Shown: positions 1 through 32,000 of the stretch, one piece after another
Layout of the letters: each line of letters begins with the position of its first letter
Numbering within the stretch: the stretch's first letter is position 1
Assembly: GCA_041650175.1 (NCBI GenBank)
Contig: JBAZLS010000003.1
Coordinates: 39,917 to 71,916 of the forward strand
Origin: Minisyncoccota bacterium
GTDB taxonomy: Bacteria > Patescibacteriota > Minisyncoccia > Minisyncoccales > Minisyncoccaceae
Direction: 5' to 3'
DNA length: 32,000 nt
Made by a program: the position numbers and the translations under genes
The notes under the pieces: model-generated
Database searches by the model: none
What the model was told of the DNA's origin: nothing
What the model saw: the letters and a program-made list of their open reading frames with translations, nothing else

Positions 1-2306
1 CATTAAGGATTATTCCAAAAATGAAAGGAGCCTATCTTTATGAAAAAGATGGATACGGAATTGGAGAAAATTCTTCAACTCCATTATTTTTTAATGTTGG
101 AACAGATGATTTATCAAAAAATGATTTTGATAATAAAACAAAATCAATAAATATTATTAGCAAAGATTATTCAGAAGACCCATTGCCGATTTCTGAAGAT
201 TCTAATGATACAATTACAGAAGATTATGCAGGAGCAATAATTTTTGAAAATCCTGGGTATAGAGGAAAATGTTTGGCAATAGATTCGAATAATGAATCTC
301 TAACAGGTATTGATAAAGCAATAGGAGAAGTAGACTTAAGCGATAAGATTTCTTCTATTATAGTTTTTAATAAAAAAATACATTCCAAAAAACTTGCAGA
401 TGGAGAAAAAAATTATGTCTATCTTTATGCCGTTCGGGATTGTGGGAAAAATATAAATAAAGATAATCTCGAAATAGGCTTTTTAAATAAGGATAAAAAT
501 CCGACTATCACTATAAAAAATAAAGATATTTTTACATCAAAAATAAATAATTTTTTTAATATCATTACCGCTCTTCCCTATTTTCTGGATAAGGGAATAG
601 CTATTATCGGAGAACAAGTTTTAAACATTATTAATTACGAAAAAAATAATTTCGATAAGATTTTAATTGCAATCAATGATATAAATAAATCTCTTGATAA
701 TAATCCAGCAATAGTTAAAAATCCATTTTGTTTGTCAATTAATACAGTATTTGCAGAAAGTTCTTCTTTTCGAAAATCATATAATTGGGCTAAAGCTCAT
801 GGCAAAAATTGGCTTACATCTTTTAAAAATCAAGGAGGAACAGGTACTTGTTGGGCTCATTCTGCAGTTGGAACATTAGAAGCACAAATCAGACTTTATT
901 ACAACCAGCCAGAATTAGACCTTAATTTTTCCGAACAAATGATGATAGACTGTACCAATGGGGAAGAAAGTGCTTATAGCGGAAACGAATTATATCTTAG
1001 TCCTAATCCTTATAATTCACATCCTGATTGCTATTTTGTTGAAGTAAACGAGGATACGGTTGCAAATAGAGGAATCGCTGACGAAGCTTGTGATCCTTTC
1101 TCTGAAAGAGATACTAAAATGTATACAGGTAAAGATGTTTGTGGAACATCAGTATGTAGTGATTGGGAAGAAAGAGTTTGGAAAAATTCCAGTTATTTAG
1201 GATATGGAAATATATCAGACAATTCTTGTCCTAATAAAACACATAGCATTTCAGAAGAAGGTTTAAAAAAGATGCTTATTACAAAAGGACCATTAGATGT
1301 TGCAGGGGAATACACTTTTTATAGTGGCGGAAGCTACGAAAGAGGCGGACATGCTATGGTTCTGATTGGATACGAAACTGATAGTAGTGGTACTACCACG
1401 TGGATATTTAAAAATAGCTGGGGATCTTCTGGCTCTGGAGTAGCTGGAATGGACTTGACTAAGGATGGAGGATATCTAAAAGTAAGAAGTCTTAATAACT
1501 CTGCTCTTTATAACGCTTCTATTCCTGTCGGGCCATTTACGCCTCCATCAAATAAAGAATATTGGCCAGCAGGATTTGATGGAGAAATAAAATGCACTGA
1601 TGCTGATAATGATGGTTATTGTTTTTGGGGATCATCAGATGAAAAGCCACCTTCTTGCGACGCTTTAACTTGCGAAGAAGAAAAAGACTGTGATGATAGC
1701 GATGCAACTGGGCATATTTTTGATAGTAATTATAATTGTGGAGAAACAACAGATACTTGCACTGATGCTGATAAAGACGGATATTGTTATTGGGAGGGAG
1801 ACACAAAACCACCTTCTTGCGACGCTTTAACTTGCGAAGAAGAAAAAGACTGTGATGATAGTGATGATACTATTAAAAATATATGTTCTGAGCTTCCAAG
1901 TGGTAGTATATCTCCAGCGGAACCTATTCCTGATCCTGAACCAGATCCAGTATATGGTGTAGGGGGGTTGTATGATGTATGCAAAATAGAAATTCCGGAA
2001 TTAGAATCTGAAAGTGAGATTATGAATTTTGAAAAACTAATATCAGAACAATGCGCAGGAAAGTTCTTGAAAACAAAAAGCGGTAAGACTTACGATATAA
2101 TTTCTTTTAAAATTGGCGGTCCGGCAGGAGTAGTTATAAAAGGAAGTAATGGCAATTGTCTTTATTGGGATACTGCGAGCGTGGAAAAAACAGGGTCTTG
2201 CGTTAATGAACTTAGAGGGTCAGATATTTTTAATACAAATATCATAGCCGAAGCATTAGGAAAGACAGTAAAACCGAAAAGCATAATAGTTTTTCCAAAG
2301 GATTAA
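1..2306 (+). CDS. Secreted papain-like (C1 family) cysteine peptidase with an N-terminal beta-gamma-crystallin-like module and C-terminal Asp/Cys-rich repeats; probably 5'-truncated by the window edge
   Basis: ORF 21..2306. The frame stays open back to nt 3 and there is no signal peptide after Met21. Catalytic-type motifs appear in C1 order: QGGTGTCWAHS (Cys codon 849-851), GGHAMVLIGYE, KNSWG. Greek-key-like motif FENPGYRG...ISSIIVF. Residues 3-117 are paralogous to residues 133-216 of the next ORF. Confidence 0.8.
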   Translation, partial: LRIIPKMKGAYLYEKDGYGIGENSSTPLFFNVGTDDLSKNDFDNKTKSINIISKDYSEDPLPISEDSNDTITEDYAGAIIFENPGYRGKCLAIDSNNESLTGIDKAIGEVDLSDKISSIIVFNKKIHSKKLADGEKNYVYLYAVRDCGKNINKDNLEIGFLNKDKNPTITIKNKDIFTSKINNFFNIITALPYFLDKGIAIIGEQVLNIINYEKNNFDKILIAINDINKSLDNNPAIVKNPFCLSINTVFAESSSFRKSYNWAKAHGKNWLTSFKNQGGTGTCWAHSAVGTLEAQIRLYYNQPELDLNFSEQMMIDCTNGEESAYSGNELYLSPNPYNSHPDCYFVEVNEDTVANRGIADEACDPFSERDTKMYTGKDVCGTSVCSDWEERVWKNSSYLGYGNISDNSCPNKTHSISEEGLKKMLITKGPLDVAGEYTFYSGGSYERGGHAMVLIGYETDSSGTTTWIFKNSWGSSGSGVAGMDLTKDGGYLKVRSLNNSALYNASIPVGPFTPPSNKEYWPAGFDGEIKCTDADNDGYCFWGSSDEKPPSCDALTCEEEKDCDDSDATGHIFDSNYNCGETTDTCTDADKDGYCYWEGDTKPPSCDALTCEEEKDCDDSDDTIKNICSELPSGSISPAEPIPDPEPDPVYGVGGLYDVCKIEIPELESESEIMNFEKLISEQCAGKFLKTKSGKTYDIISFKIGGPAGVVIKGSNGNCLYWDTASVEKTGSCVNELRGSDIFNTNIIAEALGKTVKPKSIIVFPKD
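1593..1877 (+). repeat. Two tandem 165-bp (55-aa) Asp/Cys-rich repeats inside the peptidase gene
   Basis: CTDADNDGYCFWG..PPSCDALTCEEEKDCDDSD occurs twice. An exact 53-bp DNA repeat lies at 1647-1699 and 1809-1861. The DxDxDG / DCDDSD pattern resembles calcium-binding thrombospondin-type-3-like motifs. Confidence 0.85.
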
Positions 2307-2307
2307 A

Positions 2308-3354
2308 ATGTTTATAAAAAAGAAAAAAGAATTATTAATATTAGCTATTTTTTATTGTCTGTTTAGTTATGGAGCTGTTTTTGCGCTTGAAGTGACTTTT
2401 CCGAAAATAGGAGAACTAACCTTGAGTAGTGATTCAAATATCCCGAATACGGTCGAATATTTTTATAATGTAGGAATTGCTATTGGAACTCTTGTTGCAG
2501 TAGTTATGATAATAATTTCGGGTATTACGATATTTTTATCAAGAGGAGAGCCAGCCAAAATTAGTGATGCTAAAAAAAGAATGATAGGAGCCATATTCGG
2601 AATAATAATTTTAGGAGGGTCTTATTTAATTATTTATGTTATAAATTCAAAAATTTTTGAAATTCAAGAGCCAGAAGAACGTACTTCAAATTCTGATGAT
2701 ATAAGCGGGGTTTATTTAAAAAAATCTTCAGGAGAATCAATATTACTAACAGTTGCAACTCCAAATTTAACTGCGCAAAATTTTAATGAAAAAGCTACTG
2801 ATTTTGAAATTAAATATCCGTCAGAAAGTGAAATAAAATATGGAGCGATTTTTTTTAGCGGAACTGATTATAAAGGACAATGCTATTATAGCGGTAGTAA
2901 AGGAACTGAGAGTGGAACAGCACCATTCAGTATAAGCTCAGTATATGTATTTAAGACAACTGGAAAAGATGGAACTGCTGTGAAAATAATAAATAATGAT
3001 AACGGTAGCTGTCAGGAGTTAAGTGAAACGAAACATGGATTTTATCCAAAAACAACAGAAATTTCTTCTTATGGGACACCATTTAAACTAGTAAATGAGG
3101 ATGACGGCCATTGGATAGAGACAGGGTCAATTATATTGGATGATAAAACATTAGTGTTAATAGAGACAAGAAATAAAGAAAATTGCACTGAAACAGAGAG
3201 TGAAGATGGAGATGATAGCTCTCCATGCAATTGCCAAGTTATCCGCAAGACTGGAAATGAAACATGCTATCCGCTAAAATATGACTATTCTTATAATCCA
3301 GACAGTGTAGATACGATTAAGCCCGGATATGTATCAGTCTTTCAATTATATTAG
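2308..3354 (+). CDS. Membrane protein: VirB2/TrbC-like (T4SS-pilin-like) two-helix N-terminal domain fused to a beta-gamma-crystallin-like extracellular domain
   Basis: SD AAGGA lies 5 nt before the ATG, and the ATG is 1 nt after the upstream stop. Signal/TM segment, then a helix-GEPAKISDAKK-helix hairpin resembling ORF 12086-12538. FFSGTDYKGQC...SISSVYVF Greek-key motif. Confidence 0.6.
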   Translation: MFIKKKKELLILAIFYCLFSYGAVFALEVTFPKIGELTLSSDSNIPNTVEYFYNVGIAIGTLVAVVMIIISGITIFLSRGEPAKISDAKKRMIGAIFGIIILGGSYLIIYVINSKIFEIQEPEERTSNSDDISGVYLKKSSGESILLTVATPNLTAQNFNEKATDFEIKYPSESEIKYGAIFFSGTDYKGQCYYSGSKGTESGTAPFSISSVYVFKTTGKDGTAVKIINNDNGSCQELSETKHGFYPKTTEISSYGTPFKLVNEDDGHWIETGSIILDDKTLVLIETRNKENCTETESEDGDDSSPCNCQVIRKTGNETCYPLKYDYSYNPDSVDTIKPGYVSVFQLY

Positions 3355-3365
3355 AACAAATCCGC

Positions 3366-4220
3366 CTAGGAGAATTTTAAATAGACTTCAGTAAGTCTTA
3401 TCCAATCTTCTAAAGACAATGTTTCAGCTCTTTGAGCCGTATTCAAACTAGAAGATTCTAATATTTGTTTTATTTTATCTCGCTCCCCTATCTGGGTTAG
3501 ATTTTTTAATAGTTGCTTTCGTGGAGATGAAAAACCTGTTTTGAGCAATTTAAAAAAAGTTTCAGTAAATTGCTTATTATATAGATTTTTTTTGGGAATA
3601 AAAGAAATAACAGCGCTATCAATTTTTGGTTTTGGATGGAAGCAATTTTTGGAAACAAAAAAAGCTATTTTTGGACTTGCATAATAATTAATACTGATTG
3701 AAAGCAAGGAATTAATGTTTTTACTACAAATTCTTTCCGCAACTTCTTTTTGGATCATTAAAGTTATTGATTCTGGAGTTTTTTCATTTTCCAAAAGTAA
3801 GCGAATCAAATGAGATGTCAAATAATATGGAATATTAGCAACAACCTTATACTTTTTGGGTAATTTGTGAAATAATTCGCTATTTGGATTTTTCAGTTCT
3901 TTTATAGCATCGCCAACGATTATGTCTACATTATTTATTCCCTTTTTATCAAGAGAGTTACTAAGCCAATTGGCTACCTTGCGATCCATTTCGATTGCTA
4001 TTAATTTTTTAGAGTTTGTGGCAAGGATTTCAGTGATCGTTCCAAGGCCAGGTCCTATTTCCAAAATAACATCTCTTTTGTTTATTTTGCTTGCTTCTGC
4101 TATTTTTTTAATAATATTTACGTCATGGAGAAAGTTCTGGCCAAGGCTTTTTTTAGCTGAAAATCCTGCTATTTCGAGAGTTTTTTTAATGTTTCCGTTT
4201 GGGGAGAACTCAATTGACAT
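3366..4220 (-). CDS. rsmA: 16S rRNA (adenine1518/1519-N6)-dimethyltransferase RsmA/KsgA
   Basis: KKSLGQNFL, SAM-binding EIGPGLGTITE, NIPYYLTS motifs; typical 284 aa length. Confidence 0.9.
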   Translation of the reverse strand: MSIEFSPNGNIKKTLEIAGFSAKKSLGQNFLHDVNIIKKIAEASKINKRDVILEIGPGLGTITEILATNSKKLIAIEMDRKVANWLSNSLDKKGINNVDIIVGDAIKELKNPNSELFHKLPKKYKVVANIPYYLTSHLIRLLLENEKTPESITLMIQKEVAERICSKNINSLLSISINYYASPKIAFFVSKNCFHPKPKIDSAVISFIPKKNLYNKQFTETFFKLLKTGFSSPRKQLLKNLTQIGERDKIKQILESSSLNTAQRAETLSLEDWIRLTEVYLKFS

Positions 4221-4300
4221 AGGGAGTAAAAAGATTAAAATAATACTATATACAGATATTGGAATAGAAACTATTAAATTTCAAGGGTTTATTTACGAGA

Positions 4301-5452
4301 ATGAACAAAAAATTATCTTTGGGCAATTATAGTATTAAGGAAAATAAAATAATCAGATTTGCAAAGACCCCAAAAGGTCGTTTTTTTGCTGTAATCCTAT
4401 GTTTTGTCTTTTTTCTAGCTGTGAGTATTAATCCTTTTGAAAAAAACAAAAATAGTAATGTTTGGGCGGATCAAGTATCTGAATTTATTAATCTTGATCA
4501 GGGATTGCTTCCAGCCAGTGGAACAATATTGGTGAATGATAATGGAGTTGCTTCTCCAATCAGCTCTCCCCTATTTGTCTCGTCAGAGAACTTGGCAACT
4601 TTGATGCAGGAAGATACTAATAGTAATCAGCAAAATGATAATTCTATTATCAAATATACGGTACAAAAAGGTGAAACGATTTCTGAGATTGCTGAAAAGT
4701 TCAGCATTTCTACTGAAACCATATTGCTTGCCAATGAACTTTCAAGTATGAAAATTAAAGAAGGGCAAGAATTGATAATTCTACCAATAAGCGGAATAAT
4801 GCATATGGTAGAAAAAGGCGAAACAATAGAGTCCATCGCCAAGCAATATGGTTCTGACTCGGAAAGAATAGCAGAGTTTAACAATTTAAACGATAAAAAA
4901 GAGGTTTATTTAGGAGATTTATTGATTATTCCAGATGGAAAACCAATTAAAACTTCTCCTATCGTTGCAGGCGGCAAAAAACAAGAAATCGACGAAGATT
5001 ATATTCCTTCTGTAGCCGAAAATATTCCTCAAATAGATTCCGTATTTATTATACCGACTAAAGGTCTTTTGACTCAGGGGGCTCATTATTCATATACTAG
5101 CGGAAGGAAGAACTATTATACAGCTGTTGATATTGCTAATGATGTCGGAACTCCCGTTGTCGCCGCTGCCGCTGGGACAATCCAGATTGTTAAGAAGGTA
5201 TGGCCATATGGAAATTATATTACAATCCTTCATGATAGCGGAGCAACAACTCTTTATGCGCATTTAAGTGCTTTTGCTGAAGGCGTACTTCCTGGGCAAA
5301 GAGTCTCACAGGGGCAGATGATTGGATATATGGGAAATACTGGACACATCGTTACTTTCAGGGGAGGAAATGGAAGTCATCTTCATTTCGAAGTCAGAGG
5401 GGCACCAAATCCTCTAGCTAGGAAGGCTACTGGAACAAAAATCAGTTATTAA
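4301..5452 (+). CDS. Membrane-anchored LysM (x2) + M23 family metallopeptidase (peptidoglycan hydrolase)
   Basis: N-terminal TM segment. Two LysM repeats (YTVQKGETISEIAEKF.., HMVEKGETIESIAKQY..). M23 motifs DIANDVGTPVVAAAAG, YAHLS, GNTGH, HLHFEV. Confidence 0.9.
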   Translation: MNKKLSLGNYSIKENKIIRFAKTPKGRFFAVILCFVFFLAVSINPFEKNKNSNVWADQVSEFINLDQGLLPASGTILVNDNGVASPISSPLFVSSENLATLMQEDTNSNQQNDNSIIKYTVQKGETISEIAEKFSISTETILLANELSSMKIKEGQELIILPISGIMHMVEKGETIESIAKQYGSDSERIAEFNNLNDKKEVYLGDLLIIPDGKPIKTSPIVAGGKKQEIDEDYIPSVAENIPQIDSVFIIPTKGLLTQGAHYSYTSGRKNYYTAVDIANDVGTPVVAAAAGTIQIVKKVWPYGNYITILHDSGATTLYAHLSAFAEGVLPGQRVSQGQMIGYMGNTGHIVTFRGGNGSHLHFEVRGAPNPLARKATGTKISY

Positions 5453-5456
5453 ATCA

Positions 5457-5484
5457 ATAGAGGCTTAAACCTCTATTTTTATTT
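5457..5484 (+). terminator. Rho-independent terminator after the M23 peptidase gene, between convergent genes
   Basis: Stem ATAGAGG / CCTCTAT (5457-5463 / 5470-5476), loop CTTAAA, then TTTTATTT. Confidence 0.6.
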
Positions 5485-5488
5485 GTAT

Positions 5489-7000
5489 TTAATTTTGTTT
5501 ACGATAAGCAATAGCTTCAGATATATGAGAAAAAAGAATTTTCTCGCTTTTATCTAAGTCAGCGATCGTTCGAGCTACTTTTAATAGTCTATGATAACCT
5601 CTAGGAGAAAGTTTTCCAGAATCAACCGCAAGTTTAAGAATCTCAGCTGAATCTTTTTCAAAAGAACAATATTTTTTTATTTTTTCAATATTCATTTCTG
5701 AATTCAAACTGATTCCCTGCCCTAAAAATCTTTTAGATTGTATTATCCTTGCATTGGCAATATTTGTTTTTATTTTTTCTGCTTCTTCGTAATTATTTTC
5801 CGCATTTAACTTATCAAATTTTATTCTAGGTACTGTAATAGACATATCTATCCTGTCGATAATTGGCCCCGATAATTTTCTCCTATACATTTGGATCTGC
5901 GAACTATTACACATGCAGTCTTTTTCAGAGTCTCCATAAAATCCGCAAGGACAAGGATTTGCTGCAATAACAAAAGAAAATTTTGCAGGTAAAGATATCC
6001 AGTTTTTGCTTCGAAGAATTGTTATCTCTCCTTCTTCTAATGGCTGTCTTAATCCTTCAAGTATATTGCGATGGAATTCTGGAAACTCATCTAAAAAAAG
6101 TATCCCTCTATGGGCTAAAGTTATTTCTCCTGGTCTAAGTGGATTTCCTCCTCCAAGAATTGCAGCTTCGGAAGATGTATGATGAGGAGACCTAAAAGGC
6201 GGAGTTGATATCAATGGATAATTTTCTTCTAATGACCCAAGAAGACTATATATTTTTGTAACTTCAAGAGATTCGTCTTCGTTTAGCTGTGGCAATAGAC
6301 TAGCCATAGCTTTTGCAAGCATTGTTTTTCCTGTTCCCGGAGGCCCTTCCATTATTAAGTTGTGTCCGCCAGCTGCCGCAATTTCAAGCGCCCTTTTGGC
6401 ATATTCCTGTCCTTGTATCCAGACAAGTTCATTAGGAATTTCTAGCTCAGTTTTTATTATTTTCGTTTCTGCATTTATGTTTATTCTTCCTTCAAGATAA
6501 GCTAAGCAATCCGTAAGATTTTTTATTCCGATAACTTTTATTCCAGAGACAAGAGCTGCTTCACGAGCATTTTCTTTTGGCAATATTAATTCTTTAAATC
6601 CATTTTCTTTTGCTTTGATTGCGATTATAAGGGCTCCCCTAGCCTTCCTAATGTCTCCATTGAGAGATAACTCTCCTATGATAAGCTTATCTTCTGGATC
6701 AAAGCGTGCTTGTTTGGATCCAATCAAATATGACAAAGCAATCGGAAGATCAAGAATAGCTCCTTCTTTTTTTGTATCAGCCGGAGCAAGATTGATAATT
6801 ATTTTTAAATTTTCGCTTGAAGGTTTTTTGAGAAAACTATTTTTAATTGCTGAATCAATCCTTTCTTTTGCTTCTTCAATTGATTTTGAGGCAAGTCCAA
6901 CAATACTGAAAGAACGCAATCCTTTGGTGCATTCGGATTCGACTTCGATGATTTGGGATTGCAATCCAAATATATTTGCTGAAAATATTTTAGAGGACAT
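5489..7000 (-). CDS. comM: YifB/ComM family Mg-chelatase-like AAA+ ATPase
   Basis: N-terminal Lon-protease-like domain. Walker A GPPGTGKTM, Walker B ILFLDEFPEF. CPCG..C.C zinc motif and C-terminal helical domain typical of YifB/ComM. Confidence 0.9.
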   Translation of the reverse strand: MSSKIFSANIFGLQSQIIEVESECTKGLRSFSIVGLASKSIEEAKERIDSAIKNSFLKKPSSENLKIIINLAPADTKKEGAILDLPIALSYLIGSKQARFDPEDKLIIGELSLNGDIRKARGALIIAIKAKENGFKELILPKENAREAALVSGIKVIGIKNLTDCLAYLEGRININAETKIIKTELEIPNELVWIQGQEYAKRALEIAAAGGHNLIMEGPPGTGKTMLAKAMASLLPQLNEDESLEVTKIYSLLGSLEENYPLISTPPFRSPHHTSSEAAILGGGNPLRPGEITLAHRGILFLDEFPEFHRNILEGLRQPLEEGEITILRSKNWISLPAKFSFVIAANPCPCGFYGDSEKDCMCNSSQIQMYRRKLSGPIIDRIDMSITVPRIKFDKLNAENNYEEAEKIKTNIANARIIQSKRFLGQGISLNSEMNIEKIKKYCSFEKDSAEILKLAVDSGKLSPRGYHRLLKVARTIADLDKSEKILFSHISEAIAYRKQN

Positions 7001-7054
7001 GAGATTAGATTGATAAATATATTAATTTAATCTGCTGAATTTATTGTTCGCAAT

Positions 7055-7086
7055 AAAAAGAGTCCGCTGTAGCGGACTCTTTTTTG
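7055..7086 (-). terminator. Rho-independent terminator downstream of the DksA/TraR-like gene
   Basis: Stem AGAGTCCGC / GCGGACTCT (7059-7067 / 7072-7080), flanked by an A-run and a T-run, so it could work in both directions. Confidence 0.7.
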
Positions 7087-7098
7087 ATCTCTTATTTA

Positions 7099-7455
7099 TT
7101 ATACTTTATGTTTAGTGCAAGTTTTTGCTTCAGGGATAGCTTTTAGCCTTTCTTCTTCTATTTCTATTCCGCAAACTTCGCATTTTCCATAGTTATTTTT
7201 TTCAATTTTTTCAAGAGCTGTATTCACATCTTTTAACGTTAATTCTAAAGCATGCTCGACTGGCAAGAGATTTTCATATTCTTCCACTTCATCTTCTTCG
7301 CATTCAATATCATCGCAATTCTCTCCAGCTGGAAATCTTGTATTCCAATCATTCCCTACTTTATTCTTTGTAGCAAATGACTCTAATTCTTTTTCTAGAT
7401 TAAGTTTATTTTGTTTTAATTTTTGTTTTAGCTCTTTTAATAATTCTGGATTCAT
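7099..7455 (-). CDS. DksA/TraR-family C4-type zinc-finger protein
   Basis: Coiled-coil N-terminus, acidic middle, C-terminal CEVCGIEIEEERLKAIPEAKTCTKH (CxxC-17-CxxH) zinc-finger signature. Confidence 0.75.
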   Translation of the reverse strand: MNPELLKELKQKLKQNKLNLEKELESFATKNKVGNDWNTRFPAGENCDDIECEEDEVEEYENLLPVEHALELTLKDVNTALEKIEKNNYGKCEVCGIEIEEERLKAIPEAKTCTKHKV

Positions 7456-7472
7456 ACGGTTTTCTTATTATT

Positions 7473-9242
7473 TTATTCTTTTTCTTGAGCGTCTTCTTCT
7501 ATCTCTTCTTTTGTATTTTCACTGTTTTTTACCCTATCAGAAATTTGAGAAATTTGAATTTTTATATTTTGTTCTTTTTTCTCGTTAATATCGGATATTT
7601 TGTCTCGGAAAGTTTTTATTTCTCCAGATATTAATTGATATCGTTCCTTAAGATTTTCTCTTTCTTTTTCAGCCTTAGAGAGAGAATCTTCTATTTTCCA
7701 TCTTTCTGTTTCTACGTCTCTTCGAGCCCTTTCAGCAGATTTTCGTTGTTGCTCAAGCGTTCTGACTTCATTTTCTGTTCCAGCAGCATCGGTTCTTTTT
7801 TCTAATATTCTAATTTCTTCTTCTGATAATTTTTCCCTGTTTCTAATCTCTAAAAGTTTTCTATCTAATTCATTTTTTAATTTTGTATTTTCAAACATCT
7901 TATCTTTAATCGCAAAAGCCTCGGTCTCAATTTTTTCAAGATCTGTTTGAATGGTTCTTTTTTGTTGTTCAAGTAAAATATCTTCCCTATCTCTGCGAAG
8001 TATTTCTAATTCTAAATTAAGCTCTCTTTCTTTAGAGACTATTTTTTCAAAATTATATGTGCATTCGTTTAATTGGGCTTTCAAAGATTTTATTTCATCT
8101 TCTTTTTCTTCTTGTTCAAGCACAACATCATTTCTTTGATCTTCAATTTTCCATCTCTCCTTTTCAAATGTTCTCTTTTCGTCAACGCTTTGAGAAGCAT
8201 TTTCTTGATCTTCAATCGTCTTTTTAACTTTTTCAATCCTTTCTTTTCTTTCAAGAATAAGATCAAGTTTTTTTTCAGCTCTTTCTATTTCTAATTCAAT
8301 TTCTTTTTTTCTTTGTTCAAAAGGAATTTTTTCTTCAAGGACATTGCTAATCGCTTCTTCTGTATCAAAAGTAGCATTAGTGATTCTTCTAAGTTTTTCT
8401 TCATCAGTTTCTTCTTTCTTTTTTTTCAATTCTATTAAACTTTTTTCAGCCTCTAACGCAAGTTTTATTTTTTCTCTTTCTCTTTCTTTCTCTGAAATTT
8501 TCTTGCCCTCGTTTTCTCTTTCTCTTGCTTTTTCTGCAAACGAATCAAGCTCAGCCTGTTTGGTAAGCTGTTCAACAGATGGCATTTCAGGAATAATTAT
8601 TTCTGATTTTTGTTTTATAGCTTTTTCTTTTACTTGCCTGTTTGCAACTGCATCTGCAATATTAGTAATTTCTAATGAGTCTTTAAGTTTTTCAGCTGAC
8701 TCTTTCTCTAATTTTTCTTTTTCTAATTTTTCTTTCTCCAGTTTCTCTTTCTCTAATTTTTCTTTTTCTAATTTTTCTTTCTCCAGTCTTTCTTTCTCTA
8801 GTTTCTCTTTTTCTAATTTTTCTTTCTCCAATCTTTCTTTCTTAGCTATTTCTGACAAAGTTTTCTCCAATCTTTCTTTCTCCAATCTTTCTTTCTCTAA
8901 TTTCTCTTTTTCTTTAGCTTGAGCAAATTTTTCGTGTGCTATTTTTGAGATTCTATCTTTTTCTTCACGGCTAAGTTCATCTTTTACAATAGGACTAGGC
9001 TTTTTAGGAACACTTGATGTAATTGCAATTGTATTGAATGTTGGAATTGCATTTCCTCTGTTTGTTGAATTAAAAGAATCACCCAAGTTCGTTTTTGGCT
9101 TTTGTATCTGGAATGGAGTTACTGTTAAAGGTTCAATTTTTTTCAAAAAATTTGGATTCTCCAATGATTTTTTTTCTGCTTGAGCCAAATCCTTTTTCAT
9201 TGTTCGGATTTGACTTTTTTCTATTCTAAGGTTTTCCTCCAT
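7473..9242 (-). CDS. Lys/Glu-rich coiled-coil protein of unknown function with a pentapeptide (KLEKE) repeat tract
   Basis: Uninterrupted 589-aa ORF with strongly biased K/E/L heptad-like composition. No recognisable catalytic motif. Confidence 0.7.
   Translation of the reverse strand: MEENLRIEKSQIRTMKKDLAQAEKKSLENPNFLKKIEPLTVTPFQIQKPKTNLGDSFNSTNRGNAIPTFNTIAITSSVPKKPSPIVKDELSREEKDRISKIAHEKFAQAKEKEKLEKERLEKERLEKTLSEIAKKERLEKEKLEKEKLEKERLEKEKLEKEKLEKEKLEKEKLEKEKLEKESAEKLKDSLEITNIADAVANRQVKEKAIKQKSEIIIPEMPSVEQLTKQAELDSFAEKARERENEGKKISEKEREREKIKLALEAEKSLIELKKKKEETDEEKLRRITNATFDTEEAISNVLEEKIPFEQRKKEIELEIERAEKKLDLILERKERIEKVKKTIEDQENASQSVDEKRTFEKERWKIEDQRNDVVLEQEEKEDEIKSLKAQLNECTYNFEKIVSKERELNLELEILRRDREDILLEQQKRTIQTDLEKIETEAFAIKDKMFENTKLKNELDRKLLEIRNREKLSEEEIRILEKRTDAAGTENEVRTLEQQRKSAERARRDVETERWKIEDSLSKAEKERENLKERYQLISGEIKTFRDKISDINEKKEQNIKIQISQISDRVKNSENTKEEIEEDAQEKE
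8690..8925 (-). repeat. 15-bp tandem repeat tract encoding (E/R)KLEKE units
   Basis: Plus strand reads ttctctaatttttct / ttctccagtttctct variants repeated about 14 times. The protein reads EKLEKERLEKEKLEKEKLEK. Confidence 0.85.
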
Positions 9243-9261
9243 AGAAGATAAGAGTATTTAA

Positions 9262-16616: not shown

Positions 16617-18407
16617 CTATTTAATTACCCATCCTACAATCAGGCTCTCAGGGCATGCATTAATACTAGTTACTGGGTCAGTGATAGTTACAAAAGGAAC
16701 TTCTGTTTTAGTTATGGTTTTCAGCTTTTTTCGAAGTTCTTGAGCATCTTCGGGATTATCTCCATGCGCAATAACAGCCCTCATTCTCCCTCCCCTTCTG
16801 ATCTCTCTATTAGAACTTTTTTCAATCTTTTTAAACAATATATCAACAAGATCAGATGATTTAATTTTTTCAATTGGTGTCATTTTTCCATCTCGCATTT
16901 CGACTAATGAATAGTAAGTATCCTTCTGTTTAAACCAAAAACTTTTTGATTCTTTTTTCCACCAATTAGTATTTTCCAAAATTCCATACACATTAATCTT
17001 TGGAACAAAATCAGTTAATCTTTTTACGATTTCGTCCATATTGCGCAACTCCTTAATCAGTTCCAATGCCTTTAGGACCACTAATGATTGTCCAGCGCTG
17101 ATATTTTTTGAATCAATCACAAACACTTTTTCACGATCGCTGAATGGCAGCATTTCCTTTGCCTTTAGAGCCGAATCATAATTACTGGAAAGTTTTGAAC
17201 TAGAAACAATACATAAAACCTTCTCGAATTTTTCAAGCTGGTTTTTGTAAGCCTCAAAGAAAAACTCTGAAGAAATAGAATTTATTTTTGGTTTATTTGT
17301 TATGCCCTGTTTTTTTGCTTCTTTTATTTTTTCGCAAATACTATTTCCTATGAGCGTCTCCCCTTCTGGCCAATCAATTCTGAATGGGATAATTTCTATA
17401 TTGTAATGTTGGATTATTTTTTGTCCAAGACCCGCCCTTTCATCAATTACTATTCCGATAGAAACTTTTTCAATAGATTTTTCTCCAACAACCTCTTTTG
17501 CCATATCCTGTATCTTCAAACTCTCAATATCCCCCATTTCCTTTATTATATCCCGTATTTCGTATGGACTATCTGTATGAATATGTATTTTTGTTTTATC
17601 CCCTATTTGGATTACATCAAGACAATTACCCAAATGGTGCAATCTAGCTCGTATTTTTTCCATTTTATAATCAGTATTAGTCAAAAGAGAAACGACTTCA
17701 AAACGGTTTGATATTATTTGTATAAACCTTTTTGTGGCCATCTCTTCATCTTCATTCTCGCCAGTAGCAAGGACTAATTCTTCAAAATCTTCATCAGAAA
17801 AAAGTTTTAACATATCAAAATACGCCTCAATAATCATTAAAAATCCTAATCCTCCAGCATCAACAACACCAGCAGTTCTAAGTATTTCCATATGGTTCGG
17901 GGTTTCCAATAAGGCGATATTTGCTCTCTTAAGCGCGATGCTAAAGACTTTTATAATATTATTTTCATCTTTATTTTCTCGAAAAGCATAAGCAAAAGCT
18001 CGCATTACATCAAGAATTGTTCCTTCTTTCGGGTTTTGGACAGAATCGACGGCACGAGTGTAAGCGCTTTCAAAAGCAATTGCTAATTTTTTTGTATTTA
18101 ATTTTTCTTCTCTTGGTAGTTCCCCAAAAAAACCCGCAAGCCAGCCAGTATAAATAATACCAGTATTTCCTTGCGCAGCTATAAGAGCTCCATCCATAGC
18201 ACTATCCCCTAGCTCTCCAATATTATTAAATTCCTTTTCTTCAATTGCATCTTTTACGCCTAGTAGCGTTGCAGCTAAATTACTTCCAGTATCTTGATCT
18301 GGAACAGGAAAAACATTAATTTTATTCACTTGTTCCTTATCTTTATCCACTCTCTCGCAGGACGAGATAATCATTTTTTGTAATTCAATTTGAGATATTT
18401 CTTCCAT
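16617..18407 (-). CDS. fakA: DAK2/DhaL-domain + DegV-domain fusion protein (FakA / YloV-like fatty acid kinase subunit)
   Basis: The N-terminal DhaL motif VFPVPDQDTGSNLAATL and GNTGII, then a C-terminal DegV-like half (SSSKLSSNYDSALKA, AHGDNPEDA). First gene of a co-directional fakA-fakB-fakB-plsY block. Confidence 0.8.
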   Translation of the reverse strand: MEEISQIELQKMIISSCERVDKDKEQVNKINVFPVPDQDTGSNLAATLLGVKDAIEEKEFNNIGELGDSAMDGALIAAQGNTGIIYTGWLAGFFGELPREEKLNTKKLAIAFESAYTRAVDSVQNPKEGTILDVMRAFAYAFRENKDENNIIKVFSIALKRANIALLETPNHMEILRTAGVVDAGGLGFLMIIEAYFDMLKLFSDEDFEELVLATGENEDEEMATKRFIQIISNRFEVVSLLTNTDYKMEKIRARLHHLGNCLDVIQIGDKTKIHIHTDSPYEIRDIIKEMGDIESLKIQDMAKEVVGEKSIEKVSIGIVIDERAGLGQKIIQHYNIEIIPFRIDWPEGETLIGNSICEKIKEAKKQGITNKPKINSISSEFFFEAYKNQLEKFEKVLCIVSSSKLSSNYDSALKAKEMLPFSDREKVFVIDSKNISAGQSLVVLKALELIKELRNMDEIVKRLTDFVPKINVYGILENTNWWKKESKSFWFKQKDTYYSLVEMRDGKMTPIEKIKSSDLVDILFKKIEKSSNREIRRGGRMRAVIAHGDNPEDAQELRKKLKTITKTEVPFVTITDPVTSINACPESLIVGWVIK

Positions 18408-18435
18408 ATAATTTAAAGAATTGCAGATATTTGGA

Positions 18436-19086
18436 TTATTTTACTTTTTCTTCTAAATCTTTTAGCATTTTTGCTGCTATATCTTTGCCGCCTAGGCCAA
18501 AAGATAATCCAAGGATCAGTACTAGCAAAGTGACAAATCCAATAAAAATAGTCAAAATCAAAGTTTGGACAATTTGTAATTGATAGAGAATAGCCAAGAT
18601 ACAAATTATCCAAGTACTTGTAGCAACAACATTCCCTACTATTCCCGAATAACTCATTTTTCTTTTTTCCATTTTAACCAAAACAATCTTTTTTGAAAAA
18701 TCTGCAAGAAATACTGCAAGTATGAAAATTAAAATCGAAATAAAAATATTTGGAAAATAGTTGATTACTTCTTGTAATATAATATTTATCTGGTCTAGTT
18801 TTATAATTTCAAATGATATGCTTAAAAATACTATTACAAAGAAAAATTCAATAATAGACCCGACAAATCCAGACATATCAAGCTTTGTGTCATATCTATC
18901 AAAAAATTCTTCCCATCCTAATGTTTTTAACATCTGGTTCAGTCTGATTTTATCAAGAACATTTTTAATAGCCTTTTTTATTTTTTTTGCTATAAACCAG
19001 CCAACAAAAAAAACAATAATACCCCAAAGCAATGGTGGTAACCCGCCAGAAAAACTTGTTATAAAAGCATCAATTAATTCTTTCAT
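18436..19086 (-). CDS. Polytopic membrane protein with conserved TM-helix repeats (as in mechanosensitive-channel N-terminal regions)
   Basis: LPPLLWGIIVFFVGWFIAKKIKK and a C-terminal LGLSFGLGGKDIAAKML pattern. Recalled from memory as resembling the 'conserved TM helix' family, not verified. Confidence 0.5.
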   Translation of the reverse strand: MKELIDAFITSFSGGLPPLLWGIIVFFVGWFIAKKIKKAIKNVLDKIRLNQMLKTLGWEEFFDRYDTKLDMSGFVGSIIEFFFVIVFLSISFEIIKLDQINIILQEVINYFPNIFISILIFILAVFLADFSKKIVLVKMEKRKMSYSGIVGNVVATSTWIICILAILYQLQIVQTLILTIFIGFVTLLVLILGLSFGLGGKDIAAKMLKDLEEKVK

Positions 19087-19215
19087 AATGTTTGTTTAGT
19101 TATTTTAAATTATTTCATTAAAAAATTACAAAGCAATCTACCTTTTTCGCCTCTTTTCTTATAAGTGCGTTAAAGTTTACGTTTAAAATTTTATAAAGCC
19201 TTTATTTACCTTATA

Positions 19216-19782
19216 TTACCATTTTGCTTTATGCAAGCCTAAATCATAACCGATCCTATTGAATATTATATGAATAAAAAATGTTAAAGGAATTAAAATT
19301 ATCCAAAAAAGACTCTCAAAGTGATAAAAAGGCTGAAGCACGATAAAACATCCTATACAATAATTTATTTGGTCAAATGGTATGAATGGCTGTCCAGGTT
19401 TTATTTTAAATCTCCGTTTTATAAAAGCGAACAACAAATCTCCGAAAACTGTACCAATAGATAGTAAAAAACCTGCAATTAACGCATTTGTAGCATTAGC
19501 ATTAAACCCGATTAATTGGTATAAATTTAATCCTAAAAATTCGTGAATAAAGAAAAATATTTGAAAATATCCAGTCCCAACGATAATTTCAGATAATAAT
19601 CCCCTCCATGTTTTATGGTTGCCTAATAACGGAGATCCAAAAAACCTATAATTAAAATCAATGGGGCCTGCTAATTTTGTGAAAAATTTTGAGTTTCTAG
19701 CAACTAATGGTGGAGCAGCATTTGCGCAATATGCTGGTATAAAAAAGTATATGCAAGCGAGTATATATAATAAGAAATCCAT
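19216..19782 (-). CDS. CarS-family (CDP-archaeol synthase-like, DUF46) integral membrane cytidylyltransferase homolog
   Basis: IPAYCANAAPPL, PIDFN...LLGNHKTWRG, GDLLFAFIKRRFKIKPGQPFIPFDQ motifs match the CarS family pattern rather than the CdsA PGHGG pattern. Confidence 0.7.
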   Translation of the reverse strand: MDFLLYILACIYFFIPAYCANAAPPLVARNSKFFTKLAGPIDFNYRFFGSPLLGNHKTWRGLLSEIIVGTGYFQIFFFIHEFLGLNLYQLIGFNANATNALIAGFLLSIGTVFGDLLFAFIKRRFKIKPGQPFIPFDQINYCIGCFIVLQPFYHFESLFWIILIPLTFFIHIIFNRIGYDLGLHKAKW

Positions 19783-19788
19783 GAAAGG

Positions 19789-20388
19789 TTAGAATTTTAT
19801 AATTTTTGGCTCAGTTTTTTTAATAAGTCTTTTAATATTTTCACGATGGGCCCACCATATTATTGGAATAAATAATACGCCAAGGATAGTAAAAGGAATT
19901 GATTGAGTACTATACCAAATTGCAACGGGAACAATAAAAATAATTATCAAATTAGTTAAGCTCATTATTTTCAAAGCATACAGTAGTAATACCCAAATAA
20001 ACAAGAATTGCAAGGCATTTTTAAATCCAATAAGACAAATCAATACAGCAAATACTGCCGAAACAGCTTTTCCTCCTTTAAAATTAAGCCAAAAGCTATA
20101 CATATTCCCAATGATCGCTGACAAAGAAATAACTGCAATTTCCCATTCAGGAAGAGAAAAATAAAAAGCTAAAATAACTGGTATGGCAACCTTCAAGACA
20201 TCAAGAATTACGACCAATAAAAAATAAGAAAATCCAAGGCTTCGAAGAATATTAGTTCCTCCGACATTGCCACTTCCCTGTTTTCGGATATCAATTTTTT
20301 TTGATTTTGCAATCAAATATCCAACAGGAGTTGAAGCGCAGATATATGCAAATAATATTAATAAAATAAAAATGAAATTTTGATTCAT
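19789..20388 (-). CDS. plsY: Glycerol-3-phosphate acyltransferase PlsY
   Basis: IRKQGSGNVGGTNILR, LDVLKV, FWLNFKGGKAVS, HRENIKRLIKKTEPKI motifs; 199 aa. Confidence 0.9.
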   Translation of the reverse strand: MNQNFIFILLILFAYICASTPVGYLIAKSKKIDIRKQGSGNVGGTNILRSLGFSYFLLVVILDVLKVAIPVILAFYFSLPEWEIAVISLSAIIGNMYSFWLNFKGGKAVSAVFAVLICLIGFKNALQFLFIWVLLLYALKIMSLTNLIIIFIVPVAIWYSTQSIPFTILGVLFIPIIWWAHRENIKRLIKKTEPKIIKF

Positions 20389-20421
20389 ATTAAAGTTATT
20401 ATAACAGAAAAAAGCATATTA

Positions 20422-20832
20422 TTAAAATTTTTTATCCTCAAAAACATTTTCAAAATGGAAAATTTCTAATTTATTTTCTCTATCATTAATAATAATGCCG
20501 ATAACATCTAATTGCCATTTTAAATTTTCTATACTTATGTTTTTAGCAGCAAACCATTTATTGGCAGTTAAGATGATTTTTGCAACTTTCTTCTTATTAA
20601 CTCTTCGTTCTAAGCAAAAATAATCCCCTATCCATGAACTTTTTATTGTTGTTTTTACTTCAATAAATACATAGGTATTTTTTAGTTTAGCAATTATGTC
20701 AATTTCTCCTATTTTTCTGTCAGTTTTGGTTTTAAAGAAAAAATTAGTATCTAAAATATCATAACCCTTGTTTTTAAGAAATTGATTAGCTAAGTATTCT
20801 CCCCTATCACCAGTACTTGAATTATTGTTCAT
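20422..20832 (-). CDS. yraN: YraN family (UPF0102) endonuclease-like protein
   Basis: GDRGEYLANQFLKNKGYDIL...GEIDIIAK....VFIEVKT restriction-endonuclease-like core. Confidence 0.85.
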   Translation of the reverse strand: MNNNSSTGDRGEYLANQFLKNKGYDILDTNFFFKTKTDRKIGEIDIIAKLKNTYVFIEVKTTIKSSWIGDYFCLERRVNKKKVAKIILTANKWFAAKNISIENLKWQLDVIGIIINDRENKLEIFHFENVFEDKKF

Positions 20833-20836
20833 ATTT

Positions 20837-20864
20837 ATAAAAAACTAGAAGTTTTAACTTCTAG
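20837..20864 (-). terminator. Hairpin + U-run closing the tRNA-Pro/module unit, 5 nt upstream of the yraN start
   Basis: Stem CTAGAAGT / ACTTCTAG (20845-20852 / 20857-20864). The plus-strand A6 at 20839-20844 gives U6 on the minus-strand transcript. Confidence 0.55.
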
Positions 20865-20904
20865 CTCTTCTGGCTTTTAAATTTTACGATCAAGCGTTCG
20901 ATTT

Positions 20905-21057
20905 TTACCCCGATGTTGGGAGTCCATTATCTAATTCCTACTGGAATTATCTAAAGCCTGGCTGCGGCACCAGTCGTGCCTTGCCTTCGACTCCCCCACA
21001 ATACTTCCCTACATTATCCCACTATAACGTTGGAATTTTAGCTTAGTTTAGTTTCTG
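20905..21057 (-). other. tRNA-Pro-linked structured module (diverged copy of the tRNA 3' end, conserved core, inverted T-arm copy)
   Basis: CCCGATGTTGGGAGTCC (20908-20925) resembles the tRNA-Pro 3' end CGGGATGCTGGGAGTCG. Hairpin at 20933-20948 (loop TACT), AAGCCTG at 20954-20960, hairpin GGCAC-CAGTC-GTGCC at 20966-20980, CCTTCGACTCCCCCA at 20984-20998 (inverted T-arm). Confidence 0.6.
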
Positions 21058-21128
21058 TCGGGATGCTGGGAGTCGAACCCAGATTACGGACTCCCGAAGC
21101 CCGCATAATGCCTTTATATGACATCCCG
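21058..21128 (-). tRNA. tRNA-Pro (anticodon CGG)
   Basis: 71 nt. Acceptor CGGGATG/CATCCCG, anticodon stem CGGGC/GTCCG with loop UUCGGGA, T-arm CTGGG-TTCGACT-CCCAG. The D-stem is A/T-only and weak. CCA not encoded. Confidence 0.8.
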
Positions 21129-21205
21129 TAAGCGGGATAATTCTTAGAGTAATTAATTTTAGTATCTAAATCCGGCAATTAGCCGGATTATAGACTGAAG
21201 ACGAG

Positions 21206-21230
21206 GAACATTAAGCCCGAATGTTTTTTA
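21206..21230 (+). terminator. Orphan terminator-like hairpin + T-run with no upstream plus-strand gene
   Basis: Stem AACATT / AATGTT (21207-21212 / 21220-21225), loop AAGCCCG, then TTTT. Preceded by hairpin AATCCGGC-AATTA-GCCGGATT (21169-21189). Confidence 0.35.
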
Positions 21231-21319
21231 CACATTAATAATAGGATGATTTAATAAAAAAAGCAAGAGTTTTCATTTTATTAAATACGAAAAATAATAA
21301 AAAAAAGAATTAAAATTTT

Positions 21320-21425
21320 TTCTGGCCAAAACTCTCACCATTCTGGCCAAATTATCCCCAACTTTGTCCCCATTCTGGCCAAAACTCTCACCATTCTGGC
21401 CAAATTATCCCCAGTTTTATCCACA
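21320..21425 (+). repeat. 53-bp tandem duplication (2 units), each with two TTCTGGCCAAA boxes and a DnaA-box-like 9-mer
   Basis: ttctggccaaaactctcaccattctggccaaattatcccca occurs at 21320 and again at 21373. The unit tails differ (actttgtccccat versus gttttatccacat). Confidence 0.85.
21417..21425 (+). promoter_or_regulatory. Exact DnaA-box consensus TTATCCACA, with TTATCCCCA variants at 21352-21360 and 21405-21413
   Basis: Direct match to the canonical 9-mer. The two neighbours differ at one position. Confidence 0.4.
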
Positions 21426-21627
21426 TTTTGGCCAGCAAAATACATTTTTTGTTGTAAATACAAGGAGGTTCTTTTTAGCCAAAAGTCATTTTTATTTGGC
21501 CAAATCCACAAAAAACGTAAAAATAAAACCTATTTTAAATAAAAGGTTCTTTAATTTTTCTTTAATTTTGGCCAGAATAATTTTTTCTGGCCAAATAGTA
21601 TTTTATAATTAAACGATACTTAATCAG

Positions 21628-21698
21628 TGGACCTGACGAAAATCGAATTCGTGTTTCTGCTATGCGAAAGCAGTGTATTTCCACTATACTACAGGCCC
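21628..21698 (-). tRNA. tRNA-Ala (anticodon CGC)
   Basis: 71 nt. Acceptor GGGCCTG/CAGGTCC with the G3:U70 alanine identity pair, anticodon stem CTGCT/AGCAG with loop UUCGCAU, T-arm ACGAA-TTCGATT-TTCGT. Confidence 0.9.
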
Positions 21699-21786
21699 GC
21701 AGTATTTTTTATAAGTTTATTATAAATAAATTTTTTTAAAAAAACAATAAAATTAAAAACAATAATAGTTTTTTATTTATTTAATT

Positions 21787-21867
21787 TGGCCAGAAAGAAA
21801 TTATTCTGGCCAAAGTTATTTTTGGCCAGAATCGGTTCTGGCCAAAATATGTTAAAAATCTTGGCCA
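21787..21867. repeat. Second array of TGGCCA-core motifs (5 copies)
   Basis: TGGCCA at 21787, 21807, 21823, 21839 and 21862, in alternating orientation. Confidence 0.85.
21822..21846. repeat. 25-bp palindromic element TTGGCCAGAA-TCGG-TTCTGGCCAA(A), copy 1
   Basis: Perfect 10-bp inverted arms with a 4-bp spacer; identical 25-mer at 22817-22841. Confidence 0.85.
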
Positions 21868-22099
21868 GAACTGGAAAATAAACAAATATTTTTGTCAAAT
21901 TAGCTTTAAAAGATTTTTTAAAACAATATTCACACTTTTTAACGTATTTATGCGGAAAGTGAACCCTCAAAACAAGGTATTTCTAAAAAAAAGAAAAAAT
22001 ATCCTATAAAATATCTGACAAAGTAATAAAACTGAAAAAATGTAAAAAATTAGAATATCAAAAATTTGCGAAATTTTTTAAAAGAAGGCTTTTTTAAAA

Positions 22100-22115
22100 C
22101 GTTTCACGTGAAACG
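22100..22115. promoter_or_regulatory. parS-like site CGTTTCACGTGAAACG (perfect 16-bp palindrome)
   Basis: 14/16 match to the ParB-binding consensus TGTTNCACGTGAAACA; only the outermost positions differ. Confidence 0.75.
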
Positions 22116-22282
22116 ATTATTTTTTAGATAAAAATAATTAGAATAATTAAATCATAATTTAAAAAATTTAACGTATTTATGGGAAAAGTAACCTCTTAAA
22201 ACACTTAAATTCAACTATATGGCATTTTTTCGTAATTTAATCTTTTAGAATTCCTAGAACATTTTTATGGCCAAATAGAAGC

Positions 22283-22298
22283 CGTTTCACGTGAAACA
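22283..22298. promoter_or_regulatory. parS-like site CGTTTCACGTGAAACA
   Basis: 15/16 match to the parS consensus. Confidence 0.8.
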
Positions 22299-22424
22299 AA
22301 CGATATTTCAATCCATTTTCCGAAATTTTTTAAAAGGTTTTTAGCGTTAAAACAATCCGGCCAAAATCAACGTTTTTTCTGGCCAGAATAATCTAGAAGA
22401 ATTTGCTATTTTGGCCAGATTCTG

Positions 22425-22440
22425 TCCGCCACGTGAAACA
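22425..22440. promoter_or_regulatory. Degenerate parS half-site TCCGCCACGTGAAACA
   Basis: The right half plus the central CACGTG are intact; the left arm has diverged. Confidence 0.4.
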
Positions 22441-22509
22441 GATTTTTAAATTCTAAAAAATTAGAATTAAAAAATTTAATAAAACTAAAAAATATAATTT
22501 AATTAATAG

Positions 22510-22525
22510 TGTTTCACGTGAAACT
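22510..22525. promoter_or_regulatory. parS-like site TGTTTCACGTGAAACT
   Basis: 15/16 match to the parS consensus. Confidence 0.8.
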
Positions 22526-22718
22526 AAGGCATTTTATTAAAAAACCAATTAAATATAACTTGTCTATTAATATTTAATTTATCCTTTATTTATAAGAAAA
22601 AAAGAACATAATTATTACTTCGAAAAAAGAAAATCCTAAAAATATAGCTAATTCGTAAATTTTTAAATTTTTCTTAAAAATTAAAATAAATTTTTAAAAT
22701 TTAATAAAGTTTTAATGA

Positions 22719-22734
22719 TTTTTCACGTGAAACA
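22719..22734. promoter_or_regulatory. parS-like site TTTTTCACGTGAAACA
   Basis: 15/16 match to the parS consensus. Confidence 0.7.
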
Positions 22735-22807
22735 TTTTTAAAAAACGAAAAAAACATCAAAAACAGCTCTTTTTTCGTAGTTGACGAGAGGTCATTCGTG
22801 TTGATTT

Positions 22808-22861
22808 TGGCCGGTATTGGCCAGAATCGGTTCTGGCCAAATCTGGCCAGAATGTTGGCCA
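22808..22861. repeat. Right array of TGGCCA-core motifs (4 exact + 1 TGGCCG variant), includes palindrome copy 2 (22817-22841)
   Basis: ttttggccggtattggccagaatcggttctggccaaatctggccagaatgttggccagaatgc. Confidence 0.85.
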
Positions 22862-23023
22862 GAATGCTAAAAAATAAATAGCAAAAGTGTCAATTATTTG
22901 TATTTTTTTTAAAAATTTTAAAACAAAAAATAAGATTTAATTTCAAATTAAAAAAGAAACTATCTCAAATTTATTAACAATAACAAAAAACACGGATAAT
23001 CCGTGCTTTGTTATTATATTATT

Positions 23024-24535
23024 TTATTGAATCCAATATTTCTTTTTAGTTTTTTTATCTTCTTCCGATTTTATCTCACCAACCTCTTTTTTTGCTTGGA
23101 GTGATAGGTCCTTAATCTCTTTGTCAGATAAGTCTACTAAATCTTCTAACTGTTCAAGTAATACTTTACGAGAATTATTCTTTGGGTTTTTGAGAACGCT
23201 TTCCAATAATATCTCCAATAACCAGCCAATCTTGGGCGATGGTTTAATTTTAAATAAATTCATTATATCAGAGCCATTTATTTGGAGCATTTTGACCGAA
23301 ATAGGGTCTTTCGACACTTTTTCAATCATATACTTTAAATGTCTTAATTTGTAAGGTTCAGCCTTTGGACAGCCAGAGCCAATACGATCCGCCATTCTTA
23401 ATTTTAATAAATCTTCAACGTTTTCAATACCAATATTCTTAATTAATCGCCTAATTGATGCCTCCTTGACTTCATCAATATTGTAATAAAATAGGTGATA
23501 TCTAACCAATAAAGTTATCTTTTCAATATCTTTTTTAGGAAAATGTAACCTTGTAAGAATAATTTTCACCATCTTTGCGCCAACTATTTCATGATTATAA
23601 AAAGTTGCATTTTCTCCTTCTCCATTTTTTGTAGCAGGTTTGCCGATATCGTGCAGTAGGGAAGCCATACGAATAGAAAAATTGAAATTTTTCTTCGTAG
23701 AATAAGTTAAAGCTTCTAAATTATGCTGATAACAATCAAAAATATGATGTTTATTTTGAGCAATTTCATATCCTTGTTCTAGTTCGGGAATAACGTATTT
23801 TAATAATCCATTTTTCCTTAAGGATTCGATTCCGCTAGCTGCTTTATCACTATTTATGGTTTTTATAAGCTCATCTCTTAGCCTTTCTTGAGATATTTTT
23901 TTAAGCAAAACTGCATTCCTTTTAATAGCAGATTTAGTTTTTTCTTCAATTATCCATCCTTCTCCAAGACAGGCTTCAAATCGTATCGCTCGTATCATTC
24001 TAAGGGCATCTTCGGAAAATCTTTCCTCAGGATTACCCACAGATCGGATTATCTTTTCCTTCAAATCTTCTTGACCATTATAAGGATCAATTATGAGATT
24101 TTGCTTATTGCTAGTAGGGAATAATGCAATAGCATTAACAGTAAAGTCCCTTCTTTTTAGGTCATCTTCGATTGTTTTAGACCATTCAACTTTATCGGGA
24201 TGACGATTATTAGAATAGGAAGATTCTGATCTAAATGTTGTTATTTCAATAATTTCATATTCTTCTTGGTCAAATGTTTCACGTGAAATAGGGAAGGCAA
24301 TTCCAACAGTTCCAAAGTCATTTTCATAAAAAGTTTTAATATTTTTTTTGCCAAAAATACTCTGAATTTGCTCAGGAGTAGCATCTGTTGCTATGTCCCA
24401 ATCAGATGGAACTATACCTCTTAAATAATCCCTAACAGAACCTCCGACTATATATGCCTTAAAACCAGTCTCGGTAAGAGTATTAAGGCAAAAGAAGACG
24501 TTATTAGGTATTTTTATTATTCCTTTTGAGTGCAT
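23024..24535 (-). CDS. cca: CCA-adding enzyme / poly(A) polymerase-family tRNA nucleotidyltransferase with an HD domain
   Basis: GFKAYIVGGSVRDYLRG..PSDWDIAT nucleotidyltransferase head, RDFTVNA, LLHDIGKP HD motif. Consistent with three of the four tRNAs lacking an encoded CCA. Confidence 0.85.
   Translation of the reverse strand: MHSKGIIKIPNNVFFCLNTLTETGFKAYIVGGSVRDYLRGIVPSDWDIATDATPEQIQSIFGKKNIKTFYENDFGTVGIAFPISRETFDQEEYEIIEITTFRSESSYSNNRHPDKVEWSKTIEDDLKRRDFTVNAIALFPTSNKQNLIIDPYNGQEDLKEKIIRSVGNPEERFSEDALRMIRAIRFEACLGEGWIIEEKTKSAIKRNAVLLKKISQERLRDELIKTINSDKAASGIESLRKNGLLKYVIPELEQGYEIAQNKHHIFDCYQHNLEALTYSTKKNFNFSIRMASLLHDIGKPATKNGEGENATFYNHEIVGAKMVKIILTRLHFPKKDIEKITLLVRYHLFYYNIDEVKEASIRRLIKNIGIENVEDLLKLRMADRIGSGCPKAEPYKLRHLKYMIEKVSKDPISVKMLQINGSDIMNLFKIKPSPKIGWLLEILLESVLKNPKNNSRKVLLEQLEDLVDLSDKEIKDLSLQAKKEVGEIKSEEDKKTKKKYWIQ
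24275..24290. promoter_or_regulatory. parS-like site TGTTTCACGTGAAATA inside the cca coding sequence
   Basis: 15/16 match to the parS consensus. Intragenic parS sites are common in other bacteria. Confidence 0.6.
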
Positions 24536-24887
24536 TCTAAAATTAAAATATCAAAATTATCTTACTAATACATTAGCTTAAAAAAGACTGTTTAACAACT
24601 AAAGAGATATAATTCTAAATAACATTTAAATTTAAACTTTATTTTTTAAAACCAAATTTTTAAATTAAAACACTCTTATTATTTAAATTTCATTCAATTA
24701 TTCTAATTAATACTACGCGGTTTTGATAGAAGCGTTTCACGAAGATTTAGTTATTTATAGCGTTTAATTGACTTTCTATTTTTATGTTTATTCCGCTGTT
24801 ATTTCTATTACAGTATGTGAAAATACTTGTTAATATTATTCAATCACTATATAATTAAAATATTAATAATTAAAAATACAATTATAT

Positions 24888-27731
24888 ATGAGAACTAATT
24901 TTTTTAGAAAAATTTGTTTTGTTCTTTTAGGATTTTTTTGTTTTAGTTTTTCTATTGTTTTTGCTGCTGGACAATGTTCCTCTGGTGAAAATGGATCATA
25001 TCTTGATAATGCGCCTCATGACTTTTGTTCCAGCGGAACAACTTCATCTTTTACAGAACATAACGATGGTAATGTTAATATATACTGGACATGGAAATGC
25101 GGTACGGTTGATTGTACAGCTTATAAAAGAAAGACGGCTACAGCATCAAACCCAGTAATATGCGCTCCAAATCTTCCTGGATGGTGTCTTAATTATATTA
25201 GTGGAGATTCTTTTAACTCTGCAGTTTGGGGTTCTAGTCATTCATTATCCGGAAAAGCTCTTTCTTGGACTTGTAATTATTCAGGACAAACGGTTAATTG
25301 TGCTGCCGATATTGGTAATTGTGGTTCAATTACTTCAACACCCATTACTAGTTCTCCAGATGAAAGCAATGGATGTCAAGTTGGATATACTTTTGGAGGT
25401 TTGAATCAATTAACTTATTCATCAACTCACGAAAATGTTCCTATTGGTTATGGAGCATATGGATCGGATTGGTTATATAGAACTCCTTATACAGTATGGA
25501 CGTGGACTTGTGGTTCCTCACGTTGTTTTGGTTATATTTCTTCTGTTGTTAATGGCGCCTGCGGAACATCCAACGGAGCTAATTCCAGTACTGTTCCTAC
25601 AACCAATCTCTGTAATGAAGGAACAGCCTCTGCAGTCTCGGGAACTGGTCCATGGACTTGGACTTGCAATGGAATCGGCGGAGGAACTAATGCATCTTGT
25701 TCTGCTAATAAAATAACTGATGGCACTTGCGGAACAGCAAATCTAAAAACTTATTTATATGACGCAACCAGCTATGGAACAGATACTCAATGCGCAAATG
25801 GAACGTCAACTAATACCGCTTTCCCAGTAGTCGGAGGATCAGCAACTTGGTATTGTAATGGAAGCAATGGGGGAGCTAATAGTTCACTTTGTACTGCCAG
25901 TCGAAATGCCACTCCAGTTGCTGGTGCTTGCGGAACAGCCAATAACAAGACATATGCTTACAATGCAACAAGTTATGGATCAGATACTCAATGTTCAAGC
26001 GGAACTTCAAGCAACACTGCTTTTCCAGCTCAAGGGTCAATAGTTATTTGGACTTGTAGTGGATCAAATGGAGGCGAAACAAGAAGCTGTGCTGCTGGAC
26101 GTAATCCCGCTCCTATTAATGGTACTTGCGGAACAGCAAATCTAAAAACTTATCCTTACAATGCAACCAGCTACGGAACAGATACTCAATGTGAAGCAGG
26201 AACGTCAACTAATACCGCTTTCCCAGTAGTCGGAGGAATAACTAGTTGGTATTGCAATGGAAGCAATGGGGGAGCTAATAGTTCGCTTTGTGCCGCTAGT
26301 CGAGTCAATACTCCTATTAATGGCATTTGCGGAACAGCAAATCAAAAAGATTATCCCTATAATGCAACAAATTATGGATTAGATACTCAATGCGCAAGTG
26401 GAACTTCAACCGACACTTCTTTCCCAGCAGTCGGAGGAATACTTATCTGGTTTTGCAATGGAATTAATGGTGGAATAAATAGTAGTTCTTGTGCGGCAAG
26501 TCATAACCCTTACGTAAATGAAAACTGTGGTTTATCTAGCGAAGGTAATTTTAATGAAAAACCTATAGCCGATTTATGTAGTAATGGAGCAACAGCTTCA
26601 ACAGTTTCAGGAACTGGTCCATGGACTTGGACTTGCACTGATAATGAAGGAGAAATCTCAAATTGCTCTGCTGACAAGATTGTTAATGGTATTTGTGGAA
26701 CAGCAAATTTAAAACCCTATCCTTATAACGCAACTGGCTATGGAATAGACACTCAATGTGCATCAGGAACGTCAACTAACACTGCTTTCCCAGCAGTTGG
26801 AGGGTTAGCTACTTGGACTTGCAGCGGAAACAATGGAGGAACTAATAGTTTACCCTGTACTGCTAGTCGAGATAATACTCCAATTAATGGTATTTGTGGA
26901 ACAGCAAATTTAAAACCCTATCCTTATAACGCAACTGACTATGGAATAGACACTCAATGTGCATCAGGAACGTCAACTAACACTGCTTTCCCAGCAGTTG
27001 GAACAGCAGTTGGCTGGTATTGTAATGGAAGTAATGGAGGAACTAACAGTTTACTTTGTGCGGCAAGTCATATTGATAATGGCACTTGTGGCTCATCCAA
27101 TGGAAGCAATTTTAATGAAGCCCCTACAATCGGTTTATGTAACAGCGGATCACCTAGTACTGTTACTGGAGATGGTCCATGGACTTGGACCTGTAGTGGC
27201 GTTTATGGAGGAACAACTTCATATTGTAGTGCAAACAAGATAACTAATGGCGTTTGCGGAACAGCTGATGGTAGGGAGTATAGTTACCCTACAACATCTT
27301 ATGGTTTAGACACTCAATGTGCAAGTGGAACGTCAACTAACACCGCTTTTCCAGCACCTGGCTCGTCACAGGCTTGGATATGCAATGGGACTTATGGAGG
27401 AACAGCAAGTTCTTGCACTGCTAGTCACACTGCCGGATCTACTGCTAATGAAATTACTTCCTTCAAATTTAGAACTCCAGATGTTGTTGGGACTATTAAT
27501 GGAAATGATATTACTGTGACTGTTCCTTATGGAACTGCGGTTAATTCTTTAATTGCCATTTTTACTACTACCGGAAAAACAGTTCAAGTTGGAACCATTA
27601 CTCAGTATAGTAACGAAACTGTAAATGACTTTACTAATAAAGTATATTATCTTGTTTATCCAGAAGTTGGATCAATTCGAGTCTATACAGTTACAGTTAA
27701 AAAATCAATAAATCCTACTTGGAGAGAGTAA
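24888..27731 (+). CDS. Secreted or cell-surface Cys-rich repeat protein (947 aa) with a C-terminal beta-sandwich-like domain
   Basis: Signal peptide MRTNFFRKICFVLLGFFCFSFSIVFA. Seven ~66-aa modules (CGTANxKxYxYNATxYGxDTQCxxGTSTNTAFPxxG...WxCxGxNGGxNSxxCxAS) are interleaved with at least three ~55-aa modules (CGxSNGxxFxxxPxxxLCxxGxxSxVxGxGPWTWTC..GGxxxxCSANK). Strong terminator downstream. Confidence 0.8.
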   Translation: MRTNFFRKICFVLLGFFCFSFSIVFAAGQCSSGENGSYLDNAPHDFCSSGTTSSFTEHNDGNVNIYWTWKCGTVDCTAYKRKTATASNPVICAPNLPGWCLNYISGDSFNSAVWGSSHSLSGKALSWTCNYSGQTVNCAADIGNCGSITSTPITSSPDESNGCQVGYTFGGLNQLTYSSTHENVPIGYGAYGSDWLYRTPYTVWTWTCGSSRCFGYISSVVNGACGTSNGANSSTVPTTNLCNEGTASAVSGTGPWTWTCNGIGGGTNASCSANKITDGTCGTANLKTYLYDATSYGTDTQCANGTSTNTAFPVVGGSATWYCNGSNGGANSSLCTASRNATPVAGACGTANNKTYAYNATSYGSDTQCSSGTSSNTAFPAQGSIVIWTCSGSNGGETRSCAAGRNPAPINGTCGTANLKTYPYNATSYGTDTQCEAGTSTNTAFPVVGGITSWYCNGSNGGANSSLCAASRVNTPINGICGTANQKDYPYNATNYGLDTQCASGTSTDTSFPAVGGILIWFCNGINGGINSSSCAASHNPYVNENCGLSSEGNFNEKPIADLCSNGATASTVSGTGPWTWTCTDNEGEISNCSADKIVNGICGTANLKPYPYNATGYGIDTQCASGTSTNTAFPAVGGLATWTCSGNNGGTNSLPCTASRDNTPINGICGTANLKPYPYNATDYGIDTQCASGTSTNTAFPAVGTAVGWYCNGSNGGTNSLLCAASHIDNGTCGSSNGSNFNEAPTIGLCNSGSPSTVTGDGPWTWTCSGVYGGTTSYCSANKITNGVCGTADGREYSYPTTSYGLDTQCASGTSTNTAFPAPGSSQAWICNGTYGGTASSCTASHTAGSTANEITSFKFRTPDVVGTINGNDITVTVPYGTAVNSLIAIFTTTGKTVQVGTITQYSNETVNDFTNKVYYLVYPEVGSIRVYTVTVKKSINPTWRE
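25550..27440 (+). repeat. Intragenic array of ~165- and ~201-bp coding repeats
   Basis: For example, 26684-26801 versus 26885-27002 match at 117/118 positions (offset 201 bp). 25720-25835 versus 26121-26236 are highly similar (offset ~402 bp). Confidence 0.9.
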
Positions 27732-27741
27732 TAATAAACTT

Positions 27742-27770
27742 AAAAAGCAGGGAGCAATCCCTGCTTTTTA
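27742..27770 (+). terminator. Rho-independent terminator of the surface-protein gene
   Basis: Stem GCAGGGA / TCCCTGC (27747-27753 / 27758-27764), loop GCAA, T5; an A5 run precedes it. Confidence 0.75.
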
Positions 27771-27987
27771 GTTAAAAAAATTTCTCAAGCTGAGCAATTC
27801 GTTTGACGGTTTTTTAAAAAAATGATAATCTAACACCACGGAGGTTAATGATTTTAATTATTGCTTGGTCGGATAGATTCCGGCTTTTTTTATCGGAATT
27901 TTGTCCAAATAATATTTATAAGATTTATAAAGATTAAAATTAAATTAAATTTAAAACAATAATAAGAAAATAAATAATAAAAATAAT

Positions 27988-29310
27988 ATGGATTTTCAAG
28001 AATTTCTATCAGCTATTACACAAATTTCTGATGAAAAGGGTTTGTCAAAAGAAATAATAGTTGAAACAGTTGAACACGCCCTTGCTTCTGCATATAAAAA
28101 AGAGTATGGCAAGAAGGGTCAAATCATTAAGGCTAAAATGAATCAAAAAACTGGCAAAGTCGATTTTTCTAGATCAAGACTTGTTGTCGATGAAACCGTC
28201 GTGTACATTCCTTTTCCTGGAGAGGAAGACGAGCCGGAATATTTTGCCTTTAAAATAAAGCCAGAATATCGTCCGCTTGAAAGTGAAATGAACAGCAATG
28301 AAGATAATGCAACTCTAGTAGGGGAGCATAAAAGAGTAAGATATAATCCAGAAAGGCATATTTTAATAGAAGAATGCAAATTAGAAAAAATACAACTGGA
28401 AGTAGGAGAAGAACAAATTGTTCCATTAGAGCAGAAAGAAGATTTTGGGCGTATTGCGGCGCAAACAGCTAAGCAAGTTGTATTGCAAAAAATAAGAGAA
28501 GCAGAAAAAGATGCAGTTCTGGCTGAATATAAATCAAAAGAAGGAGAAATCGTTTCTGGTATTGTTCAACGAATCGAAGGCACGAGTGTATATTTTGATA
28601 TCGGAAAAACTCTGGGTGTCTTAATGAAAGAAGAACAGATTAAGGGTGAATTTTATAAAGAAGGGCAGAGATTAAAATTGTATGTTGTGAAAGTAGAAAC
28701 TACTCCAAGGGGACCGATAATTGTTTTATCACGTATCTATCCAAAACTTATTTCAAAATTATTTGAACTTGAAGTTCCAGAAATAACAGCAAACCAAATT
28801 GAAATAAAATCACTTGCTCGTGAAGCAGGATCTAGGACAAAAATAGCAGTTGTTTCTCTTATTGATGGGGTTGATCCAATCGGTGCGATGGTTGGACAGC
28901 GAGGAGTAAGAGTTGCTGCTGTTATTTCAGAACTAGGAGGAGAAAAAATCGATATTATCGAATATTCAAACGACCCAGTAGAATATATTAAAAATGCATT
29001 ATCGCCAGCAAAGGTTATCGATGTAAAAGTATTGCCAAAAAACACGGCTTTAGTTATTGTTCCTTCTGAACAGTTATCTCTTGCAATCGGAAAAGAGGGA
29101 CAGAATGTCCGGCTTTCAGCTAGGCTAACTGGATGGAAAATCGATGTAAAAAGTATTGAAGAGTATGAACAGATGGAAAAAGACGGTTCTTTTAAGGCTA
29201 TGGAAGATGGGGAAGAAATGCCAAAGAGAAAACCTAAAACTAAAAAAGAGGAAGTTAAAAAGACTATTGAAAAAACTGAAGATAAAAATTCATCAAGCGA
29301 AGAAGAATAA
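27988..29310 (+). CDS. nusA: Transcription termination/antitermination factor NusA
   Basis: NusA N-terminal domain (FGRIAAQTAKQVVLQKIREAE), S1 domain (GEIVSGIVQRIEG), two KH domains (GSRTKIAV..DPIGAMVGQRG, LAIGKEGQNVRLSARLTGWKIDV). Lys/Glu-rich tail. Confidence 0.95.
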   Translation: MDFQEFLSAITQISDEKGLSKEIIVETVEHALASAYKKEYGKKGQIIKAKMNQKTGKVDFSRSRLVVDETVVYIPFPGEEDEPEYFAFKIKPEYRPLESEMNSNEDNATLVGEHKRVRYNPERHILIEECKLEKIQLEVGEEQIVPLEQKEDFGRIAAQTAKQVVLQKIREAEKDAVLAEYKSKEGEIVSGIVQRIEGTSVYFDIGKTLGVLMKEEQIKGEFYKEGQRLKLYVVKVETTPRGPIIVLSRIYPKLISKLFELEVPEITANQIEIKSLAREAGSRTKIAVVSLIDGVDPIGAMVGQRGVRVAAVISELGGEKIDIIEYSNDPVEYIKNALSPAKVIDVKVLPKNTALVIVPSEQLSLAIGKEGQNVRLSARLTGWKIDVKSIEEYEQMEKDGSFKAMEDGEEMPKRKPKTKKEEVKKTIEKTEDKNSSSEEE

Positions 29311-29340
29311 AATCAAGACTTATTTAAAAAAATACAAAAT

Positions 29341-30618
29341 ATGAAATATACTGTTAAAGAATCAACTCCAGTAAAACACACAGTAGAAATAGAAATACCT
29401 GCTGAAGAATTTGATGCTTGCTACGCCGAAGTCTTAAAAGAAATTTCAGAAACTTTAGAGATTCCAGGATTTAGGAAAGGAAAAGTTCCTCAAAATATGG
29501 CAGAACAACACGTTGATCAAAGTCATATTTTATCTAAAGCAACCGAAACTGCTATTAGTAAGAACTGGATAAAGTATTTAAAAGAATCTGACATTGAAGC
29601 AGTTTCTCAGCCAGAGGTAGAAATTTTAAAAGTAGCTAAAGGGAATCCGTTTATTTTTACAGCCAAGGTAGAAGTGTTGTCAAATTTTGTTTTGCCAGAT
29701 ATTAAAAAGGTAATTGAAGGAATTAAAAAAGAAAAAATAGAAATAACCGATAAAGAAATTGATGACGCTATTTTATGGCTTCGAAACGCTAGGGCAATTT
29801 TGAATAAAAAAGATGGTCCAGCAGAAAAAAATGATTTTGTAGAAATTTCTTTTCAAATAGAAAATTTGCCAGACACATTCAGCCATATGAGAGGGGAGCA
29901 GAAAGATGGATTTATTCTTGGCAAGGAACATTTTATTAAAGGAATTGAATCTGCAATTCTTGGAGCAAAGGAAGGAGATGAAAAAGAGTTTGAGGGAATA
30001 ATTGATCAGCATATAGACAAGATGCAACCAGAAAAAATGTCAGTAAAAGGCAGGGTGAAAATAATTTCTGTTCAAAAAATGGATTTACCAGAGCTAACTG
30101 ACGAATGGGTAAAAACATTGGGACGTTTTGAAACTATTGAAGCATTGAAAGAAGACATAAGAAAAGGACTTGGAGAAGAAAAAAGAATTGCCGGATTGAA
30201 TCGTCTTAGAATTGAAGCGATGGATAAGATTTTAGAAAAAACAAAAATAGAAATACCAGCAATTCTTTTAAGAAGAGAAGAAGACAATCTTTTTGAAAAT
30301 TTGAAAGACAGGGTTAACTACGAGCTTAAAATAGGACTAGAAGAATATCTAACACAGATTAAAAAAACTGAAGCGGAGGTAAAAAAAGAATTTGAAAGAG
30401 TTGCATTAGACAGAGTAAGAAGATTTTTAATCTTGCATCAAATAGCTAAAAATGAGAAAATAGCAGCAACAGACGAAGAAGTCGCAAATAAATTAGAAGA
30501 AGTAATAGCGCAATATGGCGAAGAAGAAAAGAATAAGATTGATATACAAAGATTAGCAATTCTTGTTGCTGATGATATTGCAAAAGAAAAAATATTTGCA
30601 TTTCTTGGCCTTAATTAA
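29341..30618 (+). CDS. tig: Trigger factor
   Basis: N-terminal ribosome-binding signature [10 protein letters not shown], a central FKBP-like region and a C-terminal helical arm; 425 aa; upstream of clpP as in many bacteria. Confidence 0.9.
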
Positions 30619-30638
30619 TTATAAAATTAAAAAATATT

Positions 30639-31223
30639 ATGAACTTAATTCCAACAGTAATCGAAAAAACTCAATCTGGAGAAAGAGCTTATGATATTTA
30701 TTCTAGGCTTCTTGAAAGACGGATAATTTTTATGGCAGGAGTAATAGATGATTATATTGCTAATTCTATTGTTGCGCAGCTTTTGTATCTTGCATCAAAG
30801 GATTCAGAAAAAGATATTCAATTATATATTAATAGCCCAGGGGGAGCAGTCACCGCCGGACTGGCAATTTACGATACGATGCAATATATAAAGCCCGATG
30901 TATCAACAGTATCGATTGGACTTTCTGCTTCAATGGGCGCATTACTTCTGGCTGCTGGCGCGAAAGGCAAAAGATATGCCTTGCCAAATTCAGAAATATT
31001 GCTTCATCAAGTTTTGGGCGGAGCAAGGGGGCAAGCAACCGAAATAGAAATTGCTGCTAAACAGATACTGAAAATAAAAGATAGAATGAGCAAGATTTTG
31101 GCTAAACATACTGGACAGCCATTATCTAAAGTAACTAAAGATACGGATAGGGATTTTTACTTGACTGCTGAAGAAGCGAAAGCTTATGGAGTAATTGATG
31201 AAGTTATTAATTCTAAAAAATAA
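30639..31223 (+). CDS. clpP: ATP-dependent Clp protease proteolytic subunit ClpP
   Basis: [23 protein letters not shown], catalytic [14 protein letters not shown] (Ser), LLHQVLGG (His), [14 protein letters not shown]. Confidence 0.95.
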
Positions 31224-31229
31224 AAATTG

Positions 31230-31256
31230 AAACAAGCAGATAGCTTGTTTTAATTT
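31230..31256 (+). terminator. Probable terminator after clpP
   Basis: Stem AAACAAGC / GCTTGTTT (31230-31237 / 31243-31250), loop AGATA, then a T/A-rich tail. Confidence 0.5.
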
Positions 31257-31319
31257 ATTAATATTACTAATTGATATATAATAATTTATCAATAAGGAAT
31301 ATAAATTAAATAATATCAA

Positions 31320-31634
31320 ATGCTATTAAATATTTATTTTTCAATTTTAATTTCAGGGTTTGGGGGAGGAATGGTAAGAGGCATCGTTGGATATTTAAAA
31401 CATCAATATGATTACAAGAACGTTGGGTTTGATATCAAGTACTTTTTCGGCATAGTTTTTTTATCGGGAATAGTCGGACTTTTGACTGGCATTGCGATTA
31501 GTGAAACAGGAATTATTAAAAGTATAGACGATTTTTCACCGGCAATATCTTTTATCGTTGGTTATGCAGGAGGAGATTTTTTAGATGGAATTTATAAAAT
31601 ATTTTTACAAAATAGCAAAAAAGATAATAAATAG
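31320..31634 (+). CDS. Small hypothetical membrane protein (about 3 TM segments)
   Basis: 104-aa ORF with Gly-rich hydrophobic segments and a Lys-rich C-terminus; no recognisable family. Confidence 0.45.
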   Translation: MLLNIYFSILISGFGGGMVRGIVGYLKHQYDYKNVGFDIKYFFGIVFLSGIVGLLTGIAISETGIIKSIDDFSPAISFIVGYAGGDFLDGIYKIFLQNSKKDNK

Positions 31635-31690
31635 CTTGAAAGGGGATATGATTGCAGATATAATATAAGCATAATTATAATTTATAAAAA

Positions 31691-32000
31691 ATGAAAACCG
31701 AAAATTCAAGATTTGATTCAATAATCTTATTTGTTGTTTCCCTCATAGGGTTTATTTTTATTGGAATATCCTTGATGGCAGTTATTAAGAATAACCCAGA
31801 AGGACAATTAGCCGAATCAAATTTATCACTACTCCAAACGAGAACAAGCACAGTTCCAATTAATGGAATTTGTGGAGCATCAAATGGAAGAGTTTTTGAA
31901 AATTCTCCCACAACTGAATTATGCGGTACAGGAAATCCATCAGTTGTAGTCTTGGAAGATAATCCGACAGGAAAATTCTTTGTTTGGCAATGTATCGGAA
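31691..32000 (+). CDS. 3'-truncated gene for a membrane-anchored protein carrying the same Cys-rich module as the 947-aa protein
   Basis: Missing from the ORF track because it runs off the window. My translation is MKTENSRFDSIILFVVSLIGFIFIGISLMAVIK...PINGICGASNGRVFENSPTTELCGTGNPSVVV..FFVWQCIG. It has a TM anchor plus the short-module signature CGxSNG..F...P...LC..G..S.V....W.C.G. Confidence 0.65.
   Translation, partial: MKTENSRFDSIILFVVSLIGFIFIGISLMAVIKNNPEGQLAESNLSLLQTRTSTVPINGICGASNGRVFENSPTTELCGTGNPSVVVLEDNPTGKFFVWQCIG

What the first reader, a model, noticed from the sequence alone, without database searches (positions are those of the whole stretch)
20833..23023. 2.1-kb ORF-free, repeat-dense island around tRNA-Pro/tRNA-Ala: candidate replication origin / centromere region
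Spacers between adjacent protein-coding genes elsewhere in this window are mostly 7-130 bp. The interval 20833-23023 has no credible CDS; the only ORFs there (21364-21612, 21773-21970) are translations of repeats. Packed into it are two tRNAs, five parS-type palindromes and 20 TGGCCA-core motifs in arrays and palindromes. It also holds one exact DnaA box (TTATCCACA, 21417-21425), two one-off variants, and long tracts almost devoid of G/C (about 22441-22509 and 22560-22718) that could act as unwinding elements. Every CDS and tRNA from 5489 to 24535 is on the minus strand, apart from the tiny ORF at 12739. Everything from 24888 onward is on the plus strand, which is the polarity expected on either side of an origin. 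No dnaA, dnaN or parAB lies in the window, so this call is inferential. The combination of canonical parS with a second, far more abundant motif does not match any origin architecture I know.
Basis: partly seen in the sequence, partly recalled or inferred. Interest (0 to 1): 0.8.

Follow-up and report, generated by a model that had tools for sequence, protein, structure and literature searches.

The report
parS centromere with DnaA-box-like repeat arrays
This gene-free 2.2-kb stretch of a tiny uncultured bacterium's chromosome (Paceibacterota) is most likely its segregation centromere, packed with about 20 repeats that resemble replication-initiator binding sites. It is a real and conserved control region, but it has not been shown to be the replication origin.

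Summary
Window 20833-23023 has no credible gene. It carries tRNA-Pro and tRNA-Ala, four near-perfect parS palindromes plus a half-site hybrid, 20 of the window's 25 TGGCCA sites, and three DnaA boxes within 74 bp.

Relatives change the reading of the TGGCCA motif.
- The same slot, between the CCA-enzyme gene and YraN/PlsY, keeps 3-4 perfect parS sites in four other lineages. The parS cluster is therefore a conserved centromere.
- In three of those lineages the repeat reads TTGTCCAGAAT, which is not a palindrome. In the window it reads tTTGGCCAGAAt. It is an asymmetric, DnaA-box-like 11-mer, and it sits in fixed arrays with canonical DnaA boxes.
- These boxes are about 108 times denser in the islands than in about 220 kb of flanking DNA.

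The origin call is not established.
- GC skew follows gene strand, and gene orientation flips repeatedly nearby.
- AT-rich tracts are common across the window.
- Two relatives have a 300-457 bp version of the island with no AT-rich tract.
- No dnaA was found within about 35-40 kb on one side or about 10 kb on the other.

Best reading: a centromere with initiator-type binding arrays, as at Caulobacter parS. A true oriC remains possible (about 0.3).

The parts
22100..22115 (.). parS site 1, CGTTTCACGTGAAACG
   Evidence: 2 mismatches from TGTTTCACGTGAAACA; exact 12-bp core; aligned with a perfect parS in L008
22283..22298 (.). parS site 2, CGTTTCACGTGAAACA
22425..22440 (.). half-parS hybrid, GCCACGTGAAACA, directly next to a box at 22409-22420
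   Evidence: The same hybrid, TGTTTCACGTG followed by GCGGACAGAA or CTGGACAAAT, is kept in L008 3661-3681 and L011 12053-12073
22510..22525 (.). parS site 3, TGTTTCACGTGAAACT
22719..22734 (.). parS site 4, TTTTTCACGTGAAACA
24275..24290 (.). additional parS-like site, TGTTTCACGTGAAATA, inside the CCA-enzyme gene
   Evidence: L008 has TGTTCCACGTGAAACA at the equivalent place (1693)
21317..21437 (.). Array A, a 53-bp unit repeated 2.2 times. It holds four TTCTGGCCAAA boxes interleaved with TTATCCCCA, TTGTCCCCA, TTATCCCCA and TTATCCACA, plus a fifth box, TTTTGGCCAGCA
   Evidence: The same composite order (box, then TGTGGAYAA, then GGGGATAA) is kept in L008 4679-4750 and L011 12706-12795
21494..21505 (.). 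single box variant, ATTTGGCCAAAT
21566..21596 (.). inverted pair of boxes, TTTTGGCCAGAA-N7-TTCTGGCCAAAT, between the two tRNA genes
   Evidence: conserved in L008 4519-4549
21784..21872 (.). Array B: five boxes in alternating orientation, upstream of tRNA-Ala
   Evidence: conserved block in L008 4230-4320
22265..22420 (.). four scattered boxes between parS 2 and the half-parS: TTATGGCCAAAT, ATCCGGCCAAAA, TTCTGGCCAGAA, TTTTGGCCAGAT
   Evidence: conserved in L008 3681-3745
22805..22866 (.). Array C: five to six boxes next to the terminator of the CCA-enzyme gene
   Evidence: conserved in L008 3221-3290
21057..21128 (-). tRNA-Pro (CGG)
   Evidence: present in every related island
21627..21698 (-). 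tRNA-Ala (CGC)
22430..22754 (.). near-continuous AT-rich spacer (85% AT or more), interrupted by parS 3 and parS 4.
   Evidence: Its sequence is poorly conserved against L008, and it is absent from L013 and L138
21941..21974 (.). conserved 34-nt element of unknown role, AACGTATTTATGCGGAAAGTGAACCCTCAAAACA; a second, diverged copy lies at 22170-22203
   Evidence: family D5; two copies also in L008

Best explanation
The island is the chromosome's partition centromere, combined with a field of initiator-type binding sites. ParB would load on the cluster of parS palindromes: four full sites, one half-site hybrid, and one more site 1.5 kb away inside the CCA-enzyme gene. These are built around the tRNA-Ala and tRNA-Pro genes. 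Interleaved with them are about 20 copies of an asymmetric 11-mer, tTTGGCCAGAAt. This is the local spelling of TTGTCCAGAAT, the repeat found at the same place in relatives. It sits in fixed composite arrays with canonical DnaA boxes (TTATCCACA, TTATCCCCA, TGTGGACAA). I read the repeats as binding sites for the replication initiator, either DnaA itself or a protein acting with it. On this reading, initiator occupancy and centromere function are physically coupled near the origin, as described for the Caulobacter parS locus and the Vibrio chromosome-2 rctA/parS2 locus. Strand opening probably happens elsewhere. Shown: the sequences, their enrichment, their asymmetry, and their conservation and co-occurrence across lineages. 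Inferred: that ParB and DnaA bind, the coupling function, and that the island is not the unwinding site.
For: parS sites: five matches against 0.21 expected. Three or four perfect TGTTTCACGTGAAACA sites sit in the same CCA-enzyme to YraN/PlsY slot in L008, L011, L013 and L138. Neither parS nor boxes are present in L137, the 58% relative, so the two features appear and disappear together. The box is asymmetric. Relatives read TTGTCCAGA/TCTGGACAA. L138 mixes four TTGTCCAGAAT boxes with one TTCTGGCCAAAA box. In the window, 16 of 20 TGGCCA cores have CCAGA on one side only, 2 on both sides and 2 on neither; independent arms would give 10, 5 and 5 (chi-square 7.2, my arithmetic). Boxes are restricted to the island: 63 in 6.8 kb of islands against 19 in 223 kb of flanks, about 108-fold. 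Canonical DnaA boxes are embedded in the same arrays and kept in order across the window, L008 and L011. L013 and L138 have 5-8 boxes in one orientation at 9-12 bp spacing, as expected for cooperative binding of a DnaA-like protein. Boxes and parS are nearly invariant between the window and L008, while the spacers have diverged. Precedent: centromere loci that also bind the initiator are described in PMC6399470.
Against: No protein was tested. I could not retrieve DnaA or ParB of this lineage. The commonest box differs from TTATCCACA at positions 3, 4 and 8, and to my knowledge positions 4 and 8 matter for E. coli DnaA. In the window lineage all TTG-T-CCAGA boxes became TTG-G-CCAGA while the canonical boxes kept T at that position, which is easier to explain if two different proteins read the two classes. 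The expanded islands (window, L008, L011) do contain long AT tracts, a DnaA-box cluster and a nearby divergent gene pair, so they could be the real origin.
Confidence: 0.5

Rival explanations
1. The island is the true chromosomal origin (oriC). DnaA would fill the box arrays and open one of the AT-rich spacers, and the parS sites are simply embedded in the origin.
For: Three DnaA boxes within 74 bp, plus about 20 related boxes. AT tracts up to about 330 bp long. At 2.2 kb it is by far the largest non-coding gap in the window, and its length is kept in L008 although the spacer sequence has drifted. Divergent gene orientation and a change in GC-skew sign lie 1.5 kb away, in all syntenic lineages. 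parS sites usually lie near origins (PMC7333895).
Against: The homologous module in L013 (457 bp) and L138 (300 bp) is filled by tRNAs, parS sites and boxes; its most AT-rich 60-bp window is only 68-72% AT, so there is no room for an unwinding element. GC skew is fully explained by gene strand. Orientation also flips at window 5.4 kb, at L135 3.2 kb and several times in L139. AT tracts of this kind are common elsewhere in the window. No dnaA or dnaN lies within about 35-40 kb on the KsgA side or about 10 kb on the other side. In Paceibacteria dnaA tends to lie near virB4 (PMC12102498), and virB4 is about 37 kb from the island in the L011 lineage.
Confidence: 0.3
2. The TTGKCCAGAAT repeats are bound not by DnaA but by a lineage-specific DNA-binding protein, such as a centromere accessory or nucleoid protein, or a regulator of the tRNA-Ala/Pro promoters. 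Only the few canonical boxes would bind DnaA.
For: The box differs from the DnaA consensus at three positions. In the window and L008 the T-to-G change is fixed in the class-II boxes (none reads TTGTCCAGA) but absent from the canonical boxes. Arrays lie directly upstream of both tRNA genes. Many boxes form inverted pairs, such as TTGGCCAGA-N6-TCTGGCCAA. Unrelated phage origins use TCTGGACA iterons for a lambda-O-like initiator, so such 8-mers are not specific to DnaA.
Against: No candidate protein gene travels with the island; YraN is absent next to the L013 and L138 islands. The other tRNA genes in the window (Lys, Arg) have no boxes. Boxes and canonical DnaA boxes abut each other in a conserved composite unit. 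The T and G variants coexist in one array in L138, so the reader protein tolerates both.
Confidence: 0.3
3. The island is a relic of an integrated plasmid or phage, with iterons and a partition site, inserted next to tRNA genes.
For: tRNA genes are common integration targets. Iterons, DnaA boxes and a par site together are a typical plasmid origin layout. L257, an integrase-bearing viral contig, shows TGTCCAGA pairs next to three TTATCCACA boxes.
Against: No integrase, rep or par gene lies within 10 kb in any lineage, and the flanks are housekeeping genes in conserved order. The parS sequence is the chromosomal consensus. The module is vertically conserved across 62-79% protein identity. None of the viral-contig hits carries a parS cluster.
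Confidence: 0.03

Closest known systems
Chromosomal parS clusters of the ParABS system (for example Bacillus subtilis, Pseudomonas aeruginosa, Caulobacter; consensus TGTTNCACGTGAAACA)
   Same: The 16-bp palindrome is the same. Several copies are clustered at one conserved locus on a housekeeping chromosome.
   Different: Four to five sites are packed into about 650 bp of non-coding DNA, interleaved with tRNA genes and a second repeat family. No parAB genes are adjacent. Distance to the origin is unknown.
Caulobacter crescentus parS locus with DnaA boxes (Mera et al. 2014) and Vibrio cholerae chromosome-2 rctA/parS2 bound by RctB, as reviewed in PMC6399470
   Same: A centromere locus that also carries binding sites of the replication-initiator type.
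   Different: Here the putative initiator sites number about 20 and outnumber the parS sites. They have a divergent consensus, and binding is untested.
Bacterial oriC DnaA-box arrays (E. coli and B. subtilis type)
   Same: Canonical TTATCCACA-type boxes are present, along with closely spaced same-orientation arrays at 9-12 bp in L013 and L138, and AT-rich DNA nearby in three lineages.
   Different: The dominant box is TTG(T/G)CCAGAAT. No dnaA or dnaN is adjacent. The compact versions have no unwinding element. tRNA genes and parS sites lie inside the region.
DnaA-box clusters outside oriC (E. coli datA, B. subtilis DnaA-box clusters); recalled from my own knowledge
   Same: A cluster of initiator boxes without an obvious unwinding element, as in the compact L013 and L138 islands.
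   Different: Those clusters are not built into a parS centromere, and they use canonical boxes.
Iteron origins that also carry DnaA boxes (plasmids, Vibrio chromosome 2, lambdoid phages)
   Same: Short repeats in direct and inverted arrays lie beside DnaA boxes. L206 and L257 are examples found here.
   Different: No Rep- or O-type initiator gene lies next to the island. The island sits in a vertically inherited chromosomal context.

Membership tests
Chromosomal ParABS centromere (parS) | 16-bp palindrome matching TGTTNCACGTGAAACA | tested here: met
   Four sites at 1-2 mismatches plus one in the CCA-enzyme gene. Relatives carry perfect copies.
Chromosomal ParABS centromere (parS) | Sites conserved at an orthologous locus in related genomes | tested here: met
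   L008, L011, L013 and L138 each have 3-4 perfect sites in the same intergenic slot. L137 has none.
Chromosomal ParABS centromere (parS) | Location in the origin-proximal part of the chromosome | tested here: inconclusive
   dnaA was not reached. KsgA and type IV secretion genes, which accompany dnaA in Paceibacteria (PMC12102498), lie 17-37 kb away.
Chromosomal ParABS centromere (parS) | ParB encoded in the genome and binding these sites | not testable with these tools
   The source contig could not be retrieved. No parB gene is present in the loci fetched.
DnaA-dependent oriC | Cluster of DnaA boxes | tested here: met
   One exact box and two one-mismatch boxes within 74 bp. They are conserved in L008 and L011. 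The far more numerous TTGKCCAGAAT boxes are only DnaA-box-like.
DnaA-dependent oriC | AT-rich unwinding element next to the boxes | tested here: inconclusive
   AT tracts are present in the window, L008 and L011, but they are no richer than other intergenic DNA. They are absent from L013 and L138. DnaA-trios were not analysed.
DnaA-dependent oriC | Replication-related switch of GC skew at the locus | tested here: inconclusive
   The sign change at about 24.5 kb coincides with the change of gene strand. Coding-strand skew is similar for genes of both orientations. No complete genome was available.
DnaA-dependent oriC | Adjacency to dnaA/dnaN (usual but not obligatory) | tested here: not met
   No Bac_DnaA hit among the called genes of L005, L008, L011-L013, L137-L139. 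None among the proteins of the window and L135 that I scanned; the other window ORFs were read only as translations.
Iteron-type plasmid, phage or chromid origin | Initiator (Rep, O or RctB) gene next to or containing the iterons | tested here: not met
   The flanking genes are YraN, PlsY, the CCA enzyme and NusA.
Dispersed repetitive extragenic elements (REP-like) | Copies scattered in many intergenic regions | tested here: not met
   19 boxes in 223 kb outside the islands against 63 in 6.8 kb inside.

The most novel reading that the evidence does not exclude
Paceibacteria may use a composite replication-and-segregation locus in which the initiator recognises a re-specified box, TTGKCCAGAAT, instead of TTATCCACA. 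In one lineage every class-II box in the locus (about 20) switched T to G, so that each box now contains GGCC/TGGCCA. That switch would reflect either co-evolution with the initiator's DNA-binding domain or the recruitment of a GGCC-directed methylation or sequestration control, analogous to GATC/SeqA at E. coli oriC. In the lineages with expanded islands, this locus, and not the dnaA region, would be the origin.
Probability: 0.15. Interest if true: 0.75.

Novelty: new variant of a known kind. Interest (0 to 1): 0.5.

Why it matters
Almost nothing is known about how bacteria of the Candidate Phyla Radiation start replication and segregate their very small chromosomes. My full-text searches found no paper on DnaA boxes in Patescibacteria.

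This locus provides a conserved, compact module of 300 bp to 2.2 kb that joins the universal parS centromere to arrays of a divergent initiator-like box. It also contains a natural experiment, because one lineage rewrote every class-II box from TTGT to TTGG.

The module gives defined DNA substrates for testing ParB and DnaA from uncultured organisms. It could also serve as a marker for anchoring replication-rate estimates from metagenomes. If the boxes are DnaA sites, the known range of DnaA-box specificity widens. If they are not, an unknown centromere-associated protein remains to be found.

Tried and rejected
- **Source contig.** I tried to fetch the window's own contig by exact protein look-up. 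It is not on record, and only a 1.8-kb fragment came back.
- **Genome scan.** I scanned genome contigs with TCTGGCCAAA-N(2-30)-TCTGGCCAAA. The pattern was too loose for 596 Gb.
- **Walking towards dnaA.** On the KsgA side I reached a type IV secretion cluster (TrbL-like, TraC-like, VirB4), but no dnaA. One look-up (P0135) landed in a non-syntenic region and told me nothing.
- **GC skew.** I split GC skew into a coding part and a replication part. The replication part cannot be distinguished from zero with the genes available.
- **Rfam.** Nothing in the island except the two tRNAs.
- **Literature.** Searching papers for the box sequences returned only primers and unrelated matches.
- **Viral contigs.** Scans for triple boxes returned unrelated coding tandem repeats and phage iterons, none with a parS cluster.
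- **Readings rejected.**
  - A symmetric TGGCCA operator for a dimeric protein: relatives read TCTGGACAA, and the window sites are significantly one-sided.
  - A REP-like dispersed repeat: the boxes are confined to the island.
  - Hidden coding sequence: there are no conserved ORFs.
  - AT tracts as a diagnostic unwinding element: they are common elsewhere.
Full report
**Source and setting.** The window comes from a Candidatus Paceibacterota (Candidate Phyla Radiation) metagenome-assembled genome, on a 148,208-bp contig. Its genes are housekeeping genes: PNPase, NusA, trigger factor, ClpP, PlsY paralogues, FakA/DegV, YifB and RsmA/KsgA, plus type IV secretion pilin-like genes. The interval 20833-23023 lies between a YraN/UPF0102 gene (20422-20832, minus strand) and a CCA-adding/poly(A) polymerase-family gene (23024-24535, minus strand).

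**Checking the observation.**
- tRNA-Pro(cgg) lies at 21057-21128 and tRNA-Ala(cgc) at 21627-21698, both on the minus strand.
- TGGCCA occurs 25 times in 32 kb, 20 of them between 21323 and 22861. The expectation for the whole window is 4.9, and none of 100 shuffles reached 25.
- The 12-bp parS core TTTCACGTGAAA occurs four times in the island and once at 24277 inside the CCA-enzyme gene, against 0.21 expected. As 16-mers these are 1-2 mismatches from TGTTTCACGTGAAACA.
- The fifth 'palindrome', at 22425-22440, is a half-site fused to other sequence.
- TTATCCACA (21417) and two TTATCCCCA boxes (21352, 21405) lie within 74 bp, inside a 53-bp tandem repeat.
- ORFs in the interval are short, start with TTG or GTG, translate the repeats, and are not kept in the closest relative.
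- Rfam finds only the two tRNAs.

**Related loci.** The source contig could not be fetched. Homologues of the neighbouring CCA enzyme led to orthologous loci in five other lineages. Gene order is conserved: NusA-Tig-ClpP on one side, and CCA enzyme, then (YraN), PlsY, CarS, MscS-like and FakA/DegV on the other.

| Locus | CCA-enzyme identity to window | Gap after the CCA-enzyme gene | parS sites | Boxes |
|---|---|---|---|---|
| window | 100% | 2191 bp | 4 near-perfect + 1 half-site | about 20, TTGGCCAGA type |
| L008 | 79% | 2262 bp | 4 perfect | about 20, TTGGCCAGA type |
| L011 | 71% | 1603 bp | 4 perfect | 12, TTGTCCAGA type |
| L013 | 65% | 457 bp | 4 perfect | 6-8, TTGTCCAGA type |
| L138 | 62% | 300 bp | 3 perfect | 5, mixed |
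| L137 | 58% | tRNA-Pro/tRNA-Ala slot, with extra genes inserted | none | none |

Every lineage down to 62% identity has perfect TGTTTCACGTGAAACA sites in this gap, together with tRNA-Pro and, in all but L011, tRNA-Ala. L137 has the tRNAs but neither parS nor the repeats. The parS cluster is therefore a conserved, vertically inherited feature. By its identity to the universal chromosomal consensus, it is almost certainly the ParB-loading centromere.

**What the TGGCCA motif is.** Only the window and L008 have TGGCCA arrays.
- In L011 the equivalent arrays read TCTGGACAA(A), which is the reverse complement of TTGTCCAGA.
- L013 has eight boxes in one orientation at 9-12 bp spacing: TTGTCCAGAAT, ATGTCCAGAAT, TTGTCCCCA and ATGTCCACA.
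- L138 has four TTGTCCAGAAT boxes and one TTCTGGCCAAAA box.
- Oriented and stacked, the consensus is tTTG(G/T)CCAGAAt. CCAGA is invariant by the way the sites were selected, and the flanking TTG and AA(T) are nearly so.

The palindromic TGGCCA core is therefore an accident of a T-to-G change at one position. Inside the window the sites are also one-sided. Of the 20 cores, 16 have CCAGA on one side only, 2 on both sides and 2 on neither. Independent arms would give 10, 5 and 5 (chi-square 7.2; my arithmetic).

The repeat is locus-specific. There are 63 copies in 6.8 kb of islands and 19 in 223 kb of flanking sequence from the same organisms, about 108-fold denser. That flank includes 21 kb further along in the closest relative, which has essentially none.

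**Relation to DnaA boxes.** TTGTCCAGA differs from the TTGTCCACA form of the DnaA box at one position, and from TTATCCACA at two. The window form, TTGGCCAGA, differs from TTATCCACA at three.

More telling, canonical boxes are embedded among the repeats in a conserved composite order at the tRNA-Pro end of the island.
- Window (reverse strand): ...TGTGGATAA-AAC-TGGGGATAA-TTTGGCCAGAATGG...
- L008: TGTGGATAA-AAC-TGGGGATAA-TCTGGCCAGAA-TGTGGACAA
- L011: TCTGGTCAT-TA-TGTGGACAA-AATAGGGGATAA, twice

In the window-versus-L008 alignment, boxes, parS sites, tRNAs and a few other blocks are nearly invariant, while the AT-rich spacers have drifted. That is the signature of selection on the motifs.

I therefore read the repeats as binding sites for the initiator (DnaA) or for a partner protein. 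One caveat applies. In the window and L008 the T-to-G change is fixed in the class-II boxes (none reads TTGTCCAGA) but absent from the canonical boxes, which hints at two different reader proteins. Against that, L138 shows that both spellings coexist in one array.

1. *GC skew.* The sign change near 24.5 kb coincides with the change in gene strand. Coding-strand skew is about +0.13 to +0.20 for genes of either orientation in the window, L135 and L139. No replication component can be separated from it.
2. *Gene orientation.* It flips again at window 5.4 kb, at L135 3.2 kb and several times in L139. A divergent gene pair is therefore not special here. The switch also lies at 24535/24888, not in the island.
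3. *AT-rich tracts.* Tracts of 60 bp or more at 85% AT or higher occur throughout the window.
4. *Compact islands.* The homologous modules of L013 and L138 consist only of tRNAs, parS sites and boxes. Their most AT-rich 60-bp window is 68-72% AT, which leaves no room for an unwinding element. If the module has one function across lineages, that function is not strand opening.
5. *dnaA.* No dnaA or dnaN was found in the DNA I could reach. In the window's own lineage this runs from about -14.5 kb to +32 kb in window coordinates. In the L011 lineage it covers contig positions 19.5-41.1 kb and 50.8-72.9 kb.

A survey of Patescibacteria reports that dnaA, dnaN, rnpA, rpmH and ksgA lie within 20 genes of virB4 in Paceibacteria (PMC12102498). 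Here ksgA is 17 kb from the island and virB4 about 37 kb. By inference, dnaA probably lies some 40-60 kb away. That fits a centromere in the origin-proximal region, but it neither proves nor excludes an origin at the island, because origins need not adjoin dnaA.

**Best explanation and rivals.**
- *Best reading (about 0.5).* A parS centromere fused to a field of initiator-type boxes, coupling initiator occupancy to centromere function. The Caulobacter parS locus binds DnaA, and the Vibrio chromosome-2 rctA/parS2 locus binds RctB (PMC6399470). These are the nearest described precedents.
- *True oriC (about 0.3).* This is most plausible for the expanded islands.
- *A different reader protein (about 0.3, overlapping with the first two).* The abundant boxes would be read by a lineage-specific non-DnaA protein.
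- *Mobile-element relic (about 0.03).* This is very unlikely. There are no integrase, rep or par genes, the flanks are housekeeping genes in conserved order, and the module is vertically conserved. Viral-contig scans returned only unrelated repeats and phage iterons without parS.

**Novelty.** I found no description of origins, DnaA boxes or parS architecture in Patescibacteria in the searchable literature. The kind of element, a centromere with initiator sites, is known. The following are new variants:
- its density;
- its compact tRNA-embedded form;
- the divergent box;
- the wholesale rewriting of that box in one lineage.

**Limits.** Three things were out of reach:
- a complete genome;
- the DnaA and ParB proteins of the lineage;
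- read-depth data.

One collection scan was wasted on a pattern that was too loose.

Noticed in passing
window 20840-20998 (minus strand); L008 5046-5205: A candidate structured small RNA lies directly downstream of tRNA-Pro. It ends in an intrinsic terminator (hairpin 20845-20864 followed by five T). It is conserved in L008 with 4 compensatory base pairs, and its folding z-score is -2.1. It has no Rfam match and is absent from L011, L013 and L138.
   Followed up: partly
window 21129-21226 (hairpin at 21170-21188); L008 4850-4947; L011 12866-12940: A block upstream of tRNA-Pro is conserved across three lineages. It includes the hairpin ATCCGGCAATTAGCCGGAT and the sequence CATTCGGGCTTAATGTTCCT. 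It may be a promoter or leader, or another small RNA.
   Followed up: no
window 21941-21974 and 22170-22203; L008 3893-3930 and 4125-4160: A 34-nt element, AACGTATTTATGCGGAAAGTGAACCCTCAAAACA, is present twice in both the window and L008, among the parS sites. Its role is unknown.
   Followed up: no
window 22420-22440; L008 3661-3681; L011 12053-12073: A half-parS (TGTTTCACGTG) is fused to a box-like sequence (GCGGACAGAA or CTGGACAAAT). The fusion is conserved in three lineages and always lies next to a full box.
   Followed up: partly
window 24275-24290; L008 1693-1708: A parS-like site lies inside the 5' part of the CCA-enzyme coding sequence in the window and in L008, but not in the more distant relatives.
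   Followed up: partly
window 24888-27731: A 947-aa repeat-rich protein with an N-terminal hydrophobic segment has no Pfam match, and its GC content is 0.41-0.43 against 0.32 for the window. Several related assemblies break at this gene (contig ends at L002, L008 and L009).
   Followed up: no
window 2308-3354 and 12086-12538; L135 842-3166; L139 10001-19824: Type IV secretion pilin-like, TrbL-like, TraC-like and VirB4 genes are spread over about 40 kb on the KsgA side of the island. This matches the published association of this secretion system with the dnaA region in Paceibacteria.
   Followed up: partly
L257 5886-6124; L206 7379-7441 (IMG/VR viral contigs): Unrelated mobile elements use the same 8-mer as an origin iteron. 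In L206, TCTGGACA repeats lie inside a lambda-O-like initiator gene. In L257, inverted TGTCCAGA pairs are followed by three TTATCCACA boxes, next to an integrase gene.
   Followed up: partly
L013 (Ga0116247_10000002, 656,202 bp) and L134 (Ga0209099_1000001, 656,075 bp): Two contigs of almost the same length come from different samples and may represent the same organism; I inferred this only from their near-equal lengths. If so, they are probably complete ~656-kb genomes. They would be the best place to map the island (at about 236 kb on the first contig) relative to dnaA and to the global skew.
   Followed up: no
window, whole: GGCC is under-represented outside the island, with 20 observed against 41 expected. 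Twenty-three of the window's 43 GGCC sites lie inside the 2.2-kb island. GATC and CGCG are also depleted.
   Followed up: partly

What the first reader, a model, noticed from the sequence alone, without database searches (positions are those of the whole stretch)
21320..22861. About 100-fold local enrichment of an unassigned TGGCCA-core motif (TTCTGGCCAAA / TTGGCCAGAAT)
By eye I count 20 exact TGGCCA hexamers in 1.54 kb, plus variants CGGCCA at 22358 and TGGCCG at 22808. I found about four in the other ~30 kb. They share extended flanks (TTCTGGCCAAA or its complement TTTGGCCAGAA, often ...GGCCAGAAT). They occur in both orientations and form four groups: 21320-21593, 21787-21867, 22268-22417 and 22808-22861. 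These groups surround tRNA-Ala and the parS cluster. The motif is not a DnaA box, parS, a Noc site or a dif site. It looks like an iteron or operator array for a dimeric DNA-binding protein, such as a replication initiator, a second partition or condensation factor, or a nucleoid organiser.
Basis: seen in the sequence. Interest (0 to 1): 0.7.

Follow-up and report, generated by a model that had tools for sequence, protein, structure and literature searches.

The report
Variant DnaA-type boxes at chromosome origin
The TGGCCA repeats are this uncultured bacterial lineage's one-letter-changed version of the short boxes that crowd its chromosome origin/centromere region, most likely read by the replication initiator DnaA, and they show about 20 binding sites changing together within a shallow clade.

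Summary
There are 20 exact TGGCCA plus 2 variants in 21320-22861, against 5 in the other 30 kb. The extended form TYTGGCCARA occurs 15 times, all inside the island.

The island is a 2.2 kb non-coding gap in a Candidatus Paceibacterota genome. It holds tRNA-Pro, tRNA-Ala, 4-5 parS sites and canonical DnaA boxes, and it lies beside a gene-orientation switch.

Two relatives (CCA-enzyme identity 79% and 73%) have the same island, with 20 and 14 TGGCCA. Ten more distant syntenic relatives keep the architecture but have almost no TGGCCA (none in most gaps, one G-type box in L045). At homologous positions they carry TGTCCAGAAT, or TGTCCACAA in one sub-clade. These boxes are interleaved head-to-tail at a 9-12 bp period with TGTCCACA and TTGTCCCCA boxes.

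The motif is therefore TTGGCCAGAAT. It is a one-base derivative of the family's main origin box, which is itself one base from the TTGTCCACA DnaA box. The palindrome is largely incidental.

The most likely reader is DnaA (about 0.55). A separate origin-binding factor that competes with DnaA is a serious rival (about 0.3), because only the ...CCAGA class switched T to G.

It is not a REP/MITE, an iteron with a rep gene, parS or a Noc site. I file it as a new variant of a known kind, of moderate interest.

The parts
21320..21436 (.). Mixed box array. G-type class-B boxes have their TGGCCA cores at 21323, 21344, 21376, 21397 and 21429. They are interleaved with class-A DnaA-type boxes: TTATCCCCA 21352-21360, TTGTCCCCA 21364-21372, TTATCCCCA 21405-21413 and TTATCCACA 21417-21425. 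The array includes a 53-bp tandem duplication (21320-21372 and 21373-21425).
   Evidence: The homologous arrays in L025, L027, L036 and L041 are shown.
21494..21510 (+). Composite site TTTGGCCAAATCCACA: a symmetric weak G-type box fused to the DnaA-box-like AAATCCACA.
21566..21597 (.). Inverted pair of G-type boxes (TTTTGGCCAGAAT and TTCTGGCCAAAT, cores at 21569 and 21588), just 3' of tRNA-Ala.
   Evidence: flags it as a hairpin, but no T-run follows it on the tRNA strand.
21627..21698 (-). tRNA-Ala(CGC), embedded in the island. Its position is conserved in the relatives.
21784..21870 (.). Group of five G-type boxes with cores at 21787 (+), 21807 (-), 21823 (+), 21839 (-) and 21862 (+). It includes the 25-bp unit TTGGCCAGAATCGGTTCTGGCCAAA, which recurs at 22817.
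   Evidence: family D2. Conserved in L025 and L027. L036 has T-type boxes at the same place.
21894..21899 (-). Conserved TTGACA (-35-like hexamer) about 30 bp upstream of the five-box group and of tRNA-Ala.
   Evidence: It is invariant in the three-genome alignment (columns about 1293-1299). No good -10 hexamer was found, so promoter function is inferred only.
22100..22734 (.). parS cluster: 16-mers at 22100-22115, 22283-22298, 22510-22525 and 22719-22734, plus a hybrid of a box-like sequence and a half parS, CTGTCCGCCACGTGAAACA, at 22422-22440. Boxes are interspersed: weak TATGGCCAAAT (core 22268), variant CGGCCAAAAT (22358), palindromic TTCTGGCCAGAAT (22380) and TTTTGGCCAGATT (22412).
   Evidence: family D3. 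In the three-genome alignment 96% of parS columns are invariant.
22805..22864 (.). Group of five boxes next to the 3' end of the CCA-enzyme gene: variant TTTTGGCCGGTA (22808), then cores at 22818 (+), 22834 (-), 22844 (both orientations) and 22856 (+).
   Evidence: The site-by-site homolog in L036 reads ...aatcTGGACAAAATCAAC..., against ...accgGCCAAAATCAAC... in the window read on the reverse strand.
22864..22893 (-). Promoter-like element TTGACA-18-TAGCAT (10 of 12 matches) that fires leftward into the box group at 22805-22861.
   Evidence: The TTGACA is invariant in L025 and L027 and present in L036.
21057..21128 (-). tRNA-Pro(CGG), which marks the left edge of the island.
24275..24290 (.). 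An additional parS-like site inside the CCA-enzyme gene.
   Evidence: TTTCACGTGAAA at 24277.

Best explanation
SHOWN: the 2.2 kb gap 20833-23023 is a conserved, non-coding origin/centromere-type region of a Paceibacterota family. It lies between the CCA-adding-enzyme gene and yraN/plsY. It contains parS pairs alternating with groups of a short repeated box, two tRNA genes, and one mixed array in which that box alternates in phase with canonical DnaA-type boxes. In most of the family the box is TGTCCAGAAT. In one sub-clade it is TGTCCACAA or TGTCCACTA. In the window and its two closest relatives it is TGGCCAGAAT. The TGGCCA motif is therefore a one-base (T to G) derivative of the family's origin box, which is itself one base (C8 to G) from the TTGTCCACA DnaA box, and its palindromic core is a by-product of that change. 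INFERRED: the boxes are bound by the initiator DnaA through domain IV, one monomer per box. The many ...CCAGAAT boxes would nucleate and extend DnaA oligomers, in the way strong and weak sites are arranged in E. coli oriC. The groups beside conserved TTGACA promoter-like elements would let the same protein control transcription into the origin and the tRNA genes. The uniform T to G flip at about 20 sites would reflect a change in the preferred base of the reading protein in this shallow clade.
For: Enrichment and confinement to the gap. Same island in L025 and L027 (CCA identity 79% and 73%). Conserved synteny in ten further loci. The gap-specific top 8-mer is TGGCCAGA in 3 genomes, TGTCCAGA in 10 (L036, L039, L041, L043, L044, L045, L076, L085, L097, L107) and TGTCCACA in 2 (L037, L042). 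The group-by-group architecture and the homologous sites are conserved. Head-to-tail arrays with a 9-12 bp period mix TGTCCAGAA with TGTCCACAA/G and TTGTCCCCA. L027 has a continuous run of 9-mers, TTGTCCACA-tt-TTGGCCAGA-TTATCCTCC-tt-TTATCCACA-.... The box classes substitute for one another between lineages (L037 is essentially all ...CAC; L045 and L043 are all ...CAG). Phylogenetic footprint: 61% of box columns are invariant against 33% of spacer columns. Gene-orientation switch, parS cluster and AT-rich stretches of 95-97%. Literature precedent for arrays of strong and weak DnaA sites and for lineage-specific shifts in box specificity: PMC4285127 and PMC5043019.
Against: No dnaA gene lies in the window or in any fetched family locus. 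DnaA binding and any change in domain IV could therefore not be examined. In E. coli and M. tuberculosis, positions 4 and 8 of the box contact DnaA and deviations lower affinity (PMC5043019). TTGGCCAGA matches TTATCCACA at only 6 of 9 positions. In the G-type clade the boxes fall into two discrete classes: base 4 with base 8 is G+G 57 times, T+C 6 times, T+G 2 times and G+C never. The T to G switch affected only the ...CCAGA class, and that class alone has a conserved 3' AT extension. This pattern fits two readers more naturally than one. No unwinding element or DnaA-trio was identified, and compact relatives have gaps of only 300-470 bp with little AT-rich DNA. GC skew here follows the coding strand and does not independently locate the origin.
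Confidence: 0.55

Rival explanations
1. The ...CCAGAAT boxes (TGGCCAGAAT here) are read by a separate origin-binding protein, not DnaA. This would be a regulator or competitor whose sites mimic and interdigitate with DnaA boxes, working like AdpA in Streptomyces, Spo0A in Bacillus or MtrA in Mycobacterium. The T to G shift would then insulate its sites from DnaA's.
For: There are two discrete box classes with correlated positions, and the switch is confined to class B. Class B has a conserved 3' AT extension that class A lacks. Class B boxes abut class A boxes with a 0-2 bp gap, which suits competition. Box groups 1-3 beside parS contain class B only. TGGCCAGAAT fits the AdpA consensus TGGCSNGWWY at 10 of 10 positions, and AdpA binds between weak DnaA boxes in oriC and competes with DnaA (PMC3411110). 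Symmetric TCTGGCCAGA sites make up about 19% of G-type sites, whereas C at that flank is about 3% in T-type relatives.
Against: No candidate gene was found. Nothing DNA-binding is conserved next to the gap. The wHTH gene beside the independent array in L060 has no homolog in the family loci. Sites of this class outnumber canonical boxes about 4 to 1, and in some lineages they are the only boxes present (L045 and L043). That would leave those regions with no DnaA box at all. The ancestral TGTCCAGAAT fails the AdpA consensus at position 3, and AdpA is actinobacterial. In L037 and L042 the ...CAC boxes occupy the same positions, which suggests functional equivalence.
Confidence: 0.3
2. The T to G change was selected because it creates GGCC/TGGCCA, the target of a DNA methyltransferase. 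The origin boxes would then become methylation-sensitive, giving a SeqA/GATC-like or CcrM-like link between replication and re-initiation control. This would be layered on top of whichever protein reads the box.
For: The change makes a 6-bp palindrome typical of Type II methyltransferase targets at about 20 origin sites at once. The T-type sister lineage L036 strongly avoids GGCC outside the gap (5 observed against 24 expected, p about 3e-6), while the G-type genomes do not (window 20 against 27). Position 4 is otherwise variable: L036 uses T and twice A.
Against: No DNA methyltransferase gene is present in the window. TGGCCA is not depleted outside the island (5 observed against about 2-5 expected). 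The box function predates the palindrome. The conserved flanks are asymmetric. The GGCC-avoidance correlate rests on a single lineage and about 20 kb of sequence.
Confidence: 0.08
3. The boxes are accessory centromere or condensation sites, read by a ParB/Noc paralog or another partition-complex factor that works with parS rather than with replication initiation.
For: Box pairs and parS pairs alternate, and in L041 and L043 they are duplicated together as units. A conserved hybrid of a box and a half parS lies at 22422-22440. Compact relatives have boxes and parS but no obvious unwinding element.
Against: ParB/Noc-family sites are 14-16 bp palindromes bound by dimers, whereas the ancestral box is asymmetric and often tandem. 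The boxes are one base from DnaA boxes and are interleaved with perfect TTATCCACA. No parB-like gene lies in the fetched flanks.
Confidence: 0.05
4. The inverted box pairs act as RNA or DNA hairpins (terminators or processing signals for the tRNAs), or the motif is a mobile or dispersed repeat.
For: Three box pairs score as terminator-like hairpins. An unrelated TTTGGCCAGAAacTTCTGGCCAAA hairpin follows an HU gene in L003, L021 and L035.
Against: Many boxes are solitary or in direct repeat. What is conserved is the box sequence, not the pairing: the partner is missing in L027. No T-run follows on the tRNA strand. The motif is confined to one gap per genome. There is no transposase, no terminal repeat and no Rfam match.
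Confidence: 0.02

Closest known systems
DnaA boxes and DnaA-box arrays of bacterial oriC (E. coli TTATNCACA with strong R boxes and arrayed weak sites; actinobacterial TTGTCCACA / M. tuberculosis YWRTCCACA)
   Same: These are short asymmetric boxes clustered in a non-coding region at a gene-orientation switch, together with parS and AT-rich DNA. They form head-to-tail arrays with a 9-12 bp period. They are interleaved with perfect TTATCCACA and TTGTCCACA. There is evolutionary continuity with TGTCCACA at homologous positions.
   Different: The box reads TTGGCCAGA(AT), with G at positions 4 and 8, which contact DnaA in the model species. It has a conserved 3' AT extension and outnumbers the canonical boxes about 4 to 1. 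No dnaA gene is adjacent. No unwinding element was identified, and binding is untested.
Lineage-specific DnaA-box variants (Epsilonproteobacteria with a strict T at position 5 and a TTCAC core, PMC5043019; the 12-mer box of Thermotoga maritima, from my own knowledge and the title of PMC10316083)
   Same: They are a precedent for initiator and box specificity drifting together within a lineage.
   Different: Here the shift is seen within a shallow clade (NusA identity 83-86%). It happened at least twice in one family, and it leaves a second, unshifted box class in the same origin.
Origin-binding regulators that compete with DnaA: AdpA (5'-TGGCSNGWWY-3'), Spo0A, CtrA, MtrA, HP1021 (PMC3411110, PMC4285127)
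   Same: Their sites are interdigitated with or abut weak DnaA boxes. TGGCCAGAAT matches the AdpA consensus at all 10 positions.
   Different: Those regulators have 1-5 sites per origin, not about 20. The ancestral T-type box does not fit the AdpA consensus. AdpA is confined to actinomycetes, and no candidate gene was found here.
GATC/SeqA clusters in E. coli oriC and the ParB/Noc specificity switch (the latter from my own knowledge)
   Same: GATC/SeqA shows a short palindrome strongly enriched at an origin. ParB/Noc shows a concerted change of many sites following a change in reader specificity.
   Different: The function of these boxes predates the palindrome. The sites are asymmetric and related to DnaA boxes, not to parS or the Noc binding site.

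Membership tests
DnaA box (oriC initiator site) | A 9-mer matching TTWTNCACA (or YWRTCCACA) with at most 1-2 mismatches | tested here: not met
   TTGGCCAGA matches 6 of 9 positions, with mismatches at 3, 4 and 8. The family's T-type TTGTCCAGA matches YWRTCCACA at 8 of 9 (consensus from PMC5043019).
DnaA box (oriC initiator site) | Clustered together with canonical boxes, sharing their orientation and phase | tested here: met
   See the L027 run of 9-mers, the L044, L041, L097 and L085 arrays and the window array at 21320-21436.
DnaA box (oriC initiator site) | Homologous positions are occupied by canonical boxes in related genomes | tested here: met
   L037 and L042 carry TGTCCACA/T where other lineages carry TGTCCAGA or TGGCCAGA.
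DnaA box (oriC initiator site) | Located at the replication origin (skew or marker-frequency minimum, unwinding element) | tested here: inconclusive
   An orientation switch, a parS cluster and AT-rich stretches are present. However, the skew follows the coding strand, no unwinding element or DnaA-trio was identified, and compact relatives lack obvious AT-rich DNA.
DnaA box (oriC initiator site) | Bound by DnaA domain IV | not testable with these tools
   No dnaA gene could be retrieved from these genomes.
Plasmid-type iterons | Direct repeats of 17-22 bp, regularly spaced in one orientation, next to a rep gene | tested here: not met
   The unit is 10-11 bp, occurs in both orientations and has variable spacing of 10-32 bp. 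No rep gene lies within the 32 kb window or the 10 kb flanks of relatives.
REP/MITE dispersed repeat | Copies in many intergenic regions of the genome | tested here: not met
   The gap-specific 8-mer occurs 17-21 times in the gap against 0-2 times in the flanks. Each of the two related G-type genomes (L025, L027) gave only one locus in the GTDB species-representative scan.
parS / Noc binding site (ParB family) | A 14-16 bp palindrome, TGTTNCACGTGAAACA or ATTTCCCGGGAAAT | tested here: not met
   The sequence is different, and parS is present separately. The ancestral box is non-palindromic.
AdpA box | Match to 5'-TGGCSNGWWY-3' | tested here: met
   TGGCCAGAAT fits 10 of 10 positions (consensus from PMC3411110). 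The T-type homologs fail at position 3.
AdpA box | An AdpA-type AraC/XylS regulator is encoded in the genome | not testable with these tools
   Only 32 kb of the genome is available, and it encodes no such regulator.
Methylation-site cluster (SeqA/GATC-like) | A short palindromic methyltransferase target enriched at the origin, with a cognate methyltransferase | tested here: inconclusive
   A palindromic core is enriched, but the homologous sites in relatives are not palindromic. No methyltransferase gene is in the window. GGCC avoidance was seen only in the sister lineage L036.

The most novel reading that the evidence does not exclude
The family records natural specificity switches of an origin-reading protein. 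All of about 20 boxes flipped from TGTCCAGAAT to TGGCCAGAAT within a shallow clade. In another sub-clade they flipped from ...CAGAA to ...CACAA or ...CACTA. Meanwhile a second, canonical DnaA-box class in the same origin stayed put. This would mean either a DnaA with two recognition modes, or a previously unknown origin-binding factor in CPR bacteria that mimics and competes for DnaA boxes. It may be coupled to GGCC methylation or restriction pressure.
Probability: 0.35. Interest if true: 0.7.

Novelty: new variant of a known kind. Interest (0 to 1): 0.5.

Why it matters
No paper characterising a replication origin in Patescibacteria/CPR turned up in my searches. This locus gives a conserved, dnaA-unlinked candidate origin in which parS and initiator-type boxes are tightly interleaved. 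It also gives a graded natural series (TGTCCACA, TGTCCAGA, TGGCCAGA) in which about 20 sites changed in concert. That series is a ready-made test of how an initiator, or a competitor of it, co-evolves with its sites. It also shows that searching only for the E. coli consensus box would miss most of the boxes in these genomes.

Tried and rejected
1. I looked up the window's own CCA enzyme and its 100%-identical database entry P0001 to extend the contig. Neither is on record, so the rest of the source genome, including dnaA, any methyltransferase and candidate regulators, could not be read.

2. A motif-pair scan of the GTDB species genomes gave 35 hits. Only L025 and L027 are true relatives. L003, L021 and L035 are an unrelated hairpin after an HU gene, and the rest are chance matches.

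3. A metagenome scan for tandem boxes was meant to find other contexts such as dnaA promoters. Most hits were chance matches or coding repeats such as GQN. Four were the same CCA-plsY gap. The only independent array is L060, between an ECF sigma gene and a weak DeoR-type HTH gene, and that gene has no homolog in the family loci. No array next to a dnaA gene was found. The one locus with a DnaA hit, L074, is an unrelated organism, and its box-like repeats look like a coding repeat (not verified).

4. Rfam at gathering and at E-value thresholds found only the tRNAs.

5. No protein-coding potential is evident in the gap: the only ORFs of 25 aa or more are short and run through the box repeats.

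6. GC skew was rejected as independent evidence for the origin, because G exceeds C on the coding strand on both sides.

7. The NusA-CCA divergent intergenic region was checked as a possible second half of the origin. It is AT-rich but has no boxes.

8. Restriction-site avoidance of TGGCCA or GGCC is not seen in the window.

9. The CCA-enzyme tree and NusA identities could not resolve whether the three G-type genomes are monophyletic to the exclusion of L036.

10. Literature searches for TGGCCA with oriC, and for CPR origins, found nothing relevant.
Full report
**Observation.** The window has 25 TGGCCA hexamers. Twenty lie between 21323 and 22861, and five lie in the remaining 30 kb. Dinucleotide-preserving shuffles give 4.9 ± 2.2 per window and never more than 10. 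The variants CGGCCA (22358) and TGGCCG (22808) are present. The flanks are shared: TYTGGCCARA occurs 15 times and TTYTGGCCARAA 6 times, all inside the island. Most sites have one "strong" half (CCAGAAT) and one "weak" half (CCAAAA/T). Only two sites in the window are symmetric, TCTGGCCAGA at 22378 and 22842. The enrichment is about 80-fold.

**Setting.** The island fills a 2.2 kb gap (20833-23023) with no evident protein-coding potential: the only ORFs of 25 aa or more are short and run through the box repeats. Rfam matches only tRNA-Pro(CGG) at 21057-21128 and tRNA-Ala(CGC) at 21627-21698, both on the minus strand.
- To the left are yraN/UPF0102, three plsY paralogs, a CarS-like gene, fakA, three degV, S15 and PNPase, all on the minus strand.
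- To the right are the CCA-adding enzyme (minus strand), then a repetitive Cys-rich 947-aa protein, nusA, tig and clpP on the plus strand.

The gap therefore lies beside a gene-orientation switch. Cumulative GC skew is lowest near 24-25 kb. However, G exceeds C on the coding strand everywhere, so the skew is not independent evidence for the origin.

The gap holds four parS sites with a perfect core, plus a half site; a further parS lies inside the CCA gene at 24275-24290. Each of these directly abuts a TGGCCA site. Several 60-bp stretches are 92-97% A+T. The source is a Candidatus Paceibacterota MAG (P0001).

**Close relatives keep the motif.** A motif-pair scan of GTDB species genomes found two Paceibacterota MAGs, L025 and L027. 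Their CCA enzymes are 79% and 73% identical to the window's. They carry the same island, with 20 and 14 TGGCCA sites, four parS sites, the DnaA boxes and both tRNAs in the same order.

In a three-way alignment, 61% of box columns are invariant, against 33% of spacer columns. The figures are 96% for parS, 96% for the tRNAs and 72% for the canonical boxes. The motif is confined to the gap in all three genomes. This rules out a dispersed REP/MITE element and shows purifying selection on the sites.

**More distant relatives change the picture.** Homologs of the CCA enzyme led to syntenic loci at 62-71% identity. Four more loci came from a metagenome scan. Gene order (nusA, then the CCA gene, the gap, then yraN where present, plsY and so on) is conserved. 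The gap keeps parS and the tRNAs, but TGGCCA is essentially absent from it.

De novo k-mer enrichment gives a different gap-specific 8-mer in each set of relatives:
- TGTCCAGA in L036, L039, L041, L043, L044, L045, L076, L085, L097 and L107.
- TGTCCACA in L037 and L042.

The group-by-group layout matches between L036 and the window: box group, two parS, box group, two parS, box group, tRNA-Ala, mixed array, tRNA-Pro. Individual sites are homologous. Next to the 3' end of the CCA gene, L036 reads aatcTGGACAAAATCAACgagaatcatctc. The window, read on the reverse strand, has accgGCCAAAATCAACacgaatgacctc. The window's box, in its informative orientation, is therefore TTGGCCAGAAT. That is one base from the family's TTGTCCAGAAT, which is in turn one base from TTGTCCACA. 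TTGTCCACA fits the M. tuberculosis DnaA-box consensus YWRTCCACA (PMC5043019). The palindromic TGGCCA core is a by-product of the T to G change.

**Arrays look like DnaA-box arrays.** Compact relatives share one eight-box array in a single orientation: TGTCCAGAA-tcg-TGTCCAGAA-TTGTCCCCA-att-TGTCCAGAA-TGTCCACAG-tt-TGTCCAGAA-tcg-TGTCCAGAA-TGTCCAGAAT. The period is 9-12 bp. L045 has four TTGTCCAGAAT and one inverted TTTTGGCCAGAAT between tRNA-Ala and tRNA-Pro. L027 has an uninterrupted run of co-oriented 9-mers: TTGTCCACA-tt-TTGGCCAGA-TTATCCTCC-tt-TTATCCACA-tt-TTGGCCAGA-TTATCCCCT-at-TTTGTCCACA.

Across lineages the classes substitute for one another. L037 has about 25 TGTCCAC(A/T) boxes and only one ...CAGA box. 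L045 and L043 have only ...CAGA boxes. In-phase mixing and substitution at homologous positions are what one reader, DnaA, would produce. They echo the E. coli arrangement, in which strong boxes nucleate oligomers that extend over arrayed weak sites (PMC4285127).

**One reader or two?** The data also contain a real argument for two readers. Position-frequency matrices show that the ...CCAGA class has a conserved 3' extension, with A in 74-80% and then T in 61-79% of sites. The ...CCACA class lacks it.

| Clade | base 4 + base 8: G+G | T+C | T+G | G+C |
|---|---|---|---|---|
| G-type (window, L025, L027) | 57 | 6 | 2 | 0 |
| Relatives | 1 | 34 | 71 | 0 |

The T to G switch thus hit one class and spared the other. 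In E. coli and M. tuberculosis every box position except the fifth contacts DnaA, and deviations lower affinity (PMC5043019). An unmodified DnaA should therefore read TTGGCCAGA poorly.

A separate factor that mimics and competes for DnaA boxes would explain the two classes. It would work like AdpA, Spo0A or MtrA. TGGCCAGAAT happens to fit the AdpA consensus TGGCSNGWWY at all ten positions, and AdpA competes with DnaA at weak boxes in Streptomyces oriC (PMC3411110). Against this reading:
- The ancestral T-type box fails the AdpA consensus.
- AdpA is actinobacterial.
- No candidate gene was found.
- Such regulators normally have a handful of sites, not 20.
- Some lineages would be left with no DnaA box in the region at all.

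**Tempo of the change.** On a CCA-enzyme tree the T-type lineages are basal (L045, L039/L044). L037 and L042 (...CAC boxes) are nested among them, which implies a second concerted switch. The G-type genomes and the T-type L036 form an unresolved trichotomy. G-type monophyly has 31/100 bootstrap support, and NusA identities are 86.5, 86.0 and 83.2%. The flip of about 20 sites is therefore recent. Uniformity within each genome (57 G to 2 T here; 12 T plus 2 A in L036) points to a preference of the reading protein rather than drift.

One side observation may bear on this. L036 avoids GGCC outside the gap (5 observed, 24 expected, p about 3e-6), while the G-type genomes do not. Restriction or methylation pressure on GGCC may therefore have influenced which base is tolerated. 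This rests on a single lineage and is a minor hypothesis.

**Transcription.** A strong promoter-like element, TTGACA-18-TAGCAT on the minus strand at 22893 to 22864, fires into the box group at 22805-22861. Its TTGACA is invariant in L025 and L027 and present in L036. A second invariant TTGACA at 21899-21894 (minus strand) precedes the five-box group and tRNA-Ala. The boxes may therefore also act as operators. This would be in keeping with DnaA's known role as a transcription factor, but it is inferred only.

**Limits.**
- No dnaA gene lies in any fetched locus, and the source contig could not be extended.
- No unwinding element or DnaA-trio was identified, and compact gaps of 300-470 bp leave little room for one.
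- "Origin" is therefore a well-supported inference and is not proven. A DnaA-box/parS cluster close to the origin remains possible.

**Verdict.** The finding is real, conserved and origin-associated, but it is not an unassigned new motif. It is a clade-specific one-base variant of a DnaA-type origin box. I rate it a new variant of a known kind. Its interest is moderate and lies in the concerted, repeated switching of box sequence and in the two-class structure of the origin.

Noticed in passing
window 21942-21972 and 22171-22203 (repeat family D4, 21911-21974 / 22140-22203); L025 3882 and 4112: A 31-nt element, ACGTATTTATGCGGAAAGTGAACCCTCAAAA, occurs twice within the parS region. The second window copy is diverged. 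It is present twice, and identical, in L025, but was not found in L027 or in more distant relatives. Its function is unknown.
   Followed up: partly
window 21135-21232 (minus strand), just 5' of tRNA-Pro: A conserved element has two hairpins: AACATTCGGGCTTAATGTT, and ATCCGGC-loop-GCCGGATTTAGA. It is shared by the window, L025, L027, L036 and L041. The stem is conserved and the loop varies, but there is no compensatory covariation and no Rfam match.
   Followed up: partly
window 22422-22440; L025 about 3641-3662; L027 about 1232-1250; L036 about 12052-12072: A conserved hybrid site fuses a box-like sequence directly to a half parS: CTGTCCGCCACGTGAAACA here, and TTTGTCCAGCACGTGAAACA in L036.
   Followed up: no
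L036, outside the gap (about 20 kb): There is strong GGCC avoidance (5 observed against 24 expected, p about 3e-6), and CCGG is also low (11 against 26). This is the T-type sister lineage of the G-type clade. The window shows no such avoidance.
   Followed up: partly
L003 2010-2040, L021 5455-5480, L035 3045-3075: Nearly identical DNA (an HU gene, the hairpin TTTGGCCAGAAacTTCTGGCCAAA, a tRNA, then an ORF) occurs in MAGs labelled Patescibacteria group, Doudnabacteria and Saccharibacteria. This suggests a mobile element or a binning artefact.
   Followed up: no
window 24888-27731 (plus strand); L027 3510-5642: A 947-aa protein with no Pfam match is built of Cys-rich repeats of the form CGTAN-K-Y-Y...YG-DTQC-GTSTNTAFP. 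Its G+C is 41% against 31% for the genome. The ortholog in L027 is 710 aa, so the repeat number is variable.
   Followed up: partly
L038 9443-9754; L042 7811-8724; L037 about 11880-12190; L076 and L085 gaps: The origin gap is a hot spot for insertions. GIY-YIG endonuclease-like genes and other small ORFs, plus an extra tRNA-Val, appear in some relatives. L037 and L038 encode the same CCA protein; a GIY-YIG gene is called in the gap only for L038.
   Followed up: no
L041 7560-8230: Units of about 219 bp, each with two parS and two T-type boxes, are tandemly repeated and interrupted by an assembly gap of Ns. The copy number is therefore uncertain.
   Followed up: no
L060 3200-3340 (118 kb metagenome contig, 35% GC): An independent array of eight TGTCCAGAA and two TTGTCCACA boxes lies between an ECF-type sigma factor gene and a 225-aa gene with a weak DeoR-type HTH match. 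This is a different genomic context in another low-GC lineage.
   Followed up: partly
window 13191-20388: There is a dense lipid-scavenging cluster: three plsY paralogs, a fakA-like gene, three degV genes and a CarS-like cytidylyltransferase. It is conserved in order across the family.
   Followed up: no
window 4136-4147 and 17365-17376: Two of the five TGGCCA outside the island also carry the extended flank (TTCTGGCCAAGG and TTCTGGCCAATC). The 8-mer TCTGGCCA is seen twice, against about 0.2 expected from base composition. The first lies near the divergent rsmA / M23-peptidase starts.
   Followed up: no

What the first reader, a model, noticed from the sequence alone, without database searches (positions are those of the whole stretch)
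22100..22734. Cluster of five parS-type palindromes within 635 bp of non-coding DNA, plus one inside cca
The sites are CGTTTCACGTGAAACG (22100), CGTTTCACGTGAAACA (22283), TCCGCCACGTGAAACA (22425, half-degenerate), TGTTTCACGTGAAACT (22510) and TTTTTCACGTGAAACA (22719). A sixth, TGTTTCACGTGAAATA, lies at 24275 inside cca. Spacings are 183, 142, 85 and 209 bp. The four strong intergenic sites match the widely conserved ParB/Spo0J binding consensus TGTTNCACGTGAAACA at 14-15 of 16 positions. In model bacteria, chromosomal parS sites are usually scattered over many kb and often lie inside genes. A tight intergenic array looks more like a dedicated centromere, in the style of a plasmid or phage partition site or a compact ParB nucleation platform.
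Basis: partly seen in the sequence, partly recalled or inferred. Interest (0 to 1): 0.65.

Follow-up and report, generated by a model that had tools for sequence, protein, structure and literature searches.

The report
Conserved chromosomal parS centromere cluster
This is an ordinary-type bacterial chromosome "centromere", a small cluster of canonical ParB-binding parS sites, found in an uncultivated Patescibacteria (Minisyncoccales) genome; its sequence is textbook, but it sits in a conserved non-coding module next to the cca gene that has not been described.

Summary
Four near-perfect parS 16-mers lie at 22100, 22283, 22510 and 22719. A fifth, hybrid site lies at 22423-22440 and a sixth sits inside cca at 24275. 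A search gave 5 hits against 0.14 expected, and 6 of the 7 CACGTG in the window belong to these sites.

The window is a chromosome segment of a Minisyncoccales (Paceibacterota/CPR) bacterium, not a plasmid or phage.

In 29 of 30 related genomes with cca at least 61% identical and enough downstream sequence, canonical parS sites lie within 1.5 kb after the cca stop (27 have two or more). Apart from one site inside cca of L001, none occurs elsewhere in their roughly 20-kb loci. In a three-species alignment, 68 of 70 parS core columns are invariant, against 36% of background columns.

The sites are interleaved with tRNA genes and with arrays of DnaA-box-like repeats (TTCTGGCCAA here). Two relatives amplified the sites into tandem arrays: 36 copies in Minisyncoccus archaeiphilus and 15 in another MAG.

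Best reading: a compact ParB loading platform, possibly beside or within oriC.

I could not locate a ParB gene. None lies in the window or within -10 to +27 kb of the module in relatives.

Site number and sequence are ordinary. I rate it a new member of a known kind, of moderate interest.

The parts
22100..22115 (.). parS site 1, CGTTTCACGTGAAACG (14/16 to TGTTTCACGTGAAACA; the 14-nt core is perfect)
   Evidence: The core is invariant in the window/L001/L153 alignment.
22283..22298 (.). parS site 2, CGTTTCACGTGAAACA (15/16)
   Evidence: Invariant block 22284-22298.
22423..22440 (+). Hybrid site TGTCCGCCACGTGAAACA: the right half is a parS half-site and the left half resembles the TGTCC-type boxes
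   Evidence: The 18-nt block is invariant in all three species, so it is kept in exactly this asymmetric form.
22510..22525 (.). parS site 3, TGTTTCACGTGAAACT (15/16)
   Evidence: Invariant block 22510-22524.
22719..22734 (.). parS site 4, TTTTTCACGTGAAACA (15/16)
   Evidence: The aligned sites are perfect in L001 and carry one change (GTGGAAC) in L153.
24275..24290 (.). parS site 5, TGTTTCACGTGAAATA (15/16), inside cca in a variable loop of the protein
   Evidence: The same codon position in L001 reads TGTTCCACGTGAAACA although the peptide differs (ISRET vs VPRET). L153 also has a strict site inside cca. 29 other orthologues have 8-14 mismatches there.
21320..21437 (+). Phased array of boxes: TTCTGGCCAA x4 (plus one inverted copy), interleaved with the DnaA-box-like TTATCCCCA x2, TTGTCCCCA and TTATCCACA (21352-21425), at 9-21 bp spacing
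   Evidence: (family D1). The homologous array next to tRNA-Pro in relatives holds TGTCCAGAA or TGTCCACA boxes.
21568..21870 (.). Two groups of TTCTGGCCAA boxes flanking tRNA-Ala, as inverted pairs with 4-8 bp spacers (21568-21594 and 21786-21870)
   Evidence: Invariant blocks 21784-21796, 21802-21814 and 21836-21846.
22353..22420 (.). TTCTGGCCA(A/G) box group lying between parS site 2 and the hybrid site
   Evidence: Invariant block 22377-22388, TTCTGGCCAGAA.
22805..22864 (.). TTCTGGCCAA box group between parS site 4 and the end of cca
   Evidence: Conserved in L001 and L153.
21627..21698 (-). tRNA-Ala(CGC), part of the conserved module
   Evidence: tRNA-Ala follows the first parS doublet in most relatives.
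21057..21128 (-). tRNA-Pro(CGG), the far border of the conserved module
23024..24535 (-). cca (CCA-adding tRNA nucleotidyltransferase), the syntenic anchor of the module; its intrinsic terminator is at 22987-23009
   Evidence: Pfam, terminator scan, synteny.

Best explanation
The sites are the chromosomal parS centromere of a Minisyncoccales (Patescibacteria) bacterium. Shown: five to six copies of the universal ParB/Spo0J recognition palindrome are packed into about 640 bp of untranscribed-looking, AT-rich DNA just past the cca terminator, with one more copy inside cca. This cluster is an ancient, selected feature of the lineage. Inferred: CTP-bound ParB dimers load at each site, slide out over the neighbouring few kb and build a single partition complex. 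That complex would cover the tRNA genes, the box arrays and cca. It would be used for origin-region segregation (with ParA if the genome has one) and probably for SMC loading. Several closely spaced sites would raise the loading rate and so give a dense complex from a small locus. The parS sites are interleaved with phased arrays of a second repeat. That repeat is TTCTGGCCAA here, TGTCCAGAA in most relatives and the DnaA-box-like TGTCCACA in some. It occurs alongside standard-looking DnaA boxes. I read these arrays as DnaA-binding sites, at about 40-50% confidence. If so, the centromere sits beside or within oriC or a DnaA-box cluster.
For: Sequence identity to the consensus and excess over chance. 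Chromosomal setting: PNPase, S15, NusA, trigger factor, ClpP, FakA/DegV and PlsY flank the region. Taxonomy comes from cca relatives, with the best at 79% identity among Paceibacterota and Minisyncoccales MAGs. Conservation: a strict parS (NGTTNCACGTGNAACN) lies within 1.5 kb after the cca stop in 29 of 30 relatives with cca >=61% identical and enough downstream sequence. None lies elsewhere in their loci apart from the L001 in-cca site. Across 34 genomes and 587 kb I counted 157 strict sites, 126 of them perfect. The two positions left free in the search are T (91%) and A (91%), as in the ParB consensus. Footprinting: 68 of 70 parS core columns are invariant among the window, L001 and L153, against 36% of non-motif columns. 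Concerted symmetric variant: all sites in L006, and those in L026 and L059, read TGTTCCACGTGGAACA. That pattern is expected for one dimeric trans-acting reader. The in-cca site is kept at the DNA level while the encoded peptide changes. Origin proximity: the M. archaeiphilus record starts at dnaA (supplement of PMC12281837) and its cca/parS locus is at 1.49 of 1.537 Mb, about 3% of the chromosome away. Box arrays and DnaA-like boxes.
Against: No ParB, ParA or DnaA gene was found in the window (Pfam; tblastn, with a Spo0J probe verified as 100% authentic). None was found in the -10 to +27 kb around the module in relatives. So the cognate reader is inferred, not shown. Three protein-database searches did not reach a Patescibacteria ParB, and the searchable literature says nothing on ParB or parS in this phylum. 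The oriC part is weak for four reasons. The compact modules of L005 and L014 have no obvious AT-rich unwinding stretch. The GC-skew minimum and strand switch near 24.5 kb are confounded with gene orientation. A second strand switch lies only 19 kb away and is also conserved. TTCTGGCCAA matches TTATCCACA at only 5-6 of 9 positions.
Confidence: 0.8

Rival explanations
1. The palindromes are read by a protein other than canonical ParB. Candidates are a ParB-family paralogue (Noc-like or a transcription-regulating ParB-like protein) or an unrelated CACGTG-binding regulator. Their role would be to control the neighbouring tRNA genes or replication initiation rather than segregation.
For: No ParB gene could be shown. 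In compact relatives the sites bracket each tRNA gene and the box array. The hybrid site 22423-22440 is conserved in an asymmetric form that a symmetric ParB dimer would not obviously need.
Against: The match covers all 16 positions of the ParB consensus, including the outer T and A, not just CACGTG. 126 of 157 sites are perfect. The known Noc site ATTTCCCGGGAAAT is different (own knowledge). A regulator of three tRNA genes would not explain 15-36 copy arrays.
Confidence: 0.1
2. The cluster is the partition site of an integrated plasmid, phage-plasmid or other mobile element that landed next to tRNA genes.
For: tRNA genes are common integration targets. Closely spaced canonical parS doublets are frequent on IMG/VR viral contigs (at least 120 contigs). 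L006 carries an extra inserted ORF in the module.
Against: The same module sits at the same place, between cca and tRNA-Pro/plsY, in about 30 genomes whose cca proteins are only 61-79% identical. No integrase, rep, parA or parB gene lies nearby. The window shows no similarity to the viral loci.
Confidence: 0.03
3. The palindromes are chance or compositional products of AT-rich spacer DNA, or RNA hairpins or terminators, with no DNA-binding role.
For: The terminator scan flags 22100-22115 as a weak hairpin followed by a T-run.
Against: 5 hits against 0.14 expected. Near-total invariance in an otherwise 36%-invariant spacer. Most sites are not followed by T-runs. A 6-bp A/U-rich stem is a poor terminator, and the sites occur on both sides of tRNA genes.
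Confidence: 0.02

Closest known systems
Chromosomal parS of the ParB/Spo0J system (B. subtilis type, consensus TGTTNCACGTGAAACA; Lin & Grossman 1998 and Livny et al. 2007, as cited in PMC10786196)
   Same: Same 16-bp palindrome. Same order of site number: the review says most species have 1-4 sites and some have 20 or more. Probably origin-proximal as well.
   Different: Here all intergenic sites sit within 635 bp of one non-coding spacer anchored to cca and tRNA genes. They are not near parAB. In B. subtilis the sites are spread over hundreds of kb and are mostly inside genes (own knowledge).
Clustered origin-proximal parS of Caulobacter, Myxococcus, Corynebacterium and Streptomyces (Jakimowicz 2002, Tran 2018 and Jung 2019, cited in PMC10786196)
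   Same: Several adjacent sites that nucleate one partition complex.
   Different: Those clusters span about 5-200 kb and lie beside parAB (own knowledge). This one is sub-kb to 3.3 kb, is interleaved with tRNA genes and DnaA-box-like arrays, and has no parAB within at least 10-27 kb.
F-plasmid sopC, 12 tandem 43-bp units each with a SopB-binding inverted repeat (own knowledge)
   Same: The relatives M. archaeiphilus (36 sites in 185-bp units) and L019 (15 sites at a 56-bp period) have the same head-to-tail iterated architecture.
   Different: The recognition sequence and protein differ, and sopC is on a plasmid. The window itself is not tandemly iterated.
Origins and DnaA-box clusters that carry parS, such as V. 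cholerae chromosome 2 parS2-B within ori2 and B. subtilis origin-proximal DnaA-box clusters (own knowledge)
   Same: ParB sites are juxtaposed with arrays of initiator-type boxes.
   Different: Here the initiator-type boxes have drifted (TGTCCACA, then TGTCCAGAA, then TGGCCAGAA). Their reader and any origin function are unproven.

Membership tests
Chromosomal ParB/Spo0J-type parS | 16-bp inverted repeat matching TGTTNCACGTGAAACA | tested here: met
   14-15 of 16 matches at five sites, and the 14-nt core is perfect at three. Relatives mostly carry perfect 16-mers.
Chromosomal ParB/Spo0J-type parS | Rare in the genome, not a dispersed motif | tested here: met
   All sites in the 32-kb window fall in 22.1-24.3 kb. 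There are no strict sites outside the module in 587 kb of related loci, except the in-cca sites. The whole genome is not available.
Chromosomal ParB/Spo0J-type parS | Kept by selection at the orthologous locus in related genomes | tested here: met
   29 of 30 relatives have it. 68 of 70 core columns are invariant against a 36% background.
Chromosomal ParB/Spo0J-type parS | Origin-proximal position | tested here: inconclusive
   In M. archaeiphilus the locus is about 45 kb (3%) from dnaA, which is at the record start. The window's GC-skew minimum and strand switch at ~24.5 kb are confounded with gene orientation. No dnaA or dnaN lies within reach.
Chromosomal ParB/Spo0J-type parS | Cognate ParB (ParB_N + HTH_ParB) encoded in the same genome | not testable with these tools
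   Absent from the window and from -10 to +27 kb in relatives. The rest of the genome could not be fetched, and the database searches returned only Firmicutes-type ParBs.
Chromosomal ParB/Spo0J-type parS | Specific ParB binding and CTP-dependent loading and spreading | not testable with these tools
   Needs an experiment.
Plasmid/phage partition site (sopC-, P1 parS-, N15-type) | Lies on a mobile replicon or integrated element | tested here: not met
   Housekeeping flanks and conserved synteny. No similarity to the viral loci.
Plasmid/phage partition site (sopC-, P1 parS-, N15-type) | Adjacent parA-parB operon | tested here: not met
   No Soj or Spo0J hit by tblastn in the window or in 80 related loci.
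Plasmid/phage partition site (sopC-, P1 parS-, N15-type) | Regular tandem iteration of one unit | tested here: not met
   The window has spacings of 183/142/85/209 bp and its flanks are only AT-rich look-alikes. The feature is met in the relatives L017 and L019.
Bacterial oriC | Cluster of DnaA boxes (TTATCCACA-like) | tested here: inconclusive
   TTATCCCCA x2, TTGTCCCCA and TTATCCACA lie within 74 bp at 21352-21425. The window-wide count of boxes is not above chance (13 vs 8.8). The homologous arrays in relatives hold TGTCCACA or TGTCCAGAA boxes in 9-12 bp phase.
Bacterial oriC | AT-rich unwinding element next to the boxes | tested here: inconclusive
   The window has 23-25% GC over 21.5-23.0 kb. 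The compact modules of L005 and L014 have no such stretch.
Bacterial oriC | Next to dnaA/dnaN | tested here: not met
   No DnaA hit in the window or in any related locus.
Restriction-modification or transcription-factor motif built on CACGTG | Core hexamer dispersed with varied flanks | tested here: not met
   6 of 7 CACGTG carry full parS arms.

The most novel reading that the evidence does not exclude
The cca-tRNA spacer of Minisyncoccales may be a composite 'regional centromere-origin'. In it, canonical parS sites co-evolve and co-amplify with a second, fast-drifting box (TGTCCACA, then TGTCCAGAA, then TGGCCAGAA). That box would be read either by a DnaA with shifted specificity or by a lineage-specific partner protein. 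The hybrid site TGTCCGCCACGTGAAACA and the M. archaeiphilus units (one parS plus two or three boxes, in an array of 36 parS sites) would then mark physical coupling of the two readers. This arrangement is not described for any chromosome.
Probability: 0.2. Interest if true: 0.6.

Novelty: new member of a known kind. Interest (0 to 1): 0.35.

Why it matters
Chromosome segregation and replication origins are essentially unstudied in Patescibacteria/CPR. Full-text searches found no paper on ParB or parS in the phylum. This locus gives a concrete, conserved landmark: parS sites next to cca, with adjacent DnaA-box-like arrays. It can be used to orient and rotate CPR genome assemblies and to look for the origin. 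It can also be used to test ParB loading in the one cultivated relative, M. archaeiphilus, whose 36-copy parS array is an unusually dense chromosomal centromere. For the window itself the biology is the expected one.

Tried and rejected
1. Exact-protein look-ups of the window's Cca and trigger factor: not on record, so the source contig could not be extended.

2. tblastn with Spo0J, Soj and DnaA probes against the window, 80 cca-anchored loci, 120 metagenome loci and 120 viral loci. There were no hits in the lineage and one Spo0J-like hit among the viral loci.

3. Protein database searches for ParB. B. subtilis Spo0J returned only Bacillus. A consensus ParB returned Firmicutes-type proteins. 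P0311 shared a contig length with a ComM hit, but it proved to be from an unrelated MAG with gidB-parA-parB.

4. Walking from ComM orthologues. Synteny is conserved out to about 27 kb from the module. Only large unannotated proteins lie beyond, and there is no parAB or dnaA.

5. Supplementary gene tables of the M. archaeiphilus papers are truncated in the library. They confirmed only that the record starts at dnaA.

6. A metagenome scan for TTCTGGCCAA pairs was swamped by a dispersed repeat of an unrelated ~48% GC organism. Only L153 is related to the window.

7. Rfam found nothing in the spacer except the two tRNAs.

8. Considered and rejected: an R-M or transcription-factor CACGTG motif, terminator hairpins, an integrated mobile element (synteny), and recent tandem duplication in the window.

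9. GC skew as proof of an origin was rejected as confounded with gene strand.

Full report
**1. Observation**

A search for TGTTTCACGTGAAACA with up to three mismatches finds five sites, at 22100, 22283, 22510, 22719 and 24275. The expectation is 0.14, and none of 100 dinucleotide-preserving shuffles reached five. The 14-nt core search returns the same five sites, three of them perfect. Six of the seven CACGTG hexamers in the 32-kb window lie inside these sites or the half site at 22425-22440. This excludes a dispersed CACGTG-based motif.

The stretch 20833-23023 has no credible ORF. It holds tRNA-Pro and tRNA-Ala on the minus strand. The gene with the sixth site is a CCA-adding enzyme, and an intrinsic terminator follows its stop codon at 23009-22987.

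**2. What the window is**

Pfam annotation gives a cellular chromosome. The genes include:
- PNPase, S15, ComM, KsgA, FakA, three DegV and several PlsY;
- a CarS-like protein, YraN, Cca, NusA, trigger factor and ClpP;
- T4SS-pilin-like proteins and a 947-aa Cys-repeat surface protein.

Cca relatives are all Paceibacterota/Minisyncoccales MAGs. The best has 79% identity, and the cultivated Minisyncoccus archaeiphilus PMX.108 is among them. No parA, parB, dnaA or dnaN is in the window. This holds by Pfam and by tblastn. The Spo0J probe was later confirmed to be 100% identical to the B. subtilis protein.

**3. Conservation**

This is the main result. With the strict pattern NGTTNCACGTGNAACN, 29 of 30 relatives have sites within 1.5 kb after the cca stop. 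These are the relatives whose Cca is at least 61% identical and which have enough downstream sequence. Twenty-seven of them have two or more sites. There are none elsewhere in their ~20-kb loci apart from one in-cca site in L001. Relatives with Cca at or below 57% identity have none after cca, although some carry variant clusters nearby.

Over 34 genomes and 587 kb I counted 157 strict sites, of which 126 are the perfect 16-mer. The two outer positions that the pattern leaves free are T and A in 91% of sites, as in the ParB consensus.

The spacer from the window, L001 and the metagenome contig L153 can be aligned. In that alignment 68 of 70 parS core columns are invariant, against 36% of non-motif columns.

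In L006, L026 and L059 all sites carry the same symmetric variant, TGTTCCACGTGGAACA. That concerted change is what one dimeric trans-acting reader would produce.

The in-cca site lies in a poorly conserved loop of Cca. It is shared with L001 (TGTTCCACGTGAAACA) although the peptide differs, and L153 also has a strict in-cca site. In 29 other orthologues the position has 8-14 mismatches. It therefore looks like a real, recently gained site of this sub-lineage.

**4. Anatomy of the module**

In compact relatives (L005, L014) the whole module is about 500 bp. Its order is:
- cca stop, then 7 nt;
- parS, N11, parS;
- tRNA-Ala;
- parS;
- tRNA-Val;
- seven or eight head-to-tail boxes TGTCCAGAA, plus one TGTCCACA and one TGTCCCCA, at 9-12 bp spacing;
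- parS, sometimes as a doublet;
- tRNA-Pro, then plsY.

L006 has TGTCCACA/TGTCCACT at the same place, which is the TTGTCCACA type of DnaA box. The window and L001 instead have about 20 copies of TTCTGGCCAA, the reverse complement of TTGGCCAGAA, in both orientations. A search allowing one mismatch gives 25 hits in the window against 2.7 expected. The copies fall into groups that alternate with the parS sites.

A phased array lies at 21320-21437. There the boxes interleave with TTATCCCCA x2, TTGTCCCCA and TTATCCACA. These boxes are also conserved islands: 65 of 80 columns are invariant.

It fuses a box-like left half to a parS half-site.

In M. archaeiphilus, 36 perfect parS sites lie in 185-bp (75 + 110) tandem units, and each parS-bearing subunit also carries two or three TCTGGACA-type boxes. 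A cluster with four TTGTCCACA boxes and then tRNA-Pro follow the array. L019 has 15 sites at a 56-bp period.

**5. Mechanism**

Shown: canonical parS sequence, clustering, selection, chromosomal context and the absence of adjacent parAB.

Inferred from the established ParABS mechanism (review PMC10786196): CTP-bound ParB loads at each site and spreads over the neighbouring DNA. This forms a single partition complex used for segregation and SMC loading. Dense sites would give a high loading rate from a very small locus.

The neighbouring box arrays look like DnaA-oligomerisation arrays. They have the same orientation, roughly helical phasing, and a mixture with bona fide DnaA-box sequences. The M. 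archaeiphilus locus is about 3% of the chromosome from dnaA. So the centromere may sit at or beside oriC or a DnaA-box cluster.

I hold this part at 40-50% only, for four reasons:
- Compact modules lack an obvious unwinding element.
- TTCTGGCCAA is far from TTATCCACA.
- The GC-skew minimum near 24.5 kb coincides with a gene-strand switch.
- A second conserved strand switch lies 19 kb away.

**6. The missing piece**

I could not show a ParB gene for this lineage. It is not in the window. It is not within 10 kb on either side of cca in 80 relatives. It is not in the further ~17 kb reached through ComM orthologues. Database searches with Spo0J and with a consensus ParB returned Firmicutes-type proteins only, and one false lead was checked and dropped. 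The gene tables of the M. archaeiphilus papers are truncated in the library. The perfect, genome-wide-coherent conservation of the full 16-mer nonetheless makes a canonical ParB by far the most likely reader.

**7. Comparison and novelty**

The sequence and the number of sites are ordinary. A review states that most species have one to four sites and some have 20 or more.

Three things are less usual:
- the sub-kb packing in one spacer anchored to cca and tRNA genes, far from parAB;
- the interleaving with drifting DnaA-box-like arrays;
- the amplification into sopC-like tandem arrays in two relatives.

I found no description of any of this for Patescibacteria. I file the window's feature as a new member of a known kind, the chromosomal ParB-type parS cluster. 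It is not a plasmid- or phage-type centromere, because those membership tests fail.

**8. Verdict**

Confidence in the parS-centromere reading is 0.8. Interest is 0.35.

Noticed in passing
window 21320-22864: About 20 copies of TTCTGGCCAA(A) in both orientations (25 hits with <=1 mismatch in the window vs 2.7 expected). Several form inverted pairs with 4-8 bp spacers. They are conserved in L001 and L153. Relatives carry TGTCCAGAA or the DnaA-box-like TGTCCACA at the homologous place, so the motif drifts between species while the array persists.
   Followed up: partly
window 22423-22440: The 'half-degenerate' site is an 18-nt block, TGTCCGCCACGTGAAACA, that is invariant in three species. It looks like a fusion of a TGTCC-type box and a parS half-site.
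   Followed up: partly
window 20833-21056 (minus strand): A 224-nt segment lies between tRNA-Pro and yraN. It folds far better than shuffles (-65.8 kcal/mol, z = -4.7) and ends in a 14-bp hairpin plus a U-run. It is 78% identical over 92 nt in L001 and has no Rfam match. It is a candidate small RNA.
   Followed up: partly
window 21911-21974 and 22140-22203: A 64-nt repeat (73% identical) contains AACGTATTTATGCGGAAAGTGAACCCTCAAAA. Both copies are kept in L001. Its function is unknown; it could be a promoter or a small RNA.
   Followed up: no
L017 11486-14901 (Minisyncoccus archaeiphilus NZ_AP038758.1, about 1.4907-1.4941 Mb): 36 perfect parS sites lie in 3.3 kb of 99-100% identical 75- and 110-bp subunits, each also carrying TCTGGACA-type boxes. 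This is a very dense chromosomal parS array in a cultivated CPR bacterium.
   Followed up: partly
L019 9750-10456: 15 parS sites lie in a 56-bp-period tandem array directly after cca, followed by a short TGTCCAGAA/TGTCCACA box cluster.
   Followed up: partly
L006 9949-10472; L026; L059 1066-1843: These genomes use the symmetric parS variant TGTTCCACGTGGAACA at all their sites, a concerted change of both half-sites.
   Followed up: partly
L201-L320 (IMG/VR viral contigs): At least 120 viral contigs carry doublets of the perfect chromosomal parS, with 2-5 sites per locus. Only 1 of 120 has a Spo0J-like gene in the fetched flanks. These elements may borrow the host ParB.
   Followed up: partly
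window 24888-27731: A 947-aa secreted protein is built from repeated Cys-containing ~70-aa units. Its GC is 41-43% against a 32% average, and it has no Pfam match. It is inserted between cca and nusA, which are adjacent in relatives such as L017.
   Followed up: no
L081-L200 (Ga03079xx metagenome contigs): TTCTGGCCAA pairs are also part of a dispersed repeat, often at ~90-bp spacing, in an unrelated organism of about 48% GC. The 10-mer alone is therefore not diagnostic of this lineage.
   Followed up: no
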